Part shown: positions 1-64,000 of the stretch, piece after piece | Numbering within the stretch: the stretch's first letter is position 1 | Layout: each line of letters begins with the position of its first letter | Virus record (IMG/VR): IMGVR_UViG_3300010354_000053 | Span: 40,758-104,757 of that record | Direction: 5' to 3' (one strand) | Length of the DNA stretch: 64,000 nt | DNA from: a virus | Notes under the pieces: generated by a model | Databases searched by the model: none | What the model saw: the letters and a program-made list of their open reading frames with translations, nothing else | Told to the model about the DNA's origin: nothing | Program-made: the position numbers and the translations under genes

Positions 1-91
1 GAATATCTGGTGCCGGTCGTCGGCCATAACCGATTGCATAGCCACCGACTAAACACAAAACTGCTGCAACGATATATTTTTTTTCAAACAT
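1..91 (-). CDS. Partial ORF (runs off window edge), N-terminal membrane anchor; candidate i-spanin (Rz-like)
   Basis: Manual translation from ATG at 91: MFEKKYIVAAVLCLVGGYAIGYGRRPAPDI; start overlaps the endolysin stop; basic N-terminus followed by a hydrophobic stretch. Confidence 0.5.
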   Translation of the reverse strand, partial: MFEKKYIVAAVLCLVGGYAIGYGRRPAPDI

Positions 92-536
92 ACGGGTTCT
101 TCTTTTGTAGATCTTTCCATGTTAGATTTTGAGGATTATATTCAAAATGGGCGGTTTCTTTAAATTTCTTCCAATTACCAGCCCACCTTAGACCCTTTGA
201 TTCAAGTATAGGCTTTACAAGACTCCAAACTTTACGATAAAGCTTTTCATCCCAAATAATCGCCCCCTTTTTGTCAACAAAATGAAAATCGCCGGCTAAA
301 CGATAATTGTGCGTAGACTGACCGCCTTTTGCATTTGTAACAATTTTTCCTGGCTCGGTTCGACCTAGTGCATAAAGCTTGTCTTGATCTTCAGGCGCTC
401 TATAGCCAGAATGACACTGCATGTTTAGCCCATTAGCATATGCAGTTTCTAGCATTCGAGACATAACTTCTTGGGCGGGCGGAATCAACTCAGCTAGAAG
501 TTTTTTTGTTCTTTTGTCCATTTCCAGCATACTCAA
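84..536 (-). CDS. Endolysin, peptidase M15 (L-Ala-D-Glu peptidase, CwlK/Ply500-like)
   Basis: SGYR..EDQDKLYALGRT..GKIVTNAKGGQSTHNY..AGD and WAGNW...E.AHFE motifs. Confidence 0.92.
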   Translation of the reverse strand: MSMLEMDKRTKKLLAELIPPAQEVMSRMLETAYANGLNMQCHSGYRAPEDQDKLYALGRTEPGKIVTNAKGGQSTHNYRLAGDFHFVDKKGAIIWDEKLYRKVWSLVKPILESKGLRWAGNWKKFKETAHFEYNPQNLTWKDLQKKNPYV

Positions 537-729
537 TATCCTCTTTCTGGTTCATGCGAGGTTCTTTGTATGCTTTTTCTACACCATTCACAGCAGCCAA
601 TGCAATGGCTACAGACGCAATCGAGTTTGCAACATCCACATCATTAACAAATCCTAGAATTGCTAAAATTGTGATTGTATAAAACGCAATTGCAGTCCGC
701 CTGCAACCATTAAATGGTGTTAATAACAT
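490..729 (-). CDS. Putative holin
   Basis: 79 aa, two hydrophobic segments, charged C-tail, immediately upstream of the endolysin. Confidence 0.6.
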   Translation of the reverse strand: MLLTPFNGCRRTAIAFYTITILAILGFVNDVDVANSIASVAIALAAVNGVEKAYKEPRMNQKEDIEYAGNGQKNKKTSS

Positions 730-1226
730 TACTTATATTTCTTCTTTAATAAAGAATGAGCCTTTTTAAGAGCTTCTGCACTTCCAAACCCTTGTTTTTT
801 AACTGGTTTGTCGTTTACAGATTTTTCTTCGCCCATTCTTTCAGAATAATCACCTATCACATCAGACTCTGGAATTTCTCCGGCGACGGCGCCTTCTTTT
901 GGTTTTTTTGGCAAAGCTGGATTTTTTGTTTGCTCTGCAGATTTTTCCATATCTTCTGTTTTTGCCATTGCAGTTTGTGATGACGTTTGCACCAAGGCGG
1001 GATTAGGTTCCATGCCTGGCATTGAACCGCCGGCTGGCATAGCCTGTTTTTGTAATTCTGTAGCTTTTTCCATACGTAGTTTATTAAAAACCTGAGCACG
1101 ATCTTCAGCATCAACTTTTGGGATAACTTCATTAACTTTAGCAGGGCCTTTAATTTCTTCTACCGCTTGATCAACCGACAATCCTTTGCACATTTTGTGC
1201 ATTTTTTTAAGATGTTGAACGCTCAT
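729..1226 (-). CDS. Hypothetical protein, probable head-internal protein
   Basis: Low-complexity, several MEKA/MEKS/EEKS/LKKA motifs like those in the scaffold and capsid; start moved to the ATG at 1226. Confidence 0.45.
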   Translation of the reverse strand: MSVQHLKKMHKMCKGLSVDQAVEEIKGPAKVNEVIPKVDAEDRAQVFNKLRMEKATELQKQAMPAGGSMPGMEPNPALVQTSSQTAMAKTEDMEKSAEQTKNPALPKKPKEGAVAGEIPESDVIGDYSERMGEEKSVNDKPVKKQGFGSAEALKKAHSLLKKKYK

Positions 1227-1321
1227 TTTTTTCTCCAAAAAAACCTTGACTTTTAATGAAATTAATGCCATTGTCTTATATTAGCAAATCGCTAGTATAA
1301 ATTATACACTTGGAGTCGCCT

Positions 1322-2245
1322 ATGGCAATTGATTTAAGCAAAATGACGTTTGGCGCTGAACTAGAACTTGGCGATGTTGATACAAAAATTATTCTGCCGC
1401 TAGGTAATAGATGGTGTGATAAAGATGGATCTATTTGTAATTCCAATGGAACTGCAAACGATCCGAAAAAAGTTTTTAATCGGTATGGTGGTGAGATTCA
1501 AATGAAGCCTGAAAACTCTCCGGAAGAGTTGCTTCGAGCCACTAAAGAAATCTACGACCTTCTGCCTAAAAAACACTTTAACTTTACCACTAATTTGCAT
1601 GTTCATATTCGTATTCCCGGACTTAAGGATGACTTAGAGGCCCTAAAGAAAATTGCTGCGTATCTTCGTAAATATGACGAAGAAATTTATGAACTTATAG
1701 ACCCAAATCCATTCCCAGAACGACAACTTAAATTTTCCAATCCTGACTTTTACAACGGCGCAGTCTCGAGATGGCGTCGTCGTAATAAGTCACATAGGTA
1801 TCGGGTGACAGAAAAAGTTCATAAATTAATGATGAACGCAAAATCACCACGCGAGTTCTACGAGGCTCACGCCCCTAAAAATCGTTTTGGACAACCAATG
1901 TGGCATGTTGTGGTCAGAGCCGGTGTGAATCTCAAACAAGTATTTGAAGATACTGAAACTATTGAGTTTCGGCATTTTACAATGTCACCAGATCTAAATA
2001 AGATGTTGTCGGCATATAAGTGGCCTAGGCTTCTTATGGAAGCAATTTTTGTCACGGGGCACACACCGAAGCAGATTTTAGAAAACAATCCAGACTTGGT
2101 ATTCCAAAATTTTCATCCGTATGATCACGAACTAGATAAAATCTTTAGGCAAACCAATGTTTACCATAACAAACGTTCCGAAGTGCGGGAAAACTATAAA
2201 CGTTTAATTGAGCAGGGCCTAGTTGACGAACAGACTCTTTATTGA
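1322..2245 (+). CDS. Putative amidoligase (COOH-NH2 ligase, Amidoligase_2-like)
   Basis: TFGAELE, GGEIQMKP, NLHVHI, TIEFRHF motifs; GGAG RBS at 1312. Confidence 0.8.
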   Translation: MAIDLSKMTFGAELELGDVDTKIILPLGNRWCDKDGSICNSNGTANDPKKVFNRYGGEIQMKPENSPEELLRATKEIYDLLPKKHFNFTTNLHVHIRIPGLKDDLEALKKIAAYLRKYDEEIYELIDPNPFPERQLKFSNPDFYNGAVSRWRRRNKSHRYRVTEKVHKLMMNAKSPREFYEAHAPKNRFGQPMWHVVVRAGVNLKQVFEDTETIEFRHFTMSPDLNKMLSAYKWPRLLMEAIFVTGHTPKQILENNPDLVFQNFHPYDHELDKIFRQTNVYHNKRSEVRENYKRLIEQGLVDEQTLY

Positions 2246-2252
2246 GGATTGC

Positions 2253-2705
2253 ATGAAAGTTTTATTTATTTGTACGGGTAACAAGTTTCGTAGTCCAACT
2301 GCGGAACATATTATGAAATGCCTAGCCCCGCATTTAGAAGTTAAATCGGCTGGAACAGCGGAAGGCGCTCATAAAAACTATTTAATGGCCAAAAAAATGC
2401 GTCGTTGTTTAATTGAATTAGGTTATCCTGAGCCCGCAATACGTTCTCAGCATCTGACGGCGGAATTAATGGAGTGGGCAGATATTGTTTTATATATGGC
2501 CCCTACACATTTCAACTATATGTACAAAAATCATGTCCAATTTATACATAAATGCAGGCCGCTCTACACCGTCCTGCCAGACCTTGATTTAAAACGAATT
2601 GAAGACCCTGCTTTTATTAAAAAGCATGAAGATGTTATGGAAGTAACTAAAATTATTGAAGATTCGATTAAAAAAATACTAAACGATGAAGCAAAACTAA
2701 TTTAA
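2253..2705 (+). CDS. Low-molecular-weight protein tyrosine phosphatase/ArsC-family protein
   Basis: VLFICTGNKFRSPTAE P-loop (CX5R), SAGT, WADIVLYM, IEDP. Confidence 0.88.
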   Translation: MKVLFICTGNKFRSPTAEHIMKCLAPHLEVKSAGTAEGAHKNYLMAKKMRRCLIELGYPEPAIRSQHLTAELMEWADIVLYMAPTHFNYMYKNHVQFIHKCRPLYTVLPDLDLKRIEDPAFIKKHEDVMEVTKIIEDSIKKILNDEAKLI

Positions 2706-2935
2706 ACTTCGGAATTACCGATCTTATTCTTTTGACGAGAACCTGTTGGAATAGATGTACCCGGAAGTTTAGGAGCTTCTGGCATTTTTATTTCTGAAGT
2801 TTTAACTGTAGTTTTTTTAGAAGTAGAAGATACAGAACCGTCAAGAATTTTGTACATTCTGTCTTGTACAGTTTCTGCAGGTGTGGATTTAGTCATTTTC
2901 TTGCACAGTTCGACTATTTCTAACAGTTTGTTCAA
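2702..2935 (-). CDS. Hypothetical protein
   Basis: 77-aa ORF in the minus-strand operon. Confidence 0.5.
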   Translation of the reverse strand: MNKLLEIVELCKKMTKSTPAETVQDRMYKILDGSVSSTSKKTTVKTSEIKMPEAPKLPGTSIPTGSRQKNKIGNSEV

Positions 2936-3425
2936 GTTCGGCCTCTGTTACAATCCAAGGTGGTACGCAAACCATTTTATGCTCTATTTTACCATATTGG
3001 ATATTAGATAAAAAAGGCTTCATGAGTTCTTGTTCATCTTGATGGCGATTTTCTTTAATATAACCAATGTTATCGATATTTTTATCCAGTAATTTAGACA
3101 TACAAGCCATACAAGGCTGAACACTCACAATAAATTGGTATTTATGGATATTGATTGTTTGAATCATCTTTTCCAGAAGATCTGTCTCCGCATGGCGAAT
3201 TAAGAATTTTTTAGCAGGATTTTTATCAATATTTAACTCGGCAAGAGCTTTTGAATTTTTTTCAAAAGCAGAAATTATCTTGTTAACGCCATAAGCAATA
3301 ACAGAATTTGTGGATGTATCTACAGCAATTGCGACTACCTGAACTAGAGGATCACTACTTCGTTTTTTAAGAACGTCAAATAGGATCTCGGTACTAACTA
3401 CAGGGAAGGAGCCGTAGACAAACAT
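2889..3425 (-). CDS. dCMP deaminase-like zinc-dependent deaminase
   Basis: HAE and PCxxC (RHAETD...QPCMAC) motifs; KRSSDP..QV.A N-terminal pattern. Confidence 0.8.
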   Translation of the reverse strand: MFVYGSFPVVSTEILFDVLKKRSSDPLVQVVAIAVDTSTNSVIAYGVNKIISAFEKNSKALAELNIDKNPAKKFLIRHAETDLLEKMIQTINIHKYQFIVSVQPCMACMSKLLDKNIDNIGYIKENRHQDEQELMKPFLSNIQYGKIEHKMVCVPPWIVTEAELEQTVRNSRTVQEND

Positions 3426-4036
3426 TCTTTAATTCCTTGTTGTAGTTTTTGTACTACTTGTTCGGGTGAATCTTCAAAATCTACTTTTACGAGAGTAACA
3501 GGAGCGCGACATAAATCCAAGAAATAACCTACGCACATCTTTGCCCTATCCATAAACACTTGAACATTATTGAATGTCAAGTCAGGAAGTCTTTCTTCAA
3601 CAATACCAGCATTTTTTCTTCGCAAAGAAAGACGTTCTCTAATCTTTTCTACAGTAAAATCGTAGTGTACAACAACGACTTTAATGTCTTCTTTATGGCG
3701 ATATTCATTAACCATTTCTACCCAACGAGACGTAGACATAACGCCATCGATAATAACTGTATCTGACAGCTCGAGAGCATCAAAGAAACCTGTTCTAACT
3801 AGCGATGGTGTAGTTATGGAATCTGTGCCAGAATTTTTATTACCAACCAAAACACAATTATCATATTGAACAATACTATATTTCTGCTCAATTGTAGCTC
3901 CCCTGTTGGGCATACGTTTTTTAATAAATTTACCCATTTTAGAAATTTCTTTGCCATCTCCTTGGCAAAAAGTATTTCTGGTGGTGGTTTTGCCGGTTGC
4001 ACCTGCGCCCATTAGAAAAATTGCTACTTTAGTCAT
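3398..4036 (-). CDS. P-loop nucleotide kinase, candidate 5-hmdU DNA kinase
   Basis: Walker A GAGATGKTT at the N-terminus, GTDSI motif, VIIDG Walker B, ERLSLRR lid; two genes from the amino acid:DNA transferase. Confidence 0.72.
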   Translation of the reverse strand: MTKVAIFLMGAGATGKTTTRNTFCQGDGKEISKMGKFIKKRMPNRGATIEQKYSIVQYDNCVLVGNKNSGTDSITTPSLVRTGFFDALELSDTVIIDGVMSTSRWVEMVNEYRHKEDIKVVVVHYDFTVEKIRERLSLRRKNAGIVEERLPDLTFNNVQVFMDRAKMCVGYFLDLCRAPVTLVKVDFEDSPEQVVQKLQQGIKECLSTAPSL

Positions 4037-4403
4037 GAAAGCCCTCAATATACTCTTGATTTGTTTTATGGCATTTAAAACAAATTCTGTTTCCGTTTGG
4101 TGAAAAGAAAACATTGTTGCATTTTAAACAATTTCTATTTTTTGCAATGGCAGAACCGTGTTCTGAAAAAAACTTCTCGTCCGCTTTTCGTAGTTCTTCC
4201 ATAAGCTGTTTGTGTCGCTCTTTACGTCTATTTGACGTTCGCTCTTTATTCTTTTTTATTTTTTCTGTTAAATCAATCCAGTTTAAATTATGTTGAATAA
4301 CATAATTTTGCATGAATGATTCATGATTATCAATGGATGGTACTGGAATATTGAGAGTTTTGCAAAACATTTTTAATGTAATTTTAGTTTCATTAACAAT
4401 CAT
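4029..4403 (-). CDS. Hypothetical protein with C-terminal zinc ribbon
   Basis: CLKC...ICFKC. Confidence 0.55.
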   Translation of the reverse strand: MIVNETKITLKMFCKTLNIPVPSIDNHESFMQNYVIQHNLNWIDLTEKIKKNKERTSNRRKERHKQLMEELRKADEKFFSEHGSAIAKNRNCLKCNNVFFSPNGNRICFKCHKTNQEYIEGFHD

Positions 4404-4413
4404 TACTCTGCCC

Positions 4414-4743
4414 TTATTCTAATTCAGCACCCATGTCTACGATACCTTCTTTCTGCAACAACGAAAGGGCTAACACTCGTTTAGAATCTGCAAAATTTCT
4501 TGTTTCATTGAAGGCACTGCGAAAAGTTTGCAGAACTTCTTGAGCAGCTTTAAATTCCGAATTAGCTTCCATTTCTTTCTTTGCCTTCAAAACATGCGCA
4601 TTCTGTTCTGCAATGATCTGTTTTAGTTTATCGACGTTATAAGTTTTTAGCATTTGCAATTCATCGTAAGAATAATTCTTTACAAACGCTTTTTCAATAT
4701 CACTCAGATGGCTGTACTTATTTGACTTACTCTTCTTTCTCAT
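4414..4743 (-). CDS. Hypothetical coiled-coil protein
   Basis: 109-aa helical ORF in operon. Confidence 0.55.
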   Translation of the reverse strand: MRKKSKSNKYSHLSDIEKAFVKNYSYDELQMLKTYNVDKLKQIIAEQNAHVLKAKKEMEANSEFKAAQEVLQTFRSAFNETRNFADSKRVLALSLLQKEGIVDMGAELE

Positions 4744-5603
4744 TTAACATCCTCCACAAAAAGTAATTGTTTCGTTTTAATGTATGCAGTTTTTTCTTTT
4801 ACTGAAAAATGGTGTTGTAAAAACTTATGATCAAATTCACATTCATCTATTAAATTCCAAAATACGTTATCTGAATACAATTCTGGTTTTTTAAGAACTA
4901 AAAATTCATTAATGTCATGTCCAACTACATAACTCCCCTTGTGCAGTATTTTAGGCACTTTACACAAACAGCTTTCTACTTGACCAATCGGCGCGTTCCA
5001 AATTTTTGATAAATTCCAACCCAAAGCTTCCCATTCTGGGATTATGTCTTTAGTAAATTTTTGATTAATACCATATAGGTAACGAAGTCCAAATACTGGT
5101 CCAGTATTTTTGTTAGGATCAGAGCTTTCGATTCCTAACCCATTAATACGAAAGCTTTTATATCCAAGCGTTTGATCCATGAGTTCACAAGTTTTATAGC
5201 AGGCCCAATCACCAAAATATGGAATAGTCTTGAATAACTCTCTTCCGCTGTTAAAATCTAACTGCTCTGTTTTAAGCGTTGATTCAACTGTTAACCATCT
5301 ATCAAAAGCTTTTTCAAAATTTTCAGTTCGTCGCACTTGTGGTGTTCGACCACGTTCCATTCCAAACTTACTGATTTTTTCAAACATCTGAATGGGTGTT
5401 TTACCTTCAGCAATTCCCCGCATGAATAAAACCATGCTTTCGATAGAATAGTAATATACGTACATGAAAATTGCGGTTTCGGGGTCAAATTTTTCGTGAT
5501 TAATAATTGATTTTAGAAAAGGATAAACAGGGTCAACATCTTGTGTGCGAATTAAAGCTAAGCTAGCCTTCTCGAAATCAGAAAAGTTAAATAGATGTTG
5601 CAT
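4740..5603 (-). CDS. Amino acid:DNA transferase (aGPT-Pplase2/ADDT family)
   Basis: LIRTQDVDPVY, G.ER, FGDWACYK..E, VESCLCK, GSYVVGHDI motifs recalled for this HhH-glycosylase-like family; start uncertain (5603 or 5654). Confidence 0.8.
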   Translation of the reverse strand: MQHLFNFSDFEKASLALIRTQDVDPVYPFLKSIINHEKFDPETAIFMYVYYYSIESMVLFMRGIAEGKTPIQMFEKISKFGMERGRTPQVRRTENFEKAFDRWLTVESTLKTEQLDFNSGRELFKTIPYFGDWACYKTCELMDQTLGYKSFRINGLGIESSDPNKNTGPVFGLRYLYGINQKFTKDIIPEWEALGWNLSKIWNAPIGQVESCLCKVPKILHKGSYVVGHDINEFLVLKKPELYSDNVFWNLIDECEFDHKFLQHHFSVKEKTAYIKTKQLLFVEDVK

Positions 5604-6492
5604 ATAAATACTCTTGAACGCCGTCAGCAAGTTCTTTAATGTATGTTGGAGCATGGCGTAAGCCGTTTGCAGATTTTGGAGTTACATACATACAATTACC
5701 TTCTTGAATAAACGCATGTAAATAGTCTTCCATATAAGCTGGCCTCCAGCCTGTTTTTGGCTCTCCCGTTATTTCAATACTTACCTGGCCATTGGTTACT
5801 TTAGAAATATGCTCAATAATTTTTTGAATTTTATCTTTAATTTCTAAATCTTTTTGTTCTTTTTGATAAATAAAATGAGTACCAAGATAATAGGCATCGG
5901 TAGTGGGTTTTGGATATAGATACGCATTAATAAAACGACCTTCTTTTGCATTTAAACAAAATCTTGGATAACGATCAAATACTTCTCCGCTTGGCTTGCA
6001 CTCTACCGACCATCCCCAACGATAATCGGTAGGTTTATATTTATGAAAACCATTAGCGTGAATAATAAGGCGATTTGTTGGAGTTTTATTTATGCGAGAA
6101 GAAAAGAAAAAATCTTGGGTAAACTGCACAAACGCTTGTACATTAACATGCATTGATTGTTTGTTTAAAACTTTAATATTACCTATAGTTTGCACGTACC
6201 TGAGTTCTTTAGAATTATTATGATGCGGAATGCTTTTTTGGGTATATCCGTAAGGGACAGCTTCTGAAAAAAGAATAATTGGTCTGCGGTCTGTTTGGCT
6301 GAACGATTGTAGCCAAAGGTTATAATTAATTGCATCTAGCTCTTCACCTGATGGGTAAATACACCCAGTACTTGCCTTCCATGCACCGGGTGAATCGTCG
6401 TCTTCCCACGAAAACATAATTTTTCTACTAGTAAGCTCCCAAGCAAGAAGTGAACCAATCAATCCAAAGCCTTTAATATGTACTGTAGACAT
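5587..6492 (-). CDS. FAD-dependent oxidoreductase (DAO/glycine oxidase-like), candidate flavin-dependent lyase
   Basis: N-terminal GFGLIGSLLAWEL Rossmann motif, GAWKASTG, C-terminal GWRP and NGLRHAP. Confidence 0.8.
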   Translation of the reverse strand: MSTVHIKGFGLIGSLLAWELTSRKIMFSWEDDDSPGAWKASTGCIYPSGEELDAINYNLWLQSFSQTDRRPIILFSEAVPYGYTQKSIPHHNNSKELRYVQTIGNIKVLNKQSMHVNVQAFVQFTQDFFFSSRINKTPTNRLIIHANGFHKYKPTDYRWGWSVECKPSGEVFDRYPRFCLNAKEGRFINAYLYPKPTTDAYYLGTHFIYQKEQKDLEIKDKIQKIIEHISKVTNGQVSIEITGEPKTGWRPAYMEDYLHAFIQEGNCMYVTPKSANGLRHAPTYIKELADGVQEYLYATSI

Positions 6493-6508
6493 TTTTTAAT
6501 TCCCGATT

Positions 6509-7003
6509 TTAGTACGGACCAAATGCTCCTCCGCCTCCGCGGCGCCGCGATGGCACTGCATTCTGGCGTTGTTGTTCTTCCCACTCCCTCTGCAACTCCT
6601 CTTGTGTTGCCGTTAGTACTGGCGACGGCGTGCGTTGATTCGCCGCCGTTGTCCCGTTTCCCACAGGTTGCTGCTGTTTTGGTGTAGGAGAAGAAAGATT
6701 TTGGTTAATTCGTTGCAATACTTCCACTACAGGATTGCTAGAAATTTCTTTAAACAGAGCCGCTAGCTTTACTGCCTTTTCTTCTACTTCGGATATTGCT
6801 TTAGCCGTTTCTGGATTGTTATTTTCTAGTAATTGCTCCAGCACAATGTTTAGGCTTTTTTGAATATGCCCCCAAAGAAATTCTCCGCTAGGAAGGGTCA
6901 AAATGCCCTCTTTAAGAGCTTCATTCTCGAGAGCCGATTGAACATCGCTCAGTAATTTAATTTTTTCTTTCTTGTCCATATCATCCCTCGTAAATATCAG
7001 CAT
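6509..7003 (-). CDS. Hypothetical protein
   Basis: 164-aa ORF downstream of recA. Confidence 0.55.
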   Translation of the reverse strand: MLIFTRDDMDKKEKIKLLSDVQSALENEALKEGILTLPSGEFLWGHIQKSLNIVLEQLLENNNPETAKAISEVEEKAVKLAALFKEISSNPVVEVLQRINQNLSSPTPKQQQPVGNGTTAANQRTPSPVLTATQEELQREWEEQQRQNAVPSRRRGGGGAFGPY

Positions 7004-8069
7004 TCATAGCAATACCCATGTTTTTTGAAGTAAATACTTCTTGCTTGATTTTGGCGTATAGGTTTTCATCCATTTTGACCAAATCTACAAACTTAGACAT
7101 ATTTCCCCCCTTGATTCCAAGCTCCTCCGGGCCAAAATAAATTGTGTTTCCTGTTTCTTTTTTATAGAGAACACCGAGATTAAGAGCTAGCTCAACAAGT
7201 TCTTCGTATTGGTTAGCTAGTTCGCCACTTTCCATATTTAACCAGAATTCAGCAGCTTTGCCCTCGACAGTAAGGCGCGTTTTATTAACTTTGCAGCGAA
7301 CCTTAGAACCGACTGCAATATTCTTGCCTTGGCCGTCTTTGGATTCGGAGACCAGCTTGTCCTTCATGCCAGTTGCCTTTTCCAAAAAAATAATAGTCGA
7401 GCATAGGTGTTTTAGCCGTTGACCGCCAGTAAGCACCCATGGATAGTACTTAGCCATACGGGTATCGAGGTTTGCCATAGCATGGTTAGTAAGCACGACC
7501 AACACTTCGCACTCGTTAGCAATACGGTTTAATACGTTTAAGGCTGGATTGATGCTTTTAGAAATACCACCGTATCCATTAGCAGCACCGCTAACATCGC
7601 CTTCTTCCATTGCCCCCTGTTCGCCAAGTGCAGTAAGAGCTTTAACGGAATCAAGGACAATTGCGCAACAATCCTTGTTTTTTTTGATTTCCTCTTCTGC
7701 CTTAGCTAGAGGCTTAATAGCACCTTCAAACGTGTTTGATTGAATAACTACCAGACGGTCGAGATCAACACCTAAACTGGCTGCACGTTCGGGGTTAAAC
7801 GCATATTCTGTGTCGATAAATATGCCGTATTTAGTTGGATTCATCCGCTGTTCTTGTGCAAGCAGCTTTAGAGCCATAAGACTTTTACCCGAGCCGGGTG
7901 AACCCCACAGCATAACTAGTTCACCGACCGGAATACCACCGCCTACGGCCCAGTCAAATGAAACCGAACCGGTAGAGCGAACTTGTTTTTGTTTATTAGA
8001 AAATTCTTTGGCTACGGCTACTCGCTCCATTTTTAACATTGACGATAAATAACTTGGTAGTTTTGACAT
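6981..8069 (-). CDS. recA: RecA/UvsX-like recombinase
   Basis: STGSVSFDWAVGGGIPVG, GSPGSGKS Walker A, FIDTEYAF, IVLDSV, TGGQRLKH. Confidence 0.93.
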   Translation of the reverse strand: MSKLPSYLSSMLKMERVAVAKEFSNKQKQVRSTGSVSFDWAVGGGIPVGELVMLWGSPGSGKSLMALKLLAQEQRMNPTKYGIFIDTEYAFNPERAASLGVDLDRLVVIQSNTFEGAIKPLAKAEEEIKKNKDCCAIVLDSVKALTALGEQGAMEEGDVSGAANGYGGISKSINPALNVLNRIANECEVLVVLTNHAMANLDTRMAKYYPWVLTGGQRLKHLCSTIIFLEKATGMKDKLVSESKDGQGKNIAVGSKVRCKVNKTRLTVEGKAAEFWLNMESGELANQYEELVELALNLGVLYKKETGNTIYFGPEELGIKGGNMSKFVDLVKMDENLYAKIKQEVFTSKNMGIAMNADIYEG

Positions 8070-8077
8070 TTATTACC

Positions 8078-8548
8078 TCATGCACGGATGCTGATATTGT
8101 TAAAGTTAGTACGGCCATAAATATTTTTCTTAACATCATCTATGGAAATTGATAGCACTGAACGGACTGAAGATAAATAAGAATAAACGCTCTCCCAATA
8201 TGCTTCATCCTCTTGTGCCATTTGATATTCTGGTTGAATACAAATAAATGCCTGTTTATCTTTTTCTGTGGGTTTTTGTAGATTTTTTTCAGCCGCCCAT
8301 TCGGGGAATTTTTCAATTCGTAATACCGATTCAATTCGTTCCTTTTCAATCTTTGATTTAGACAAAGAGTATTGTGCTTTAGTCATTAGCTCAGAAATGG
8401 CAAGCAGTCCTTCACGCATTGACTGTAAAAACACAGGAGCGTCGTGTTCGCTAACTTGCACAGATTGTTTGCTCTTTGCAATAAAAGGAGCAAGTTGATT
8501 AGCGATCATGTTCATTTGATCGCGCTTAGAAACAACTTCTGATGCCAT
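8078..8548 (-). CDS. Putative recombination mediator (UvsY-like)
   Basis: Helical coiled-coil protein between SSB and RecA; AGGTGG RBS before ATG at 8548. Confidence 0.45.
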   Translation of the reverse strand: MASEVVSKRDQMNMIANQLAPFIAKSKQSVQVSEHDAPVFLQSMREGLLAISELMTKAQYSLSKSKIEKERIESVLRIEKFPEWAAEKNLQKPTEKDKQAFICIQPEYQMAQEDEAYWESVYSYLSSVRSVLSISIDDVKKNIYGRTNFNNISIRA

Positions 8549-8565
8549 ATGTCCACCTAATATAT

Positions 8566-8593
8566 AAAAAAACCGACCAAATGCATGGTCGGT
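8566..8593 (-). terminator. Rho-independent terminator after SSB gene
   Basis: ACCGACCA/TGGTCGGT stem with T-tract on the minus strand. Confidence 0.7.
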
Positions 8594-8616
8594 CAAAAAC
8601 AAATTATTGAGTACTA

Positions 8617-9534
8617 TTAGAAGGGATTCCAGTTCTCATCATCTGTGCTGTCAAAATCAACAGATGCAGAACTTGCAGCCGGCTTACTACTACCTTCTTC
8701 TCCACTGTTAGCAGATTTGCGGAGTAAACGTTCAGGAAGTTCTGTGCCACCAGACGCAACAAATGCAGCCATTTCATCTTCACTCCAAAGGCGAGAAGCA
8801 AACATTTGCACTAAATCGATCATCTTTTCTGGATCTTTGAGGCGATCTTTAACAGAATTAGGGAGTGTTTGCTCATAAAGCATTTCGGTTTTTTGGCGAC
8901 CAACCATCTTTGATTCAACGCAAAGATCTGCGGAATAACGAGTGTCGAGCTTTTCTCCAGTTTTATTTAATACCATCCAACCAGTAGGCTCAGAAGGATT
9001 GTAAACTTGTGCGTTATAATCTTTAAATTTATGCACAACACCACTGATTTTTTTGCCGGCGTCACCAAAGATAGACTTGATCAACGAAGTTTTAGCATCA
9101 AGTACCGAAATCTTGTCGTCGCCGCGAAGAACAACAAGAACAGAGAATCTACGTTTTTGCTCAAAGGATTTAGCAAGCGTAGAGTGGTTCAAGTATTTTT
9201 CATGCATCTTATGACCAGGGGCTTTAGCACCCATTTCTTCGAGCTTGACGGCTTCATCGCGGTGCTTCCAATGAGCATCGCAGATAGAACACGTTTTGCC
9301 AACAGAGCGAGGGCATGGAATACGCATGTATTCACCATTCAAAGTGTATTCATGGAAATGGTTTTCTGCGTATGGACGAGGTTTACCAACATGTTGATTA
9401 ACAACTACACGCAACGTAAGTGGCCAAGTAGTGTTTTTAGCACCGCCAACATAGTTGATTTTTTCGCGTTGTTCTTTTTGTTTACCAACAGAGAAGTCTT
9501 CATTTTCAAGAAGTGAATAATCAAAATTTTCCAT
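8617..9534 (-). CDS. Single-stranded DNA-binding protein (T4 gp32-like)
   Basis: H...CPRSVGKTCSIC zinc site, KTGEKLDTRY, acidic C-tail DDENWNPF; adjacent to recA. Confidence 0.78.
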   Translation of the reverse strand: MENFDYSLLENEDFSVGKQKEQREKINYVGGAKNTTWPLTLRVVVNQHVGKPRPYAENHFHEYTLNGEYMRIPCPRSVGKTCSICDAHWKHRDEAVKLEEMGAKAPGHKMHEKYLNHSTLAKSFEQKRRFSVLVVLRGDDKISVLDAKTSLIKSIFGDAGKKISGVVHKFKDYNAQVYNPSEPTGWMVLNKTGEKLDTRYSADLCVESKMVGRQKTEMLYEQTLPNSVKDRLKDPEKMIDLVQMFASRLWSEDEMAAFVASGGTELPERLLRKSANSGEEGSSKPAASSASVDFDSTDDENWNPF

Positions 9535-9547
9535 TTTACGGCTCCTT

Positions 9548-10174
9548 TTAACGGTATTGAAATTTAGCTAGCGACGGATTCATTGAATTATTAGCAGCAG
9601 CGGTTACTCTTGATAACTCGATGCCTTCTTCGATTGTTTTGATCACGGTTGCAATTTTTTCTTCTTGCGACTTTTTACCACCCCCTTTTGGTACGGCAAT
9701 TACGGTTCTTGACAAACGACTATTAAGTGGTGTGCGTCGAAATGTGTAAAATACGTTTGATTGTAGCTCACCAGTTCTAAAAATTTGAGAAACGCTAATG
9801 TTATCTTGTTGCAAAGTTAGATCTTCTACGATTCGCATAAAATCACGATTGCTTTCAATTTTTTTAGAAACTCGACTCGTATCAGGGGTTCTGCGAAGAG
9901 CTGTCGTGCCGGAAAATAATTTAAGGCAATTAGCAAAAAGGACGTTCGCTTCAGTTGCAGAAATTTCAAATGGCATCTCTCTACTTAGAGATGCCGCGTA
10001 TCCTTTTGTTTTCATTTCTTCCGCCATTTGAATTGCGTAATCAGAAACGTATCCAAGTTGGATGGGTGAATATTTTTCAACACCTTGAATAATAACTTGA
10101 GCTTCATCTTCTTTAAGATCTGATAAATCTATGATTACTGGAATTGAATAAGAACGGTCGTACATAACGGTCAT
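9548..10174 (-). CDS. Hypothetical protein
   Basis: 208-aa ORF in operon. Confidence 0.55.
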   Translation of the reverse strand: MTVMYDRSYSIPVIIDLSDLKEDEAQVIIQGVEKYSPIQLGYVSDYAIQMAEEMKTKGYAASLSREMPFEISATEANVLFANCLKLFSGTTALRRTPDTSRVSKKIESNRDFMRIVEDLTLQQDNISVSQIFRTGELQSNVFYTFRRTPLNSRLSRTVIAVPKGGGKKSQEEKIATVIKTIEEGIELSRVTAAANNSMNPSLAKFQYR

Positions 10175-10626
10175 TTTTTTCTCCTAGACGGTTTCTTTGG
10201 TTTTCGCCTTGCTTTATTTTCAACAATACTTTTTTGTTTATGACAAGGAATACATTTTACGGTTAGTCTTGATAATATGTGTTGTTTGGTTTCATCAGTT
10301 ATGTTTTCCTCATCAAAAAAATCTATGCCAACAAACATTCGATCAACATATGTATTCCAATCTTTCCATCCAGAAATCTCAATTACTGGATCTTCATGAT
10401 CTACCTGTATTTCTTTATAATCGAAAATTTTATTACAGGAGCAACACTTATACTTAACTCTTTTTGCCTTGCTCTCTGTTCCGTCTTTTTTAGATGCTTT
10501 ATATGGAATTTTGGCATTTTCTAAAACAAGTTTTTTGATTGGACTAATAGAAAATAAACGCCGAATTGCAGAAATTAACGACGCTCTTAATACCCACTTA
10601 CGTTTCTTTTTAGATTTCTTTGCCAT
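10171..10626 (-). CDS. HNH endonuclease-family protein
   Basis: CCSC...QVDHEDPV...CIPCHKQKS. Confidence 0.8.
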   Translation of the reverse strand: MAKKSKKKRKWVLRASLISAIRRLFSISPIKKLVLENAKIPYKASKKDGTESKAKRVKYKCCSCNKIFDYKEIQVDHEDPVIEISGWKDWNTYVDRMFVGIDFFDEENITDETKQHILSRLTVKCIPCHKQKSIVENKARRKPKKPSRRKK

Positions 10627-10644
10627 CTATTGATGGTAATAAAT

Positions 10645-11463
10645 TTAAATTGAAAAGTCGATGATATCTTGTAGATTAAAATATGGTTTTTTCGTAAAAC
10701 TACTTACGCCAACTTTTCCCACAAATAAACAAAGTTTATGGCGATAAGAACCTAGCTTTTTACTTATTTTAGGATCGTATTCAAATACTTTCTTTTTTAT
10801 ACCAGAAACTGGATCATCGACTAGCCGATCTTTTGGCCACATACGCACTCGAACATCATCGCTGCCATCAAAGATAGAAACTTCAATAAATTCTTTACCA
10901 TCATACTTTTTAGTGGCATATCCATTAAAATAACCAAAAAATGCTTTACGCCACATGCCAGTTTTTACCGAAAATTCAGATATTGTCCCCTTGTAGTTTT
11001 TAGCTATTGCTACACGGTCTTCTACTTTCTGGCCATTTTGATCAATAGTAAATTGGCGAGCGAATGGAAACACTTCGGCAAATTCTTCTTTAGTAGGTTT
11101 AAAGCCCAGTTGCTGTAGCGCAGATTGATATACATTACAAAAGTTAATGGAAAAAATTGGATTAAAATCAGCCAACCACAGCTGACGATCAAAGTCAGAC
11201 GTGATTTTTTCCATAGGAATGCGTTGGTCTTTGATCTTTGGAAAACCGGCGGTAGACTTACACGCCTTTTTAAGTTGCTCAACAGCCGCAAATCTCTGGT
11301 CTACTGTAAGTGGTTCTGGAAAGCAGTCGTCAAATGCACCACTCATGATCATAGTTATAATTGGCGAAACCATAATTTTAATTTCGCCGGTTTCATAATT
11401 CTGTTTTACGTCCTTAACTTTCGCTAAAAAGTCTTCCCATTTACTCAATGTAAACAACCTCAT
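10645..11463 (-). CDS. Probable DNA polymerase III alpha (DnaE) C-terminal fragment (HhH-adjacent region plus OB fold)
   Basis: WEDFLAKV...MIMSGAFD resembles the DnaE DFL.R...LIKAGAFD motif; FDGSDDVRVRMWP resembles the OB-fold ED..G..EV..FP motif; start uncertain. Confidence 0.55.
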   Translation of the reverse strand: MRLFTLSKWEDFLAKVKDVKQNYETGEIKIMVSPIITMIMSGAFDDCFPEPLTVDQRFAAVEQLKKACKSTAGFPKIKDQRIPMEKITSDFDRQLWLADFNPIFSINFCNVYQSALQQLGFKPTKEEFAEVFPFARQFTIDQNGQKVEDRVAIAKNYKGTISEFSVKTGMWRKAFFGYFNGYATKKYDGKEFIEVSIFDGSDDVRVRMWPKDRLVDDPVSGIKKKVFEYDPKISKKLGSYRHKLCLFVGKVGVSSFTKKPYFNLQDIIDFSI

Positions 11464-13438
11464 CAAAGTAGTAATCTTGCGTATGATGCTCAATCATCAG
11501 CACAAGCTTACGATCTGAAATTTCTTTAATCGCGCTGATGCAGATTTCCTGTGTAGCAAGATCGCAACCTTGCAGGCTTTCATCAAGCATCAAAATCGGG
11601 CTATTATACATATCTGATAAAGCTAATTGAAACGCTAAAACCAAACGGCTAAATTGACCACCAGATAAATCATCTTCATTGAGTGTTTCTAATACTTGTC
11701 CATCACATGTTAGCTCTAAATTAATTGCGGAAATTTCTTTATCTTTAGACTTTAGCTTTCTAGTAGTTTTTAATTCGGCTTTAACTCGACCGTCTAACAG
11801 TAGATCTAGCCAATATGTAGCACGGAAATTAATTTCATCGATAATACTTTCTAGCGATTCCAACATTGACTTCTGCCAAACTTCGCCAATTTCACTGCAG
11901 CCAGAATATAGTTCTTTAGCGTCTTGCTTCTGTTTTGCAATCTCTACTAAAGATTCTGTTAACGCATTTAATTTTTGCTCGTACTCATTAATTTTATTGC
12001 TAATTTCTGCATTTTTATTAATCTGATCAAGCTTTGCTTGCAAAGCATTCTTCTTAGAAGTTTCTTTGCTTAGTTCATTTGAATATGTTTCTATTTTCAT
12101 AAACGCAGATTGAATTTTGCTTTCTAGTTCAGCCATTGGAATCAAATTAGCGTTTGTGTTAATAATTTGGTCAGCTTTTTGTTTCTTTTTCTGTAGTCCC
12201 AAAATGTTATTTTCAACATCATCTGATAAAACTTTGTACTTTCGCATTTCTTTTAAATGATCACCCAATTGGCTTGCGGCCAACTCAAATTTTTGAATAT
12301 TGTTTTTATGTTTAAGAATTTTTGTATTAATTTCAGATTCAAAATTAGTGACTGAAATTGATTCTACAGCATCGTGATGGCTAAGAAACTCTTCACAAAT
12401 TATTTTTAAATCTAAAATTCTGTCTACAATCTCTGGTTCGCCGTATAGCTCAATATTCTGTGTGAGATTAAATATTTTGCCCAAAGACAACTGTTTTTGT
12501 TCTTGATATCTTTCTAGGTTTTGCATCTGCGAAAGCAGCCATTCCATTTTGTTTAATTCTTGCTTCAGTTTTTTGGCTTGCTCTAAATATTCGTTTATTT
12601 GTTTGCTAACATAATCTTCTTTGAAATCAAGCAGCTTTTCTTTATATTCGGCTTGTTTTACTGTTAATTCTTGAAGGTTTTCTTCATATTTAAATAAAAA
12701 ATCGGAGGCCGATTGAAATACGTTACGTGCTGGATGATTTTTGTTTTCATTAAATTCATCTCGAGCTTTTTTGAGTTCATCAATCTTACGAGTTAACGTA
12801 TAAATGTGACCTTCTGTCGCAGTAATTTTTTTCTGTAAATCTTTTGGCGCACCTTGTACATCAAACATAGTTTCCGACAGAGAGCTGATTGTGTTTTTAG
12901 CTTCTTTTATTTTGTCTTGGATGTTTTGTTCTTTGTGTTCTAATTGGCTAAGTAAATTACCCACTTCCTTAGTTTTTTCGGTAATTTCTTCTTTTTGTTT
13001 AAATGGATCAGAGCCTTTAAACGCAAGCTCGTTAATTAATTCCATTTGCTCTGAAGGAGACAAATTAATCAAACTATTCTTTTGATTTTGAGCAACATAT
13101 GAACAAATATCAAATTCGGTTTTATTCATACGCAAAATATTTTCAATTTCATTCTGCGCGGTAGATGAACTAAGCCCGTTTACCTTGAGTATGTTTGGGC
13201 CACGACCTCTAGTTATTGAGAGATCAAAACCGTCGAATTGTACCGATGTAGTTTCTTCATTCCATGTCGTAATCTTATTCTGTTTACCATAAAAAGCGTA
13301 GCTAATAGCTTTAAAAACAGACGACTTTCCCACACCGCTGCGCCCATGAATACGCACCATGCCAGTTTCGGGTAGAGAAAAAGATACGTCGTTATGATTA
13401 CGGAAGTTTGTCAAAGATAAATTGATACGATTTTTCAA
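11441..13438 (-). CDS. SbcC/Rad50/gp46-like ATPase of recombination nuclease
   Basis: NFRNH, GRSGVGKS, long coiled coil, LSGGQ signature, ILMLDE, IEH. Confidence 0.9.
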   Translation of the reverse strand: MKNRINLSLTNFRNHNDVSFSLPETGMVRIHGRSGVGKSSVFKAISYAFYGKQNKITTWNEETTSVQFDGFDLSITRGRGPNILKVNGLSSSTAQNEIENILRMNKTEFDICSYVAQNQKNSLINLSPSEQMELINELAFKGSDPFKQKEEITEKTKEVGNLLSQLEHKEQNIQDKIKEAKNTISSLSETMFDVQGAPKDLQKKITATEGHIYTLTRKIDELKKARDEFNENKNHPARNVFQSASDFLFKYEENLQELTVKQAEYKEKLLDFKEDYVSKQINEYLEQAKKLKQELNKMEWLLSQMQNLERYQEQKQLSLGKIFNLTQNIELYGEPEIVDRILDLKIICEEFLSHHDAVESISVTNFESEINTKILKHKNNIQKFELAASQLGDHLKEMRKYKVLSDDVENNILGLQKKKQKADQIINTNANLIPMAELESKIQSAFMKIETYSNELSKETSKKNALQAKLDQINKNAEISNKINEYEQKLNALTESLVEIAKQKQDAKELYSGCSEIGEVWQKSMLESLESIIDEINFRATYWLDLLLDGRVKAELKTTRKLKSKDKEISAINLELTCDGQVLETLNEDDLSGGQFSRLVLAFQLALSDMYNSPILMLDESLQGCDLATQEICISAIKEISDRKLVLMIEHHTQDYYFDEVVYIE

Positions 13439-14375
13439 GTTTACGTTCCTTCACATAGTCAGAAAAACGTTCGGTAAAACTTTTTGTATTTGCCTGTAAC
13501 TTGCGCTGTGTTTTTTCTTGATGATCTTCCGCAATGAATTTAAACTTAACTTGCTTAGCCAATTTTTTATATTCTTTTGTTTTCTTAAACGCAATAATGT
13601 TAAACGATGTATCCTTGATAACAATGCGATATTCGTTTACAGGATCAATCTGGAATTTATTGACGTCTTCAATTTTTATTTCACGTGTAACAAACTTTGG
13701 CATTTGTAAGTCAATAGCCTGAATAACTTTATAATTTTCATTTTTAATGTCAATTAAAAAAACAAACTTTTCTTCATCTTCACTAAATCGATGTTGGCAT
13801 GGAGTTCCGGGGTACCAAATTAAATTTCCTACGGTGTGTTCACCATGGATGTGTCCACTAATCACCTTGCACGATGGAAGCTCATCGCCATGTTCACTTT
13901 TTAACCCAGCTTCCATCAAACAGCCTTTGAATTCTTGATGAGCAAACAATAAAGTTTCTCTTCCTGATAACATCTCCATGGCTTTATGGAATGCTCCGGG
14001 AGGGCAATAAGGAATAAAACCGACGTGTGTATCATCAATACAATCATATATAGGATGATCAACCACAACGTAATTTGGAGTGTTTTTAAATGGCGCAAGA
14101 GCATGAAATCTAGGTAAGAAAGTCTTGCTATCGTTCATTTCATGGTTGCCAAGAATATGGACAATCTTTACATGGCTGTTTGCGCTTAAAAACTCAGAAA
14201 AAATAGTGAGGCAATCATTACGAACAATATCGTGCTCGTCAAACACGTCACCTAGTAAAACTACCATCTCAGGGTTAACTGAAGATATAGTTTCAGTTAA
14301 CCGAGATAACAGCAACTCTGAACGCTTTAATCTGCGGTGTGTTAGATGGATGTCCCCGACTACTAAACAATTCAT
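13398..14375 (-). CDS. SbcD/Mre11/gp47-like metallophosphoesterase nuclease
   Basis: GDIH, LGDVFD, GNHE, AHQ, SGHIH, YPGTP motifs; paired with SbcC-like gene. Confidence 0.9.
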   Translation of the reverse strand: MNCLVVGDIHLTHRRLKRSELLLSRLTETISSVNPEMVVLLGDVFDEHDIVRNDCLTIFSEFLSANSHVKIVHILGNHEMNDSKTFLPRFHALAPFKNTPNYVVVDHPIYDCIDDTHVGFIPYCPPGAFHKAMEMLSGRETLLFAHQEFKGCLMEAGLKSEHGDELPSCKVISGHIHGEHTVGNLIWYPGTPCQHRFSEDEEKFVFLIDIKNENYKVIQAIDLQMPKFVTREIKIEDVNKFQIDPVNEYRIVIKDTSFNIIAFKKTKEYKKLAKQVKFKFIAEDHQEKTQRKLQANTKSFTERFSDYVKERKLEKSYQFIFDKLP

Positions 14376-14510
14376 AGCACCTCACTTTAAAGCTAGCGTA
14401 CCAAAATTAATAAAATTGAAAACAAAAAAGTTCAGTTGTCATCCGATAGGTGTTTTCTTATTTCTACGATTGTGGTTTTATTTAAAAACAAACCCAAAAA
14501 AGAAGACGCT

Positions 14511-16436
14511 ATGGCAAAAGCGCAAAATATATATTTTCCATTCTTTGTCAGAAGACGATGGGAAAAAGATACACAAATCATTCCATACTTTAAAATCAAT
14601 AATCTTTTTCTTGATCAAAACAAAGATAAAGATAAAAAATATCTAGTTTTTTATAATAAGAAAAACATTGAAAAAATCAAACAGATAAAAACTAATCGAT
14701 ACATACCGTTTGTGCAGCCGACGAATGACTTTTTGCCACAAACTACATTTGTGATTGATTTCGATTTAAAAGAACATTTGCCAGAAATCACGCAAAAAAT
14801 TGTGAATGGTTTTTCTAAACTTAATTCAATTTTAAACGGTAAATGTCTGTTAGTCAACAGCTCTAGTGGTGTCGGCTGGCATATTATTTTTGTAGCGAAC
14901 GGAAATATAGAACCTAAAAACTATCAACAGTTACAAAAAGATATAATACAAAGTTTATTTAACGATATTCAAGATTATATTGATTTCAACGCATCGTTAT
15001 CTAAAAAACAAGGTTTTTATCATCTTGCGTATTTTCCAGAGTGGATTGAGAATGGATATATTAATATCACTAAACGAGAGCAGGGAAGAAATAGAAACTT
15101 TTGGACTTCGAAGATTGCGCTTGATTCTTTTGAAATCCATTCTTTGCAAGATAATTTAATCCCATTTGAAAAACGCGATTTCTATAGATTAGATAATGAT
15201 CTGAAAAAAACTATAGAATTTATAGAACGAGCATCAACATTTAATAATCAAACTGTAAAAAACCAATATGCGAGTAGATTTATTAATATTATTGGTTGTA
15301 TTTCTCAGTCTTCAAATTTTCAAATTAGATCTTTGCTTAGTAAGCATAATGTTTCAAATATTCGAAAAACCCATCCACTAAGTGCAGATTTTTTATCGAA
15401 GGCTGCTCTATCTATTTCTAGATACACTCAATATTATAGAGAGTTTGATAGTTTTCTAAATCCAGAAGAACAAATTGAACCCGTTGAAGACTTCAGCCGG
15501 TTAATACTCTTATCTAAAGAGATCAATTTTAATAAATCGGTAAACAAATATTTTGGGACTGGGAAAATAGATAAGGCGTTTTATTTTGAATCGGAAATCA
15601 AATTCTTAGATAATCTTTTTATTGATTGTCTACAAATTTCATTAATCAAAAATCCAGAAAAATGCCTACAGATTTTAGAAAAAAACATTCAACTTATTGA
15701 TGAAAAACAGATTGTTGTTGAGGCTCAAACAATTAAGCGATTCATTAAATTTGTGTTTGAAATAAAACAACTTGAGAAAAAAATTCATACTCAAAAAAAT
15801 AATTTTATTCTGAATGATGAATTGGTTGAAGATTTTCTGAAAAAAGTTTTTGAAAATGATTACAAAAACCTTTCTATTTCTAAACAAAACGAACAAACTT
15901 TAAAAAAAATCTGGCGTGTAGAAAAAGAATGGCTAATGAAAGGTTTTAAACAACTTTTAGCGTTTATTTTACATTTAAAAATGGCCGAAAATAATCTTTT
16001 TATTGATATTGGTCTAGAAGATTTTAAACAATTTTGGAATACACATGAAAGAAAAGCCACTGCGTTACGCCAATTGCTTATGCCTAGCCTATCAAAAGAT
16101 ATTAATGAGTATAAAGCACACTGGAAACGCCGGGGTTTCATGATTGATTGGAAGTTGATAGAAAATTTCTGCTCTACGGGATTTGTTTTTACACCGCAAT
16201 ATCTAGCAACAAGATTAGGCAATGGTAACACGTGGAGTATCATTCGCGTTTATGCTAAACCCTTAGTTATCAATCACGGTTTACATGAAGCTTGCAAAAT
16301 ATTTAATGAGGCTTTATGGTTATCAGAGGCAAAGAATAAAAAACAGCGGATCAGAGAATTTGCTCTTTTCGCTAGAAAAATATCTAGGCAATTACAGGAA
16401 CAGCGATGCAAATCACAAGTGCAGACGGCAGAATAG
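14511..16436 (+). CDS. Large hypothetical protein with N-terminal AEP/prim-pol-like motifs
   Basis: FVIDFD and SSSGVGWHIIF resemble AEP motifs I and II; visibly AT-rich coding sequence. Confidence 0.45.
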   Translation: MAKAQNIYFPFFVRRRWEKDTQIIPYFKINNLFLDQNKDKDKKYLVFYNKKNIEKIKQIKTNRYIPFVQPTNDFLPQTTFVIDFDLKEHLPEITQKIVNGFSKLNSILNGKCLLVNSSSGVGWHIIFVANGNIEPKNYQQLQKDIIQSLFNDIQDYIDFNASLSKKQGFYHLAYFPEWIENGYINITKREQGRNRNFWTSKIALDSFEIHSLQDNLIPFEKRDFYRLDNDLKKTIEFIERASTFNNQTVKNQYASRFINIIGCISQSSNFQIRSLLSKHNVSNIRKTHPLSADFLSKAALSISRYTQYYREFDSFLNPEEQIEPVEDFSRLILLSKEINFNKSVNKYFGTGKIDKAFYFESEIKFLDNLFIDCLQISLIKNPEKCLQILEKNIQLIDEKQIVVEAQTIKRFIKFVFEIKQLEKKIHTQKNNFILNDELVEDFLKKVFENDYKNLSISKQNEQTLKKIWRVEKEWLMKGFKQLLAFILHLKMAENNLFIDIGLEDFKQFWNTHERKATALRQLLMPSLSKDINEYKAHWKRRGFMIDWKLIENFCSTGFVFTPQYLATRLGNGNTWSIIRVYAKPLVINHGLHEACKIFNEALWLSEAKNKKQRIREFALFARKISRQLQEQRCKSQVQTAE

Positions 16437-17104
16437 TGATAATGATCACGGACGATATTTATAATAAAAGCATTTATCCGCAGTGCGATTTTAGCATCAT
16501 TGAATTGCCCCTTGAGTCCAAAGACGCTAAAAAAATGTACCAGCAGCTGTATAAAACTCAAAAAAATAACCATATTTCCCTTCAATACAGCAGACTTCCA
16601 AAAAAACTGCGCCTCAAAGCTATGAGCAATGTTTATTTGGGCGATGAAATTGGTTTTAAATTTTATGATTATATAACAATTGTTTCGCAGCAGCCGTGTA
16701 GGCAGCCTCCTAATCATTTATCCCCACTTGGAGAAGTCGGCATCTTATTTACTAAGAACGAAGAGCCGAATACTAAAACAACCAACTGGTTTAATCCCGA
16801 AATTGGCGATTGCACAAACGTTTGGGATGTTAGTTTTCAGCCAAAAGAGGGAAGCGGGCAGACTGTATCAAAAAAATTTGCGTGGGAGATAGGTTATCTT
16901 TTAGCAAATTTAGCGAGTCCGCTCATTTGTAGAAAATTTTTAATACTGGGTCTGCCTGAGTTGTCAATGGCAAGGTTTGCATTACATTCAAACTTGCAAA
17001 TGTATGCAATAACTTCAGATGAGTTTACGGCTAATAAAATTATCAAAGATTATGATAAGGCGTGTAAAAGCGAGGTACAGGATAAATCATGGCAAAAGAA
17101 ATAA
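16406..17104 (+). CDS. Hypothetical protein, possibly a degenerate N6/N4 DNA methyltransferase fold
   Basis: E.GILFTK...TNVWDV...KFAWE...L..LASP pattern; no DPPY or FxGxG motif. Confidence 0.3.
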   Translation: MQITSADGRIVIMITDDIYNKSIYPQCDFSIIELPLESKDAKKMYQQLYKTQKNNHISLQYSRLPKKLRLKAMSNVYLGDEIGFKFYDYITIVSQQPCRQPPNHLSPLGEVGILFTKNEEPNTKTTNWFNPEIGDCTNVWDVSFQPKEGSGQTVSKKFAWEIGYLLANLASPLICRKFLILGLPELSMARFALHSNLQMYAITSDEFTANKIIKDYDKACKSEVQDKSWQKK

Positions 17105-18699
17105 AATATGGACACGAGGCAAGAAATAAAGCCGTTCAAGCATTGGAAGAAATTTCCTATATTGTTGGCAGTACTCTTGGGCCTGGTGGTAAAACTGTTC
17201 TTTTAAGTCGTCGTAATTCTGCCGATGAAATTTCTGTTTCTCATACTAAAGACGGGTTTAATGTATTAAACAGTTTGCGTTATACCGATCCGGTATTTGA
17301 CGCCGTGCATAAACTTTGCCTACAGGCTAGTGCAAACTCGGTTGTGTCATCCGGAGACGGCACAACTTCAACTATTGTAATGGCTGCAGCTTTTGCTAAG
17401 GCTCTGGTCAATAGTGGAAATAATCCACAGGCGGCAGCTCGAAAGTTTCGCAAAGAAATTCAAAATGCTATAGAGGCTATTAAAAGCGAAGCTGTGGCTA
17501 GTGATGAAGCAGTTTATAAAGTGGCGCTTACTAGTGCTAACGGAGATGAGGAGCTTACTAAGTTTGTAATGGATGCAGTATCTCAAAGCTCAGCTTATGG
17601 AACTGTAATTGTAGAAAAGAACCCTATGTCTAAAGATCCTTATAGGATTGATAAGGAATACGGTTACCAAGCTGGCACAGGATACAGCTATTATCTGCCA
17701 TTTGCGCAAAGCATTCGACCAAACTTAGCAAATAATGCCGAGTTTACTCTTAAAAAATGCCATGTATTGCCATATAACGGCGACCTAATGATGATGTCTC
17801 AAGTTAAGCCAATGCTGGAGTCTTTAGCAAGAAATGCAACCGGTGGATGGAACTTATTGATTATTTGTCATCAGATTGCTGAAGATTTGGCTGCAAATTT
17901 GGCATTTTTTAATCGACAAAACCCTAATGCAAAAGTGTTTGTTGTAAGAACCACGCCCTCGGCAGAGCTGAATGGGCAGGTCCAACAACTTAATGATATT
18001 GCCTCGTATACTGGGGCAAAAGTTATGGATGGGGGCAGTTTAACTCACTTGGTGATAGAAGATTTTGGCGACTGCCAGTCAGTTCGGATTGGACCACATA
18101 AAACTTTCATCTTAGGCAAATCTGAACGTAATTGGATTATTGAGCGAGCAGAACAAAATGAAGAATCGGCTCGCCTAGCACCAAGCCAAATGGATCGTGA
18201 CATCATTCATTCCCGTAATGCATCGCTGACTGGTGGTTGTGTCAAGCTTATTATTGGCGGTTCGTTAATGAGTGATCTACAAGAACGAGCCGACCGTGCT
18301 GATGACGCTATTAAAGCTTCGCAAGCTTGTTCACGCTCAGGAGCTCTGCCGGGCTGCGGTGCATCGTACATGCGAGCGGGGCAGCAAGCTAAGGTTTCTG
18401 AATCCGTACAGACAGCGCTTGCGAGCATTCATAATGTGATTATGACAAATTTTGGCGAAACGCCTATGAAGCATTTTGATAAAAATCAAACATATTATAT
18501 TACCGACAATGATATCCAAAAGGTCGAAAACTTTTTAGACCATGGAGTTGCTGATAGTTTTGAAACTATTCGGTCAGTTATCACAAACGCCTTTGAACTA
18601 GGTTTGTTGGTGACAAATTTAGGTGGATATAGCCTTGAAGCAGATTTAGATCAAATGGAGCAGGCGGCAAGGGCTAAAGAAATTTTAAGAGGCGTATAG
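17089..18699 (+). CDS. groEL: Chaperonin GroEL-like
   Basis: MAKEIKYG, TLGPGG, TKDG, GDGTTS, SANGD, DDAIKA, GALPGCG. Confidence 0.92.
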   Translation: MAKEIKYGHEARNKAVQALEEISYIVGSTLGPGGKTVLLSRRNSADEISVSHTKDGFNVLNSLRYTDPVFDAVHKLCLQASANSVVSSGDGTTSTIVMAAAFAKALVNSGNNPQAAARKFRKEIQNAIEAIKSEAVASDEAVYKVALTSANGDEELTKFVMDAVSQSSAYGTVIVEKNPMSKDPYRIDKEYGYQAGTGYSYYLPFAQSIRPNLANNAEFTLKKCHVLPYNGDLMMMSQVKPMLESLARNATGGWNLLIICHQIAEDLAANLAFFNRQNPNAKVFVVRTTPSAELNGQVQQLNDIASYTGAKVMDGGSLTHLVIEDFGDCQSVRIGPHKTFILGKSERNWIIERAEQNEESARLAPSQMDRDIIHSRNASLTGGCVKLIIGGSLMSDLQERADRADDAIKASQACSRSGALPGCGASYMRAGQQAKVSESVQTALASIHNVIMTNFGETPMKHFDKNQTYYITDNDIQKVENFLDHGVADSFETIRSVITNAFELGLLVTNLGGYSLEADLDQMEQAARAKEILRGV

Positions 18700-18706
18700 T
18701 ATTATA

Positions 18707-18958
18707 ATGAAAAAGAAATTTTCTGCAAAAATTGAGTTTTTGTTACCAGATGATTTTGAAGGCTCGTACCTTGAAGCGTTGAGAGAATATGTTGGGTATT
18801 TAGAGAAGAACGGATCGGAGGAAACAAACATTCCACAGTTTCTGCCAGAAGATTGGCACTTTGCGTTTTCATTAGGGCAGGGAAAGAAATCCTGCCATAG
18901 CTATTCAATAGAATTATTCGGAGTAGATGTTCAGGAATTAGAAGAATATCTCGATTAA
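18707..18958 (+). CDS. Hypothetical protein
   Basis: 83-aa ORF after groEL; no GroES motifs. Confidence 0.5.
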   Translation: MKKKFSAKIEFLLPDDFEGSYLEALREYVGYLEKNGSEETNIPQFLPEDWHFAFSLGQGKKSCHSYSIELFGVDVQELEEYLD

Positions 18959-18970
18959 TTAATAAAAAGA

Positions 18971-18981
18971 TGTGATATACT
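18971..18981 (+). promoter_or_regulatory. Extended -10 promoter candidate (TGTGaTATACT)
   Basis: TG-n-TATACT about 40 nt upstream of the fibre gene, followed by an AAGGAG RBS. Confidence 0.45.
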
Positions 18982-19021
18982 TTTATAGTGTTTTTTCACA
19001 CACACAAAGGAGTATTTTGTT

Positions 19022-20869
19022 ATGCAGATTAAAAAGAAGTTTATTAAGAATAATGCAGTTGATGGTGCGAAACTGCTTCTTCTTAACGATCAATCCGTTC
19101 GCGCCCTAGACGCTAGCGATAACGTTGTTGAGCTCATGAAGCTAGATGCTTCTGGCGATCTTCGTATGCTAGTTCTTCCAAAGGCATCCGTTGACCCTTC
19201 AGATGCAGAGCATCTAGCTCGTAAAGGCTATGTTGATACCGAAGTTTCTGGTGCGTTAAGCTCCGCAAACAGCTATACAGATGCACAGATTGCAGCAACT
19301 GTTGGTGCAGCTCCTGATCTTCTAAATACATTGCAAGAACTTTCAGCAGCTCTTGGCGATGATGAAAACTTTGCTTCAACAATCGCAAGCCAAATTAGTG
19401 CTCTTGATGGCAGACTAGATACACTAGAAGGCGACGAAAGCGTTGCTGACTCTGTTGAGCAACGAATTTCTGAGCGTCTTAACCCATCTGATTCACGCAG
19501 ATTCCTCTATGTAGACCTTACTGCTCCCGGCGGTTGGCATAAAGAATCTGAAAGTCTTTCATATACGCCAGATGGTACTGTTTTTAAGCCATTCAATACC
19601 ATCCAAGCCGCTATTAACCATGGCTATACTCAACTAGATGACATGACTTACGGAAATAGTGATGCAAATCATGACTTCGTAGTCGTTATTCGTGCGCTTG
19701 CTGCTGGAGATAGCACTGGTGCAAACGTAAGTATGCAAACTGGTAATAACGCTAGACCTCTTAGTATTAGTATTGACCCAGATGCAATTCGTACTGCGGC
19801 TGGCCTGAATGCTCTTTCTGCTGCTGGCGGCGGAAAATGTACAATCATGGTCGAAGATGGTTTAATTAACGGTATTATTCCAATTAAACTAGTTGGTACA
19901 ATCACAATTGCTGGTGCAAATACTACTCGTATTAAAATGAAGAATATCTTCATTGAAGCTCCGGGCGGTGTTAATAATACAGTGCTAACTATCAACGGTA
20001 CTGCTGGTCGCCACTATTTCGAAAATTGCGGTTTTTCTGGTACCGTCCAATTTTCTGGTGCATGGCGCCGTTGGCATGATTTCACAAATGGCTACCACTA
20101 TGGTCTAAAAATGCAAGGTACTCCTGCAGCAGACCAGAGTGTTTCGTTGAATCAAGAACAAGCTCTTGCTCAACAGCTTGTAGACTGCGGTACTCTTGTA
20201 GTTAATAACTGTGAAAGAATCCACTCTGTTGTTCATAATGCGGGTATTGTTTCTATTGCAAAATCTGCATTTACAAACGTTGCTGGTTTGGTGTCTTCGG
20301 CTGCAAGCCCTGGTGCTCTCTACCTAAGAGACGTTATGTTACATAACGGAGCTGCTTATTGTGCATTAACAAAAACCGGTTCTGCTCCTTATTTGTTCAC
20401 CAACGTCACAAGATCAGCCGCTGCAGAAAATGTTGCCGCTGGTACGCGAATGGCTCTTGGTGCATCTGCAGGCGACTTTAAATTCGTTCCAGCTTCTGTT
20501 GGCGATTGGACAGTTGCAGCGGGCGGAGAAGCTTCTGTTAAGTCTGCACTTGATGAGCTAAAATCCCAAGTTGTTTCTTCGTTGAATCAATTGGCAGATA
20601 TTACGTGGGTTTCAGGAAGCTTTGAAATCACTGCACAAATGATTGCTGATGGATATGTTGATTTAGGATTTGGCGCAGAATATGCAGAGGGCTCTCTAGT
20701 AGCGTTTATAGACAGACTAGCTATCCATGAAGGCGATGATTTTTCTTTGATCAATCTTGGCGACAATTGGAGAATGGCGTTTGATGGAAGTTTACTACCC
20801 GGTGGCGAGGAAGCACTTGCTGAGGGCGATAAAATTCGCATTAAATACCAGACCAGATCTGTTATCTAA
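19022..20869 (+). CDS. Tail fibre/virion appendage protein
   Basis: APDLLNTLQELSAALGDDENFA fibre motif, coiled segments, beta-helix-like central region. Confidence 0.7.
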   Translation: MQIKKKFIKNNAVDGAKLLLLNDQSVRALDASDNVVELMKLDASGDLRMLVLPKASVDPSDAEHLARKGYVDTEVSGALSSANSYTDAQIAATVGAAPDLLNTLQELSAALGDDENFASTIASQISALDGRLDTLEGDESVADSVEQRISERLNPSDSRRFLYVDLTAPGGWHKESESLSYTPDGTVFKPFNTIQAAINHGYTQLDDMTYGNSDANHDFVVVIRALAAGDSTGANVSMQTGNNARPLSISIDPDAIRTAAGLNALSAAGGGKCTIMVEDGLINGIIPIKLVGTITIAGANTTRIKMKNIFIEAPGGVNNTVLTINGTAGRHYFENCGFSGTVQFSGAWRRWHDFTNGYHYGLKMQGTPAADQSVSLNQEQALAQQLVDCGTLVVNNCERIHSVVHNAGIVSIAKSAFTNVAGLVSSAASPGALYLRDVMLHNGAAYCALTKTGSAPYLFTNVTRSAAAENVAAGTRMALGASAGDFKFVPASVGDWTVAAGGEASVKSALDELKSQVVSSLNQLADITWVSGSFEITAQMIADGYVDLGFGAEYAEGSLVAFIDRLAIHEGDDFSLINLGDNWRMAFDGSLLPGGEEALAEGDKIRIKYQTRSVI

Positions 20870-20880
20870 TTCGGTATAGT

Positions 20881-20918
20881 AAAAAAAAACCCCACCAAGA
20901 AATTGGTGGGGTTTTTTT
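20881..20918. terminator. Bidirectional rho-independent terminator
   Basis: A9-CCCCACCAA-GAAA-TTGGTGGGG-T7 between convergent genes. Confidence 0.9.
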
Positions 20919-20937
20919 GTTTATGAAACACTTCAAA

Positions 20938-22092
20938 TTAGCTGGCTGAAATCAAGTCAATCGAAAAACAAGAATCCGGCATCATTTTAATAAGATGCGC
21001 CCCTTCCGATCTCATTTGAATCGAAATCGTCCCGGCGGATGTTATTCTAAAAACACCATCGCCTATAACCAAAAAATTTGTGTTTGCAGCTGGCGCTGAT
21101 TGAGAAACAACGTTTGTTGTTAAACCTGTTTGGTCATAAGAAAATGTACTATTTGTTCCGTCGGCAGCTTGTGAAATATTCCAGAACGCGAAGCAGGTAG
21201 AAATACCCGCATCTGTTCCGTCAATACGCACACCAACGCCATTTGTTGCTGTGCTGCTCTGCATCAATCCCCAGAATTTAAATTTATACAGACCTATTGG
21301 CAAACTAGCAGAAGTCAATTCGCTGATCGAGCTGTAAGATGTTGAAGATGTAGTAATTTCGGTATTCAAAAAATAATTATAACGTTGCCCGAATCCAGTA
21401 CCACCAACTTTGTTATCTACATAGGCTTTAATGGCATCAACAGATGGAGACTGATCTGTTTCGTTACCAGAAGTTGAATTCACAACAACCGCTTCGGTTG
21501 CCCTGGTAGCAGAGAAGTACAAATTAGTATCGCCTTCTGAAATATTATCTGTATTAATAGATACGTTATTACTTACCGGCAATACGTTATTTACACTTTT
21601 TACTACATCGACATCATTAGCTTTTAAAGCTAGAGCGTCAAAGACTGCGTTTTGCGACGGGGCAATATTAGTTACGCCGTCAGTGATACTATCTGATATT
21701 GCGGTATCTCCGGTGGCAATTATTACATCTCCGGTCAGTCCGTTTACAGAAGTTACTGGTGCGGATGGATATGGAGGAAGTTGTTCTACGGGTACAAAGC
21801 CTGTTGAATCCAGTGTAGCTACACCATTTGCAACTCCCTTTTCACTTGCTTGAACTGTTCCGTCAGCAGTATTTAGGCGCTGCCACTCTGTTCCACTAAA
21901 AATAATCCAATCCCCAACCTCCCAATTTGATTCATTATCTATAGAGGTTGAGCCGGCTTGAGAAACTATGTAATAATTTCCTTTTTTCCCAATTCCCGAT
22001 GTTAACTCTGGATTATTAGATGAGGCGTCCCAAGTCCCTTTAAAATCAAAAACTCCAAGTTTATTTGCTCCAAATTTTTGAATAAAACTCAT
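20938..22092 (-). CDS. Virion fibre/structural protein
   Basis: FKGTWDAS..P...G.YYIVS.AG...W.VGDW, KGVANGVATLD...VP..QLP, VTSVNG.TGDV, TDNISEG.TNLYF repeats typical of phage fibres. Confidence 0.7.
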   Translation of the reverse strand: MSFIQKFGANKLGVFDFKGTWDASSNNPELTSGIGKKGNYYIVSQAGSTSIDNESNWEVGDWIIFSGTEWQRLNTADGTVQASEKGVANGVATLDSTGFVPVEQLPPYPSAPVTSVNGLTGDVIIATGDTAISDSITDGVTNIAPSQNAVFDALALKANDVDVVKSVNNVLPVSNNVSINTDNISEGDTNLYFSATRATEAVVVNSTSGNETDQSPSVDAIKAYVDNKVGGTGFGQRYNYFLNTEITTSSTSYSSISELTSASLPIGLYKFKFWGLMQSSTATNGVGVRIDGTDAGISTCFAFWNISQAADGTNSTFSYDQTGLTTNVVSQSAPAANTNFLVIGDGVFRITSAGTISIQMRSEGAHLIKMMPDSCFSIDLISAS

Positions 22093-22173
22093 TTTTTGCC
22101 TCTTATCATGTTACTAAAATATAAATATCATAAATATGATATCATTAAATAATAAAAAAAAGGATTTACTGAA

Positions 22174-22578
22174 ATGTTTGGAATCCAACCAATTGAGTAT
22201 TTTAGCAACATAAATGATTTTACTTTCATAAAAAGTTGGGAAGTATCTAGTGGTAGTCCGACCACTTTATACTTCATTTTAACAAAAACCGACGGTTTAG
22301 GGAATAGAAGATTTATTATAGACAATTCAACGACAGTCAACGTTGCGTTTTTACGATCTAGGCCGGCAAAAAGCGGGGAAACCGCTAAAACTATTTCAAA
22401 AACTGCAACCGTAGTATCACCTAATGATAAATCGTTATTTCAAATAACTTTATCTGCAGATGACGCGGCTACTATTCTTTCGGGTTCTGTACAGTTAATT
22501 GTGACAATCGGTGGCGCTCAAAACAAGAGTAGTGTGCCGTATATTGTGAAAAAGAGCATTTCTTCCCCAGGATTTTAG
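22174..22578 (+). CDS. Hypothetical protein (beta-rich, possibly structural)
   Basis: 134-aa ORF. Confidence 0.5.
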   Translation: MFGIQPIEYFSNINDFTFIKSWEVSSGSPTTLYFILTKTDGLGNRRFIIDNSTTVNVAFLRSRPAKSGETAKTISKTATVVSPNDKSLFQITLSADDAATILSGSVQLIVTIGGAQNKSSVPYIVKKSISSPGF

Positions 22579-22586
22579 TGTATAAT
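22577..22586 (+). promoter_or_regulatory. -10 promoter candidate (AGTGTATAAT)
   Basis: TGTATAAT, same as upstream of the capsid gene; GAGG RBS downstream. Confidence 0.5.
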
Positions 22587-22628
22587 TTTTTGTAGTTTAA
22601 CACTCTTTCTTTACAGAGGTATTTTAAT

Positions 22629-23156
22629 ATGGCTAGTCCACGTTTTTCCAAAGTTGCTAAACAGCTCGAAGACAATCTAAAAAACCTTGGCTATTCAAAA
22701 GCTAAGGCTAAAGTTGTTTCTCTTGATTCTGATGGCAATGTTATTGCTTGGTTGAATCTTTCTTCTGCAGGTTCAGCGGCTGGTGATCTTCAATGCTTCC
22801 TCCGTTTCAAGGCTTGGGAAGTTGCTGGTCTTCAATGGCCGGATTCAATGAAAACTCAACTCCATGCTGCTGGCCAATTTGCTGAAGGTGCTGCTTTAGT
22901 TGAACTCATCGTTGAATCTCCAGCGGCAACGCCTGCTGCTGGTGGACTTCATAAGTTCCTTCCAGATGTACTTCATGTTCTTCGCGGCCAAAACGGCGCT
23001 GCAGTTAAGTTAAAACAAACTGCTGCCGGAACTGCTCCTGCTCTTGCTCCAAGTGGAGCCCTTGCAACTGCTGCCGCAACATGGGATGCTGCAGGTGTTG
23101 AAGTCGGTGTGCTTATGCCTTATGGCCGCGGCACTGCTCCTGGTTCTTTGGCCTAA
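22629..23156 (+). CDS. Probable abundant virion protein (capsid decoration-like)
   Basis: Ala/Gly-rich, strongly biased codon usage like the capsid gene, own promoter and terminator. Confidence 0.5.
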   Translation: MASPRFSKVAKQLEDNLKNLGYSKAKAKVVSLDSDGNVIAWLNLSSAGSAAGDLQCFLRFKAWEVAGLQWPDSMKTQLHAAGQFAEGAALVELIVESPAATPAAGGLHKFLPDVLHVLRGQNGAAVKLKQTAAGTAPALAPSGALATAAATWDAAGVEVGVLMPYGRGTAPGSLA

Positions 23157-23161
23157 TTTAG

Positions 23162-23186
23162 TGGGCCGAAAGGCCCATTTATTTTT
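23162..23186 (+). terminator. Rho-independent terminator
   Basis: TGGGCC-GAAA-GGCCCA followed by TTTATTTTT. Confidence 0.8.
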
Positions 23187-23206
23187 AAAACATGAGGTAG
23201 ATAAGC

Positions 23207-23494
23207 ATGGCTCTTTTAACCCCTGAAGTAAAAAAACTTCTAAATGATTTTTCAAAATCACAGCCTGCGCTAAACCTTCCCGGCCTTCCTGCGGATCAAT
23301 CTGGTATCAAACTAGGTGATCTAATTGAAGCGGCTGCGGCTGGCGAAGTGGCAGATCAATCCGCAGCAATTGCAGCTCTTCAAGCAGCAGTTCTTGCTCT
23401 TCAAGGCGCTGTTACTACGCTACAGGGCCAAGTCAGCACTTTAGAATCAACCGCTGCTGATCACGAAGCTCGCATTACAGCTCTTGAACCGTAA
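23207..23494 (+). CDS. Small coiled-coil virion protein
   Basis: Heptad repeats ending HEARITALEP (fibritin/fibre-like). Confidence 0.55.
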   Translation: MALLTPEVKKLLNDFSKSQPALNLPGLPADQSGIKLGDLIEAAAAGEVADQSAAIAALQAAVLALQGAVTTLQGQVSTLESTAADHEARITALEP

Positions 23495-23507
23495 GAAGAG
23501 GTGGTAG

Positions 23508-24467
23508 ATGAAAAAAAGTGAACTGTTTCAGAACATCGATACACTGATGACTGAAGTTTTAGATCTCAAAAAATCTTGGGATTCTAAAATGGAAAAAGCG
23601 GAAGATGAGCCTAGTGATGCGCAAGAAGACGCAGTTCATATGGCAGATCATGGAGAAGACGAAGAAAGCCTTGCTGGATATGCAAAAAAACTTTCTGACG
23701 AAGAACTCCATGAATTAATTTCTTCTTTAGTCGAAGAAGCTGAAGGTCGTGGTAGCGATGAAGGCGGCGAAGAGCCATCCGAAGAGCCAGAAATGGAAAA
23801 GGCCGAAGATGAATCTTCCGAAGAAGAAATGAGTGATGAGGAAGAAGAAGACAAGGAAGATTCTGAATCCGAAGAAGCCGAAAAATCAGAAGACGGAGAC
23901 CTCGATTCCAAAGTAGCGGAACTTTCTGACGAAGAAATTAAAACGCTTATGTCTGCTGTTCAGGCTGAACTTGCTAAGCGAGGCGGAGACGCTGCTGAAA
24001 AATCTATGGACCCGTCAAAAATTAAGGCCGATCCTAAAGCCCCTTCCGAAGAGCAAAATAAGAAACACGAAGAGTGGCTTGCTAGTAGAAAGAAAGAAGA
24101 AGATGAGTCTTCTGAGAAAATGGAAAAAAGCTTAAAGGCAGCTCTTAAAAAGATTGATGACCTAACTGCACAAGTTGCTGCTCTTAAAAAGAGCAGTGCA
24201 AAAAAAGTCGAGCAAGGTTCTGTTGTTCCTGCTCAAAAATATGCAGATCCAAAAATTACTGTTCTTGAAAAATCATCATCTGATTCTTCAAAAGAAGTAA
24301 TGACTGGTGCAACTTTGGCGAACTGGCTCATCAGCGAGCAGGCTGCTGGTAACAAGAAAGTTAATTCTGACCTAGTTACTAAAGCCAACCTATCCAAGTC
24401 TGTTGAAGACGCTAGCGAGTTCTATAAAGAACTTGAAAGAATTGGTATTAAAGCTCCTCGTTCATAA
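23508..24467 (+). CDS. Putative prohead scaffolding/core protein
   Basis: Extremely acidic, helical, about 10 KS/KA motifs (MEKA, AEKS, LKKS, LEKS, LSKS). Confidence 0.6.
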   Translation: MKKSELFQNIDTLMTEVLDLKKSWDSKMEKAEDEPSDAQEDAVHMADHGEDEESLAGYAKKLSDEELHELISSLVEEAEGRGSDEGGEEPSEEPEMEKAEDESSEEEMSDEEEEDKEDSESEEAEKSEDGDLDSKVAELSDEEIKTLMSAVQAELAKRGGDAAEKSMDPSKIKADPKAPSEEQNKKHEEWLASRKKEEDESSEKMEKSLKAALKKIDDLTAQVAALKKSSAKKVEQGSVVPAQKYADPKITVLEKSSSDSSKEVMTGATLANWLISEQAAGNKKVNSDLVTKANLSKSVEDASEFYKELERIGIKAPRS

Positions 24468-24499
24468 TCCTATCCCTCCCCTATGAACTAGGAATTTCG

Positions 24500-24533
24500 C
24501 CCCTAAGATTTTTTCTTAGGGGTTTTCTTTTTT
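24500..24533 (+). terminator. Rho-independent terminator
   Basis: CCCCTAAGA/TCTTAGGGG stem followed by T-tract. Confidence 0.85.
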
Positions 24534-24562
24534 GTTAATTATGCGTAACATTATCGGCAGAG

Positions 24563-24841
24563 GTGGATATGGAACCGAAACTTATACGTTTATTGTGCAA
24601 ATCTTGTAGGCATTCGTTATTATGTTGGGAAGACAAAAAACCTACTAATTGCCCAGAGTGTAATGCTGCCGAATTAAAACCTGTAATTTCTGCGGCAACA
24701 GTTCCGGTTACAACTGGACATATGGTGGAATACCTGTACGACAATGTAGATACAATAGACTCATTTGTTTCCGAGCAAGCTAGTATCGAAGAGCAAGAGC
24801 GAGATTTGGATAAATTAGGGAAGGGACGAAGAAACGTATGA
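24563..24841 (+). CDS. Small zinc-ribbon protein
   Basis: CKSC...CPEC. Confidence 0.55.
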   Translation: MDMEPKLIRLLCKSCRHSLLCWEDKKPTNCPECNAAELKPVISAATVPVTTGHMVEYLYDNVDTIDSFVSEQASIEEQERDLDKLGKGRRNV

Positions 24842-26202
24842 GCTCCGAAATTAAAGATAATATTGTTAATTTTGATGCTAGGTTTCTCAAAGGGGCAATT
24901 CTTCGTTTAGTGTTGCAGCCAGCAATGATTGACAAATACCGTGAATATTTATATCCGGAAATGTTTGATATTGGCGACGAAAATCAGTCATTATTTCGTA
25001 TTGCAAAAGTACTGCTAGATCGCTCTAAGAATGAACCTGTATCTATGGAAGCACTATTAGGCTGGCTAAACCTACAGCCTTCGGGAGATGGGCGCGATGC
25101 AAGTATGCAGCTGGCCGAAAAAATGCGATTAGATGCAGATTTGTATAAGTTTGCACAAAACGACGGCTATTTTGCTGAATTCTTGCGATACCTCAAGGCA
25201 CAAACTTTTATTAATTCACACAAATCGGTTACTAAAAAATTTAAAAATACTGATTTTGATTCCGCTTATCGAGATCTTGAAGTAACACTTAGCAAAATCA
25301 AGTCGATTGGTACCGAAGAAGAAGAAACTGTAAATTGGGAGACTGCCCATAAATTTTTAGAAGAAAACTCACAAAAACGGTATAAACGATTTAAAATTGG
25401 TATTACTGATTTTGATACTATGGCTGGCTTTGAAGAACAGTCTATGAATTTGTTTATCTCTACTTCTGGTGGGGGCAAGAGCATGATGTCCATCCACCTA
25501 ATTGTTCAAGCTGTTCGACAGCAAAAACACGTGCACGCAATCTTTGTAGAAGATCGCCAACCAACTATTTTGCGTCGTTTATATGCAAACATGACTGGCA
25601 TTCCTATTAATGAATTATCTAAATATACTGATCTATCTCAAGACAAAAAGAATGCTATTCGTGCAGCATCTGTTGAGTTACAAAAATATGTAACGATTGA
25701 TTTTGTATATCAAAATCCACCATCTTCTATTTTGCAAAAAATATCTGAAAAAAATCGTGAACGCAGAAATCAAGGATTACCAGAAAATAAAGTTGTAATC
25801 ATTGACTACATTCAACATATTGGACATATGGCCCCGGGCGATAGCATGCATGAAAAACTCCATCGTGCTATGGCAGATTTTAAGGATTTTTGTTTAAAAC
25901 ATCATATGATTGGGTTTACGCACTTCCAAGTAAATCGTTCTGGCGCTGCAATGCTGCGCAATAACGACGAAAATCAATTAATTGACATGAGTATGATTTC
26001 GGGTTCATATAATGCTTGCTTTGTGGCCGATAATATTATTTCTATTAATAGAACCCCACAAATGCGTATCGATAATGAAGCAGTCCTGTACGTTATCAAA
26101 GGGCGGGAAGGATGTAATGAAAATAAATATAAAGTTAAAACAGACTTTGCCTACGGTATTTATCGTATGGAAACTGCTGAAAAACTGGAAGATGTTCTCT
26201 GA
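24838..26202 (+). CDS. Replicative DNA helicase (DnaB/SF4-like)
   Basis: STSGGGKS Walker A, VIIDYIQ Walker B, QVNR, ADNIISINR, KGREG. Confidence 0.88.
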   Translation: MSSEIKDNIVNFDARFLKGAILRLVLQPAMIDKYREYLYPEMFDIGDENQSLFRIAKVLLDRSKNEPVSMEALLGWLNLQPSGDGRDASMQLAEKMRLDADLYKFAQNDGYFAEFLRYLKAQTFINSHKSVTKKFKNTDFDSAYRDLEVTLSKIKSIGTEEEETVNWETAHKFLEENSQKRYKRFKIGITDFDTMAGFEEQSMNLFISTSGGGKSMMSIHLIVQAVRQQKHVHAIFVEDRQPTILRRLYANMTGIPINELSKYTDLSQDKKNAIRAASVELQKYVTIDFVYQNPPSSILQKISEKNRERRNQGLPENKVVIIDYIQHIGHMAPGDSMHEKLHRAMADFKDFCLKHHMIGFTHFQVNRSGAAMLRNNDENQLIDMSMISGSYNACFVADNIISINRTPQMRIDNEAVLYVIKGREGCNENKYKVKTDFAYGIYRMETAEKLEDVL

Positions 26203-26312
26203 AGTGTATTTGCATAATCAAAACAATGTTTTAAATATTTTAGTATTAAATTTTTAAATACCCGAGCGACAATAGAACTCTAGTCTAGATTTCTAATGGG
26301 AGCATTTTTTCG

Positions 26313-27293
26313 ATGCAAGCTTTGCCAAAAATTTTGCAGAAGCGGACGAATTTTAGACCATTTATATACCCAACAGCCTTCGATATTTTTGAAAAACAGC
26401 AAAAAGCACATTGGAATCCTTCAGAAGTTGAAATGGATGCTGATGTCCACCAGTACCACACTGAATTTTCTGAAAAAGAAAAACATGCAATTACAACTAT
26501 CTTAAAAATTTTCACGCAAACAGAAAATATTGTAGCTGATTATTGGACAAATGTTGTTGCCAAATGGTTTGTCCAGCCGGAAATTTGTATGATGGCAAAC
26601 ACATTTGCTTCATTCGAAGCAATTCATGCACAGGCATATGACAAGCTTAATACTGCTCTTGGTCTTGATACAAAAGAATTTTATTTGTCGTTTCTTGATG
26701 ATGAAGATTTAAAACATAAAACAGAATTTATTGAATCTAAAATGAAGATCAACGACGTAACTGACCTGCCGTTATCCCTTGCCGTTTTTTCCGGCTTTAC
26801 TGAAGGCGTATCGTTATTTAGCTCATTTGCAATTCTATTAAATTTTCAACGTTTTAATAAACTAAAAGACGTAGCAAATATTATTAGTTGGTCTATTCGA
26901 GATGAGAGCCTTCATTCTTCTGCCGGATGCTGGCTATTTAAAACACTTGTCGCTGAAATCAACTATTCTAAAGAACAGATAGCTGTTCTTGAAGAAGAAG
27001 TAAAAACTGCAGCAGAGCATATTCACGATATGGAAATGATTTATATCGATAAAATCTTCTTGGAAGACGAACTTGAAGGATTGAAAAAAGACGATATGAA
27101 AAACTTTATCAAACATCGTATCAATCAAAAAATGCGCGATCTTGGATTTAATGACATTTATACTAATCTTCCAACAGATAAAGTCGGTTCGTGGTTTAAT
27201 CCTCTGAACCAAGCCGTAGAATTTGTAGACTTCTTTGAAGCTAGGTCTACAAATTATGTCAAAGGTTGGAATTTCGGCAACATTAGCTGGTAA
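26313..27293 (+). CDS. nrdB: Ribonucleotide reductase class I beta subunit
   Basis: W.P.EV.M..D, EAIH..AY, TEGVSLFSSF, RDESLH, DFFEARSTNY. Confidence 0.95.
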   Translation: MQALPKILQKRTNFRPFIYPTAFDIFEKQQKAHWNPSEVEMDADVHQYHTEFSEKEKHAITTILKIFTQTENIVADYWTNVVAKWFVQPEICMMANTFASFEAIHAQAYDKLNTALGLDTKEFYLSFLDDEDLKHKTEFIESKMKINDVTDLPLSLAVFSGFTEGVSLFSSFAILLNFQRFNKLKDVANIISWSIRDESLHSSAGCWLFKTLVAEINYSKEQIAVLEEEVKTAAEHIHDMEMIYIDKIFLEDELEGLKKDDMKNFIKHRINQKMRDLGFNDIYTNLPTDKVGSWFNPLNQAVEFVDFFEARSTNYVKGWNFGNISW

Positions 27294-27323
27294 GCATCAC
27301 CCTCCTACAAGAGAATATAAATT

Positions 27324-28991
27324 ATGAAACTAAAAGACCTAAAGTCTTCCCTCGAAGCTCCCCAATGGCTTACTGAAGAAGGATTCATTACTCTTTCTAA
27401 GGGATATTTACTACCAGAAGAAACGCCAAAGGGTATGTACAGGCGTGTTGCTAAGGCAGCTGCCTCTTATTTGCCGAATAATCAAAAAAAATGGGAAGAA
27501 GATTTCTTTAACGTTATTTGGAATAATTGGCTTTGCCTCGCCACTCCGGTTGCATCTAACTTTGGCGCTGAGCGCGGACTACCAATCAGTTGTTTTGGTA
27601 GTTATGTTGACGACAGTATTTATTCTATCTTCGATAAAAATCTTGAAGTTGCAGTTCTTAGTAAGCATGGTGGTGGCACTTCTAGTTTTCTTGGTGACGT
27701 GCGTGGGCGCGGTTCTTTGATTAATGGCGGTGGTTCTAGTAACGGAACCACTAGTTGGGTCGAAGTATTACGCACAACCGTTAACCAAGTATCACAAAAC
27801 GGCATTCGCCGTGGTCAACATGCTACATACATTCCAATCGATCATGATGATTTTGATGAATTTGTTGATGTAAGAAAACACTTAGATGGTATCCATCTTG
27901 GCGTAAGTATTACTGATGAATTTTTGCAAAAATGCGAAAACGGAGACCAAGAAGCGCTTCGTCGTTGGTTCAAACTATTAAAGGCAAGAATGGAAACTGG
28001 CGAGCCTTACATTCTTTTTATTGATCGTGTTAATAAACAAAACCCCCCTATGTACGCAAAAAATAATCTAAGCGTCAAAGCAAGCAATCTTTGCTCAGAA
28101 ATTGTTTTGCACTCCGATGCAGAACACTCTTTTGTTTGTTGTTTGTCTTCTATGAATCTAGCAAAATGGGATGAATGGAAAGATACCAATGCAGTGTTTG
28201 TGGCGACCGTATTTTTAGATTGTGTAATGGAAGAATTTATTCGAAAGGCTTCTAAAATTCGAGGAATCGAAGCGGCGGTGCGCTTTGCGCAAAAATCAAG
28301 AGCGCTTGGTTTGGGTGTATTGGGCTATCACACATATTTACAGCACAATATGATTTCGTTCGATAGCTTGCAGGCAAGAATATTCAACCACACTTGGGCT
28401 AAATATATCAAAACTGAAGCGCAAAAAGCTACTGAATGGATGGCGCAAGAACTTGGCGAACCAGAATGGTGTAAAGGGTTTGGAGTTCGCAACACACATT
28501 TGCTTGCAATTGCACCTACAACATCCAATGCAATTATTTCAGGAGGTGTTTCTCAAGGAATTGAGCCAATCGTGGCTAATGCGTATGTACAAAAAACCGC
28601 AAAAGGGACTTTCATTAGAAAAAACCCTACTCTGGTGCAATATCTAGATAAATTAAGTCTAAACACTGATGATATTTGGGAAAAAATTATCGATAATAAC
28701 GGTAGTATTTCAGATATCATTGGTATTAGCGAAGAAGCTAAAGAAGTATTTAAAACTGCTTATGAAATTAACCAAAAAGAAATTATTTTTCAGGCTAATC
28801 AAAGGCAGAAGTATATTTGCCAGGCACAGTCCTTAAATTTATTCTTTGATGCTAATGAAAGTCCTGAGTGGATTCATAAAATCCACAAAGAGGCTGCGTT
28901 AATGCCAAACATTAAATCTTTATATTACGTAAGATCGATGGCTGGTATTAAAGCTGAAAAAGCTGAGGCTTGCAAAAGCTGCGAGGGTTAG
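27324..28991 (+). CDS. nrdA: Ribonucleotide reductase class I alpha subunit
   Basis: ATPV..N.G..RGLPISC, SNLCSEI, VCCLSS, AIAPT, SLYY, C-terminal CKSCEG. Confidence 0.95.
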   Translation: MKLKDLKSSLEAPQWLTEEGFITLSKGYLLPEETPKGMYRRVAKAAASYLPNNQKKWEEDFFNVIWNNWLCLATPVASNFGAERGLPISCFGSYVDDSIYSIFDKNLEVAVLSKHGGGTSSFLGDVRGRGSLINGGGSSNGTTSWVEVLRTTVNQVSQNGIRRGQHATYIPIDHDDFDEFVDVRKHLDGIHLGVSITDEFLQKCENGDQEALRRWFKLLKARMETGEPYILFIDRVNKQNPPMYAKNNLSVKASNLCSEIVLHSDAEHSFVCCLSSMNLAKWDEWKDTNAVFVATVFLDCVMEEFIRKASKIRGIEAAVRFAQKSRALGLGVLGYHTYLQHNMISFDSLQARIFNHTWAKYIKTEAQKATEWMAQELGEPEWCKGFGVRNTHLLAIAPTTSNAIISGGVSQGIEPIVANAYVQKTAKGTFIRKNPTLVQYLDKLSLNTDDIWEKIIDNNGSISDIIGISEEAKEVFKTAYEINQKEIIFQANQRQKYICQAQSLNLFFDANESPEWIHKIHKEAALMPNIKSLYYVRSMAGIKAEKAEACKSCEG

Positions 28992-29033
28992 TCATAATAC
29001 CCTCGATTTGGCATTATTGTCGCGGAGGGTGTT

Positions 29034-29561
29034 ATGAATTTATTTGTTATTGGGAACCAAAAAGAAAGCGCTCAAGCTCTTGATGACCGTCGTTTGGTAA
29101 AAATGACAGTTGAAACTTTACAGTTGTTTGCATACGCTATGAACAACTTGGAAATTTCCGACTCGTTTTATCCAATTTCAAAAGAAACTGGCCTGCCATA
29201 TAAGTCAAAAAACTCCCACACTAAACATCCGGTAACCTTGTGGCTACAAAAATCTGTTGGAAACTTTGACTGGATGTTTATTTATCTGCAAGAAATGATG
29301 GCAGAATACGAGCATCGCTTTAATAAGCCGTCATTCGTTGACCCAATTAACTTAGAGCGCATCCAATCTGCTAGAGGCTTGTGGCCAGTCGGTCAACTCA
29401 CACCTTTTGCAAACTGTTCATTACACCAAGATATCGAAGATACTCTAGTTGCCTATAAGAAAACACTAGTGGACAAGTGGAAAAAAGGAGAACTTTCTAC
29501 TAAAACCATTCCACGGTGGACAAAGCGGGGGCGACCAAACTTTGAGCTCACATCATGCTGA
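29034..29561 (+). CDS. Pyrimidine-dimer DNA glycosylase (DenV/endonuclease V)-like protein
   Basis: MNLFV...AQALDDRRLVKMTVETLQL...H.KHPVTLW...EY..RF. Confidence 0.7.
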   Translation: MNLFVIGNQKESAQALDDRRLVKMTVETLQLFAYAMNNLEISDSFYPISKETGLPYKSKNSHTKHPVTLWLQKSVGNFDWMFIYLQEMMAEYEHRFNKPSFVDPINLERIQSARGLWPVGQLTPFANCSLHQDIEDTLVAYKKTLVDKWKKGELSTKTIPRWTKRGRPNFELTSC

Positions 29562-30642
29562 AACAGCAATTATAAACATCCTAGATAAATATGCGATTGA
29601 TTATAAAGCCAATCGCAGATCTTTGATTTTGAAGTTTTGTCCTAGCTGCGGCAAAAGTAAGTATTCTGTTTGGCTATTAAAACCTGAAGACGATGAAACT
29701 AAAGTATTTGGTCAATGCTGGGTTTGCGGTGCAAAGTTCTCACTACTTAAATATCTTGTTGATTGCGGTGCCGATAGTTATAAAAAAATTCGTTCAGAGT
29801 TATTTGGACGACAAATATCTAAACCAAATGCGGGCATGTTTGATCTTGATGAACCTATGCCGCATACACCGATTAATCAACCTCATGAAACTTTAAAACT
29901 GCAGCATTGTCCTATTCCTGGAACATTTCATAAAGTATATGATTGGCCAAGTAATCCTGTATCTGTTTACGCAAGACGGCGCGGTGTTGTTGGTGATTTA
30001 ACACATGAAGTATTTATTGATCCATTTGCAAGAGCTGTTGCATTTCCTATTTACTGTTTTGATACTTTAGTTGGTTTTCAAAAACGTTTCATTTCACCAG
30101 ACGCAAGAATAAAAGTTCATACTGACGCAAATCTGCCTAAAGCTCATGCATTTGTAAAATTTGGCGAAATACAAGATCCAATATGCGTAGTAGAGGGACC
30201 GTTCGATGCTATTTCAGCAGTATGGTTTGGGTATTATGGGATAGCTACAATGGGAGCGCAGATATCTGCATCTCAGGCAAGGCAAATTGCAATGATGGCC
30301 ATGGAACAGAATCCAGATAACCCAAAGGTATATATAGGTCTAGATCCTGATGAAGCCGGGGAAAATGGCTCTTGCAAACTCGCCAGGTTCTTAGATTTTT
30401 ATGGTGTGAAGTATGAACGCGTTGTTCCTAGAATTGAGACCGAGGATTTCAACTCTATGCTAGTCAAATATTCAGGATTAGATCTTGAAACACAAGATAA
30501 ATTGCTAAAAATTACAAATCTGGTAGAATCAAAATATTGGTGGACTCCAAATGTATTAAGAATAGATGATATTTTTGAACAACAAAAAGTGCAGAAAATG
30601 AACAAAATGCTAAAAGACTTAGGAGAACAGAACAAAAAATGA
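29542..30642 (+). CDS. DNA primase (zinc finger plus TOPRIM)
   Basis: CPSC...CWVC, VVEGPFDAIS, LDPDEAG, DFNSM. Confidence 0.87.
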   Translation: MSSHHAETAIINILDKYAIDYKANRRSLILKFCPSCGKSKYSVWLLKPEDDETKVFGQCWVCGAKFSLLKYLVDCGADSYKKIRSELFGRQISKPNAGMFDLDEPMPHTPINQPHETLKLQHCPIPGTFHKVYDWPSNPVSVYARRRGVVGDLTHEVFIDPFARAVAFPIYCFDTLVGFQKRFISPDARIKVHTDANLPKAHAFVKFGEIQDPICVVEGPFDAISAVWFGYYGIATMGAQISASQARQIAMMAMEQNPDNPKVYIGLDPDEAGENGSCKLARFLDFYGVKYERVVPRIETEDFNSMLVKYSGLDLETQDKLLKITNLVESKYWWTPNVLRIDDIFEQQKVQKMNKMLKDLGEQNKK

Positions 30643-30878
30643 ACCCACAACGTTTTATTTATCAAGTCCGTAAAAACGATACTGAACACTATATTGCAAG
30701 AATGGACTTAAATGCTAATTCTGAGCTACAAATGCGAAAAATTGGCGAATTAGAATGGTTTGTTGTGTCCCCTTGGGATGAACTATCAAATAAAACTAAG
30801 CCTATTAGCGACTGGCTTGGACAAAATGAAATAAAAAATTTTCTTTACAACAACGGGCTTTCAAACTCAATATTATGA
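30639..30878 (+). CDS. Hypothetical protein
   Basis: 79-aa ORF, ATGA overlap with primase. Confidence 0.5.
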   Translation: MNPQRFIYQVRKNDTEHYIARMDLNANSELQMRKIGELEWFVVSPWDELSNKTKPISDWLGQNEIKNFLYNNGLSNSIL

Positions 30879-31168
30879 ATTATTTGTATAAAGTTTATCA
30901 AAAATTAAATTTTAACAAAAACACAAACGCCTATGAGGTAGAGTCTTGGGAGGTACATAGATTAAATCCCGAGACACTTGAAATTTTTTATTTATCAGGT
31001 TTAACAAGTACAATAGGTCGTTTTGACCTTTGGCTCCCTGTGTATCCTTCCATGCTAATCAATCTAGCCGCTATGACGGAAGACTTTCTTTCAATAGAAG
31101 ATACTATTTATTTTTTAGAGAAAAATGAGCAAAAAAAGCTGTCCGCTAAGCTCATGAATCATATTTAA
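30875..31168 (+). CDS. Hypothetical protein
   Basis: 97-aa ORF in operon. Confidence 0.5.
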   Translation: MNYLYKVYQKLNFNKNTNAYEVESWEVHRLNPETLEIFYLSGLTSTIGRFDLWLPVYPSMLINLAAMTEDFLSIEDTIYFLEKNEQKKLSAKLMNHI

Positions 31169-31347
31169 AGCTTATCTATCAACAATAAATATTACTCATG
31201 AACCATTTGTTGTTAATGCAAAACAATCTCATTTTATAATATTGATATGAATAAAATCTAATTATATTAGATATTTAACTTTGAATGTCATTTTATTTAA
31301 AAAAACTGGACATTTAATTAAATTGTCACTTTTTTTGTTTATGAATC

Positions 31348-31359
31348 TGTGTGTATAAT
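31348..31359 (+). promoter_or_regulatory. -10 promoter candidate for the capsid gene (TGTGTGTATAAT)
   Basis: TATAAT at 31354-31359 in an AT-rich intergenic region; no clear -35. Confidence 0.55.
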
Positions 31360-31438
31360 TACTTTAACTCCATGAGTTTAAGCTTTTTGGTGTAGAATTG
31401 TATAAGAAATTTGTTTAACTCTTTAAGAGGTGTTATGT

Positions 31439-32944
31439 ATGTCAGGTTTTAGTCCACTTAATCAGCAAGAGCTTCAAATGATCGCTCAGAAGCTAGAAAG
31501 CCTCAACAAGTCTTTCGCTGCTGGCTTCCCTGGTCTCAACAACGCAGGAAGAACTGGTACTTCTGCAATTGCTATTGATAGCCTTGAGCCTACCGTGCGT
31601 TCATTGACTCTTGAGGACGAAGACTTCCTCTTGACCAAAAACGTTCAAACTCTCAAAGCTACACAAACTACATATAGCTATGTAGTTAAGACAGCAGTTC
31701 GTAGCGGTATCGACACATGGGGCGTCGAAACATTCCTTCCACAAGAAGATGTTTCACAATACATGCGCGTTGCTGAAGTCCTTCGCGTTCAAGGTATTCG
31801 TAAAACAATTACTCACCTTGCACAAACCGTTAACTCTGCTGGCGGCTATATGCTTGACCTCGAAGCAGAGAACGACAAGAACGCAGCTATGTCAATGGCT
31901 GAAGGTCTTGAGCGTGCAATGTACATCGGTGGCGACATGTATCTTGACCAAAACGGTGAGATCGACAGCACTCTTGCTGCTAATCCCAACGCTCCTATGC
32001 GTATGCCACGCGGTATCCAAGCTCAAATCCGTGAAGGTAACAAGTCTGCTCGCGGTATCATCGGCGACTTCGTTGGCTACGGTAACAACCGTGTAACTTT
32101 CGCTGATGCTAAGGGCCAAGTTCTTACTAGGGGCCAAGTTGACAAGCTTGTTTCTGCAGTTCGCGAAAACCGCGGTCGTATCGTAGAAGCTCACTGTACT
32201 GTTGACCAACTTGTTCACTTCCGTGCTACATTCTTCCCATTTGAGCGCGGTGATCTTGGCGCAGCTTACGCTATTCGTGGTGCAAACGTTGAAGCTGAAG
32301 CTAAGTCTGGTTTCCCACTTCAAACAGTTGTTGGTACAGTTGATTTCATTCCTTCTGTATTCAAATATACTCGCGCTTATCCAGAGCCTGTCATGAGTTC
32401 CAGCGGAACAATTGCAACTCCTGTTATCTCAGGAACTGCTCAAGTTGCTGGTAATACATCATTCAAGGCTGGCGATGTTGTTAAATATGTTGTTCAAGCT
32501 GTTAACATCCACGGCATTTCAATGCCTTCAGCTGAAGTTTCTGTAACTATTGCTGCTGATGGTAACAAAGTTCAGCTTACAATCGGTGCTGTTCCTGGCG
32601 CTGAAGAGTTCGCTCTATTCCGCACTGCGGTTGGCGGCGCTTCTGGTACATGGAAAGCTTGCGGTCGTGTAATCGCTGCTCGCGCTGGTGCAACTACTGC
32701 GGTTGATGCACAAGCTATCCTTCCTGGCCTTGACAGCGTTGTGTTCCTACCAAAAGCTCAGTTCCGTGCTAAGCTTGCGGTTCTTGGCGAAATGCTTTCA
32801 AAGATGAAACTCGGCCTTCGCGGTCTTGTTGAAGAAACTCTTTATGTAAGTTACCTCGCAGTTGTTCTTGAACATGTACGTCATCACGGCCTCCTTGATA
32901 ACGTCTACCATGAGCTCAATGACGAGACCTACGGAAGCGTCTGA
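31439..32944 (+). CDS. Major capsid protein (SPO1/phage K-type)
   Basis: LNKSFAAG...A...DSLEPTVRSLT.EDEDF resembles the phage K capsid N-terminus (VVKSFQTG...); Ig/FN3-like insertion near the C-terminus; strong codon bias; GAGGTG RBS. Confidence 0.85.
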   Translation: MSGFSPLNQQELQMIAQKLESLNKSFAAGFPGLNNAGRTGTSAIAIDSLEPTVRSLTLEDEDFLLTKNVQTLKATQTTYSYVVKTAVRSGIDTWGVETFLPQEDVSQYMRVAEVLRVQGIRKTITHLAQTVNSAGGYMLDLEAENDKNAAMSMAEGLERAMYIGGDMYLDQNGEIDSTLAANPNAPMRMPRGIQAQIREGNKSARGIIGDFVGYGNNRVTFADAKGQVLTRGQVDKLVSAVRENRGRIVEAHCTVDQLVHFRATFFPFERGDLGAAYAIRGANVEAEAKSGFPLQTVVGTVDFIPSVFKYTRAYPEPVMSSSGTIATPVISGTAQVAGNTSFKAGDVVKYVVQAVNIHGISMPSAEVSVTIAADGNKVQLTIGAVPGAEEFALFRTAVGGASGTWKACGRVIAARAGATTAVDAQAILPGLDSVVFLPKAQFRAKLAVLGEMLSKMKLGLRGLVEETLYVSYLAVVLEHVRHHGLLDNVYHELNDETYGSV

Positions 32945-32962
32945 TAAGACGCTAAAAAGAAG

Positions 32963-32991
32963 AAGGCTGGGTTTCCCCAGCCTTTTTTTTT
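32963..32991. terminator. Rho-independent terminator, probably bidirectional
   Basis: AAGGCTGGG-TTTC-CCCAGCCTT followed by T-run, A-rich on the other side; between convergent genes. Confidence 0.88.
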
Positions 32992-34048
32992 ATTTCCTAA
33001 AATGTGATCCGTTTTCTTTTACGCCATTTGCAGTAACTAAAACAAACTCAGCAATGCTATGGAATTGCTCTAAATTAGCCGCGCCGCAATAAGAAAATGC
33101 TGATCTAAGACCACCATTAATTTGTTGCAATATAGTTTGTGTTTCTGTAATTGAAGAAATTATATGAGAAGAGCCCTCTGGCGCTCTGTGACTAGCTTCT
33201 TTATTTTGGTCTTTATAAGAGCTGAGGCTTGCAGAACCTCTAAATTCATTAGGACGCTCACAAGCTGTTGAGCCGGCTAACATTCCGCCAATCATAACTG
33301 CTTTTGCACCAGCTGCTAATGCCTTAGCAATATCTCCGCTTGTTTTACAACCACCATCGGCAATTAATGGATATTTATCTGGAGAATTATTCATTATGGC
33401 TGACAGCTGAGGAAATCCGCATCCGGTCACAGTTCGAGTTTCGCAGACAGAACCTGGGCCGATTCCAATTTTGTAACCAATAATATTACTTGGTTTTCTG
33501 TGTAAAACTGATCCATTGTCTGTTACCGATTTTAAAAATGGAAAAATATCAATAAAATTACCAATTACATAATCAATGTGAGGATGATCTTCTGCAATAT
33601 CTGCAAGAAACTCTGCAACTTGCGATTGAGCGGCGTGTGCAACATCAATAACAAACGTTTTGACTCCTAATTTTTCTAGCTCATCGTGCCGCTCTCTACT
33701 TTTTTTATCAATACCGATAGATGCCCAAAAATTTATACCCTGTTTAAGTAAACTTTCGGCAATAATACAGTTTTCTTCGACACTCATAAATCGATGGAGA
33801 CAGCCGATTCCACCCGCTTGGTGCATTGCTATACACATATTATGGCCAGTAATTGTGTCCATGTTTGCAGAAATAACTGGGAGTGTAAGATTAGTATAAC
33901 GGCCAATCTTGGTTGATAAATCAACTTCTGACCTAGAAGTAATTGTCGAAAACTTTGGGACAATTAAAACATCATCAAACGTATATCCTATTTTTTGACT
34001 TAAAAATGCCATTTTGTCCTCGTTATGCACGCCATCAAAGTTCTCCAA
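32990..34048 (-). CDS. IMP dehydrogenase/GMP reductase family enzyme (no CBS domains)
   Basis: TFDDVLIVP, PVISANMDT, IDVAH, GIGPGSVCETR...G.PQLSAI, IADGG, AVMIGGMLAG. Confidence 0.9.
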   Translation of the reverse strand: MENFDGVHNEDKMAFLSQKIGYTFDDVLIVPKFSTITSRSEVDLSTKIGRYTNLTLPVISANMDTITGHNMCIAMHQAGGIGCLHRFMSVEENCIIAESLLKQGINFWASIGIDKKSRERHDELEKLGVKTFVIDVAHAAQSQVAEFLADIAEDHPHIDYVIGNFIDIFPFLKSVTDNGSVLHRKPSNIIGYKIGIGPGSVCETRTVTGCGFPQLSAIMNNSPDKYPLIADGGCKTSGDIAKALAAGAKAVMIGGMLAGSTACERPNEFRGSASLSSYKDQNKEASHRAPEGSSHIISSITETQTILQQINGGLRSAFSYCGAANLEQFHSIAEFVLVTANGVKENGSHFRK

Positions 34049-34379
34049 TCAAATAATCAACAATAAACTTATACTTTTTTCTTTTATCTTTAGATGAAGA
34101 CAATAATTTAATTAAATCATCGAGGCTATCAACAGTTTTTGTTCTATAGTAGCCGTTTGTTTCGGCTGCATGCATAACAACCCAGTTAGATATTTCCGCT
34201 TCGCTTAGAATGAAATCGTCCCAACGACATTTTTGTAAAAACTTATCGAAAGACAATGGTGCGTAATAGGTTTGTGTTGTGTGGAATTTTGGAATTACTT
34301 TCTTGTATATACGAATATCTCTGTCAAGAGATAACAATAAGTAATTATTTTCGTTATTTTTTGTTTGTTGTGTTTCCAT
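34035..34379 (-). CDS. Hypothetical protein
   Basis: 114-aa ORF. Confidence 0.5.
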   Translation of the reverse strand: METQQTKNNENNYLLLSLDRDIRIYKKVIPKFHTTQTYYAPLSFDKFLQKCRWDDFILSEAEISNWVVMHAAETNGYYRTKTVDSLDDLIKLLSSSKDKRKKYKFIVDYLIGEL

Positions 34380-34417
34380 AACAATGTTATATTTGCATTA
34401 AAAATGGTAGACAACGC

Positions 34418-34651
34418 ATGGAATTTCAGGGCAAAGAACATAAAAAAAGAGTTCGAACTGCATTGCGTAAGTATAATGAAGACGCACGAAAGCCTGTTTA
34501 TTGTATAGATATGATTACCGGAGAGATTGAATCATTTGAAAGTAAATATGACGCAGAAAAGGCGGGCTATAAACGGTATCGTATAGATCGGTGTTTAAAT
34601 GGGGAGCGACGTAGCTACAAGGGAAAAATGTGGTATGAGGGAACGCTCTAA
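34418..34651 (+). CDS. NUMOD1-like small DNA-binding domain protein
   Basis: KPVYCID..TGEI..FES..DA......I.RCLNG.R.SYKG.MW. Confidence 0.65.
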   Translation: MEFQGKEHKKRVRTALRKYNEDARKPVYCIDMITGEIESFESKYDAEKAGYKRYRIDRCLNGERRSYKGKMWYEGTL

Positions 34652-35500
34652 TCACTGTTTTTGTTTTCGTTTCTCTTGAATAATACTGTCTAGATGATGA
34701 ACATCTGGATTTTCTTGTAATATCTTTAAACCATATTTAATTCGATGTCCATAATCACTGTTTTCTTTATTTCCAGATCTTACTGCTTCCAAGCTACCAT
34801 TAAATAATTGTGCGGCTAATAACCATTTTTCTTCTTCAGTATTTGCCATGCCAACTACTCTCGGATCGTTATTCTTTTTCCAATTATTAATACGATTAAT
34901 ATTATCTTTTAAATGAAGAGCTGTGGCGTGAATTGCGCTTTTTGTGTCTTTATATGCGTCAACTTTATCGCGTTTTAAAAACGCATTTCTGGTAGATTCT
35001 CTAAATTGATAGGGAGTTAATGTATTAAATTTAGACCTATCATTCCAGTTAGACAGCTCTCCGGCAACTCGGATGGCCGTGATCATTCGGTGTGGAATAC
35101 CAAACTTTTTCTCAGCGGCTTCTTCTTCGGGAATATGCCGCGGATCTCGATAATTATGCAAAATCTGCCCTGGTTTAAGAGGGTGGTTTTCCATAATTTT
35201 TTTATCTTGAGGAGTCAATATTTTTAACGGTATGTTTTGTTCAAAGACAGAATAGGGGGAAGTCTCTGGAAATGCAAATTTTTGTTGTTGTGTTTCTGTT
35301 TTAGGCGCAATTTGTTCAGCTTTTGGAGCTGGGGTATTGGGCGCCTGTGGTCTGGGGGATTGATTGTTTAAAAGAGTAGACGCTCCAACCAGTCCAGCTT
35401 TTATTTTATCAGAAAAAGAACTTTTTTCTAACATTTCATTGATAGATTTTTTTAAATCTATCAATTCTTTTTCTATTTTTTGAAATTTATTTGCATCCAT
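34652..35500 (-). CDS. Lytic transglycosylase (SLT-like) virion protein
   Basis: GIPHRMITAIRVAGE, YQF..ST, AAQLFNG, DYG..I; N-terminal LKKS/LEKS motifs. Confidence 0.65.
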   Translation of the reverse strand: MDANKFQKIEKELIDLKKSINEMLEKSSFSDKIKAGLVGASTLLNNQSPRPQAPNTPAPKAEQIAPKTETQQQKFAFPETSPYSVFEQNIPLKILTPQDKKIMENHPLKPGQILHNYRDPRHIPEEEAAEKKFGIPHRMITAIRVAGELSNWNDRSKFNTLTPYQFRESTRNAFLKRDKVDAYKDTKSAIHATALHLKDNINRINNWKKNNDPRVVGMANTEEEKWLLAAQLFNGSLEAVRSGNKENSDYGHRIKYGLKILQENPDVHHLDSIIQEKRKQKQ

Positions 35501-35525
35501 AACATGAATTATACATGTTTTTTAT

Positions 35526-36869
35526 TCAAAAGAGCTTTTTATTTAAACTCGATTTAACGATTTCGCTTTCTGGTTTTTTAAGCCAGACCATATTTTTAAC
35601 ATCAATTGCTGCAACTCCTGGAAGTTGGAGCAAAGTTCGGAAATCTACTCCATATCCCCTATTCGCAGTGATGTTTTTAGCGTTATGATAACCGTTACCA
35701 TAATATCCTTTAGACAATGCTGATCTCAATTCTTCATTATCGGTATCAAGAATGAATAAATAGCTCGATTTATACCCATAAATCGCGTAAATTTCAGTGT
35801 TTTGATGTCCGGCCTGTCTAAATCCTCCTGCTTTGGACTGTCCACTGGACGATGCCCCTTTATGCATTTCGATGAATACATTAGGAGAATCTGTCACTTT
35901 GCCTTCTTCGTTATAGACCTTATCTTGGCAAACTGCATTAAAAATACCATCGCTTTTTATTTCTACACGACCACCATTTGGTAAACCAATGTCCATAGAA
36001 ACCCTGCGCTCGTTTCCTCTTGCAAATGCACCGTCAGCAAAAACTGGCAATAAAAGAGTTTCTAGTTTATTAGCCAATGCATATTTTTCTTTTTTCGATT
36101 CTGTTTTTTTAAGCTGTTCGGCAGTTTTATTAATTTCCACAACGTTTAGTTTCAGTTTTTCTGCAGTTATTTTAATAACTTCTGTCTGAGAAAATGCTGC
36201 GGGCTTTTTAGAAATAACTGTGGTCTTTTTAGGTTCTGTCTTTTCAGCTGTTAGCTTAGCCGCGGGCAGGAGTTTGGCGGAAGAAAATTCTTTTTGATTT
36301 CTTTGTAGAGCAAAGGAAAACGTTCTAAGCATCAAAATATTATCCTCATAGGCATTATGAGGAACGATCTCATTAATTCCGCTACGCTCGGCACATACTT
36401 GCATAGACGGAGTTCCGTATTTATCAGAAGGGGTCGAAAACATGACCGCAGGGTCAACTACCTGAAAGGGGCTTACGCATAAAGCTTCTTTGATTTCACG
36501 GGGTATAAAATGCCAATCAAAAGAGGGGTTGCGAATTAAAAACTTCCAATCTTTGGCAGTTTTTGTGTGATCTTTGATAAACGCAATACTATATTTAGTC
36601 CATTCATCTAACGATACGACTGGAAATTCTGCAGAACCGGAACGTATTTTTTTAAGCAGCTCAATGGTCTGCAGTTTTTCCGTTAGAAGAGTATCTAACT
36701 CCACTAGATACTTATCCTGCTTAACATAAGCAGAATAATGAGGCAATTCTGAAATTGCCGCCGTAGGTTTTGCAGAATCAAAAACAACCCAAGATGCATT
36801 AATTAGAGCCTCAGGTGATCTGTGGTTGAGTGACGTAGTTTCACAATCAAATGCTATGTAAATAGTCAT
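35526..36869 (-). CDS. DEDDh 3'-5' exonuclease fused to a C-terminal PD-(D/E)XK-like domain
   Basis: IAFDCETT, NPSFD, HNAYED; C-terminal MD......VEIKSD...NVFIE. Confidence 0.7.
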   Translation of the reverse strand: MTIYIAFDCETTSLNHRSPEALINASWVVFDSAKPTAAISELPHYSAYVKQDKYLVELDTLLTEKLQTIELLKKIRSGSAEFPVVSLDEWTKYSIAFIKDHTKTAKDWKFLIRNPSFDWHFIPREIKEALCVSPFQVVDPAVMFSTPSDKYGTPSMQVCAERSGINEIVPHNAYEDNILMLRTFSFALQRNQKEFSSAKLLPAAKLTAEKTEPKKTTVISKKPAAFSQTEVIKITAEKLKLNVVEINKTAEQLKKTESKKEKYALANKLETLLLPVFADGAFARGNERRVSMDIGLPNGGRVEIKSDGIFNAVCQDKVYNEEGKVTDSPNVFIEMHKGASSSGQSKAGGFRQAGHQNTEIYAIYGYKSSYLFILDTDNEELRSALSKGYYGNGYHNAKNITANRGYGVDFRTLLQLPGVAAIDVKNMVWLKKPESEIVKSSLNKKLF

Positions 36870-36926
36870 GTTTTATCCTCGATAAGTTTATTTACAATAA
36901 ACAGTTTTATATTAATTGAATATAAT

Positions 36927-37277
36927 TCATATACGTTCTACTAAAGAATTGATAATTAAATCATATTCTTTATCTCTAAAACGAGTCGCATCTTTGCAGA
37001 TAATTTTAAGAAATGGTATCAAGTCTGGTATATCGACGCTAGACCACAATAATGCATAGTGTTTATATTCTGGATATCTTGTGTAATAATTTGAAATAAA
37101 TTTAACGCTGTCTAAAAAAGACAGTTTTAATAACTTACATAGCTTGTACCGATCTCTAAATTTCAGATAGGAAATAGGCTCGCTAATAATAGTTTGCCTA
37201 TTATACATAATAACAATATGATTCCGATAATTAGACCAATCGGAAAGTTGTGTTAAATGGAATATTTCGATTTTCAT
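36927..37277 (-). CDS. Hypothetical protein
   Basis: 116-aa ORF. Confidence 0.45.
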   Translation of the reverse strand: MKIEIFHLTQLSDWSNYRNHIVIMYNRQTIISEPISYLKFRDRYKLCKLLKLSFLDSVKFISNYYTRYPEYKHYALLWSSVDIPDLIPFLKIICKDATRFRDKEYDLIINSLVERI

Positions 37278-37347
37278 ATTGTCAACTATTGCTCAGTTAG
37301 CATAAACGATTATTATGTATTAAATACCTAAAGGAGGTCTGTTCGCA

Positions 37348-37857
37348 ATGGCAAAAAGTCTAGAATTACGCGCATCTGTGAAATCTTTTTTATCTTCTAA
37401 TGCAAAAGAAAAATTAGCTTCTGGTGTTTCTGACGAAACTCTTGAAAAAGAACTATCTGCAGTGAGGGATTTTTTTAAGGTGAGGGAGGTGGACTCTGTC
37501 ATCAGCCTAAAACTTTCTCTAGAGAATATGCTTTGGAAACTATTTGAAAACGTAAAAGTACCAGAAAGCCCTCTTCGACTTAAAGCACACGAACGTTTTC
37601 TAGGAAGAGTCGCAGAAAGTTTGAAGGCAACTCTGGAAAGCGAAGAAATTCCAAAACTAGAAACTGCGGATTTAAAGCAAGTAATACATATGGTTGAAGA
37701 TCCTGAAGAATTTTCTAAACTAGAAGTTCCGTTTGAGTACACAGCCGAGGATGGAACTGTACGAGTACTGCCTCTGCCTGCAACCAATATTCTTCAAAAC
37801 GAAGGTTTTGTAAGTACTTTAGATGAAATTTTTCTTCCCTGCGTGGAGAGTAAATGA
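37348..37857 (+). CDS. Hypothetical protein
   Basis: Strong AAGGAGGT RBS; 169 aa. Confidence 0.65.
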   Translation: MAKSLELRASVKSFLSSNAKEKLASGVSDETLEKELSAVRDFFKVREVDSVISLKLSLENMLWKLFENVKVPESPLRLKAHERFLGRVAESLKATLESEEIPKLETADLKQVIHMVEDPEEFSKLEVPFEYTAEDGTVRVLPLPATNILQNEGFVSTLDEIFLPCVESK

Positions 37858-38210
37858 CGGTTATTGATTTTAATGAATATGTGAAGAATAAAAAATCTAT
37901 TGCACACGCGCCTTTTGAAAAAAACGAAGAAATGTTTAGGTCGGCGCTGTGTTTTCAGATTGAATCTTTGCTCAGATTAAATGGCTATCCATTAGTACGT
38001 GTTTTGTATCACAAAACAATGTATGTGTTTGTACTAAATATTAGTATTTGGGCATACCTGAAAATAAAAATGGCAGAATTTTTGGGTATTTTTTCATGGA
38101 AAAAGTCAATTTTAAATACAATAAAAACGCTTGATACAAATGCTTCAGAAATCAAAGTATTTCGGACTTGGCCTACAAATTATAGTATACAAAAAATACT
38201 CAATCTTTAG
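37854..38210 (+). CDS. Hypothetical protein
   Basis: ATGA overlap; 118 aa. Confidence 0.5.
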   Translation: MTVIDFNEYVKNKKSIAHAPFEKNEEMFRSALCFQIESLLRLNGYPLVRVLYHKTMYVFVLNISIWAYLKIKMAEFLGIFSWKKSILNTIKTLDTNASEIKVFRTWPTNYSIQKILNL

Positions 38211-38770
38211 GGGTGCTTTTTCTTGCGCCCCTTTTTCTTTTTTGCAGTGATGCTGCTAATTAAATTTTCGTCAATTTCTTCTTCAGCCGTCGAGGGCATA
38301 AAACCTTCTGTTACAGAATTAATTGGAAAATAAATATAATCATCGTCAACATCTTCTGTTAAGATTCCGCCTTGTTTTTTATGTATATCCATTATTTCTT
38401 GGATGTTTTTTTGTTTTCTAAGTTTTTCTAGGCCAGCCTCGTAGGCAGTTTTCACTTGTTCTTTAGTGATTCCAAGTCTTTTTGCAATATCATTTTCTGT
38501 AAACTGTTCATTTTCATGAATAGACATGAATTTAAAAAAACAATAACTAGCTTCATCTTCAGAAATAATACCCCAAATACACCCACCAGAATTAATATCT
38601 TCTGACATCATATGCCCTGGGTTATCTTTGTACCATTGAGCTTTTTGTAGACCGAGATTACAAATGCTAGTGGGATAACCATCTAGCTTAAGCGGACAAC
38701 ATTTTTTAAATCGAGACTTATTATCATCCTCAGTCTGAGACTGGCATGATAATTTCTTGTTGTTGTCCAT
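38207..38770 (-). CDS. Sigma-70 region 4-like HTH protein with Cys-rich N-terminus
   Basis: FTENDIAKRLGITKEQVKTAYEAGLEKLRK resembles sigma region 4.2. Confidence 0.65.
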   Translation of the reverse strand: MDNNKKLSCQSQTEDDNKSRFKKCCPLKLDGYPTSICNLGLQKAQWYKDNPGHMMSEDINSGGCIWGIISEDEASYCFFKFMSIHENEQFTENDIAKRLGITKEQVKTAYEAGLEKLRKQKNIQEIMDIHKKQGGILTEDVDDDYIYFPINSVTEGFMPSTAEEEIDENLISSITAKKKKGRKKKHP

Positions 38771-38996
38771 TTTCTCCTACCTTAGCTTCCTGTTGCGCTA
38801 AACTAGCATTAAACGCCGCCATCCACTCTTTATCTTTGGATAAAAGATAGGCAACAGCCTTCTCCAGTTCCTCCAATCGAGCAAACAGTTGGTATGAGTT
38901 TGCAATAAACTCATTTAACGTTTTTGCAAATTGTTCTGAAAGTTGTTCTTGTGTTTCTTGTGTTTGATCAGTCATTGTTTTCTCCTTTTTTATCAT
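38730..38996 (-). CDS. Hypothetical protein
   Basis: 88-aa helical ORF. Confidence 0.5.
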   Translation of the reverse strand: MIKKEKTMTDQTQETQEQLSEQFAKTLNEFIANSYQLFARLEELEKAVAYLLSKDKEWMAAFNASLAQQEAKVGENGQQQEIIMPVSD

Positions 38997-39432
38997 CAGA
39001 AACGTTTTCTATATCAATTTTATCTAGATAATCTTGAATATCCATACCAGCATACGTGGTAAGAAAAATATCTGCAATAATATCTTGTTTCATTGTTTCA
39101 AATTGTTCTAATTCAATATCTTGAAGAGAGCCTATAAATGATATCTGGGAAACAAGAGATGCGGTTAATGCTTTTACTGCTAAAACACTGAATTTTTTAT
39201 CATCTTCTGCTTTGTCAGTGTATTTTAATACAATCCCATCAATTTCTCGAATCATATCCGAGAGCCAAACAATCCATTTAGCGGCTTGGGTCTTATCTAT
39301 GCCTAGTTTATCAATATTTCCTGATAATTCTTTGTCAGATTGAATCATTTGTTTTGCTAAACTTAATTCGTAGCTTGAGTCGTCTTCTTTTTTTGATTTA
39401 TCTTTTTGTTTAAATTCAAAAATATTGGACAT
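38968..39432 (-). CDS. Hypothetical protein
   Basis: 154-aa ORF with GAGG RBS. Confidence 0.55.
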   Translation of the reverse strand: MSNIFEFKQKDKSKKEDDSSYELSLAKQMIQSDKELSGNIDKLGIDKTQAAKWIVWLSDMIREIDGIVLKYTDKAEDDKKFSVLAVKALTASLVSQISFIGSLQDIELEQFETMKQDIIADIFLTTYAGMDIQDYLDKIDIENVSDDKKGENND

Positions 39433-39483
39433 GTTTTTTTTCCTCTTAAAAATTATTTATTTATAAAAGGAAATAAAGCAAGG

Positions 39484-41502
39484 TTATTTAGGCTTAGAAG
39501 CTTCTTCTAGTAATTGTTTTAAGGATTTACCCATTGATTTTTTATTTTTTGATTCTAAACTAACGGCGTGTTTTTCTTCGGCATGTTTGAGTTTTTGCTC
39601 ATGTTGCTCTTTTTTTATTTCCATCATCTGTTGATGCTTTTCTTGCATTTGTTTTAATTCTTCTTCATTCATGTTTTGTTCATTCTCAGCAAGATCTTGT
39701 TCTCCTTGCTGCTCGCCTTGCTGCTGCTGTTCAGCTTGTTGTTGTTGAGCCTGCATTTGTGATTCCATTTGATGCGCTTGTAGCTCTAGTTGTGCTGTTT
39801 GTAACTTCATTTGTTCTGCTTGCATTGCCGGGATTTTTCCCTTTTGCTTTTGATAAGCATCGTTGATGGCTGGATCGATAAAAAAATCGAGTGATTGGTT
39901 TTTTAATGCATCTTTTTCTTTAAAGAAATAATGCCTTATTTCGGACATCTTCATGTATTTAGCAACTGATTGATGAAAAATTGGAGATGTGGGGACGTCA
40001 CCTCCGAACGGGAATACATCAAGTCTTTCGCTGTCAGACCAAATTTTGCCAAATGTACCAGAAGTTTGTAATTCTTCCTTATAAATAGCTAAATCGGCTT
40101 CTTTTGTATTTTGCCCTAATCCAATAGGCTCAATTCTCAAAATATCTTTAGCTTGAGGAAATGAATCTGCTATTAGATCATTTAATAAATCAAATAATGT
40201 TTCGGTTAATTGTCGAAGCCCGCGTTCTTCGCCTTGTACAATTTGTTCTTGTTTACCTGTGTCTCCCATAGTTGGTTTAGCGGAATCTAAGGCACCAAAG
40301 CCAATTTCTTGGGGTGAAATCTGAAAAGCGCCACAAACAATCATGAGAACGCGTTGGTATAAATTATTAAATTCTAGATCTTTTGCGGTAATGTTAAGAG
40401 GAACAAACTCTACATCAATTGGGCCTGCAACAATTGGAATTGTTGCGGAATTATCATTTCTAGCAACATAGTTGCTGAAAAGTTTTCTAAAAGCTTCTGC
40501 TTGTTCTGGACTTACCACACCAGTTTCTTGGGTTTTTAAATTAATAATACCTTTGGTTGCCAAGCCTTTAGTAAATGAGTTTTGTAGATATTGTTGAGCA
40601 TAAAAATGCATTGACACTGCATAAAACGCTTTTTCAATGGGGGCCATTGGATAGCCGTCTAAGTTTTCGTGAGCCTGTTTTTGAAGATAAGTCACGATTA
40701 AATCGTCTTCAGTGAAGAATGCAACATTTTTTCCGTCAATTCTTTGAACATATGCAATCGGACGACGACCTTTTTCAATATTTTTATAATCTTTTAAATC
40801 GTCTTCAGATTGATCTGCGACGTCTTTATCATTTCCAGATAAAGTTACATCTGCTTGGTCTAAAACTCTAAAAACTGTTTCTACGGGGACTGGTCTGAAC
40901 AGAACGGGCACACCTTCTTTTGATCTAATTATTTGAGTTGCACATCTTCCATAAACTAAAAGATTTCTAGCCTGAGCCCCTAAAAATTCTGCTAAATTAC
41001 ATGTTTTAAACGTAGTATCTGAACCTTGAAACACATGATCAAGAATTGTGCGATTGGTGGTTCCACAATTCAAAATATATTTGAAAATAATATTAGAAAG
41101 TTCTGTGCGAAATTTAATTTCTTCAGCTTTTTCTGTTTCATTTATTAAATTATCAATTTGTACTGGAATAACTTCTCTTAAAACAAACCCTCTATCATAT
41201 TTATTGGCAGATTTTCTGCCAAATGCCATAGATTGATTGGCACGAGTGTCGATAATTAAAGAAATAATTGAATCATAGTAGGCTAATTCCCGCAACTCTT
41301 TATCAGACATTCGCCCCTTTTTCTCAAAGAGGCTGTTAGAACTTGCATTTCTAGATTCAAGACTAAAAACAGCTTTACTCTGTTCAATTTTATCTTTAAT
41401 CAATTCGTTATTTTCTAACGGTTTAACTGATTTGGATAAATCGTCTACGTAAAAAGAGACTTGTCCCTGTTTATCTTTTTTGAAGAAATCGAAAAGTCCC
41501 AT
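39484..41502 (-). CDS. Portal protein
   Basis: IIDTRANQ, GYPMAPIE, F..G...KGII, KDLEF, ICGAFQISPQEIGF, GLRQL motifs of SPO1/K-type portals; Gln-rich C-terminal extension. Confidence 0.85.
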   Translation of the reverse strand: MGLFDFFKKDKQGQVSFYVDDLSKSVKPLENNELIKDKIEQSKAVFSLESRNASSNSLFEKKGRMSDKELRELAYYDSIISLIIDTRANQSMAFGRKSANKYDRGFVLREVIPVQIDNLINETEKAEEIKFRTELSNIIFKYILNCGTTNRTILDHVFQGSDTTFKTCNLAEFLGAQARNLLVYGRCATQIIRSKEGVPVLFRPVPVETVFRVLDQADVTLSGNDKDVADQSEDDLKDYKNIEKGRRPIAYVQRIDGKNVAFFTEDDLIVTYLQKQAHENLDGYPMAPIEKAFYAVSMHFYAQQYLQNSFTKGLATKGIINLKTQETGVVSPEQAEAFRKLFSNYVARNDNSATIPIVAGPIDVEFVPLNITAKDLEFNNLYQRVLMIVCGAFQISPQEIGFGALDSAKPTMGDTGKQEQIVQGEERGLRQLTETLFDLLNDLIADSFPQAKDILRIEPIGLGQNTKEADLAIYKEELQTSGTFGKIWSDSERLDVFPFGGDVPTSPIFHQSVAKYMKMSEIRHYFFKEKDALKNQSLDFFIDPAINDAYQKQKGKIPAMQAEQMKLQTAQLELQAHQMESQMQAQQQQAEQQQQGEQQGEQDLAENEQNMNEEELKQMQEKHQQMMEIKKEQHEQKLKHAEEKHAVSLESKNKKSMGKSLKQLLEEASKPK

Positions 41503-41513
41503 TCAAACACCTA

Positions 41514-42500
41514 TCATTCAATAGTACAGCTTTGTACCGAGACTGTAATTGGCTCAGAATTTTTATTCGTTGCGGCAACGCTAATTAAGTTAGTTGTTGC
41601 TGAAAACAATGCAGAACCCGTATTTCCATTAATAACTGGAAATTGATTCCCTGATGCATCAAAATCTAAATATATCGTACTATCTGCCTCAATACAGACA
41701 AAATTTATTAATCTTGAATAGAACAAAAATGGCGTATTGACTCCGCTAATTTTTGTTTCTGGAATAACTTGTGGATTATAAAAAATAATATCTCTATCTG
41801 TAACATCAATTACCTGAAAATCCTTTGATTTATTTTCGGAGTTGAATGCAGAGTTTGCTGCAATTCGGATTTTATCGCCAATTTGTACGCCTTCAGAAGA
41901 AAAAAATCTAATTACTGAATCAAAATTAGATCCTAAAGAAATATTAACTTCCTCAGAAATCATGCCATTATCACGAACTATTACCGAATTTCCTTCTATT
42001 GATAATACTGTATAGCCGTGACCAGTTGATGATGGATTAAGAGGAGATGCAAAGCTGGCGTCATTCTCTTGTAAATAAATAATATCTCCATTTAGAACAG
42101 AACTCAAATTTACGCCACCACCAGATAATGTAATTTTAATTGCCGTGGGGCTCATTCTTTGAGCGGAATACAGGGTTGTGGCAGAACACAAAATAGAACG
42201 GCCTATCCTAAAATTTGGAGGATTCCCAATACCAGTCCAACGCAGCCTACTAAGATCTACACCAATTTTTGGTAGAGAAATTTCAAATTCTGATGAATTC
42301 AAATTAGTGGCCACTGATCTAGCTGTTGATTGTAATAGAACAGTCTGGCCAGGTAAAATAGATCGTGTTTCACTAATCGGATTAGTAACAGAAAGTCCTT
42401 CCGACGAGGAAAGAAGATCAAAATTGCGTTGTTTTGGACTTTGTGACGCATTAGCGTCGTTATAACAAAGCCTTGAAATATAAAAGTTTAAAAGAGCCAT
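41514..42500 (-). CDS. Probable virion structural protein
   Basis: Beta-rich 328 aa between terminase and portal. Confidence 0.5.
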   Translation of the reverse strand: MALLNFYISRLCYNDANASQSPKQRNFDLLSSSEGLSVTNPISETRSILPGQTVLLQSTARSVATNLNSSEFEISLPKIGVDLSRLRWTGIGNPPNFRIGRSILCSATTLYSAQRMSPTAIKITLSGGGVNLSSVLNGDIIYLQENDASFASPLNPSSTGHGYTVLSIEGNSVIVRDNGMISEEVNISLGSNFDSVIRFFSSEGVQIGDKIRIAANSAFNSENKSKDFQVIDVTDRDIIFYNPQVIPETKISGVNTPFLFYSRLINFVCIEADSTIYLDFDASGNQFPVINGNTGSALFSATTNLISVAATNKNSEPITVSVQSCTIE

Positions 42501-42508
42501 GATTGCCC

Positions 42509-44428
42509 CTAGAATAAAATAGTTGCACTACCCGATTTTAACATTTTTTCTGCGTCTTCTTCGTTCTTTTTCTTAATATCTATATTGTATTCAGAAGCAT
42601 AATGAATACGCAATGCTTCTTGCATGCCTTCTACTGTAGTAAAACTAGGCTTTTTAGTATAATCAAACTGATCAGCCTGCGAAGCCTGAATTACCGATGC
42701 ATTGCTGGTTATAAATGGATCGATTGCATATCGAAGAGCGTCAGGACCATGGGTGAAATCGTCATCAGCAAATCGCGAGTAATCATACCCCATTGCCCCC
42801 TTAGCGTATGTCCAGTTTTCCATGCATTTAATTAAAAACAAATTTTTGGGGTCATCTAATATGATGAAATGCGCCTGTTGTCTCATTGCGTTCCATAATT
42901 TTGAACGAATCCATGATACGCCAGTATCAATAGTTAATGGTTTTTCTCCCCTAGCAGGCATATTCATGCTCCCCGCTACAGAAGTTGAAGATTTGTCGGC
43001 TGTGTCTGGACACAGGAGGTCAAATCCGTACTTAAGATAAATGTTTTCTTTCACAAAAGCAAGCCAGTCCGGATTTGCGTAACCGGTTGAATGTTCTGTA
43101 TGGAGAACAAGCATTTTATCGTCTGATTTTTTATATGCTATCAAAATAGCTACTGCTGGGTCAATGAATCCAAAGTCAACACCACAATGCAATCGCCAGC
43201 CATTTGCTCTTAGTTCTCTAATTAATTCATCTTTTGAAATATCACGTATGTTGCCAAATCGATCTGTAGGAAAGGTACTGAAGGCAAAGTTCCAACATTC
43301 TTGGACTGTCTTTACATGAATATTACGATTGAATTTATTGAACACAATACCCGAAGACTCAGGTTTTAAGTTAAGAATCTGTGCGTTAATCTTATCTGGA
43401 TCGCCGGCATTGAGCAGAGTATTCTTAACAAAGCCTAAGTCGCGTAGCATTTTTGATTTAGATTGTTGTTTAACTGATTTTGTTCGACAAATAGAAAATA
43501 CAGGACATGTTTTGCAGCCTTCATATGCCAATATAGATGAATATACAGCCTTAGATTCCGGATTAAGAGCATTAAATGCATTATTTGGCAATACTTCTAG
43601 CGTCTCGGGATGGACATGGAGCATACTTTGCGGTAAATCGGGCTTATGGCGCTCGGGTGGACATGTTTGCATCCAATCTACAATAGACCATTTGTGTAGT
43701 CTGATGCCTGAATTTGGCATATCTGCTTCGTCAATTTTTTGCTGGATTGGTCCAGAACCAGATTTTCTGGACGACAAGTAAATAAAGATTGGCGGTTTAC
43801 CAGAGCGGTCAGGGTCAGCAATGAAAGTTGCCTCAGAAAGAATATCTTTATCAATGAGGTCTAGCTCATCGAAAATGAGGCATGATGCACGTTGGGCGTT
43901 TGCAGACTTTTTAGTTGATACAACGACTTGTAGTTTGCTATATCCAACGGGACGATGAGGTGATGGTGGTAATCTATTAAGCTCTTTTATTCGTTTACTA
44001 TCAGTTTTTGCGAAATTAGAAATAATCGGCAAAGCGAGGTGCTTGTCCAAATAACGAATTGCGGCCAAAGATTGGTCTAAAATTGCTGCCATGTGGACTA
44101 TATCTCTGGCAAAATGAACCATAAGTAAGAATTCAATAATAGAAGATGCTAATGTTTTTGCTGAGTTACGGCTTGCAGCTACAACGAACGTTGTTCTGTT
44201 GGGATCGCCGTCTTTAGCGGCAGAATAAACGTCCCAGATAAAATCCATTGGATTAGAATTACTATTATCATCTACGGTGCAGTCCGGTAAATCAATATCT
44301 AAAAATGTCTTAATCCACTGCTTAAGCTGAGCTTTACTTTCACAAACAGCAAAAAATTGCTCTTCATACAGCTGATTTAACGCTGCATTAAGCTGATTTT
44401 CATTTGTTAATTGCTGTTTTTTATTCAT
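42509..44428 (-). CDS. Terminase large subunit
   Basis: AASRNSAKT Walker A variant, LIFDELD Walker B, GVDFGFIDP nuclease motif, HGPDALRY. Confidence 0.88.
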   Translation of the reverse strand: MNKKQQLTNENQLNAALNQLYEEQFFAVCESKAQLKQWIKTFLDIDLPDCTVDDNSNSNPMDFIWDVYSAAKDGDPNRTTFVVAASRNSAKTLASSIIEFLLMVHFARDIVHMAAILDQSLAAIRYLDKHLALPIISNFAKTDSKRIKELNRLPPSPHRPVGYSKLQVVVSTKKSANAQRASCLIFDELDLIDKDILSEATFIADPDRSGKPPIFIYLSSRKSGSGPIQQKIDEADMPNSGIRLHKWSIVDWMQTCPPERHKPDLPQSMLHVHPETLEVLPNNAFNALNPESKAVYSSILAYEGCKTCPVFSICRTKSVKQQSKSKMLRDLGFVKNTLLNAGDPDKINAQILNLKPESSGIVFNKFNRNIHVKTVQECWNFAFSTFPTDRFGNIRDISKDELIRELRANGWRLHCGVDFGFIDPAVAILIAYKKSDDKMLVLHTEHSTGYANPDWLAFVKENIYLKYGFDLLCPDTADKSSTSVAGSMNMPARGEKPLTIDTGVSWIRSKLWNAMRQQAHFIILDDPKNLFLIKCMENWTYAKGAMGYDYSRFADDDFTHGPDALRYAIDPFITSNASVIQASQADQFDYTKKPSFTTVEGMQEALRIHYASEYNIDIKKKNEEDAEKMLKSGSATILF

Positions 44429-45348
44429 AGCCCATAATACTTGCGGTTTCTTCCTTTTCCTTCAAGGAGACTGCAATATTTTCTAAACTCGCAAGCAATT
44501 CCTTCAATATTACAAGTTGTGATTAGTATTTTTTTATCATCCTTAGCTAAATAAGGAAAACTATCAACTGGTTGGTGTTTCATCAGAGTGAAGGCAACGT
44601 CTTCAGGTTTAGCTTTAGGATTGAGTATCTTACAAGTAGGGGCTGCTCCGCGACCCATTTCTAAATATTTAAACTCATCAATATATTCGGGAAATTGATA
44701 ACCAAAATCCATCATAATTTCTGTCATATGGAATGGATTTTTAAACCCTAGAATACTATGAATGCTATTTGTAAGATACTGTATGCTGTGTTTTTTGTTT
44801 GACATCAACAAATCATAAATAGGATGAACAAGTTCTGGTAATTTTTCATACAAAAATTCTTCGCGATTTTTAGCCCCAATAATTGACAATCCTGCTTGCG
44901 GAAACAAATAGGCTGTATTAAATTTAGGACCTTCTATTGAAGAAAACCTAGTTCTGGATTCTAAATTTTCAGATTTATCTAGGGAAATATTACCAGTAAT
45001 TTGAAGAGTGCTAGGCATATTAATATATCTAGCAAACATTATATTAAGTAATGCTAGTTTTTTATCGTGAAGGCACGGTTGTAGCCACTCGTGAATCCAC
45101 AATGAAACCTTATCAAGTTCTCTATAACAATTAGTGAAATAATTTCTGTTTAAAATTACATCTTCAGTCCATGGTCTAGGTTGTCCACTATCCTTAAGAT
45201 GAAAGATTTTCATTCTTTCGATTGCAAAATCCCAGTACCTTTGCTCAATCGCTGAATCTATTGCAACTTCTCGACCGTTCATCCATCCAAATTCTTGGTA
45301 TTGGTCAAAATGTTTATATAAATTTAAAGCTTTAGCTTTTGCACTCAT
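44425..45348 (-). CDS. aGPT-Pplase1 / 5-hmdU DNA kinase helical-domain family protein
   Basis: YWDFAIERMKIF...G.PRPWTEDVIL...FTNCYRELDKVS, FARYIN, GRGA, IEGIACEFRKY motifs. Confidence 0.85.
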   Translation of the reverse strand: MSAKAKALNLYKHFDQYQEFGWMNGREVAIDSAIEQRYWDFAIERMKIFHLKDSGQPRPWTEDVILNRNYFTNCYRELDKVSLWIHEWLQPCLHDKKLALLNIMFARYINMPSTLQITGNISLDKSENLESRTRFSSIEGPKFNTAYLFPQAGLSIIGAKNREEFLYEKLPELVHPIYDLLMSNKKHSIQYLTNSIHSILGFKNPFHMTEIMMDFGYQFPEYIDEFKYLEMGRGAAPTCKILNPKAKPEDVAFTLMKHQPVDSFPYLAKDDKKILITTCNIEGIACEFRKYCSLLEGKGRNRKYYGL

Positions 45349-46049
45349 CTAGTTTTAACCTTTTCCAACAATTCTAACAGCTCTAATCTATCTTTATCAG
45401 ATTTTTCTTCAATTAAAATGGGATCTATTGGTTGTGCTTCAATCGTTTCAACTTTATTTTTTGCAGGATTATTTAAATTCGCAACGTTCACATTAACCAC
45501 GGTGCCACTTGCCGACTTACCTTCAGCTTCTTTAGTTTGTAAAGATTGCAACATATCGAGTAGAGTCATAAAATCTCTATAGTTTTTTGGTATGAGCGGA
45601 CAGTTTTTTGCCTGTGTTGGATCTTTAATAACTTCGGCTAGTTGCTGCTTGTATAGTGCGGCTGTTGCAACAATTGCGTCGGTCACCAAATCGATGGCGG
45701 CAGCGTCCGCCCTTGTAACCTTTTCGCCTGCACGAACACTCGTGACCAATTTTTTTCGATCTTGCCATTTATAAAAAATACCGGTGTATAGCAAAATCCC
45801 CAAGGGAATGTTTAGTTTGTTAGCAATTTCTTCCCAACTTGCTCCCATATAGTAAAAATAAAAAGCGGATTGCTCTACCTGCGAGGGTAATCGACTACCA
45901 ATATTTTTAGCTGTTGTTTTTGCAAGTTCAAACTCCTCTACAGTCATATCTACTGGTCGTTCATCAAAACAACTTAATGGGTCTTCTCGTTTAATAAATG
46001 AAGATTCAGAATAGTTTGGTGTGATTGCATTTTTATTATTCTTTTTCAC
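45345..46049 (-). CDS. Putative terminase small subunit
   Basis: HTH GASWEEIANKLNIP...KW..RK, helical body, upstream of terL; GTG start with GAGG RBS. Confidence 0.55.
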   Translation of the reverse strand: MKKNNKNAITPNYSESSFIKREDPLSCFDERPVDMTVEEFELAKTTAKNIGSRLPSQVEQSAFYFYYMGASWEEIANKLNIPLGILLYTGIFYKWQDRKKLVTSVRAGEKVTRADAAAIDLVTDAIVATAALYKQQLAEVIKDPTQAKNCPLIPKNYRDFMTLLDMLQSLQTKEAEGKSASGTVVNVNVANLNNPAKNKVETIEAQPIDPILIEEKSDKDRLELLELLEKVKTR

Positions 46050-46091
46050 GGCTGAACCTCGAATTTGTTTAAATATATAGTATTTTTAAAG

Positions 46092-46133
46092 AAAATAAAA
46101 TGGCTCTGAAGACTTTTTGTCCCCAGAGCCATT
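46092..46133 (-). terminator. Rho-independent terminator after tail sheath gene
   Basis: AATGGCTCTG/CAGAGCCATT inverted repeat with T-tract on the minus strand. Confidence 0.7.
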
Positions 46134-46160
46134 GTTTTTTTCAACAACTTACTAAAACAA

Positions 46161-49013
46161 TTAGGCAGTTACGCCGGTTGCTCGACGAGCGAGAACATCA
46201 ACCGTAATAAATTCAACTGCTTCCACAGGAAATACGCTAATTGTAACTTTGTACGTATTGCCATCAAGAATAATTGAATCAACGCTGAACTGGCGCAATG
46301 CTCCTTGGCCAACAAAACTCAATAAGATATCTTGCACTGACTTAGATACTACAGAAGGAGAAACGTCTGTCGTTCTTTCGCCAATAAAATTATCTAGAGT
46401 TGAGCGTAGTGTTTTTACGACTTCATCGACTACAAACTGAACATTTACACGTTCGTAGTACCATCCTTTTGGATCATTTTGCCTTGAACGGGTTGATAAA
46501 TCTGGAGATTCCATACGAACACCAAAACCTGTAACTGATTTAAGAACAATCAGTCCAGCTTCGATTGCTTCGTCTAATTCTTTTGTATCTGCATCAAAGT
46601 CTGGCACAAATACGTCAGAATAGAGGCTTAGATCTCCAATATGTTTTACATTTGAAACTTGGAAACTTTTTCTAAGAAGGGAAGTTCCAAGGATTGCCTG
46701 AGCGCGGCCCGCAGCAAGAGCACAAGCAAGCATCCATGGTAAAAACCACTGAGCATCGCCATTAGAGTTAATTGAACGAACCTGTTGAAATGCCATTTGA
46801 ACACGTTCGCTACTAAGTTCCGCGGCTTTTTGTTTAGCTACTGAAAATGAGCTATGGATACTGCACAACGCAAACCGTTCACGTTGAAATTGAATGCTGC
46901 TAGCAGTTTGAACATGGCCTCTAACGGCAGAATTAACTGCGTCGATTGAATATTGACTTGCTTGATCGGTTAAGCCATCTTCAATATCTTTAGTAGAATC
47001 ACGACTAAAGAGAGGAATGACCTGTGATACATCAATTTTCAGCGCAGCGTCGAGTGCTGATTGAATAGAAACTCCGGATGTTGCGCCGATTGAACCCCCT
47101 TCCAAGAATTTAGGAGAAGAAGTCACATCTGGTAGGCCAACAAGAGATGGAGATGCTGAATTCTCAACAAAGCTAATAAGTCCAAAGTTATTATCAATCA
47201 AAGATTTAAAGTCAAAATAGTCTGATTTTAAAAGACCGGGAAATGAATTAACTTCATGGCCGGTACAAATACCAACTGCCTCAACCTGATCAAGAACAGA
47301 TGGGCTAAGACTGCGCCATCTCGCATCTGGAACTCTTGCTGAATAACCAGTTTTTGTACTGATGAATGCAATCAAATCACCGATGGTGTTGTATTTTGAT
47401 AACATTACATCAAGATTAACACCAGAACCACCTGTAACAGAAGTTTTGAGCTTTTTGTCTTTTGTGATAGTAACTGAAGCTGTTGTACCCGCATAACCTA
47501 GTTCAAGAACAATACGACCACCAACAGGTGTGTTAGGAAATTGCGCCCCATCTGACAAACGAGATGCTAAAATTCTTACTCGTTTTTCAGATGCAGATCG
47601 CAAGATTACTGGTCCTACAACAGAACTAATGCCGTTTTCTCTGATATAAAAGGGCATAGTTTGACTATCAAGAGCAGTTGCTGCAACAGATACAGGATTA
47701 TTTACTGAAGAACCGGTAATGCATTTTACGGCTTTGATAACCGCCGCGCCGGCAGAAGTCACAAGCCACGCACCGACGTTTTTAGAACCTGCGCCTTTTA
47801 AAACACTATCAGAAGGGACAACAAGCAATTCACCAATCTTTGGTGCTACCGCAAATGCACCACTGCTAAGAGCGAACGTTCCTTCAGATCCATCTACAGT
47901 TAATGAAACAGAAGCGGAGAGTGATACGTTGGAAGAAACGGCTGCCTTTTTAGCAGACGTCGCCATGAATTTAGAAGGAGCCCAAATTTCTCCGCCCGGA
48001 GCATAGATCTCTGCACACGCGGCTGCACCATTTTTTGTAGTTTCTGTAACTTCAAAAGAAACAGGGGCAAAAACCATCATTTCTGCGGTAGCTGTTGCAG
48101 ATTGGTCTCCAGAAACCGCACCAGAAACTGCAACACACTCTTGAATTGTTCTTTGTCCCGCTGAAACGCAGGCGTCTAAACGATCTAGAACCATTGAAGA
48201 AGAAGTAATTGTTTGGATTTCGTAGTTACCACAATTTTCTTCGCCAGCGCCGGAAAGAACAGATGCTACTGGAATATAGACAATGTCTCCAGCAACAATA
48301 GAAGATGGGAAGGCTCCAGCAGATCTTGAAATTGTAATTTTTGTTGGGTGGTCTACGTCTGGAGAAAGGGACAAGGTTTGTCCGTCAACAAGAGCTAATG
48401 ATTTTAATTCACCACCAGAAGCAGAAAACCCAACTGCGGAAGCATTAAAAATTGCTACTACTTCTGCAACAGTCGCTTCTGGGGGAGCCAGAAATTCTTG
48501 CTCAGCGCCGCCGGATACACGAACTTTATATGCACCACCACTTGTACCCATTAGAGCTCTAGCGGTTGATTTAGGTTTAATCTCGGCAGAAGCTTGTTCG
48601 ATTTTTGCAGAAATTGCATTGCCATCTTCACCGTATTCAGCGGCAGCAATCGTCGCATAAAGGCTAGCTCCACGCATGATATTCATAGAAGCTAGGCCGG
48701 ATTCATTTGTTTTGTAAACAAAAAGGCTGTTAAGAGATCCGGTGAATGCTGGACTAGCTTGATTTGAAAACAGCATTCTTGCCGCATCAACAATTGGACC
48801 AGAACCGTAATAGTTTTTAACTGATTGATAATCCGTGAAAAAAGTACGGCCGAGGTCAAGAAGAGACCCAGGAACACCTTTTGAGGCTTCACCGATAATT
48901 AAAATATTGCGCGGGCCAGGAGCAACATTCGCTAGGTTATCTTCTACCTTTACAGAAGAATAAACACCAGGAACTACAACTCTGGTTCCGTTAATCACAG
49001 CAGATAAAGTCAT
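46161..49013 (-). CDS. Contractile tail sheath protein
   Basis: N-terminal PGVYS...IIGEA..G.P, LEGGSIG, C-terminal LDNFIGE...VFPVEAVEFITV. Confidence 0.88.
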   Translation of the reverse strand: MTLSAVINGTRVVVPGVYSSVKVEDNLANVAPGPRNILIIGEASKGVPGSLLDLGRTFFTDYQSVKNYYGSGPIVDAARMLFSNQASPAFTGSLNSLFVYKTNESGLASMNIMRGASLYATIAAAEYGEDGNAISAKIEQASAEIKPKSTARALMGTSGGAYKVRVSGGAEQEFLAPPEATVAEVVAIFNASAVGFSASGGELKSLALVDGQTLSLSPDVDHPTKITISRSAGAFPSSIVAGDIVYIPVASVLSGAGEENCGNYEIQTITSSSMVLDRLDACVSAGQRTIQECVAVSGAVSGDQSATATAEMMVFAPVSFEVTETTKNGAAACAEIYAPGGEIWAPSKFMATSAKKAAVSSNVSLSASVSLTVDGSEGTFALSSGAFAVAPKIGELLVVPSDSVLKGAGSKNVGAWLVTSAGAAVIKAVKCITGSSVNNPVSVAATALDSQTMPFYIRENGISSVVGPVILRSASEKRVRILASRLSDGAQFPNTPVGGRIVLELGYAGTTASVTITKDKKLKTSVTGGSGVNLDVMLSKYNTIGDLIAFISTKTGYSARVPDARWRSLSPSVLDQVEAVGICTGHEVNSFPGLLKSDYFDFKSLIDNNFGLISFVENSASPSLVGLPDVTSSPKFLEGGSIGATSGVSIQSALDAALKIDVSQVIPLFSRDSTKDIEDGLTDQASQYSIDAVNSAVRGHVQTASSIQFQRERFALCSIHSSFSVAKQKAAELSSERVQMAFQQVRSINSNGDAQWFLPWMLACALAAGRAQAILGTSLLRKSFQVSNVKHIGDLSLYSDVFVPDFDADTKELDEAIEAGLIVLKSVTGFGVRMESPDLSTRSRQNDPKGWYYERVNVQFVVDEVVKTLRSTLDNFIGERTTDVSPSVVSKSVQDILLSFVGQGALRQFSVDSIILDGNTYKVTISVFPVEAVEFITVDVLARRATGVTA

Positions 49014-49090
49014 TGAAAAAACCTCATTTAAGGTTAAGATTAGTATCTAAAATATTATATTCAATAATATAATGATGCTTTTATTCTTAA

Positions 49091-49396
49091 TTACTTAAGA
49101 ATATATCCATACTGTTTCATAACATCAAGCATTTGTTCAGATGTTCCGCTTGTTGCATAACCCTTGTTATTACAAAATGCGATTAATCCGCTAAGATGAC
49201 TTGGTTTATATTTAGGAACAAGTTTATCAGCAAACATACTAGCAACTTGCTCTAATGAAAGAAGTTGCGGCAGTGAGGCTTCTGCTTCACTGGCTTTATT
49301 TTCTGGTACCTCGACTAACTCCTCGGCAACTTTTTTAGATTTCTTTTCTTTAGCCATCGGTCTTTTCCTCGTAATAAAAAGGTTCAATAATACCAA
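49091..49396 (-). CDS. Hypothetical protein
   Basis: About 90-100 aa ORF; start uncertain. Confidence 0.5.
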   Translation of the reverse strand: MVLLNLFITRKRPMAKEKKSKKVAEELVEVPENKASEAEASLPQLLSLEQVASMFADKLVPKYKPSHLSGLIAFCNNKGYATSGTSEQMLDVMKQYGYILK

Positions 49397-49922
49397 TTCG
49401 ATTAACTATATTATAATCCACTGCTTTTTTAGCGTCAAAAAACATATCCACAGATCCATTCTTTTTAAAATCCTGAATAAATTTTTTATAATTTTTAACG
49501 CCAATGTATTTTTCAACGTATTTTAAAAATACTTTTTCTTCGTTTTCAAGATTTTGTATATCTTTTTTGACCTTTTCAAAATTAGCGTCTTCGTAACTCA
49601 CAATGTAATTATGATGCATGAATTGAGCTTCGGGCCATGCAACACGCTCTTCGCCAATACAGGCGAGGACAAGGCCGTAACTTTGAGCAACTGACATAAC
49701 TTGTGTTTTAATAGGCTTTTTGCTGCTGCTGAGCAAATGATAAACAGGTTTGGCAAATTCTACGTTTGAAGATCCCGAACAATTAATGTTCATGAGTATC
49801 CATGGAATCTTTGGATCGTTTTGTAGCTCATAAAAACGATTATAGACAGATTGAAGATCTTTATAAGTCTCAATATCTTCTGGAATCCAAAGTATGTTAT
49901 TTTTTATAACCACTTTTGCCAT
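49350..49922 (-). CDS. ClpP-like serine protease
   Basis: INCSGS, VAQSYG (catalytic Ser), R...PEAQFMHH (His), DMFFDAKKAVDYNIV (Asp). Confidence 0.75.
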   Translation of the reverse strand: MAKVVIKNNILWIPEDIETYKDLQSVYNRFYELQNDPKIPWILMNINCSGSSNVEFAKPVYHLLSSSKKPIKTQVMSVAQSYGLVLACIGEERVAWPEAQFMHHNYIVSYEDANFEKVKKDIQNLENEEKVFLKYVEKYIGVKNYKKFIQDFKKNGSVDMFFDAKKAVDYNIVNRIGIIEPFYYEEKTDG

Positions 49923-50836
49923 TAGATAGTTTCCCGATTTAAAACAAAAATGCTATCTGTATCGACTTTCTGTTCAGCTTTAACTGTTAATTCGACACAA
50001 TCTACACCATTTGATTCTGTTATAATCCACTGTTCTTGTAAAGAACCATTTATAGAATGTTGTGTAATCCAAACGTTAGATTCAGGAAAATCTACACTGC
50101 GGCTTAATGCAGAATGAGAAAATGTAACTTCTTCCATGCCGTTATTCATCAAATACATTCTACTTTGCTTTAATAAATATCTAAGAACACAGGAGATTGT
50201 TTCTGCAAGTTCTGGATCTCCCGCAATATTGAGGTAAACAGAAATTTTTACTCGATCAAATGAAGACCCTATTAGCCGATTTTTTGATTTTAATGGACTT
50301 ACAGCTTTCCAATTCGCCAAAGGTAGAGTTTTATCCGCTTTTATACTCAAAACTAAAACTAAATCATCGTTTTCATCTGCTTGAAAATCGATTATTTGTG
50401 ATTCAAACTTTTTATTTTTGACTAAAAGTCTTCTCCAAATTTTATTTCTTAGATTTAAATCTTTGCTAACAACAATATTTCCGTCATTATTAATATTTTT
50501 AATGTCAAAAGACGCATAAGTTTTTGGATTTATGGCAACTTTTTCGATTCCTGCATAGTCTCCAATAAATTGCTGTTCCTCAGAACCGCCCTCATAGGTA
50601 ACGCATATATTCGGCAATTTATCTAAATCAAGACGATAGCCTAAAACAAAATTAAAGTCGTTTTCTGAAAACCATTTGATAGCTTTATCAATATATTGCG
50701 CACCATATATATCTGTCATTTCGCTGTTAATATCAAATCCACCAAGAAGAAACTCTAAATGTTCTGGTTTTTCTCGTAAAAACGCGAATTGCTTTTTAAG
50801 ATATTGAAGAACATATAGATGAGGAAGAAGAATCAT
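49922..50836 (-). CDS. Probable tail completion/neck protein
   Basis: LPNICV....SEE..FIGD pattern, position upstream of sheath. Confidence 0.5.
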   Translation of the reverse strand: MILLPHLYVLQYLKKQFAFLREKPEHLEFLLGGFDINSEMTDIYGAQYIDKAIKWFSENDFNFVLGYRLDLDKLPNICVTYEGGSEEQQFIGDYAGIEKVAINPKTYASFDIKNINNDGNIVVSKDLNLRNKIWRRLLVKNKKFESQIIDFQADENDDLVLVLSIKADKTLPLANWKAVSPLKSKNRLIGSSFDRVKISVYLNIAGDPELAETISCVLRYLLKQSRMYLMNNGMEEVTFSHSALSRSVDFPESNVWITQHSINGSLQEQWIITESNGVDCVELTVKAEQKVDTDSIFVLNRETI

Positions 50837-50845
50837 AGTGGTTTC

Positions 50846-51742
50846 CTATTCCGGCACGGCGCTAAACGCTCTTTCTAACAAATTTTCAAGAGTGCTTTCA
50901 AAAATAGCCTTTTCGTTTTCGTTCTGCCAATCTAAAACTTTAGAATAGATTTCTTTTCCTGAAAAGCCAGGGTGCATCCACTCAGATGTTCCTGGTTTTG
51001 CGCTCATAGTTCGAAAAATAACATACTTTGTTTTAACAACCTTAGTTTTTCGCCCAGTTGTTTCAAAAGTTTGTTCTCTTATTAGTGTCCCGACCTCGTC
51101 GCTTCTCGTTATAGATTTTTGTATGGTTCGACCTTCGGCGTCTCTTGCTTCTTTCAAGAAAGAAAATTTGGCTTCCTGCAAAACAGAATTTAATTTAGCT
51201 TGCACTTCAATTTCTTTAGACGTAAGAACTGTCTGCTGTGCAGAAAATGGCACAGCTCTTTTCTGTAGTGTCCTAAGAGTGTCTAGTTTTACATTTTTAC
51301 CAGGCATTTCTCGTGACAATGGGATCGTTTTATACGGAAATCCTTTCTTAGAAATTTTTACATTTCCTGATCCAAGAATTTTTTCTTTCATATTAAAAGG
51401 CTTTGCTCCAGCTTCAATGATTCCAATAGCGGGAGAAGATGGAGAAAAATATATATTGTTTGTATTTCCGACGGGAAAAATTTTGAATGAGGTGATGTAA
51501 GCATCTATGACATCTGGATCATCAACGCTTTGTAGAACAATCGCAAAAACCGCCTGTTCTAGACGCGTTTTTACAATTTCTCTTGTAATTTTTTCTAGAT
51601 TCTTTCGTATTTCTGCCTGCTCGAATGATTCGATATATTCAATATACTCGTCATAGAAAGACATGTCCTCGTAGAGCTCGTCTAGCTTATCCCTTCCCAT
51701 GTCCCTTTCCTTATATATATACCCCATATTACTTAAAGCCAA
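50846..51742 (-). CDS. Probable neck/tail-completion protein
   Basis: IEAGAKPFNMK...Y.TIP...FRTMS.....WMHPG pattern seen in myovirus neck proteins. Confidence 0.5.
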   Translation of the reverse strand: MALSNMGYIYKERDMGRDKLDELYEDMSFYDEYIEYIESFEQAEIRKNLEKITREIVKTRLEQAVFAIVLQSVDDPDVIDAYITSFKIFPVGNTNNIYFSPSSPAIGIIEAGAKPFNMKEKILGSGNVKISKKGFPYKTIPLSREMPGKNVKLDTLRTLQKRAVPFSAQQTVLTSKEIEVQAKLNSVLQEAKFSFLKEARDAEGRTIQKSITRSDEVGTLIREQTFETTGRKTKVVKTKYVIFRTMSAKPGTSEWMHPGFSGKEIYSKVLDWQNENEKAIFESTLENLLERAFSAVPE

Positions 51743-51775
51743 CTGTGAAGAAAGACTAAAGAAAGGGAAAACTTA

Positions 51776-52375
51776 TCAAGACATACTCAAAAGATTGTTC
51801 TTAACTAGATCTAGAACTTGCTTCTCTTGGTCCGATAATCCAGAACAGCTGTCAATAATTTTTTGATAAATATTATCACCGGCATCAGCAGAAGCTTCGA
51901 CTCCAATCATTGCTGAAACAGCCTCGAGAAGAGACTGTGGTTTTATTTCTTCTACGTTTTTTACCATTGGTTCAGCGGTCGTAGATTGTGCTAGCTCTTC
52001 CGGTTTTGGGGCTGAAATTTCAGCCATGGCTTGCTCGTGGGCCTTCTTTTCTTTAGACATCGTTCGCTTGAGCATATTAACTTCGCGTTTTAAATCTTGA
52101 ATTTTATTGAAAAGAATTTCTAAATCTTTTGGCATCAGTTCGCTATCTCTTAATGCCTTGAAATCGTGATAATTTAGTTGATCGTGAAGGATTAAATCGC
52201 CTAAATCCTCTGGCATAACGTCACGAGATTGCAGCAAGTTGAAAAACATAGGAATTGGAACATGTTTCTTTTCTAAAAGACTGTAAAGGCCATCTTCGTT
52301 TTCGCCATGACCATAATAAACCGGCTTGTCGTGCATGGTGTAAATTTTCATAGAAAGGATTTTAGGCTCTTTCAT
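51776..52375 (-). CDS. Hypothetical protein
   Basis: 199-aa ORF. Confidence 0.55.
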   Translation of the reverse strand: MKEPKILSMKIYTMHDKPVYYGHGENEDGLYSLLEKKHVPIPMFFNLLQSRDVMPEDLGDLILHDQLNYHDFKALRDSELMPKDLEILFNKIQDLKREVNMLKRTMSKEKKAHEQAMAEISAPKPEELAQSTTAEPMVKNVEEIKPQSLLEAVSAMIGVEASADAGDNIYQKIIDSCSGLSDQEKQVLDLVKNNLLSMS

Positions 52376-52381
52376 TTTTTT

Positions 52382-53254
52382 TTAGCTCCTCGAATTCTTT
52401 GTTCTCTCAGGTTCTATGTTTTTTGGCCATTCGGGCAAATCAATACCAGACGAATCTATCCATAACATTTTTAACACAGCTGATCCCGCAATGTAAGTAG
52501 GAAAGCTGGGTTTTGAGTCATTTCCTGTTTCATTTGAAAATACAGTTCTGAAGACTCTGGGCGTAGATAACACAGAAAAATAAGGTTTGGTCCAATACAC
52601 TATTGATAAAGTTTCACCGCGGCCTTTTCCGGAATCCCATAGCGGTCTTTTTCCGATCCATTCAATCATATGTTCTGTGATAATAAAATCAACGCCATTT
52701 TCATAACGATTATTGCGACCATCGACTAAATAATCAATATCTAAAATAGGAAATTTTAAACGTTGTAAACCATTTGGTTTATATTCAAACAGCTCTTGTG
52801 TTAAAACAGTAACGCCATTGTCGATAGTAACAATATCATTTTTTCTTAAATAGACGCGTTCTTTGTCAGAGCGATCTTCTTCATAATAAGAAGTGTAATT
52901 AACGGACGAAATGGCATGGGTTCCGTGAACGCCTTGAATAATGTATTGGTCTTGCCAGTTAAGTTGCTGGATGGCAATATAAAAAGGTTTAGGATCATAG
53001 AGGTTGTAGCCAGGAATGTCTGTTTTTTCATCCAAAAATACCCCGGCTGCGGGGGTTTCTCTACTGGCTACTAGCGCATGCCTCCAGTGCATAGCCTTGA
53101 ATCCCTTAGATCTAACTAAGTTATCATGTGCTTCGTCACTGAAGATACCACCCGGAACTGCAGGGCCATATGGATGGATACCTCCCGGCAGACCTTTGTA
53201 TTCACTCGAAGTCTTTGATCCAGTCAAAAAATTTGGCGGTTTTTTATCGACCAT
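52382..53254 (-). CDS. Probable head-closure/neck protein
   Basis: G....W..A, L.FPI..I.Y..D....Y..G.DF...I.W...P....SI.Y...P.F.V pattern of K-like neck proteins. Confidence 0.5.
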   Translation of the reverse strand: MVDKKPPNFLTGSKTSSEYKGLPGGIHPYGPAVPGGIFSDEAHDNLVRSKGFKAMHWRHALVASRETPAAGVFLDEKTDIPGYNLYDPKPFYIAIQQLNWQDQYIIQGVHGTHAISSVNYTSYYEEDRSDKERVYLRKNDIVTIDNGVTVLTQELFEYKPNGLQRLKFPILDIDYLVDGRNNRYENGVDFIITEHMIEWIGKRPLWDSGKGRGETLSIVYWTKPYFSVLSTPRVFRTVFSNETGNDSKPSFPTYIAGSAVLKMLWIDSSGIDLPEWPKNIEPERTKNSRS

Positions 53255-53367
53255 GAATTACCTCTTATTTTCTATTATCACACACAATTTATCAGGGGGC
53301 CGGTATTTATTTTTGTTGAGAATGATACATACTATTAGAAATCAACTCTCTAACTGGGGGTACCGAA

Positions 53368-53925
53368 TTGTCCTCAAAGCCTTCTTTCGAAATTTATCTT
53401 ATTCGCTCAAATCCACTCTATGAAAATTTACCGAGGGTTTTTATCACAAAAACAAAAAACGAAAAAATAATATGGGCGTATGAAATTGACGAAATCCAAG
53501 AAGCTCTTTTTGATAATGAATTTTGTTTAGAAGAAGCTGAATTATTAGGAACAATACAAAGTTTAAACCAAGAAACTGAATCTGTAAATCTATCTACACC
53601 AGAAAGAAAAGAACTTTTTTCAGTAGAGCTCACTAAGAAAATTCTATGGACAGTTGAGACACTTATGGGTGATCATCTAATTGCAAAGATGGGTAGTGTA
53701 GTTTATGCCGCAAGGCCAAAAAAAGCTCAAAGAACACCGGAAATCGACCAAGCCGAACAAAATGAAATTAAATCAAAAATAGAAAAGCTGGAATTTAAGA
53801 ACAAAACTAATAAAAAACAACGCCACGAAGATATGTTCATAGATGAAGATGAGGTAGAAGAATATGTACTCAAAAATCGCAAAGGCAGTCGCGGCGTCTA
53901 TAATTCAAAAAACGAAAGGCATTGA
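53368..53925 (+). CDS. Hypothetical protein
   Basis: 185-aa ORF. Confidence 0.5.
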   Translation: MSSKPSFEIYLIRSNPLYENLPRVFITKTKNEKIIWAYEIDEIQEALFDNEFCLEEAELLGTIQSLNQETESVNLSTPERKELFSVELTKKILWTVETLMGDHLIAKMGSVVYAARPKKAQRTPEIDQAEQNEIKSKIEKLEFKNKTNKKQRHEDMFIDEDEVEEYVLKNRKGSRGVYNSKNERH

Positions 53926-54358
53926 TTCGGCACCTGTACTTGAAGAGTTGCAAGCATCCGGGGTGGATAACGATCTTTTGCAAGAAATTGTTCATCTTTT
54001 AGACAGATGCAATTTAATTTATGAATCGGGCGTTCCTGATTATGCAACGGATATTGCAAAAAATAATATTTCTTCTCTAAAACGCAAAATTCTTCTCGGA
54101 AAAACCGATAAATGTATTGAAGAAGAATTAAGATTGTTGAATCAACCCGTAAAAATTTATTTAGGAATAAATTATAGTCGAAATACAGAAAACATGTATG
54201 TGAAATCTGATAATGGAGAAATTTTGACAATAAAAAAAATGAGTAACGTTGCCGATCTTAACAATCATATTGCAACGCATTCAGATAAAGTGGTATATTT
54301 TAATGATGAATTAGTATTTATTGATAAAAATACTTCAGGGCATATTAATCTGCAATAA
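53864..54358 (+). CDS. Hypothetical protein
   Basis: 164-aa ORF, GAGGT RBS. Confidence 0.5.
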   Translation: MYSKIAKAVAASIIQKTKGIDSAPVLEELQASGVDNDLLQEIVHLLDRCNLIYESGVPDYATDIAKNNISSLKRKILLGKTDKCIEEELRLLNQPVKIYLGINYSRNTENMYVKSDNGEILTIKKMSNVADLNNHIATHSDKVVYFNDELVFIDKNTSGHINLQ

Positions 54359-54362
54359 TTCC

Positions 54363-54371
54363 TGATATAAT
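54363..54371 (+). promoter_or_regulatory. Extended -10 promoter candidate (TGATATAAT)
   Basis: TG-n-TATAAT upstream of the protease gene and AAGGAG RBS. Confidence 0.5.
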
Positions 54372-54398
54372 ATTATTGGGAATAATCAAGGAGAAGCC

Positions 54399-55160
54399 GT
54401 GCATATTTATGGTATTGCCGCCACTGAAACAAAAGATCGCACCGGTGAATCTATTGATTTGAATGGAATGGATATTTCAGACGTTCGTCTTTTAAACGAT
54501 GAACATAGCTCTGATAGATTTTTTGAAATCCTAGGATATATTAGCGAATCAAAAAAGATTTTCTCAGAAAAAGATTGTGAAGATGAATATCAACTTAGAT
54601 GTTGGAATTCATTAAAAAAACCTTTTTTGTATATTGCTGGTAAGCTCATGGACGACCACCCAAATGCTCAAAGCGCATCAGCGCTTATCAAATATAGCAT
54701 TCAAAATCCTAATTATCCAGTCGGTTTATCGGTAGAAGGGATGACGGTTGAAAGGCAAGGGAACAAGCTTTTAAAAACAAAAGTAAAAAATGTTTCTTTA
54801 ACTATTAAGCCCGCAAATCCAGAGTGTAAAATCTTTGCTAAGACCGATTTGACTAAAAATTTTGAAAAAATTGATCTTCCAGAAAAATATAAAAATGTTC
54901 ATGATGGTCGTAAACAGTTCCGTGAATTGCCGTCTAAAGAAAAAAGACTATTGGCAAAAAGCGAGTTATTAAAAGAATTAACAGATCTCGCTAAATCAAA
55001 TAATGAACCAGAAATTTTTGGTGCTACTGTAATGAAGTGTTGGAACTGTGGAGAAGGAAAGATGTTCATGAAAAGCAGACTCCCTAATAGGTGTTCTGCG
55101 TGTAATGAACGATTTACCATGTCTGATATTTATAAAGCTATGTGCCAAAAAGCTGATTAA
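54399..55160 (+). CDS. Prohead maturation protease with C-terminal zinc ribbon
   Basis: G.A.TE.KD..GE.I...G.DIS...NDEH, GLSVEG, VSLT.KPANP; C-terminal CWNC...CSAC. Confidence 0.82.
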   Translation: MHIYGIAATETKDRTGESIDLNGMDISDVRLLNDEHSSDRFFEILGYISESKKIFSEKDCEDEYQLRCWNSLKKPFLYIAGKLMDDHPNAQSASALIKYSIQNPNYPVGLSVEGMTVERQGNKLLKTKVKNVSLTIKPANPECKIFAKTDLTKNFEKIDLPEKYKNVHDGRKQFRELPSKEKRLLAKSELLKELTDLAKSNNEPEIFGATVMKCWNCGEGKMFMKSRLPNRCSACNERFTMSDIYKAMCQKAD

Positions 55161-55173
55161 GAGGATTAAAAAA

Positions 55174-55578
55174 ATGTCTTCAGGATTATTTATTAAGGAC
55201 AACTCGCAAATCAGAAGTGAATATGCAGAGTTATGGGCTCCAGGCGCCTCTTCCGTTCCGCCCTCAGCAGCTCTTTTACCTCTTACATCAGTCGATGCAG
55301 CTACGGCAAAACGTCTATTAAAAACTTCTCAAGAATCTAAAATTCTGTATATTCACAATGGTATGAATGTCGAATTAGATATTTGGGTGGTTGCGGCAGA
55401 TCCCGATAGAACAAAACAAAGATGGCTTTCTATTGGTCCTGGTCAAGCGTTTAATTTTGATTTAGCGTCAAATAACCTCCTACTGGAAGCCGGAACAGAA
55501 ATTTATGTCAGTTACAGTGGTGGCGGTTCTGCCATTTCTTTTCCTAATACTCGTCTCCGTCTTTTTACATGGGGTTAA
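55174..55578 (+). CDS. Probable virion structural protein
   Basis: Beta-rich; ATG at 55174 after GAGG RBS. Confidence 0.5.
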   Translation: MSSGLFIKDNSQIRSEYAELWAPGASSVPPSAALLPLTSVDAATAKRLLKTSQESKILYIHNGMNVELDIWVVAADPDRTKQRWLSIGPGQAFNFDLASNNLLLEAGTEIYVSYSGGGSAISFPNTRLRLFTWG

Positions 55579-55581
55579 AAA

Positions 55582-56322
55582 ATGGGCGGTTATGCTATAA
55601 ATATTCCGCCAAGCTTTGAGCTTACCCAAGCTAACAGCTCCACGATAGGCGGGTCATCAGACCAAATAGTATTTAATTGTACTGGCTTAAATGCATTACG
55701 CATACAAGCAGTTGGTGCACAAGCTACAGATAGCGTTTCTGTTTTAGTTTCAATGGATGGAATTAATTTTATGGCAGTACAAACTGCCTTGGGTGATACT
55801 CCATTTTTTTGTAGCGTACATAACTGGGTTTATGCCAAAATTAAACCAGATAACTTTTCTGGTACGCCATATAAAATCTATTGGAAGGGTGACGCAACTA
55901 ACCCATCGCCAAAAATCAACCAAGATGGTTCGTTTAACGTCAATATTTCTGCAACATCTGTAGAAGATTCTGACATTTCACGAAATTTTTTTGGATCAGT
56001 AACTGGTGTTCCAGCAAATATTGAAACTCAAATAGTACAATACACAGTACCACTCGGTAAAAGAGCTGTTGTTGTGCGGGCCGAATATTCTGGCGAACAA
56101 ATTGCTTTGTATAAAGTGTATATTGATAATATTCAACAAGCGGCGCGAAGAACTCATCATGGCATTGGATTAACTGGACAATTTGACTTTACGGATGCGA
56201 TTTCTTCCGGTATGATTGCCCCACCTGGGTCGACAATAAAAATTGCAGTAATACATAATAGACCTGGGCTTGGCCAGTTTGATGCTAGAATCCAAGTCGT
56301 TGAACAAATTCAAGTTGTATAG
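55582..56322 (+). CDS. Probable virion structural protein
   Basis: Two beta-sandwich-like halves; YTVP.GK motif shared with 56565 gene (YVVSAGK). Confidence 0.5.
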   Translation: MGGYAINIPPSFELTQANSSTIGGSSDQIVFNCTGLNALRIQAVGAQATDSVSVLVSMDGINFMAVQTALGDTPFFCSVHNWVYAKIKPDNFSGTPYKIYWKGDATNPSPKINQDGSFNVNISATSVEDSDISRNFFGSVTGVPANIETQIVQYTVPLGKRAVVVRAEYSGEQIALYKVYIDNIQQAARRTHHGIGLTGQFDFTDAISSGMIAPPGSTIKIAVIHNRPGLGQFDARIQVVEQIQVV

Positions 56323-56333
56323 GATAAAAAAAT

Positions 56334-56510
56334 ATGTCTGTAGAAATTCAAAAAAAGAAAGCTTCAGCAGAACTTGCTAGGGTAGTTGCCGCACGACTAG
56401 AAATGGAAGTTAAGCTTTGTGAATTAGAAGAAGCTATCGAAAGAATTAAAAAAGAAATTAATATTCAAAGCCAAAAAGAAGAAGAATTAAAACAAAAAAT
56501 GAATTCTTAA
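56334..56510 (+). CDS. Small coiled-coil protein (58 aa, below ORF-track cutoff)
   Basis: Manual translation MSVEIQKKKASAELARV...QKMNS fills the intergenic gap; AGGA RBS. Confidence 0.55.
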   Translation: MSVEIQKKKASAELARVVAARLEMEVKLCELEEAIERIKKEINIQSQKEEELKQKMNS

Positions 56511-56564
56511 TTCATCATATGTTATGATGCTCTAGATATTTTTTCACTTAGGAGATTAATTTAA

Positions 56565-57326
56565 ATGGCTGATTACAATTCCAGTTTACCTATTAGAACC
56601 GAAGGCGATCCTCAGGAGAAAGTGCAGTCTAAGATTGTAGACTTTACTGACCCCTCAAAAGGCCAGATTGTTGATACAGATGGCAATGCTCATGTAGAAA
56701 TGCACGGCAATGATCCATCATCAACAGATCAAGTTCTTAGACTAAGTGAGCTTGGCGCTCTTACACCGGACGGCGTTTATCATGCTGCTGATAATAGCAA
56801 ACCTGGTAACGTTGGTCTTATTGCTAGCCAACGAGACGCTTCTCCTAGTGATTCTACGCAAACAGAAAGACTAACATCTGTAACTAATGGATCTAAACGC
56901 CTTCTTGACGTTTCTATCCATGACGAAAACGGACAGGTTTTCTCAGCATCCAACCCTCTTCCTGTTACCTCAGTAGATTCTGAAGGTGATGAAGTAAATG
57001 CATTTGATAGCGCAGCTTCTGTTGCAGCTGGTTCTTCTGCAGATATCGAATATGTAGTCTCTGCTGGTAAACTACTTAAATTATCACAAATTCATGTTTC
57101 GGCATCTGGAAAAGTTAAGGCAGAAATTAAAGTAGAATCTGCTGCTGGCTCAGGAACGTTTGCAACGAAATTTGTAATGTTCAATTCATCTGCAAATCCT
57201 AATATTCTTGCTAGCGTTTTTGAAAACGTTTCAGTTGCCGCCGGCGCCAAAGTTCGCGTTACAATTACTAATAGAGATACTTCTCCTATGGATTTGTACT
57301 GCACAATCTGTGGCCACGAAATTTAA
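56565..57326 (+). CDS. Probable virion structural protein
   Basis: Ser/Ala/Thr-rich, NPLPVT motif, AGGAG RBS, downstream hairpin. Confidence 0.6.
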   Translation: MADYNSSLPIRTEGDPQEKVQSKIVDFTDPSKGQIVDTDGNAHVEMHGNDPSSTDQVLRLSELGALTPDGVYHAADNSKPGNVGLIASQRDASPSDSTQTERLTSVTNGSKRLLDVSIHDENGQVFSASNPLPVTSVDSEGDEVNAFDSAASVAAGSSADIEYVVSAGKLLKLSQIHVSASGKVKAEIKVESAAGSGTFATKFVMFNSSANPNILASVFENVSVAAGAKVRVTITNRDTSPMDLYCTICGHEI

Positions 57327-57410
57327 TAGTCATTAATTTTCAATTAATGCAAAAAGTAGTAGCCGAGGAGAAATCACTCGGCTATAACTTTATTGAAGGG
57401 TTTTAATTCG

Positions 57411-57797
57411 ATGGGTGATTTAAATTCTCTAGAATCTTCCGATACCATAAAAATTGCCGGCGCCGCCGCCTCCGGCCAAGAAACTAATTTTGTTAATGCT
57501 TCTCCAAATGGCGATTTACAAACCACAGATATTATGAATACCGCTGCAGTTGGCGGTGTTATTTCCCTCACGTCTACCCCCGTACCGCTGCGCATCAATA
57601 TTTCTAATTTAGAAAACAGAAAATATATAATTCTTCAGGGGTTAACTAATTCTGTTGTCTGGGGTTTTTCAGAATCAAGTCAGCCGTTTGATATCTTTAA
57701 AAACCAATTTGTAATGTTGCCCTGCGGGTCAAACATTACTCTTTACGCTAAAGTTATAACAGGAACGGGACAGATTTCTGTTGGAGAACTTAGCTAA
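57411..57797 (+). CDS. Probable virion structural protein
   Basis: Beta-rich; start uncertain. Confidence 0.5.
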   Translation: MGDLNSLESSDTIKIAGAAASGQETNFVNASPNGDLQTTDIMNTAAVGGVISLTSTPVPLRINISNLENRKYIILQGLTNSVVWGFSESSQPFDIFKNQFVMLPCGSNITLYAKVITGTGQISVGELS

Positions 57798-58354
57798 TGC
57801 CAGCTCCGTTTATAACATATGCGATAAATCCCAGTTTGTTTAATACAACTGAGCAATCGCTTATCTATATAACAGAAGAAGATGCAAATTCTGGAAGAAT
57901 TGATATCACTTATTTTAATGATATCACTCCGTTATTTTTGACTCTAGATAGGTTATGCCTAGTTCAAGGCATTGATTATGAAATAATTAAAGAAAATTCT
58001 TCGACATTCATTCAATTTATGAATGAGGTAGCGCCTTCCGGTATCTCCGCATTAGAAGCTGGAGAAGTTCTTACCTTCGTATATAATTCTGTGGCAACAG
58101 AATCCAATACACGGCAGCTGCAATATATTCTTACGCCTGAGCAATGTGCCGAAAATAGAATTGATGTCACCCAAGATGGGAATTTTTCTATTTTGATGTT
58201 AGCTCTAGATAGAGTTTGTTTGGCACAAAATATAGACTATGAATTACAGATTCTAGGTTCTAGAAAGTACCTTTATTTTATAAATGATCTTGCTCAGAGC
58301 GGAAATCAAGCGGTAGAACCTGGAGAAGTTATTACCATAGTTGTAAAAGATTAA
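57797..58354 (+). CDS. Structural protein made of two tandem copies of an ~85-aa module
   Basis: RIDIT...LDRLCLVQGIDYEI...SG..ALEAGEV and RIDVT...LDRVCLAQNIDYEL...SG..AVEPGEV. Confidence 0.65.
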   Translation: MPAPFITYAINPSLFNTTEQSLIYITEEDANSGRIDITYFNDITPLFLTLDRLCLVQGIDYEIIKENSSTFIQFMNEVAPSGISALEAGEVLTFVYNSVATESNTRQLQYILTPEQCAENRIDVTQDGNFSILMLALDRVCLAQNIDYELQILGSRKYLYFINDLAQSGNQAVEPGEVITIVVKD

Positions 58355-58396
58355 TCACAATTAATTATTATGATATTATAACTAATAATTAATTGC

Positions 58397-58744
58397 ATGT
58401 GGGCTAATAATATGGAAAACAATTCTGTTAACAACTTGGTTCTTGCAGAAAAAATTTCTAATATTTCCGGAAAAATCAATAACATTGATGAACAATTATT
58501 TAAAATTAATGAAACAATAAATACATTAGCAATTCTTGGCGTAAAACAAAATACTATTCTTGAGCAACAAGAAAAAATTCTAGAACAGAATACCGAGTCG
58601 TTAAAAGAACATATGCGCCGTACTGATTTGTTAGAGAGAGATACTCTTCAATTTAAATCAGTAATTGGATTTATCAAATGGGGTGTCGGCATTCTTGTTT
58701 CAGGCGGTGTGGCCCTTGTTATAAAATTCTTTTTCGGTGTTTAA
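58397..58744 (+). CDS. Coiled-coil membrane protein (XhlA/holin-like topology)
   Basis: N-terminal heptads, single C-terminal TM helix. Confidence 0.5.
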   Translation: MWANNMENNSVNNLVLAEKISNISGKINNIDEQLFKINETINTLAILGVKQNTILEQQEKILEQNTESLKEHMRRTDLLERDTLQFKSVIGFIKWGVGILVSGGVALVIKFFFGV

Positions 58745-59587
58745 ATGACTATCACCATAGATTCTACATTTCCTCATTACTCTAATACTGATGATAATCA
58801 GTTTGTAGAAATCGAAGGTAGTTTTAAACGTTTTAAAGAAATGGTCACGCCTAGCGATGTTTTACAGTTTGGTCTTGTGGGAATACCAAAAGTATTTCCA
58901 ATGACTAATGAACAAATTACTGAAGAATACGTTGGTTTTCATTTGCAGGCTGCGATTTCTCAATTAGAAATGCAGGGCATGATTCTTAGCCCAATCATTA
59001 CTTATATGATTGAAGACTTCAATGACGAAGGTTTAGGAGGAACTCGTTTCTTCCCAATGTTGCCTAAGAAGTACCCACTAAGAAAAATTGAATATATTGA
59101 ATTGCGGTTCCCTAACGGCACACGCGATCCTTCTACTCTTGTTTATAGGATTCCAGACTCTTGGATTAGTTGGGAACCTAATATCAGCAAAGTAAATGTG
59201 ATCGCTACTACGGGTGTTTTAGCACCAACTGTCGTACAGGGAAGCGCAAACATTCCAATGTTTAATCTCTCGCTCACATCCTATCGGCCTTCTGGCATCC
59301 GCATGGCTTATCAAGCAGGCTTTGATCAAGATAAACTGCCTATAGTTGTGTGGCAGCTTATTTTGGATCTAACAACATACAATATGTTGTCCGAACTAGG
59401 GCCGCTGTTGTTTCCAACAACAGGAATTACTGTAAGTATGGATAGCCTTTCGCAATCTGGTCAGCTACCTGGTCCTCGAATCTTTGAGGCTCGGTTAAAT
59501 TCGCTACTTATGCGAATCGAAAAGAACAAACAGCTGATTGCCGGCTACTACGGAAAACAGATTACCTGCGAGTTTGCGGGGATTTAA
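58745..59587 (+). CDS. Probable head-tail adaptor/neck protein
   Basis: L.AAIS.LE, Y.AGF....LP, G..S.D..SQS pattern of myovirus head-completion proteins. Confidence 0.55.
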   Translation: MTITIDSTFPHYSNTDDNQFVEIEGSFKRFKEMVTPSDVLQFGLVGIPKVFPMTNEQITEEYVGFHLQAAISQLEMQGMILSPIITYMIEDFNDEGLGGTRFFPMLPKKYPLRKIEYIELRFPNGTRDPSTLVYRIPDSWISWEPNISKVNVIATTGVLAPTVVQGSANIPMFNLSLTSYRPSGIRMAYQAGFDQDKLPIVVWQLILDLTTYNMLSELGPLLFPTTGITVSMDSLSQSGQLPGPRIFEARLNSLLMRIEKNKQLIAGYYGKQITCEFAGI

Positions 59588-60057
59588 TGTTCATTATATA
59601 TACGGATGGATCATCTTCTCAAGGGCATCATAACTCTTGGACGGGCGGGTACGCATTTATCATATTAAAAGAAGATGGCAGTACCCTCACGGAGGGTACG
59701 GGTCATCATGAGCACGCTACGAACAACCGTATGGAAATAGTCGCGGTCCTTGAAGCTCTTAAATGTCTACCTAAAAATAGCTCTGTCGTTATTAAAACAG
59801 ATAGTCAATATCTTATAAGAGCATTTACAAATAAATGGGTAGAACGTTGGGAAAAGAACGAGTGGAAGACTTGCAATGGCAAACCGGCGCGTAATAAAGA
59901 TTTATGGCAACAACTCTTACCTCTTGTTAAATCCCAAAATGTAAGCTGGGAATGGGTCAAAGGCCACAGTGGCGTGTACCATAACGAGTACGTTGACCTG
60001 CGAGCTAAGGAGTCGCGTACAAATGGCCACAAATCAAAACGAAAACGAGTTGGTTGA
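59587..60057 (+). CDS. rnhA: Ribonuclease HI
   Basis: YTDGS, TNNRMEI.A..EAL, TDSQY, NKDLW, WVKGHSG...NEYVD. Confidence 0.95.
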   Translation: MFIIYTDGSSSQGHHNSWTGGYAFIILKEDGSTLTEGTGHHEHATNNRMEIVAVLEALKCLPKNSSVVIKTDSQYLIRAFTNKWVERWEKNEWKTCNGKPARNKDLWQQLLPLVKSQNVSWEWVKGHSGVYHNEYVDLRAKESRTNGHKSKRKRVG

Positions 60058-60244
60058 ACTAACTATTTATTCTCCAGACCCCATAAAAAATGGGGATGAT
60101 CTAAATTATAATCACATCTACGCCTCAATCGAAGAATGCATTTCAAATTATGAAATGTTGGGAATAAACGAAGTATATAAATATAGCGTGTGGATTGTTC
60201 AGTCTGAAATAATTCGGCTGCCCAAGGACGGCAGCTGTGGATAA
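60023..60244 (+). CDS. Hypothetical protein
   Basis: ATG at 60023 after AAGGAG RBS. Confidence 0.5.
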   Translation: MATNQNENELVELTIYSPDPIKNGDDLNYNHIYASIEECISNYEMLGINEVYKYSVWIVQSEIIRLPKDGSCG

Positions 60245-60551
60245 ATATAATATAGTCTTTTTGCAAGACTCTCTAAATTTAAATTACAATCAAATACTTT
60301 TGGTTAAAAACTATCCAAAGGGCCGGAACGACGATGATGTTCGAGAAACTCTTACTAAAAGAGTATGTTTTGCACAAAAAGCTCCAGAGTATGCATATCT
60401 TTTTACAAAAGATACAACATTGTCTATAGAAGAAGGAATTTCTTTACTAGCAAAAATGGAAGATGCGGTGTATTTTCAAAATTGGAATACGCCAACAAAA
60501 AATCGGTATTCGGTTAAATTATTTATTAAATTTTGCATGGAGCTATTATGA
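60237..60551 (+). CDS. Hypothetical protein
   Basis: ORF in operon. Confidence 0.45.
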   Translation: MDKYNIVFLQDSLNLNYNQILLVKNYPKGRNDDDVRETLTKRVCFAQKAPEYAYLFTKDTTLSIEEGISLLAKMEDAVYFQNWNTPTKNRYSVKLFIKFCMELL

Positions 60552-60775
60552 AAAATAATAAAAGATATGAAAATAATCAAGAGGACACATTTATGATGAA
60601 AACAACAATCATAATTGAACACCGAAATTTAAATAATCAAACTACTGAAAAATACACTGCAGAAAACTATAACGAATCTCTTCACGAACTCATTCGTTGT
60701 TTTGAACAAACATTGCGTGGCGCGGGTTTTCTTTTTGATGGTACATTGCAGATTATAGACGAAAAAGAAATTTAA
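60533..60775 (+). CDS. Hypothetical protein
   Basis: L.ELI..FE..LRGAGF.F.G.L pattern common in small phage proteins. Confidence 0.5.
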   Translation: MHGAIMKNNKRYENNQEDTFMMKTTIIIEHRNLNNQTTEKYTAENYNESLHELIRCFEQTLRGAGFLFDGTLQIIDEKEI

Positions 60776-60776
60776 A

Positions 60777-61832
60777 GTGAAAAGAATAAGTAAGGTGGAA
60801 AGAATGAGTGCAGATTTACTGATTGGAGCCCCAGACTTATTTAAAGAATATCTTCAGTCTAACCCCTATTTATTTGAGGCGGGGGCTAGTAAATCTATTA
60901 AAATGCACGAACTCATGCCGTATAACAAAACTGGGATTTTACCAGAACTAGAGCTACAGATTAGGCAACTCCATAAGAAGTATCATCCGAATATAATCAC
61001 GCCAAGCACTAAAATCGTTGTGTCAAATGGCGCAACACATATGTTAATGGCTCTACTCGGCTTGGCCGCCGATTCTTATTCTTCTGTTTATGTGCCAAAA
61101 CCATATTGGTTTAGAATTCCAGATATGGCAAAAATGCAGCATGCTAATATTACAGATCAGATTCAAACAGAAAGTCAAGTGCAACTAATTACATATCCAA
61201 ATAATCCCGATGGAAAAATTTTAAGTAATTTTGGAAGTTGGCCAAACGTATGGTATGACGCTGTTTATCACTGGCCATGGTATTTCAGAAGTCAATCAGA
61301 TTGGGAAAATAATCCGCTTCCTTCAATACCAGAAATTGCTATCTTTAGCCTCTCAAAATGCACAGGGCATTGTGGCTCTCGAATTGGATGGGCGCTAATT
61401 AATAGCGATCATCATTTAGCTAACTATTTAAATTCGTATGTTGAATATGATACGAGCGGAGTGTCAGTAGAGGCTCAGGCTCGTGCCGCAACGGTATTAG
61501 AAGTGTTTATGGCAAAAGATATCGGAAGTGAATATAAAAAACTTTTAGATGCAAGAAAAGATGAGCTACGCGAAGTGTTAAAAAAATTTTCCGATATTCA
61601 TGGAATAGAATTCAGTAATAAAAATTTTATGATTGATAATGGTATGTTCGGTTGGATTAACGATGAACACAATGCATTTTTGTATTCTGAAATCAATTTC
61701 ATGGACGGTCGAAAATGTGGGGCCGATAAAAAAGGGTTTTTACGTATAAACCTATGCGCCTCGTCAGAAAATTGGAATGAGGCTATGTTTAGATTAAACA
61801 TGTACCTATTTAATTTATGTGAGTCAATATGA
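60777..61832 (+). CDS. PLP-dependent enzyme, alliinase/tryptophan aminotransferase (TAA1/TAR)-like
   Basis: ITYPNNPDG, YDAVYHWPWY, FSLSKCTGHCGSRIGWALI (PLP lysine), GVSVEAQ.RAA.VL, G.KCGADKK.FLRINL. Confidence 0.85.
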   Translation: MKRISKVERMSADLLIGAPDLFKEYLQSNPYLFEAGASKSIKMHELMPYNKTGILPELELQIRQLHKKYHPNIITPSTKIVVSNGATHMLMALLGLAADSYSSVYVPKPYWFRIPDMAKMQHANITDQIQTESQVQLITYPNNPDGKILSNFGSWPNVWYDAVYHWPWYFRSQSDWENNPLPSIPEIAIFSLSKCTGHCGSRIGWALINSDHHLANYLNSYVEYDTSGVSVEAQARAATVLEVFMAKDIGSEYKKLLDARKDELREVLKKFSDIHGIEFSNKNFMIDNGMFGWINDEHNAFLYSEINFMDGRKCGADKKGFLRINLCASSENWNEAMFRLNMYLFNLCESI

Positions 61833-61892
61833 CAGATATTTTTGCCGTATTTATGATTCTTGTAATAGCGGTAATATTGCGGGAGATTTTTC

Positions 61893-62180
61893 GTGAATCT
61901 CTATAAGAGAAAAGCGGTGAGGCTACGTCAAAACATGGCACGTGGTGTGTTGTTTTCTATGTTTGGCGATCCGGACTTGCCCGAAAGTCAAATGGAAGAA
62001 CTATTTCGCATATACAGAGCATGTACATCATTCACGATCATTAAATATTTGTATCGTCATGGATATATAACCAGAGGCAAATGTGCCAGTATGATTGGTT
62101 GTTCCTTGAACGAATTGCATGTTTTTTATGGCAAATATTTATATGAGGAACAAAGCTATGAAAGCTATTTTGGAGTTTAA
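61893..62180 (+). CDS. HTH protein, UPF0175-like
   Basis: LYRHGYITRGKCASMIGCS.NE. Confidence 0.45.
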   Translation: MNLYKRKAVRLRQNMARGVLFSMFGDPDLPESQMEELFRIYRACTSFTIIKYLYRHGYITRGKCASMIGCSLNELHVFYGKYLYEEQSYESYFGV

Positions 62181-62403
62181 TCTTCCGGAAGACAACGATG
62201 AATATATATTAACAACTCGTGCCAGAAATCTTTATATTTCGCTATATGATATAAGTCAAAAAATCCGAGCATTTGATAAATATGACATGGGAATTGAGCC
62301 GCCAGAAGAAGGACAGGATTTTAACGAATGGGCTCAAAAAATGTCTAAGATGGTAGAAGAAATTTGGAAAGAATGCAATAACGCAACATCTGACATTCAT
62401 TAA
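62158..62403 (+). CDS. Hypothetical phage protein
   Basis: MKAILEFNLPED N-terminus common in phage small proteins. Confidence 0.55.
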   Translation: MKAILEFNLPEDNDEYILTTRARNLYISLYDISQKIRAFDKYDMGIEPPEEGQDFNEWAQKMSKMVEEIWKECNNATSDIH

Positions 62404-62417
62404 TTTTAGAGATTCAT

Positions 62418-62672
62418 ATGTCTTTTGCAGATAAACATTATTACAAAATATTTAATATCAGATATGCATCAGAAGACTATCTTGAAACTGTAGGAATGAG
62501 TCAGTTTCCAACTAATGACGAAATTTTTCAAGCAATTAAACCTCATTTAAGGTATTACACCGACCCGAGCGATTACAGGATTGAACGTGTTGACGATAAA
62601 TGGTTTAAGCCTATTATAAATATTTATGATTTACAAAATAACGGAACTATATTTCTTCGAGTGAGTCCATGA
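62418..62672 (+). CDS. Hypothetical protein
   Basis: 84-aa ORF. Confidence 0.45.
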   Translation: MSFADKHYYKIFNIRYASEDYLETVGMSQFPTNDEIFQAIKPHLRYYTDPSDYRIERVDDKWFKPIINIYDLQNNGTIFLRVSP

Positions 62673-62872
62673 GAATACATATGTTTTGCACTCTATGCGT
62701 TGATACTCAAAAAACAAATTATGAAATTTCTGTGAGTTTTACTCACTGGAATTGGTATGTTCGTCGTGGAGAATGCCTCAAGATATATGCACTAGGCCCA
62801 CTAAGCGTTGTCGTTTACGATAATGAAATGATCGGCAAAAAAACTGCCAAAATTTTAGATATAAAGGAGTGA
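62669..62872 (+). CDS. Hypothetical protein
   Basis: 67-aa ORF, ATGA overlap. Confidence 0.45.
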   Translation: MRIHMFCTLCVDTQKTNYEISVSFTHWNWYVRRGECLKIYALGPLSVVVYDNEMIGKKTAKILDIKE

Positions 62873-63177
62873 GTATGCCATTAGTTGCGGCAAAATTAAA
62901 AGCAGCCATGAAGGCACGCCTGCTACAGTCTTTTCAATCACAATTTCAAGGCGACCAAGCAGAAAATAAAACTGCTGCTGCATCTTGGGAAAAGATGGCC
63001 ACCGCTATTTCTGAAATTGCAGAAGATATTGTTCTTGCGTTGCAAACAGATGCAGAAATTCTTCCCGGTATTGCAGTTACAGTTAATCCAGGTATTCCAA
63101 CAGCAGGCTCTCCCGCTAGTCAAGTCACTGTTGGTCCTGGTACTGGTATGACAACCGCACCCGCAAAAATTACATGA
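62869..63177 (+). CDS. Small structural protein (baseplate/spike-associated type)
   Basis: Helical N-terminus and PGI.V...TAGSPASQ...GTG C-terminus. Confidence 0.45.
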   Translation: MSMPLVAAKLKAAMKARLLQSFQSQFQGDQAENKTAAASWEKMATAISEIAEDIVLALQTDAEILPGIAVTVNPGIPTAGSPASQVTVGPGTGMTTAPAKIT

Positions 63178-63333
63178 GGCACAAATGCTAGATTTTTTTG
63201 GTAAAAAGAAAAAAGAAATTGAAGTTTTAAACAAAATTATTGCTCATTTGTCTCTTCTTTTGATTCAAAAAGGAGTAAGTCCAGCAAAAGTGGAAGAGAC
63301 TATTAAACTTGTGAGAGATGCGAAAGAATCTAA

Positions 63334-63699
63334 ATGAAAATTGATGGCAATAAAATAGACTACGCAGTTGTGCAATATTTAGAATTCAAACAAAATCATC
63401 CAGATTTGTACAAAAAACATATAAATGGTGCCGGTCCAGAAAAATTTGGTAGTCTTGTCCGTGATAAGTGGTTTTTTGGATTTTCAGTAACGCTCGGCGC
63501 TAATGTTCATGACTATTTATATAGTGTTTATTCGGATGAATCAGAGTTTTCGCGTGATGATGCCGATAATATTTTTCTAGAACTCATGAAAAAAAATTTG
63601 GCTCAGCATAAATGGTACTCAAGGGTGGCAAATACACCAATTATTTATTCATATTGGGCTGCAGTTAGGATGTTTGGCGGCACTTTTTGGAAAAAATAA
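63334..63699 (+). CDS. DUF1353/phospholipase A2-like protein
   Basis: NGAG...VHDYLY...R.DAD.IF...M...YWAAVRMFG. Confidence 0.65.
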   Translation: MKIDGNKIDYAVVQYLEFKQNHPDLYKKHINGAGPEKFGSLVRDKWFFGFSVTLGANVHDYLYSVYSDESEFSRDDADNIFLELMKKNLAQHKWYSRVANTPIIYSYWAAVRMFGGTFWKK

Positions 63700-63963
63700 A
63701 TGATTCCAAAACAAATCAAAGAGCAACAAATGCATTTCATTGCTAAAATGATGAACGAGCAAAATGTTCCTGCGTCGTTTATATCTGAATTGATAATTTA
63801 CGCAATGAATTACGATCATTTTTATGATCTTGCTCGCGCTTGGGTTTGTGAACCAGACTTAAATCAAAAATTAAGAATTATAGAAATACTTAACGATACA
63901 TTCTTGTCAATAAAAACAGATGCAAATCTTTACTTAGCATTGAAAAATAACAATATCTTGTGA
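63700..63963 (+). CDS. Hypothetical protein
   Basis: 87-aa ORF. Confidence 0.45.
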   Translation: MIPKQIKEQQMHFIAKMMNEQNVPASFISELIIYAMNYDHFYDLARAWVCEPDLNQKLRIIEILNDTFLSIKTDANLYLALKNNNIL

Positions 63964-64000
63964 GTAGTCATTTATTTACATTTATTTATAGATAGTTATA

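Follow-up and report, generated by a model that had tools for sequence, protein, structure and literature searches.

Among the described systems closest to the locus studied here, Pseudomonas phage PaMx11 makes 5-acetylaminomethyl-dU through a glycine:DNA transferase (gp46), a flavin-dependent lyase (gp47), an acetyltransferase (gp48), a 5-hmdU DNA kinase (gp49) and a dUMP hydroxymethylase (gp51) (PMC8989533, PMC11472151). The roles of the gp46 active-site residues are taken from PMC11472151, where E243 and T244 hold the metal bound to thymine O4, and 5-hmdU is the substrate of every characterised amino acid:DNA transferase (ADDT) (PMC8989533). A different five-gene cluster, encoding a ParB-like nuclease, a TET/JBP, an aGPT-Pplase2, a 5-hmU DNA kinase as well as one hypothetical protein, occurs in Gordonia phages (Sourvirus: Wooper, CaiB and others) and in Rhodococcus phage Tonitrus (PMC11955845). 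Lee et al. (2021) further described metavirome clusters with a 5-hmdU DNA kinase (5-HMUDK), aGPT-Pplase2, a flavin oxidoreductase and an amidoligase/amidotransferase, which were flagged there as uncharacterised.

The window analysed here comprises 64,000 nucleotides (positions 40,758 to 104,757) of IMG/VR record IMGVR_UViG_3300010354_000053, a 64% complete genome of an uncultured large phage. We consider it probable, with moderate confidence, that it encodes a pathway of the 5-HMUDK/ADDT kind for the post-replicative hypermodification of a pyrimidine, in which an amidoligase tailors a 5-aminomethyl base. With similar confidence, the genes of the pathway fall into an operon on the minus strand (from 6509-7003 down to 2702), a plus-strand pair (1310-2705) and a remote gene (44425-45348). 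Given that an amidoligase and a phosphatase stand in place of the usual last enzyme, and that close relatives carry a cytosine-type precursor enzyme, the phage probably makes a DNA base outside those described so far.

Gene arrangement and enzyme families

The two gene units run towards each other and meet tail to tail near 2702-2705, and every ORF listed in a preliminary description of the locus is present where it was placed (Table 1). The entire block is colinear in three relatives, and its minus-strand core is retained in L004, a relative of 49% identity. Taken with the recurrent adjacency of the ADDT and the flavoenzyme, this conservation indicates that the gene arrangement is not due to chance. 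Among the window's own proteins in this block only LMWPc and dCMP_cyt_deam_1 matches pass the Pfam cut-offs, and the other identities rest on family-level tests: the ADDT, DAO and Amidoligase_2 scores of the proteins themselves are below threshold, but the family-level tests support each of these calls. Family searches gave no significant match for the 124-aa and 109-aa products, and the 164-aa ORF had no match in Pfam, PHROG, NCBIfam or the ESM Atlas.

Table 1. Genes of the proposed pathway and neighbouring ORFs in the window
Feature	Position	Strand	Remarks
Amidoligase_2-family carboxylate-amine ligase	1310..2245	+	likely start ATG 1322
LMW phosphatase (LMWPc)	2223..2705	+	likely start ATG 2253
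Small conserved ORF, 77 aa	2702..2935	-	last gene of minus-strand operon; conserved in L001-L004
CDA-fold zinc deaminase, divergent dCMP-deaminase-family member	2889..3425	-	PF00383 and zinc motifs
P-loop kinase, 5-HMUDK type, divergent lineage	3398..4036	-	motifs and profile match
124-aa protein	4029..4403	-	basic region and C-terminal CxxC...CxxC zinc ribbon; conserved in L001-L004
109-aa ORF	4414..4743	-	conserved in L001-L004
ADDT, clade 2 aGPT-Pplase	4740..5603	-	PF18724 matches of homologs, gp46 structure, catalytic residues
FAD-dependent amine oxidase/lyase, D-amino-acid/glycine oxidase (GR2) fold	5587..6492	-	structure and context
164-aa ORF	6509..7003	-	first gene of block, after recA/uvsX-like gene; conserved in L001-L004
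Stand-alone HMUDK_hel domain protein (formerly aGPT-Pplase1)	44425..45348	-	in packaging module

The match of the ADDT itself to PF18724 is weak (E 0.055, 13.6 bits against a cut-off of 26.2); 14 of its 19 homologs match this family, and the family profile matches the PaMx11 gp46 glycinyltransferase (PDB 8z2m, 5.7e-6). Judged from sequence correspondence, all the catalytic residues of gp46 are retained: D24, E92, W146, K150, E243, T244, C247, D262 and E265 are equivalent to D24, E83, W133, K137, E210, S211, C214, D230 and E233 of the window protein, with S211 at the T244 position. A longer start at 5654 was rejected, as homolog lengths give it no support. The kinase, whose homologs are 212 aa long, contains a Walker A motif (GAGATGKTT) and a conserved SGTD motif, and hhalign aligned it to a 47-sequence profile of gp49/Wooper-type 5-HMUDKs over 183 columns (98% probability, E 2.5e-13). 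The hypermodification cluster proposed in the preliminary description proved genuine and of the 5-HMUDK/ADDT type. The fold class of the kinase is that of NMP kinases, a PDB profile search leading to adenylate kinase (1.1e-5); no Pfam family was found for it, and tblastn against phage genomes gave no matches. About 38 kb away, beyond the range previously described, the HMUDK_hel gene is an extra member of the pathway (PF18723, 1.8e-21, 77 bits against a cut-off of 25; phrog_2396, 3.6e-25). It has an ortholog in the relative G002, a member of the family is also found in G005, and the domain occurs inside 13 amidoligase-bearing hypermodification clusters.

The flavoenzyme has a GxGxxG motif at its N-terminus, to which its weak DAO match (E 0.019) is restricted. 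Its AF2 model (pLDDT 90) matches D-amino-acid oxidase (DAAO; Z 21-22), CmiS2 (19.9), MnmC (19.5-19.8), iminodiacetate oxidase IdaA (19.4) and glycine oxidase (19.3). MnmC, CmiS2 and IdaA are enzymes that oxidise N-carboxymethyl amines. Orthology to PaMx11 gp47 (8z79) was rejected on account of the lower structural Z (16.7) and of sequence similarity confined to the first ~80 residues, and the flavoenzyme represents a lineage of the DAO superfamily separate from gp47. The PaMx11-style flavin lyase route suggested earlier thus survives in that the enzyme is placed to yield a 5-aminomethyl base, but not as orthology. Fold and gene context alone point to its probable substrate. It adjoins an ADDT gene in L004, L006-L008 and the Gordonia/Rhodococcus phages, even in loci with merely 26-31% identity.

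The deaminase matches PF00383 (dCMP_cyt_deam_1; 3.5e-7, 30.5 bits) and has in common with PaMx11 gp56 the HAE and PCxxC zinc motifs as well as the S.DP and G.N motifs. Its nearest ESM Atlas clusters belong to the viral dCMP-deaminase family (0.90-0.91), and among PDB sequences its closest match is a generic nucleoside deaminase (6l2m, 2e-5); none of the solved dCMP deaminases matched at E <= 0.01, and the ComEB equivalog scored 15 bits against a cut-off of 219. The earlier label of dCMP deaminase is therefore appropriate for the family, but not as a specific identity.

The dUMP hydroxymethylase sought in the rest of the genome did not emerge, there being no thymidylate-synthase (TS) homolog in the 64% complete record. 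In the two closest relatives, G001 and G002, the only TS homologs are of the T4 gp42 type; they have Asp at the N177/D179 position, a residue that points to dCMP and not to dUMP, and in the tree they fall with T4 gp42 (support 99/98). Neither ThyX nor a true TET/JBP is encoded in the complete genome of G002. Judged by colinearity, the hydroxymethylase gene would be located ~7.4 kb past the 5' end of the record. With a gp42-type Asp enzyme in the closest relatives and no dUMP type found, the route to the precursor, or even the base targeted, may depart from the scheme of ViI, M6 and PaMx11.

The amidoligase-phosphatase pair

The amidoligase scores 19.9 bits against PF12224, under the cut-off of 22, while 26 of 40 sampled relatives match the family (best 8.4e-11). 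The top 19 structural matches of its AF2 model (pLDDT 96) are all of the YbdK, glutamate-cysteine ligase, glutamine synthetase or PafA type (Z 6-10.3, followed by a drop to ~4), and the modelled fold is accordingly that of a carboxylate-amine ligase. The phosphatase (PF01451, 5.5e-15, 56 bits) has the C-X5-R-S P-loop CTGNKFRS and the EDP general-acid motif, and its gene overlaps the 3' end of the amidoligase gene.

The preliminary description had these two genes, both present, merely facing the cluster; comparative analysis instead reveals a dedicated, widely conserved tailoring pair. In 72 of 80 viral loci the gene immediately downstream of the amidoligase, on the same strand, encodes LMWPc. 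Among 77 viral loci of more distant amidoligase relatives, a set from which close relatives were left out, a same-strand LMWPc adjoins the amidoligase in 69, a 5-hmdU-pathway marker is present in 62, usually in the same operon, and a 5-HMUDK-type kinase in 54. A gp48-like acetyltransferase was found in none of the 77. In eight of the 13 that contain a gp47-type gene (L031, L086, L088-L090, L093, L094 and L106) the pair is located between gp47 and gp49, and thus occupies the gp48 slot of PaMx11 in PaMx11-like operons. Amidoligase-LMWPc fusions also exist, and other fusion partners of amidoligase relatives are a TET-associated glycosyltransferase and a P-loop kinase.

A proposed pathway and its alternatives

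From the enzyme families and folds, the conserved catalytic residues and the gene linkage, we infer the substrates, a step order and a final product, leading from a hydroxymethyl base via a phosphate ester, an amino-acid adduct and a 5-aminomethyl base to an amide: 1) The hydroxymethyl nucleotide probably comes from a hydroxymethylase of the gp42 type whose gene lies in the portion of the genome absent from the record, and the operon deaminase, by conjecture, probably converts hm-dCMP to hm-dUMP. 2) The P-loop kinase, probably aided by the HMUDK_hel protein, would act on a pyrimidine that is already part of phage DNA, phosphorylating its 5-hydroxymethyl group. 3) The conserved cysteine of the ADDT would attack C6, with expulsion of the phosphate and addition of a free amino acid, most likely glycine, through its alpha-amine. 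4) The DAO-fold flavoenzyme would oxidise the N-C(alpha) bond, hydrolysis yielding the 5-aminomethyl base and a 2-oxo acid. 5) The carboxylate-amine ligase would use ATP to join a carboxylate to the 5-aminomethyl amine, acting together with the tightly coupled LMW phosphatase; the carboxylate could be glutamyl, a guess by analogy with the structural relatives of the ligase. The product would be an N-acyl-aminomethyl base, as against the N-acetyl form of PaMx11. A glutamine-synthetase-type reaction leaves no phosphorylated product on which the conserved phosphatase could act, which counts against this ligase-phosphatase scheme.

A less probable reading, which we hold as a minority possibility, is that the target is cytosine: the gp42-type enzyme would supply hm-dCTP and hence 5-hmC in DNA, from which the kinase, ADDT, flavoenzyme and ligase would build an amino-acid-derived 5-substituted cytosine, with the deaminase merely supplying dUMP to the host thymidylate synthase, like T4 cd. 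The Michael-addition/exocyclic-methylene chemistry of ADDTs should in principle suit either pyrimidine, the sole TS-family gene of G002, a genome lacking ThyX and any true TET/JBP, is of the gp42 type with the cytosine-specifying Asp, and the window kinase and flavoenzyme are divergent lineages. Against this, E210 and S211 correspond to the gp46 residues that hold the thymine-O4-bound metal, the deaminase is conserved within the operon, and characterised ADDTs all act on 5-hmdU (PMC8989533). Moreover, the G005 ADDT, 39% identical to that of the window, and a related kinase accompany a normal dUMP-type hydroxymethylase, which argues that the window ADDT lineage acts on a uracil-type base.

It is improbable that the pair instead amidates the free carboxylate of the ADDT-added amino acid or acts on a phosphorylated intermediate, with the flavoenzyme working on a different product or branch. 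The close coupling of the phosphatase is a hint that the substrate or an intermediate is phosphorylated, and many TET-type clusters combine the amidoligase and LMWPc with a divergent ADDT and a kinase but have no flavoenzyme, so that the pair does not strictly require a 5-aminomethyl substrate. Yet it would be wasteful to amidate the carboxylate of a glycine that is subsequently cleaved, and in PaMx11-like operons it is precisely gp48, the enzyme acting after gp47, whose place the pair takes (PMC8989533). Plain 5-aminomethyl-dU as the final base, proposed in the preliminary description, with the pair an unrelated neighbour serving, for example, metabolite or cell-envelope modification, a role suggested for other phage amidoligases, is very improbable: the pair is on the strand opposite to the ADDT operon and none lies within 10 kb at the L004 locus, and phage amidoligases, in that case with GATase as the partner, have been discussed in contexts other than DNA (PMC10580990), but the pathway genes in 62 of 77 loci and the fusions to modification enzymes speak against it.

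Comparison with described systems

The window shares with PaMx11 a kinase, an ADDT with corresponding catalytic residues, a GR2/DAO-fold flavoenzyme and a nearby deaminase, and this amidoligase-LMWPc pair recurs in metagenomic PaMx11-like operons, where it separates gp47 from gp49. It differs in that, as noted earlier, the acetyltransferase is absent, a carboxylate-amine ligase and an LMW phosphatase being found instead, and the final base should differ from that of PaMx11. Furthermore, the flavoenzyme is of a lineage other than gp47, the kinase is divergent, HMUDK_hel stands alone 38 kb off, and the genes are divided over two strands; the close relatives have a gp42-type (Asp) hydroxymethylase, whereas that of PaMx11 is of the dUMP type.

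Of the annotated proteins, the one nearest to the flavoenzyme (27-30% identity, E 1e-19 to 1e-23) is the product of the fifth gene of the Gordonia/Rhodococcus phage cluster, annotated as hypothetical or oxidoreductase; this gene lies directly after the kinase, at most two genes from an ADDT. In these phages a TET/JBP dioxygenase that works on DNA provides the 5-hmU, and the annotation of the Wooper region examined includes no amidoligase, phosphatase or deaminase. The clusters of Lee et al. (2021) have the same enzyme combination as the window; the main text of that study does not mention an LMW phosphatase partner, replacement at the gp48 slot or a cytosine-type hydroxymethylase.

The FAD domain of MnmC has the same fold as the flavoenzyme at ~13-14% identity, and in the conversion of cmnm5U to nm5U it oxidatively removes an N-carboxymethyl group to leave aminomethyl-uracil, the chemistry proposed here; unlike the window enzyme, it has tRNA as its substrate and a methyltransferase as its fusion partner. 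Finally, the TS homolog of the closest relatives shares with the T4 gp42 dCMP hydroxymethylase its short length, the ELxWY and SNYG motifs, Asp 179 and a common clade, at only ~31% identity, and the gp42-type enzyme is coupled here to an ADDT pathway, whereas that of T4 is coupled to glycosyltransferases.

Genomic setting and layout of the cluster

The DNA-base hypermodification cluster is real, and comprises a minus-strand operon, a convergent plus-strand pair of genes for an amidoligase and an LMW phosphatase (LMWPc), and a remote HMUDK_hel gene. It resides in a large tailed phage, whose IMG/VR record spans 104,757 bp (64% complete according to CheckV), with the window at bases 40758-104757. 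The surroundings of the cluster include genes for RecA/UvsX-like, Rad50/Mre11-like and GroEL-like proteins, a DnaB-type helicase, ribonucleotide reductase, a primase and a GMP-reductase-family protein; farther along the window are matches to portal and tail-sheath proteins, and weak matches to terminases. A megablast search of phage genomes with the first 20 kb recovered no close relative among sequenced phages.

ORFs were found exactly where the preliminary description had placed them. Between 7003 and 2702 the genes of the minus strand abut or overlap their neighbours and constitute one operon, which the plus-strand pair meets tail to tail. When the proteins of the window were searched alone, the LMWPc and cytidine/dCMP deaminase domains passed their cut-offs, while the other enzyme labels of that description fell below cut-off or matched no family, the DAO match (E 0.019) being confined to the N-terminus. 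Each enzyme label was therefore tested at the family level.

Features of the window that are discussed in the text
Feature	Coordinates	Strand	Size, matches and setting
ORF of the split ortholog	729-1271	-	180 aa
Amidoligase-LMWPc pair	1310-2705	+	LMWPc: PF01451, 56.3 bits (cut-off 23.2)
Deaminase	2889-3425	-	PF00383, 30.5 bits (cut-off 25)
P-loop kinase	3398-4036	-	
Amino acid:DNA transferase (ADDT)	4740-5603	-	PF18724, E 0.055, 13.6 bits (cut-off 26.2)
Flavoenzyme	5587-6492	-	
ORF without family	6509-7003	-	164 aa
GroEL-like chaperonin	17089-18699	+	1e-28
Pyrimidine-dimer DNA glycosylase, T4 endonuclease V-like	29034-29561	+	Pyr_excise 1.8e-12; adjoins ribonucleotide reductase and primase genes
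GMP reductase/IMPDH family	32990-34048	-	4e-71
HMUDK_hel, stand-alone (formerly aGPT-Pplase1)	44425-45348		PF18723, 77.2 bits (cut-off 25), E 1.8e-21
PLP enzyme, alliinase/aminotransferase class I-II type	60777-61832	+	351 aa; Alliinase_C 5.6e-30

Certain other features of these genomes deserve mention. In the closest relative (L001:14350-16065) the ortholog of the 180-aa ORF is broken up, its two matching segments being separated by about 1.2 kb; this pattern suggests that the relative carries inserted DNA, perhaps an intron, an intein or a homing element. Three tandem paralogous ORFs of 244 aa each (L023, 10145-12341) in one of the two closest relatives (G001), and the numerous segments that match one another in the first part (1-15 kb) of the phage's own record, represent a repeated gene family. 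In the pathways of M6 and ViI, decarboxylation during tailoring is carried out by PLP enzymes, and the PLP enzyme of the window could be part of the modification system, although it lies 55 kb away from the cluster.

The transferase, kinase and deaminase of the operon

The protein labeled an ADDT did not reach the PF18724 cut-off by itself, and the label was borne out by its homologs. Of 18 such homologs the more distant ones carry PF18724, and the domain is matched by 14 of 19 full-length family members (35-91% identical), with a best value of 8.8e-7. Furthermore, the family profile retrieves the PaMx11 glycinyltransferase gp46 from the PDB (8z2m) at 5.7e-6. In the alignment, D24, E83, W133, K137, E210, S211, C214, D230 and E233 of the window protein correspond to D24, E92, W146, K150, E243, T244, C247, D262 and E265 of gp46, and these residues are invariant in 21 of 21 sequences, with one position alternating between Ser and Thr. 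The catalytic cysteine of gp46, the Glu and Thr/Ser that bind its metal, and its amino-acid pocket of Asp, Trp and Lys are thus all retained. The structural study of gp46 names the residues that bind the metal, clamp the base, bind glycine and form the phosphate pocket (PMC11472151), and every one of them is conserved in the window protein. Judged from these sequence features, membership in the ADDT group (clade 2 aGPT-Pplases) is secure.

The P-loop kinase proved more divergent: the window protein yields no family of its own, tblastn with it against phage genomes found no match, and among PDB entries its family profile is similar to adenylate kinases. Its homologs, of 212 aa, have, besides a Walker A motif, an SGTD motif that is invariant, and a G-[TC]-D motif is common to the window kinase and the kinases of 5-hmdU in DNA (5-HMUDKs). 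Comparison by hhalign with a 47-sequence profile of 5-HMUDKs of the PaMx11 gp49 and Gordonia phage Wooper types gave a probability of 98% (E 2.5e-13), the alignment spanning 183 of about 210 columns, nearly the full length. By these sequence relationships the protein is a divergent member of the 5-HMUDK group. Kinase and ADDT lie in the same operon with two small genes between them, both in the window and in four loci of relatives (L001-L004), and in a further viral locus (L005) they are at most 4 kb apart. The HMUDK_hel gene has an ortholog in the second of the closest relatives (G002) and a family member in a more distant genome (G005), whose ADDT is 39% identical to that of the window.

The gene directly after the kinase, a position conserved even in the 49%-identity relative (L004), had been labeled a dCMP deaminase. 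The deaminase fold is supported by the domain match and by the H-A-E and P-C-x-x-C motifs typical of the CDA fold, and the zinc and catalytic motifs are accompanied by some dCMP-deaminase-like motifs. The protein resembles viral clusters of the dCMP-deaminase family. The finer label fails at the equivalog level (TIGR02571 ComEB, 15.4 bits against a cut-off of 219), no solved dCMP deaminase was matched at E <= 0.01, and identity to PaMx11 gp56 is 21%.

The flavoenzyme and the amidoligase-phosphatase pair

No sequence family was detected for the flavoenzyme, its homologs included. Its model (pLDDT 90) adopts the two-domain fold of D-amino-acid/glycine oxidases (GR2/DAO), with an N-terminal FAD-binding GxGxxG motif. 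The structural matches comprise DAAO (Z 21-22 over about 280 residues), CmiS2 (19.9), MnmC (19.8), iminodiacetate oxidase (19.4), glycine oxidase (19.3) and, at rank 30, the PaMx11 flavin-dependent lyase gp47 (8z79; Z 16.7, 240 residues aligned). Alignment with gp47 by hhalign covers the first ~80 residues only, corresponding to the FAD-binding N-terminus (probability 66% against gp47 alone, 88% against a 13-sequence gp47 profile). Searches of the PDB recovered neither 8z2o nor 8z79 with the family profile at E <= 10, nor gp47 with the single sequence. Orthology to gp47 was hence rejected on the basis of the short span of similarity and the low structural rank; the flavoenzyme is in the superfamily of gp47, yet in a separate lineage.

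Its place in the pathway is assigned because of gene context. The flavoenzyme adjoins the ADDT in the window, in L001-L004 and in three further viral loci (L006-L008), and the two stay adjacent even where each is no more than 26-31% identical to its window counterpart. In Gordonia and Rhodococcus phages it directly follows the kinase, at most two genes from the ADDT; the unannotated fifth gene of their TET-ADDT-kinase clusters is a relative of the flavoenzyme. The product of this gene in Wooper (gene 5) gave no match to gp47 in pairwise BLAST. Several of the top structural matches are oxidisers of N-carboxymethyl secondary amines, a reaction demonstrated for gp47 and MnmC. If the flavoenzyme performs chemistry of this type, it would generate a 5-aminomethyl base, whichever alpha-amino acid is N-linked. 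The ADDT-flavoenzyme pair also occurs in a complete 327-kb jumbo-phage genome with terminal repeats (G006, locus L006), in which neither a thymidylate-synthase-family gene nor an HMUDK_hel gene was found.

For the amidoligase, the window protein missed the cut-off of Amidoligase_2 (PF12224; 19.9 bits against 22), and the domain was matched by 26 of 40 sampled relatives, the best at 8.4e-11, in a family of 306 representatives. A profile search of the PDB gave no match. All 19 matches of its model (pLDDT 96) at Z >= 6 (range 6-10.3) belong to the carboxylate-amine ligase superfamily, namely YbdK, glutamate-cysteine ligase (GCL), glutamine synthetases (GS), gamma-glutamylmethylamide synthetase and PafA/Dop; scores were 10.3 for 1tt4, 9.3 for GCL, 8.2-8.8 for GS and 8.5 for PafA, with the next matches at about 4. 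The LMWPc retains an intact C-X5-R-S loop (CTGNKFRS) and the general-acid Asp in an EDP motif. The two domains are fused in 7 of the 40 sampled relatives, and other amidoligase fusions involve a TET-associated glycosyltransferase, GATase or a P-loop kinase.

We scanned 80 viral loci with amidoligase relatives, and counted over the 77 that remained when close relatives were left out. The phosphatase lies directly downstream of the amidoligase on the same strand in 69 of these 77, at least one 5-hmdU-pathway gene is present in 62, the kinase in 54 and a gp47-type gene in 13; an acetyltransferase like PaMx11 gp48 was found in none. Most of the 13 gp47-bearing loci have the order gp46, gp47, amidoligase, phosphatase, gp49 (kinase), HMUDK_hel and dUMP hydroxymethylase, so that the pair takes the place that the acetyltransferase has in PaMx11. 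It is mainly for this reason that we propose that the ligase may acylate the amine of the 5-aminomethyl base. Three caveats attach to this proposal: a glutamine-synthetase-type reaction would leave the phosphatase with no obvious role, the pair is missing at L004, and it occurs in TET-type clusters devoid of the flavoenzyme. The recurrent operon at L036-L061, L091, L096 and L097 comprises a TET/JBP-type dioxygenase, amidoligase, LMWPc, a divergent ADDT (~1 kb) and a Wooper-type kinase, and such operons are a second context for the pair. The ORF without family upstream of the flavoenzyme was considered as a hidden acetyltransferase, and was discarded as neither family, PHROG nor ESM Atlas searches supported it. 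A literature search found no paper characterising the amidoligase step.

Origin of the hydroxymethyl base and comparison with known systems

The dUMP hydroxymethylase expected by the preliminary description was not recovered: the 104.8-kb, 64%-complete record contains no thymidylate synthase (TS)-family gene, be it ThyA or ThyX, and no TET/JBP gene. The two closest relatives, including the complete 169-kb genome G002, each have a single TS-family gene, and colinearity with G001 places the expected gene about 7.4 kb past the 5' end of the record. These relatives' proteins have the short length of T4 gp42, match T4-type dCMP hydroxymethylases best among annotated proteins, and group with gp42 (support 99/98) to the exclusion of SPO1 gp29, the ViI-like enzyme, YuA gp17 and PaMx11 gp51. 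They bear an Asp where thymidylate synthases and 4/4 reference dUMP hydroxymethylases carry Asn, a position that we take to switch specificity between dCMP and dUMP, following mutagenesis of thymidylate synthase and the T4 dCMP hydroxymethylase. G005 possesses a normal dUMP-type enzyme alongside its related ADDT and kinase.

We favour a precursor route in which hm-dCMP would be synthesized and then converted by the operon deaminase to hm-dUMP, because the relatives' only TS-family enzyme is of the gp42 type, G002 has neither ThyX nor a real TET/JBP, and the enzyme of G005 is of the dUMP type. The same gp42-type enzyme could instead supply 5-hydroxymethylcytosine (5-hmC) on which kinase, ADDT, flavoenzyme and ligase act directly; the kinase could target 5-hmC rather than 5-hmdU, and with a dUMP-type enzyme accompanying the related ADDT and kinase of G005 we regard this alternative as improbable. 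A trimeric dUTPase-family gene, present only in G002, fails to discriminate between the hmU and hmC routes, and no MazG-type pyrophosphatase was found in G000, G001, G002 or G005. A TET/JBP source of 5-hmU was rejected for this phage, as the phage's own record has no match and that in G002 is weak (17.8 bits against a cut-off of 34.9). The latter is a generic 221-aa 2OG-Fe(II)-oxygenase-like ORF with an HxD...H motif (G002:C1:79208-79870; L022:1489-2151, minus strand), inserted between the HMUDK_hel gene and a terminase-like gene, which lacks a counterpart in the genome of the window and does not resemble the Wooper TET.

Hypermodifications of phage DNA protect it from restriction enzymes and from CRISPR nucleases, and their enzymes serve the labelling of DNA and sequencing chemistry; we know of only a handful of end products of thymidine hypermodification. 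The tailoring pair suggests a family of N-acylated aminomethyl bases not yet described and, from its modeled fold, to a putative DNA-directed carboxylate-amine ligase, an activity of which, to our knowledge, there is no demonstrated example. The cytosine-type hydroxymethylase of this lineage also raises the question of where the hydroxymethyl base originates and which base is modified. If 5-hm-dUMP is derived from 5-hm-dCMP by deamination, the precursor would arise by a route not described before, and C as well as T could be replaced in the DNA; a 5-hmC target would represent the first amino-acid-derived hypermodification of cytosine.

Metavirome contigs combining 5-HMUDK, aGPT-Pplase2, flavin oxidoreductases and amidoligases were reported by Lee et al. 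2021, who called them uncharacterised. The logic of the pathway proposed here is that of PaMx11 (PMC8989533, PMC11472151), with an ATP-dependent amide ligase and a small phosphatase as a candidate tailoring module that recurs, where PaMx11 has its acetyltransferase, across dozens of uncultured phages.

Follow-up and report, generated by a model that had tools for sequence, protein, structure and literature searches.

What step could an amidoligase and a phosphatase of the LMW-PTP type perform when their genes stand beside a viral cluster for DNA hypermodification? Hypermodified thymines shield phage genomes from nucleases, those of restriction systems included, and the enzymes that produce them are tools for DNA chemistry. 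To our knowledge, the tailoring reactions characterised so far are few, comprising decarboxylation, radical isomerisation, a flavin lyase reaction and acetylation. If the reading favoured below is true, an ATP-driven ligase that joins an acid to a base, working with a dedicated phosphatase, would add a reaction type that is both new and widespread, and with it one or more natural DNA bases that are new as well.

A gene pair facing a modification cluster

The two genes lie in a 64,000-nt stretch of the virus record IMGVR_UViG_3300010354_000053 (positions 40,758 to 104,757 of the record; hereafter the window), where the ligase gene is followed by the co-oriented phosphatase gene. Each is preceded by a Shine-Dalgarno-like GGAG or GAGG 6-7 nt 5' of its ATG, and both genes are real and bounded as given in Table 1. 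Relatives of the ligase are encoded in 331 viral stretches, and their presence on more than 300 viral contigs means that the pair is not a chance feature. The pair faces converging minus-strand genes, with starts at 2702/2889. The terminator-like hairpin downstream of the phosphatase gene sits within a conserved minus-strand ORF of 64 aa.

Table 1. Coordinates of the gene pair and of candidate DNA modification genes in the window.
Feature	Position	Strand	Length	Basis
Amidoligase, predicted ATP-dependent carboxylate-amine ligase of GS/GCL fold	1322..2245	+	307 aa	Motifs, alignment, AF2 fold
LMW-PTP-type phosphatase, P-loop CTGNKFRS, acid loop EDPAF	2253..2705	+	150 aa	Pfam LMWPc, alignment
Terminator-like hairpin with T-run	2761..2782	+		Consensus match only; 56 nt past phosphatase stop
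dCMP/cytidine deaminase-like protein, first gene of converging modification operon	2889..3425	-	178 aa	Pfam dCMP_cyt_deam_1, E 3.5e-7
P-loop kinase, candidate 5-hmdU DNA kinase	3398..4036	-	212 aa	Weak HMM match, E 2e-4
Conserved small protein	4029..4403	-	124 aa	63-85% identical in L001-L003; no family match
Conserved small protein	4414..4743	-	109 aa	91-96% identical in L001-L003; no significant family match
Divergent amino-acid:DNA transferase (AADT/ADDT, aGPT-Pplase clade 2 type)	4740..5603	-	287 aa	Profile comparison
FAD amine oxidase, D-amino-acid/glycine oxidase fold, candidate glycinyl-thymine lyase	5587..6492	-	301 aa	AF2, hhalign
5-hmdU DNA kinase helical-domain protein, far from the cluster	44425..45348	-	307 aa	HMUDK_hel PF18723, E 1.8e-21

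Within the converging operon, the deaminase-like gene is conserved in the three loci L001-L003. The candidate kinase was recognised with an HMM trained on the P-loop HMUDK proteins found in related clusters, its gene start being set from relatives, and the distant helical-domain protein was matched by a cluster HMM (E 9e-25). The transferase itself fell below the Pfam threshold (E 0.054), but its BLAST relatives in L049 and L051 match PF18724 (1e-24 and 3e-22, respectively) and hhalign comparison with cluster ADDTs returned a probability of 96.5% (E 1e-9). For the flavoenzyme, an AF2 model (pLDDT 89.6) was matched by Foldseek to DAAO/glycine oxidase (E 5e-12, TM ~0.7), and hhalign related it to the PaMx11-gp47-type group (93.4%, E 2.4e-7). 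Neither GNAT (Acetyltransf_1) nor GATase genes were found in the 104.7-kb record, no TET was found in the window, and no dUMP hydroxymethylase was found in the record, which is 64% complete. In close relatives, the ThyA-like enzyme is of the cytosine type, with Asp where TS has Asn177, and the base modified in the window's lineage is therefore not certain.

Fold and active sites of the two enzymes

The original prediction had described an amidoligase with ExE, HxH and EFR motifs and a CX5R phosphatase whose second cysteine is replaced, and both descriptions were borne out. In the ligase the motifs read E13-L14-E15, H93-V94-H95 and E215-F216-R217, and all three are invariant in an alignment of 32 homologs (identities 30-87%), in which the invariant residues are G11, E13, E15, D35, D47, E58, N87, H93, H95, S157, R199, N203, E215, F216 and R217. 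Judged from known GS/GCL structures, the acidic, histidine and arginine residues E13, E15, E58, H93, H95, R199, E215 and R217 would serve as metal and ATP ligands. Against Pfam Amidoligase_2 (PF12224) the window's ligase scored 20 bits, just below the cut-off of 22; this family is present in ~20 of 84 database homologs, among them those in L045 (23.6 bits) and L212 (43.3 bits). No sequence-level relative of the ligase was found in the PDB. Its AF2 model (pLDDT 95.9) has GS, GCL, YbdK, PafA or Dop as all of its best 19 VIA matches (Z 10.2-5.4; 10.2 to 1tt4, 9.5 to 2gwc and ~8.5 to GS and PafA), and GshF, GCL and YbdK as its top Foldseek matches. The fold is common to the GS-superfamily ligases (YbdK/GCS2, glutamate-cysteine ligase, GS, PafA/Dop), of which the window's enzyme is a minimal 300-aa version. 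Whereas Amidoligase_2 is described in the context of GAT-like peptidases or AIG2 cyclotransferases, here a phosphatase and DNA-modification enzymes adjoin the ligase.

The phosphatase matched Pfam LMWPc (PF01451) with 56.6 bits (cut-off 23.2, E 4e-15), and its profile was closest to solved LMW-PTP, Wzb and YwlE structures (1e-24 to 1e-17). With the LMW protein tyrosine/arginine phosphatases (Wzb, YwlE, ACP1) it shares length, profile, an N-terminal CX5R(S) P-loop (C7-T-G-N-K-F-R13-S14) and a DP acid loop (E-D118-P119-A-F). Across 27 aligned phosphatase partners C7, G9, R13, S14 and D118 are invariant, P119 is nearly so, and the catalytic residues seem intact. A second P-loop cysteine (CxGNxCRS) is typical of LMW-PTPs and not catalytic; it is absent here, the position being occupied by Phe12 in the window's enzyme and by Asn in most partners. 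Compared with Wzb, YwlE and ACP1, the pair phosphatases have a P-loop consensus of C[HT]GN[IV]NRS, carry extra conserved basic residues (K48, R50) and occurred almost exclusively next to the ligase, in viral hypermodification clusters. Assignment as an ArsC-type arsenate reductase was rejected: there is no further conserved Cys, a DP loop is present and a PTP-type profile fits better, the ArsC matches of the profile reaching only 1e-9 and covering only the N-terminal half.

The pair travels with hypermodification genes

Gene neighbourhoods were counted around 95 distinct viral ligases with at least 1.5 kb of flank on both sides. Co-occurrence with ADDT loci, the check set beforehand, was strongly positive: an ADDT was found in at least 87 of these loci, a 5-hmdU-type kinase in 81, and one or the other nearby in at least 88, while the phosphatase adjoins the ligase in 77, mostly directly downstream with a 4-nt overlap. 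Pfam families neighbouring the pair were Tet_JBP, GATase_6/7, ADDT, dNK-like kinase, HMUDK_hel, HMUDK_HMUD1, Thymidylat_synt and DAO. In the pair's clusters the 5-hydroxymethyl pyrimidine comes from either a TET/JBP dioxygenase or a hydroxymethylase resembling thymidylate synthase; a 5-hmdU DNA kinase and an amino-acid:DNA transferase are present too, and the clusters also carry a PaMx11-gp47-type FAD lyase or a class-II glutamine amidotransferase (GATase), never both (DAO-type FAD enzyme in 24/95 loci, GATase in 53/95, both together in 0/95). BLASTP of the window's neighbours gave no transferase or kinase link beyond near relatives, but only for want of sensitivity, as de novo clustering, Pfam and HMMs brought the links out.

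In the reciprocal scan, made from the phosphatase side, a ligase was adjacent in 78 of 80 loci, and one locus encodes a true ligase-phosphatase fusion (L045:9665-11344). About 19% of the ligase loci are without the phosphatase; a search of these loci for a replacement phosphatase found none, and radical SAM/SPASM, glutathione-synthetase-like ATP-grasp and PALP enzymes were present instead. Taken together, the two counts suggest that the job of the phosphatase depends on the ligase.

In the isolated phage Simon (PQ683277), whose cluster comprises transferase, FAD lyase, ligase, phosphatase, kinase and hydroxymethylase genes, the phosphatase was found by HMM (L005:10872-11393, E 7e-31). Megablast of 12 kb against phage records gave no match, and in 50,697 phage records searched by tblastn no such phosphatase turned up as a cluster member. 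A scan of 185,579 species' genomes produced five matches only, all on MAG contigs, so there was no cellular context to learn from.

The pair in the position of an acetyltransferase

Pseudomonas phage PaMx11 makes 5-acetylaminomethyl-dU with a glycine:DNA transferase (gp46), a flavin-dependent lyase (gp47), an acetyltransferase (gp48) and a 5-hmdU DNA kinase (gp49), the 5-NmdU produced by gp47 being acetylated by gp48 (Lee et al. 2021, PMC8989533). The enzyme core is common to PaMx11 and the pair's clusters, and in many related loci so is the gene order, with ordered orthologs of gp45-47 and gp49-53 at 30-52% identity; a cluster DAO is 46% identical to gp47 (E 4e-65). No gp48 homolog was found in loci syntenic with PaMx11 gp45-gp53. 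In its stead, a GS-fold ligase and an LMW-PTP fill the exact gp48 slot of the PaMx11-like clusters, including that of phage Simon, whereas the pair phosphatase was not found in PaMx11. This position lends specific support to the original prediction that 5-aminomethyl-dU would be acylated by the ligase instead of being acetylated. The window itself has the transferase, the DAAO-fold flavoenzyme and, by a weak match, the kinase, but it differs from PaMx11 in the placement of the pair, which is encoded on the strand opposite to the cluster and runs towards it, and in the cytosine-type hydroxymethylase of its lineage.

Most relatives of the pair lie in metavirome clusters that combine TET/JBP, GATase, P-loop kinase and AADT genes, from which the window differs in having neither TET nor GATase. 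Such clusters also appear in O'Toole et al. 2025/2026 (bioRxiv 10.1101/2025.08.14.668559; PMC13229309). That the chemistry would be one not recognised from characterised pathways was a correct expectation, although amidoligases had already been linked with these clusters: Lee et al. 2021 (PMC8989533) mention in them genes that Pfam assigns as amidoligase and amidotransferase, their function unknown. No mention of the LMW phosphatase or of its obligate coupling to the ligase was found in the texts of Lee et al. 2021 and O'Toole et al.

A proposed acylation step and its alternatives

We propose, with about even confidence, that the pair forms a tailoring module, conserved and specific to viruses, for the hypermodification of thymidine after replication, in which the ligase would N-acylate an exposed base amine and the phosphatase would assist. 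In this scheme the FAD lyase would make 5-aminomethyl-dU from glycinyl-thymidine, and the FAD-lyase and GATase routes would both expose a primary amine on the base. With ATP, the GS-fold ligase would convert a carboxylic acid, for which the original prediction gave glutamate as an example, to an acyl phosphate and join it to this amine, yielding a base of the 5-(acylaminomethyl)-dU type, in a step that would be the counterpart of the acetyl-CoA/gp48 step of PaMx11. Because the ligase and phosphatase stand where a known phage has its acetyltransferase, the DNA of this uncultured phage probably contains an undescribed amide-bearing base. The product of a GS-type reaction carries no phosphate, so the phosphatase is not explained by ligase chemistry alone. 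More speculatively, it might act once ligation is complete and strip a phosphate that came with the acyl donor, or it might clear DNA-borne phosphomethyl-uracil that would mimic the acyl-phosphate intermediate of the ligase. The exchange of the gp48 cassette, together with the presence of a full cluster in an isolated phage, makes the idea directly testable.

Only tentatively would we go further, to a first GS-type amide ligase acting on a nucleobase in DNA and a first LMW-PTP acting on a DNA-borne or base-appended phosphate. Simon and hundreds of environmental phages would then contain an undescribed family of 5-(acylaminomethyl)-uracil bases, for which an amino or hydroxy acid, supplied as a phosphorylated compound, could furnish the acyl group.

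The alternative that survives best, although we judge it unlikely, places the carboxylate on the DNA: the ligase would activate a carboxylate such as that of glycinyl- or glutamyl-thymidine and couple it to GATase-derived ammonia or another amine, in the manner of a split asparagine synthetase, and the phosphatase would hydrolyse a stalled acyl phosphate or phospho-hmU. In many TET-type loci the gene immediately upstream of the ligase does encode the GATase, and Pfam describes Amidoligase_2 as classically neighbouring an Ntn-type amidohydrolase. Moreover, the clusters in L052 and L045, where neither DAO nor GATase was seen, would keep the appended amino acid whole, and the acceptor there may be this intact amino acid. 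However, the gp47 ortholog of DAO-type clusters cleaves off the carboxymethyl arm and would leave no DNA-borne carboxylate, and in alternative gene orders (L012, L065, L075, L098) the GATase overlaps and travels with the transferase, not with the ligase. A single well-supported ligase clade, to which the window belongs, also serves GATase, DAO and radical-SAM contexts alike.

Somewhat less likely again is a phosphatase that acts independently of the ligase as a general proofreader, returning unreacted 5-phosphomethyl-dU to 5-hmdU. Its LMW-PTP site is intact, with an aromatic residue after DP that suits a heteroaryl-methyl phosphate, its gene usually has the ligase on one side and the transferase or kinase on the other, and a kinase-less 7-deazaguanine cluster with a distant ligase homolog is also without a phosphatase. 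However, general clean-up should be able to proceed without the ligase, and the near-constant adjacency of this phosphatase subfamily to the ligase disfavours such a role, as does its absence from characterised kinase/transferase phages, both in the tblastn search and in PaMx11. The original suggestion of a generic remover of unreacted phospho-hmU consequently fared poorly, given also the ligase loci that do without the phosphatase. One locus encodes an LMWPc-kinase fusion (L098:3211-4260), which points to the phospho-hmU step and counts against the N-acylation reading; phosphatase-kinase fusions leave a DNA-borne phosphate open as a possible substrate.

It is improbable that the pair works off the DNA, ligating and then dephosphorylating a phosphorylated precursor to give a small-molecule nucleophile that the transferase would install on phospho-hmU. 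Pairing a synthase with a phosphatase is common metabolic logic, the scheme would account for the dependence of the phosphatase on the ligase, and no recognisable DNA-binding domain was found in either protein with Pfam, or in the ligase by fold comparison. Against this, the pair fills the slot of a terminal acetyltransferase that acts on DNA, the DAO lyase step that follows the transferase would cleave such an adduct, and the ligase family has a conserved basic stretch (consensus KRxxRRKxSH in the 32-sequence alignment) that is unusual for small-molecule GS-type ligases.

Very improbable is a role unrelated to DNA, in which the pair would serve host takeover or modify the cell wall or proteins, and the phosphatase would act on phosphotyrosine or phosphoarginine. 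In its favour, proteins are the usual substrates of LMW-PTPs, a peptidoglycan-modifying role has been proposed for other phage amidoligase modules (PMC11945000), and no hypermodification genes lie within 8 kb of a few ligase loci (L154, L158, L192, L207-209, L212), but a transferase or kinase accompanies nearly all the ligases counted above, the genes are operonic and overlapping, and the pair replaces one specific cassette in PaMx11 synteny.

A conserved ligase-phosphatase pair

The pair is a real feature: both genes of the original prediction were confirmed, are co-oriented and each have a Shine-Dalgarno-like sequence. The window comes from an IMG/VR phage record (104.7 kb, 64% complete) for which megablast of 12 kb against phage records turned up no closely related deposited phage. 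Scanning IMG/VR with a pattern derived from the ligase alignment returned 331 stretches with ligase relatives, and in 75 of the best 80 a phosphatase homolog adjoined the ligase, in almost every case immediately downstream and overlapping it by 4 nt. Convergent placement was seen sometimes and upstream placement once, and at L045:9665-11344 a single 559-aa frame fuses both proteins (Pfam, Amidoligase_2 and LMWPc). The reverse scan, from the phosphatase alignment, placed the ligase adjacent in 78/80 loci, with one exception at a contig edge and the other apparently genuine.

The sample was widened by a third scan with a distant ligase as query, and after pooling and deduplication 95 distinct ligases remained that had 1.5 kb or more of flank on either side, 77 of them with a phosphatase. 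In a quick maximum-likelihood tree the phosphatase-less ligases formed about five coherent clades, in which a substitute phosphatase was looked for and none was found. The companions of the ligase in these clades are radical-SAM/SPASM, glutathione-synthetase-like ATP-grasp or PALP-type PLP enzymes, which point to more undescribed base chemistries. Since a search of one genome from each of 185,579 prokaryotic species gave five hits only, all on MAG contigs, the ligase family is essentially viral.

Features of the window and of related loci
Feature	Position	Strand	Remarks
Amidoligase	1322-2245	+	307 aa
LMW-PTP phosphatase	2253-2705	+	PF01451, E 4e-15
dCMP-deaminase-like protein	2889-3425	-	Converges on pair
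P-loop kinase	3398-4036	-	Weak match to cluster kinases, E 2e-4
Two small conserved proteins	Between kinase and transferase genes		No assigned function; converge on pair
Divergent transferase	4740-5603	-	Pfam alone, E 0.054
DAO-fold candidate	5587-6492	-	301 aa; barely detected by Pfam; model pLDDT 89.6
5-hmdU-kinase helical-domain protein	44425-45348	-	PF18723, E 1.8e-21
Companion enzymes in phosphatase-less clades	L200:8848-10044, L194:8843-10009, L201:4542-5528, L182:6350-7177, L192:7135-7995

Association with thymidine-hypermodification clusters

The pair belongs to thymidine-hypermodification clusters, whose architectures were derived by de novo neighbour clustering and Pfam annotation. 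Type I clusters run from a TET/JBP dioxygenase through a class-II glutamine amidotransferase, an optional glycosyltransferase, ligase, phosphatase and amino-acid:DNA transferase (PF18724) to a small P-loop kinase. In type II the order is transferase, DAO-type FAD oxidoreductase, ligase, phosphatase, 5-hmdU DNA kinase (P-loop and helical-domain proteins), thymidylate-synthase-like hydroxymethylase and DNA polymerase. Co-occurrence with transferase genes, the check proposed with the original prediction, was positive (transferase at no fewer than 87 and kinase at 81 of the 95 ligase loci), which supports its main inference.

An amidotransferase was present at 53 of these loci and the FAD enzyme at 24, with no overlap. 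The amidotransferase always accompanies one transferase subfamily; in alternative gene orders (L012, L065, L075, L098) it overlaps and stays beside the transferase, and ligase and phosphatase stay together. The mutual exclusivity and the tie to one transferase subfamily suggest a second possible route to 5-aminomethyl-dU, in which ammonia would be delivered to the transferase.

Pfam amidoligase and glutamine-amidotransferase genes with no assigned function have been described alongside 5-HMUDK, aGPT-Pplase2 and TET/JBP in metaviromes (Lee et al. 2021, PMC8989533), and GATases, kinases and AADTs around T-dioxygenases (O'Toole et al., bioRxiv 10.1101/2025.08.14.668559, PMC13229309). In the texts searched, neither the LMW phosphatase nor its obligate pairing with the ligase is mentioned, and the same holds for the fusions and for the replacement of gp48 described below.

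Replacement of the acetyltransferase and predicted role of the ligase

In Pseudomonas phage PaMx11, gp46 installs glycine, cleavage by gp47 yields 5-aminomethyl-dU and gp48 acetylates the amine (Lee et al., PMC8989533). Ordered orthologs of PaMx11 gp45, gp46, gp47 and gp49-gp53 occur in type II loci, phage Simon included, at 30-52% identity (gp47 against the type II FAD enzyme, 46%, E 4e-65). Only the gp48 acetyltransferase gene is absent, and where it would lie, between the orthologs of gp47 and gp49, stand the ligase and phosphatase. Together with the known gp46-gp48 chemistry, this replacement argues most strongly that the ligase would act as the terminal step on the unmasked amine, with ATP and a free acid replacing acetyl-CoA. 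Acylation of the aminomethyl amine by the ligase, as originally proposed, is favoured by co-occurrence and by the gp48 slot. Phage Simon (PQ683277), isolated from sewage and unannotated, carries a complete PaMx11-like cluster at about 9.0-19.0 kb in which ligase and phosphatase stand where the acetyltransferase would, and offers a ready experimental system.

The clade containing the ligase of the window (100% SH-aLRT) has members from amidotransferase, FAD-lyase and radical-SAM contexts. A distant homolog, 27% identical, occurs in Vibrio jumbo phage 2.275.O (MG592671 332034-336294) beside QueF-like reductase, YhhQ, QueC-like and GTP cyclohydrolase I genes; this locus also has a homolog of the cluster amidotransferase (HMM E 6e-43), and kinase and LMW phosphatase are absent from it. 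PreQ1, the product of QueF, bears an aminomethyl group, and the Vibrio phage ligase could acylate an aminomethyl-deazaguanine. The exclusivity of amidotransferase and FAD lyase, the mixed-context clade and this QueF-adjacent homolog all fit a primary-amine acceptor that these contexts would have in common.

Against Pfam Amidoligase_2 the ligase scores 20 bits, just below the 22-bit threshold, and PF12224 is found on about 20 of its at least 84 database homologs. The motifs noted originally (E13xE15, H93xH95 and E215-F-R217) are invariant in a 32-sequence alignment, as are D35, D47, E58, N87, S157, R199 and N203. The top structural matches of its AlphaFold model (pLDDT 95.9) are glutamine-synthetase-superfamily ligases only, namely a YbdK-like protein (Z 10.2), plant glutamate-cysteine ligase (9.5), GS, PafA and Dop; arginine kinases rank lower (Z about 4).

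Predicted phosphatase activity and distribution

The phosphatase of the window has the P-loop CTGNKFRS and the acid loop EDPAF. Among the phosphatase partners Cys7, Gly9, Arg13, Ser14 and Asp118 are invariant and Pro119 nearly so, and their P-loops follow the consensus C[HT]GN[IV]NRS, the second Cys being gone family-wide. Because the catalytic residues are kept and the profile is far nearer LMW-PTP, Wzb and YwlE than ArsC, a reductase role was ruled out and the protein is, judged by its sequence, a competent hydrolase.

This subfamily is essentially confined to ligase neighbourhoods, whereas the ligase also occurs without the phosphatase, so that the role of the phosphatase appears to depend on the ligase. 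Such a distribution disfavours the generic clean-up of phospho-hmU suggested originally. It favours phosphate removal, the target being either a phosphate that enters with a co-substrate of the ligase or DNA-borne phosphate that would disturb the ligase specifically; a DNA-borne substrate stays plausible because phosphatase and P-loop kinase are fused in a single frame at L098:3211-4260. At one locus only (L112:6001-6459), the subfamily occurs with hypermodification kinases and no ligase within 6 kb.

The cluster of the window

Relatives of the divergent transferase match PF18724 at 1e-24, and profile-profile comparison of the window's own transferase with those of related clusters gives a probability of 96.5%. 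The model of the DAO-fold candidate shares its fold with D-amino-acid and glycine oxidases (E 5e-12, TM about 0.7), and its family profile aligns over the full length with the gp47-type group (93.4%). The helical-domain gene, next to portal and large unassigned genes, is 40 kb away from the P-loop kinase gene, whereas the two are adjacent in related clusters.

GNAT, amidotransferase, TET and thymidylate-synthase homologs were not found in the incomplete record. A thymidylate-synthase-like gene is present in close relatives of the window, one of them 100% complete (L083:1291-2025 in relative G001; also L084). It encodes Asp at the position of TS Asn177 (VPYDIEF), which we take to be the signature of dCMP hydroxymethylases; Asn177 is kept in type II (PaMx11-like) clusters. 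Given this Asp-type enzyme and a deaminase inside the cluster, the lineage may obtain hydroxymethyl-uracil via hydroxymethyl-cytosine (hm-dCMP to hm-dUMP), or may modify a cytosine-derived base.

Upstream of the pair, the 180-aa product of 729-1271 (minus strand) aligns only to the N-terminal 92 and C-terminal 73 residues of a 568-aa protein (L001:8200-9906) on a 96%-related contig. About 400 residues, gained there or lost in the window, could reflect an intein, an inserted domain or a deletion.

Follow-up and report, generated by a model that had tools for sequence, protein, structure and literature searches.

Proteins of the aGPT-Pplase family, clade 1, have been known from thymidine-hypermodifying phages since the clade was first defined. 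The genes of the described members, those of phages M6, ViI, PhiW-14 and SP10, lie in the nucleotide-metabolism and replication module, beside a kinase or a dUMP hydroxymethylase gene, and in SP10 the association is closer still, gp186 being a fusion of an N-terminal kinase with a C-terminal aG/PT-PPlase1 (PMC5889632). No member of clade 1 has a demonstrated activity (PMC8989533, PMC5889632), and M6 gp55 is dispensable in the reconstituted M6 reaction (PMC8989533). An earlier, sequence-only reading of the DNA described here, which treated a post-replicative role of the family as established, was to that extent overstated. For clade 2, the AADTs, residue-level information is available from PaMx11 gp46, in which Glu243 is a metal ligand and Cys247 is catalytic (PMC11472151). 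Conversion of 5-hmdU or 5-PmdU to plain thymidine was described in 2018 as still unexplained (PMC5889632). For other modification pathways, a statistical tendency of the genes to lie near terminase genes has already been noted (PMC13229309).

Layout of the locus

The window, by which we mean the whole stretch of 64,000 nucleotides that was analysed, comes from an uncultured large tailed phage whose contig is 64% complete. A nucleotide-level search of the locus DNA against phage records gave no match. Open reading frame calling places three genes in a run on the minus strand: 45345–46049 (234 aa, with a GTG start after GAGG), 44425–45348 (307 aa) and 42509–44428 (639 aa). The overlaps that had been claimed between the 307-aa gene and its presumed terS and terL neighbours are real, ATGA at 45348–45345 and at 44428–44425 creating a 4-nt stop/start overlap at each junction. 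A crude gene call finds such overlaps at 10 of the 73 same-strand junctions in the window; they are thus common in this genome, and the two at the locus are unremarkable by themselves. The 3′ end of the 307-aa gene is 37.9 kb from position 6492, the near edge of the modification cluster, which agrees with the distance of about 38 kb first proposed, and 40.4 kb from the kinase start at 4036.

The run is preceded by an intrinsic-terminator-like hairpin on the minus strand (46099–46133; 15 pairs and a T run), which lies between a sheath-like gene and the 234-aa gene and delimits the packaging operon upstream. All eight relatives examined have a hairpin and T run at the corresponding position, and no terminator of comparable strength was found inside the operon. 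A scan for sigma-70-type promoters did not rise above shuffled sequence, and a search for a recurring late-promoter motif resembling the A/T-rich box before terS returned that site only. Because the 307-aa gene sits within one terminator-bounded structural operon, its late co-expression, as the sequence-only reading had proposed, can fairly be inferred from that operon and the gene order alone.

The 307-aa protein belongs to PF18723

The 307-aa protein scores 77.2 bits with the model of Pfam family PF18723 (HMUDK_hel, aGPT-Pplase clade 1), whose cut-off is 25, and its residues 36–293 align with positions 5–273 of the 281 in the model; its only PHROG match is phrog_2396 (E 3.6e-25). It is a standalone protein with no Walker A motif, so that the reported absence of a P-loop is confirmed, and a search for longer, fused relatives found none, which is weak evidence. 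The AF2 model, with a pLDDT of 94, predicts an HhH-glycosylase/AADT-like fold. In the VIA comparison, the best structural match is PaMx11 gp46/PUGT (8z2n; Z 9.4, rmsd 4.2 over 215 aligned residues); 7u5a (Z 8.8) and AGOG (7ou3; Z 8.1) come next, and all three alignments exceed 200 residues. For a helical protein such Z values are middling, but folds of the HhH glycosylase type account for every one of the first 17 rows (Z 9.4–4.7), and the unrelated rows beneath score 3.8 or less.

An alignment of 27 diverse PF18723 proteins, which took in terS-linked, ThyA-linked, portal-linked and kinase-fused forms, shows Arg76, Leu78, Asp79, Cys286, Glu287 and Lys290 to be invariant, with Glu or Gln at position 282. 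The family motifs in the 307-aa protein are YRELD and, near the C-terminus, C-E-x-x-K. Judged by motif spacing and the overall range of the structural alignment, as distinct from a residue-level superposition, Cys286 would be the equivalent of the catalytic Cys247 of gp46. The invariant Cys-Glu pair together with the AADT-like fold gives the protein the look of an enzyme rather than of a passive DNA-binding helper. A profile search of the PDB with the clade-1 alignment was empty at E ≤ 1, and an hhalign comparison of that alignment with the AADT-like protein of the same phage was uninformative. The gene is under purifying selection, its dN/dS of 0.03–0.06 being similar to that of terL.

TerL, the candidate TerS and the neighbouring genes

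The designation of 42509–44428 as terL is well founded, the 639-aa protein matching residues 25–421 of the TerL of Myxococcus phage Mx1 with 33% identity (E 2e-62). Its residues from about 400 to 620 match TerL proteins of Enterococcus, Marinitoga and Streptococcus phages, phrog_6672 is matched weakly (E 7.7e-4), and a Pfam scan gave no match. Beyond terL on the minus strand lie a conserved 328-aa gene (41514–42500), whose product has a homologue in the equivalent place in Mx1 (29% identity, E 3e-22) and which is syntenic in all relatives, and the portal gene (39484–41502; PF04860, E 2.2e-15; phrog_12, E 3.1e-19).

The 234-aa protein had been presumed to be TerS. Its position and architecture, together with a weak homologue in Mx1, make this likely; family searches lend nothing further, as there is no match in Pfam, PHROGs or PDB profiles. 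The homologue is the product of the gene directly upstream of Mx1 terL (BLASTP E 3e-6; hhalign probability 63%, E 6.9e-5); the Mx1 gene abuts terL, whereas the 234-aa gene is parted from it by the PF18723 gene. A tblastn search against phage records gave no match, a PHROG scan of 21 homologues of the candidate returned weak DNA-binding families only and no TerS family, and ESM Atlas features gave a weak match to T5_Terminase_small (0.93). The AF2 model has a pLDDT of 61 overall, with helices at residues 37–107 predicted at 82–88, long helices at 113–171, a disordered stretch at 172–216 and a final helix at 218–233. Searched against the PDB with Foldseek, this model gave nothing at E ≤ 0.001, the weak rows at E ≥ 0.36 including sigma region 4 and the phage protein 2ao9, and a wide VIA search returned generic helical hairpins only.

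Gene order in relatives and in other lineages

The order sheath–terS–PF18723–terL is kept in nine sublineages, which span down to about 50% TerS identity and among which synonymous divergence is saturated. The 4-nt overlap between terS and the PF18723 gene is invariant across all nine. The interval between the PF18723 gene and terL, by contrast, has turned over at least four times: it holds a 2OG-Fe(II) oxygenase gene in L003 and L008, a decayed oxygenase remnant in L005, an RNA ligase gene in L113 and an ORF for an unknown 145-aa product in L111, and is empty in the window and in L009. Disruption extends to terL itself, which has acquired an intein in L112 and is broken up in both L111 and L113. 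The terS-linked PF18723 proteins form one group in the tree with 100/100 support, which points to a single arrival of the gene, and the stem branch leading to them is long, at 2.72 changes per column. Structural-module gene order tends to be conserved anyway, so that the persistence of the arrangement stops short of proof that the position was selected.

Elsewhere, the usual neighbour of a PF18723 gene, within 2.5 kb, is a dUMP-hydroxymethylase-like gene in the replication/nucleotide module; of 16 other lineages that have both a PF18723 gene and a ThyA-like gene, 12 have the two this close together. In a second, unrelated lineage, the PF18723 gene is two genes upstream of the portal gene, at the boundary of the replication and structural modules. 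In the 21 other PF18723-bearing records, a Terminase_6N search gave no usable matches, leaving TerL adjacency unscored there, and phrog_12 identified portals in three.

Modification genes elsewhere in the window

For the P-loop kinase gene (3398–4036, minus strand), a start at the Met codon at 4036 gives a product of 212 aa, the open frame extending at its longest to 4114; the protein has a Walker A motif, GAGATGKTT. It matches positions 12–166, the N-terminal part, of phrog_800 (E 5.8e-5) and the kinase half (residues 32–166) of Goe26_01450 of a Bacillus phage (hhalign 88.9%, E 2.4e-6). On these sequence matches we assign it to the 5-hmdU DNA kinase (5-HMUDK) family as a predicted member. A dCMP-deaminase-like gene adjoins it (2889–3425, minus strand; PF00383, E 3.5e-7). 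Members of the kinase family occur fused to ADDT (P0107), to a PLP enzyme (P0127), to GNAT (P0074, P0079) and to a DSP phosphatase. The 636-aa Goe26_01450, a fusion found by tblastn, joins its kinase half to a PF18723 half (99.7%, E 6e-27); the C-terminal part of phrog_800 matches the PF18723 protein of L059, another phage lineage; and in M6-like phages the kinase and PF18723 genes are adjacent. Complex prediction for the kinase and the PF18723 protein gave a score of 0.01, which weighs neither for nor against binding.

On the same strand, the gene at 4740–5654 encodes an AADT-like protein (aGPT-Pplase clade 2; PF18724, E 0.055, sub-threshold), in which an E-S-C-L-C motif has the spacing of Glu243, Thr244 and Cys247 in PaMx11 gp46 (PMC11472151); orthologues in relatives match at E 1.5e-4 to 2e-3. 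Overlapping it, again on the minus strand, is a gene for a possible FAD-dependent oxidoreductase (5587–6492; PF01266 DAO, E 0.019, below cut-off), of which only the N-terminal dinucleotide-binding region matches. The 64%-complete contig contains no thymidylate-synthase-like gene; such a gene is present in the complete relatives G001 and G025, the latter a genome of 187 kb with terminal repeats. In G025, the terS-linked PF18723 gene is kept and neither kinase nor AADT was detected, from which it follows that the pathway context of the gene is not constant.

Discussion

Our best reading is that the 307-aa protein is a late-expressed thymidine-modification enzyme, to which we attach a probability of roughly 55%. 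It would be a base-flipping, HhH-glycosylase-like clade-1 aGPT-Pplase with an AADT-like Cys-Glu site. Its substrate would most probably be bases derived from 5-hmdU in completed phage DNA, and it would belong to a thymidine-hypermodification system with the kinase, AADT-like and FAD-like enzymes encoded some 40 kb away. The gene was inserted once, in the ancestor of the group, directly behind the likely terS gene and has been inherited vertically since; terS, terL and the portal gene would accordingly share its transcript from the terminator-bounded operon. Its translation is probably coupled to that of terS, so that the protein would appear late, alongside the packaging machinery, where its timing may be of benefit.

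The proposal that a modification step is coupled to packaging gained no support as a physical or mechanistic link, and the terL-side junction proves to be a changeable site in which unrelated genes accumulate. In a direct version, the protein would bind TerS or TerL and check or finish modification while the DNA is threaded, or would aid the terminase in recognising or cutting hypermodified DNA. The constancy of the terS overlap beside so unstable a junction speaks for this, the long stem branch is compatible with a changed role, and retention of the gene in G025, the portal-linked gene of the unrelated lineage and the co-occurrence of terminases with 19% of phage 5mYOX modification pathways (PMC13229309) point the same way. 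We nevertheless think it improbable: it depends on a candidate TerS, the gene of the portal-linked lineage simply lies at a module boundary, most other ThyA-bearing lineages have their PF18723 gene close to the ThyA-like gene, and Mx1 packages its DNA with homologous TerS-like and TerL proteins and has no PF18723 gene. The last point, the ordinariness of 4-nt overlaps in this genome, the changing contents of the PF18723–terL interval and the damage to terL itself would suit a historical accident, in which genes insert readily upstream of terL and the PF18723 gene is the oldest cargo of that hot spot, its position meaningless beyond expression. This is unlikely, if less so than direct coupling; in contrast to the other cargo, the PF18723 gene has stayed in place throughout the nine sublineages, and it is under strong purifying selection.

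The sequence-only reading had also tied the protein to the kinase at 3398–4036 as a possible DNA-binding partner. A functional link between the two is upheld by the Rosetta-stone fusions Goe26_01450 and SP10 gp186, and the composition of phrog_800 and the gene adjacency in M6-like phages fit it as well; the helper role is weakened by the Cys-Glu pair, the AADT-like fold and the case of G025, in which no kinase was detected. That the protein is a non-catalytic DNA-binding or base-flipping subunit of this kinase, the counterpart of the C-terminal half of SP10 gp186, therefore seems to us very doubtful, the more so as no clade-1 protein is needed for M6 gp54, ViI gp67 and PaMx11 gp49 to phosphorylate 5-hmdU DNA (PMC8989533), the Cys-Glu pair is kept even in the fused form, as if for a chemistry of its own, and the two genes lie in different modules. 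An equally speculative idea takes its cue from the complete relative apparently without kinase and AADT: the terS-linked protein might be a finishing enzyme that works independently of both, its Cys-Glu site converting leftover 5-hmdU or 5-PmdU late, before packaging, to a final state, possibly plain thymidine. If this were true, clade-1 aGPT-Pplases would be the missing enzyme for that step, and the place behind terS a timing device.

Comparison with known systems

The arrangement alone is a gene-order observation. With a gene that stands apart from the kinase, has long been fixed behind a likely terS and is kept in G025, this phage group nevertheless offers an unusual handle on clade 1 and makes two questions testable, namely whether these proteins are enzymes in their own right and whether their action is timed to packaging. 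The 307-aa protein resembles M6 gp55, ViI gp160, PhiW-14 gp72 and the C-terminal half of SP10 gp186 (Lee et al., PNAS 2018, PMC5889632) in Pfam family, in length class and in the YRELD and C-E-x-x-K motifs, and as in those phages (PMC5889632) a kinase of the 5-HMUDK family and an AADT-like protein are encoded in the same genome. Unlike theirs, its gene overlaps the likely terS gene in the packaging operon, an atypical position 40 kb from the kinase, and its clade forms a long separate branch. With the clade-2 AADTs (PaMx11 gp46/PUGT, M6 gp51, ViI gp247), it shares the predicted HhH glycosylase-like fold, 8z2n being its closest structural match, and an [E/Q]-x3-Cys near the C-terminus like Glu243...Cys247 of gp46; it differs from them in having no sequence-level match and in the Glu directly after the Cys, which is specific to clade 1. 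Mx1 (OR576727.2) is the closest cultured relative in TerL, the 328-aa protein and the portal but, unlike the window, has no PF18723 gene in the slot between terS and terL, gave no PF18723 match in our search and has no thymidylate-synthase-like gene.

Organisation of the terminase locus

The window, the last 64 kb (3′ end) of an IMG/VR viral contig 104.7 kb long and of 64% estimated completeness, carries on its minus strand a sheath-like gene (46161–49013), a 234-aa ORF that is the candidate terS (45345–46049), the 307-aa PF18723 ORF (44425–45348), a 639-aa ORF, terL (42509–44428), a 328-aa ORF (41514–42500) and a portal gene (39484–41502). The sequence-only reading had described the PF18723 gene as overlapping terL and the presumed terS, and both overlaps are confirmed: ATGA at 45348–45345 (terS/PF18723) and at 44428–44425 (PF18723/terL) forms a 4-nt stop/start overlap at each junction. 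Such overlaps are in themselves ordinary, since a crude gene call places one of the same type at 10 of the 73 same-strand junctions in the window. At 46133–46099 a 15-pair hairpin with a T run separates the sheath-like gene from the 234-aa gene, and a hairpin and T run are present at the equivalent place in all eight relatives examined; in the same scan, terminator-like hairpins in the terS-through-portal stretch were all short (5–7 pairs). No promoter for the terS-PF18723-terL genes was definable by a promoter scan and a search for a recurring motif. Judged from gene order, the PF18723 gene would be transcribed together with the packaging genes, and late. Elsewhere, at 17089–18699 of the window, the phage encodes a chaperonin-like protein of the Cpn60/TCP-1 family (PF00118, E 1.1e-28).

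The 639-aa protein is identified by homology as TerL, as had been proposed. It is most similar to the protein annotated as TerL in Myxococcus phage Mx1 (33% identity, E 2e-62), the closest cultured relative of the packaging module, and over its C-terminal third it also matches TerL from several Gram-positive phages. The 234-aa protein has no match in Pfam, PHROGs, PDB profiles or phage records; it aligns with the Mx1 gene abutting terL (BLASTP E 3e-6; hhalign probability 63%, E 6.9e-5, 125 columns). In its AF2 model (pLDDT 61) the N-terminal domain is helical, long helices make up the centre, and a disordered stretch precedes a final C-terminal helix. This predicted architecture fits a small terminase but falls short of proof; fold searches with this model were uninformative. 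We consider it probable that the 234-aa protein is TerS.

The PF18723 protein

Against PF18723 (HMUDK_hel) the 307-aa protein scores 77.2 bits, the cut-off being 25, and it also matches phrog_2396. It has no Walker A motif, in agreement with the earlier statement that the ORF contains no P-loop. The protein, a clade 1 member, is modelled by AF2 with confidence (pLDDT 94, pTM 0.91), and the top structural match is PaMx11 gp46/PUGT (8z2n; Z 9.4, rmsd 4.2 Å, 215 residues), the 5-PmdU glycinyltransferase of clade 2. Behind it rank a DUF2419 enzyme of queuine salvage (Z 8.8) and 8-oxoguanine glycosylases from archaea (Z no higher than 8.1). Residues R76, L78, D79, C286, E287 and K290 are invariant in 27 diverse family members, among them forms linked to ThyA, linked to portal or fused to the kinase; either E or Q occupies position 282. 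In gp46, metal is bound by Glu243 and Thr244, and the residue that attacks the base at C6 is Cys247 (PMC11472151). The two proteins share the [E/Q]-x3-C spacing; from this motif spacing, rather than from residue-level superposition, we infer that clade 1 keeps a catalytic cysteine. Clade 1, listed as aG/PT-PPlase1, includes PhiW-14 gp72, SP10 gp186C and ViI gp160 (PMC5889632). The literature assigns it no activity, and M6 gp55 was dispensable in the reconstituted M6 reaction (PMC8989533).

Conservation in related viruses

IMG/VR pattern scans using TerL, the 307-aa protein, and alignments of the 307-aa protein and the TerS candidate as queries returned nine sublineages: this window and the loci L003, L005, L008, L009, L110, L111, L112 and L113. 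At its lowest, identity to the window is about 50% for TerS, 47–57% for TerL and 36–41% for PF18723. The sequence-only reading had named conservation of gene order as a point to check, and the order sheath-terS-PF18723-…-terL is kept in all nine sublineages, with a variable interval on the terL side. All nine likewise share an identical overlap of terS with PF18723 (ATGA or GTGA). In a maximum-likelihood tree, the nine terS-linked PF18723 proteins form one group with 100/100 support on a long stem (2.72 changes per column). Against close relatives, PF18723 dN/dS is 0.03–0.06, similar to terL, with synonymous sites near saturation.

Unlike the terS/PF18723 junction, the PF18723/terL junction differs among sublineages. 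It is a 4-nt overlap in this window and L009, a 9-nt gap in L110 and a 131-nt gap in L112. An intact 2OG-Fe(II) oxygenase (PF13640 at E about 1e-17, with a weak match to Tet_JBP at E 5e-4) occupies it in close relatives, namely L003 (4344–4994), L008 (4345–4998) and others; L005 has 198 nt holding a decayed remnant of this gene (4477–4755, N-terminal fragment only), and the window has no such oxygenase. In two more distant relatives the junction is filled by an unknown 145-aa ORF in L111 (6676–7113) and by an RNA ligase (PF09414 plus PHA02142 OB domain) in L113 (6631–7785). The terL of L112 (6745–9741) is a 998-aa ORF in which a Hint/LAGLIDADG insertion, an intein, follows about TerL residue 98, and in L111 (7301–10462) and L113 (7902–10610) terL matches in three pieces 0.4–1.1 kb apart, which suggests inteins or introns.

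The kinase and the distant candidate modification genes

A candidate thymidine-hypermodification cluster lies at 1310–6492. It comprises an amidoligase-like gene (PF12224, E 7e-4), an LMW phosphatase (PF01451, E 5.5e-15), a dCMP deaminase, the 5-HMUDK-family kinase (3398–4036; 212 aa from an internal Met), an AADT-like gene (sub-threshold match, E-S-C-L-C motif) and an FAD-like gene; an alliinase/aminotransferase-like PLP enzyme (PF04864, E 5.6e-30) is encoded separately at 60777–61832. A PaMx11-like pathway is plausible from these genes, the parts being weakly assigned.

The kinase family is small: at E ≤ 0.001, a search of 1.84 billion representatives gives only 70 relatives, and several of these are fused to ADDT, to a PLP enzyme, to a GNAT acetyltransferase or to a dual-specificity phosphatase. 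[quoted passage not shown] The phosphatase fusion (PF00782; relatives P0078 and P0096) goes unmentioned in the consulted sections of the papers; the window's own LMW phosphatase lies two genes from the kinase.

PHROG 800 carries the label 'terminase small subunit'. The window's P-loop kinase matches it at positions 12–166, and a PF18723 protein from another phage lineage (L059:5866–6876) at positions 325–473. Many GenBank 5-hmdU DNA kinase homologs of ViI-like/M6-like phages, and some clade-1 genes, bear the same label, which looks like a propagated misannotation.

Interpretation

We favour, at a probability of about 55%, the reading that the PF18723 gene is a real, selected and probably catalytic member of thymidine hypermodification, captured once behind a likely terS and expressed with the packaging genes. 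The variable terL junction and the invariant terS overlap indicate that cargo gathers directly before terL and that the terS-PF18723 pair is fixed. The position could alternatively be a frozen accident in an insertion-prone interval, which we regard as doubtful. Physical coupling of the protein to packaging appears unlikely, somewhat more so than the accident.

The protein had also been proposed as partner of the kinase, for which the support is mixed. In its favour, Goe26_01450 (636 aa) joins both domains: residues 32–166 align with the window's kinase family (88.9%, E 2.4e-6) and residues 284–599 with the PF18723 alignment (99.7%, E 6e-27), C-E motif included. Given also the adjacency in M6-like phages, the arrangement of the kinase and clade-1 domains ranges from fusion in some phages, through neighbouring genes in others, to the 40 kb that separates them in the window. 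Against it, G025, a 187-kb record with terminal repeats that is rated complete and holds L112, keeps terS-PF18723-terL and a ThyA-like gene and, within the sensitivity limits of searches in which the complete relative G001 was the positive control, has no match to the kinase profile, AAA_33, the window's AADT-like protein or PF18724. Its sole phrog_800 match is a 257-aa protein with only the Walker A region in common. G025 thereby weakens the case for the terS-linked protein being there to serve the kinase and leaves room for what may be an autonomous role, and we hold a split-kinase part to be the least probable of these accounts. In G001, a thymidylate-synthase-like match (C1:149357–149878) contains two in-frame TAA codons, and the gene could be interrupted or broken.

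A further, more novel reading is that this clade-1 protein could be a late 'finishing' enzyme for conversion of 5-hmdU to thymidine, the mechanism of which is stated in PMC5889632 as not known, or for a similar step; we think this a long shot.

Comparison with other phages

Mx1 has an order like that of the window (209-aa gene, terL, 331-aa gene, portal), with homology between its 331-aa protein and the 328-aa protein here (E 3e-22), and lacks both a PF18723 gene and a ThyA-like gene. A thymidylate-synthase-like gene is present in 16 of a further 21 viral records with PF18723, which represent about 20 sequence clusters, and in 12 of the 16 it is within 2.5 kb of the PF18723 gene. In cultured phages, the PF18723 gene adjoins the dUMP hydroxymethylase (SH-Ab 15599 and PhiJL001), thyA (Goe26) or the kinase (M6-like phages). 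One further, unrelated lineage (L057–L064, also L101 and L103) has PF18723, a 104-aa gene and then portal; in L059 (5866–8917) the 336-aa PF18723 gene and its two neighbours directly follow a helicase/exonuclease block, so that PF18723 in this lineage stands at a module boundary. From the ThyA- or kinase-linked context elsewhere, together with the tree, we conclude that the terS-linked position is a derived state of one phage group, with a single origin.
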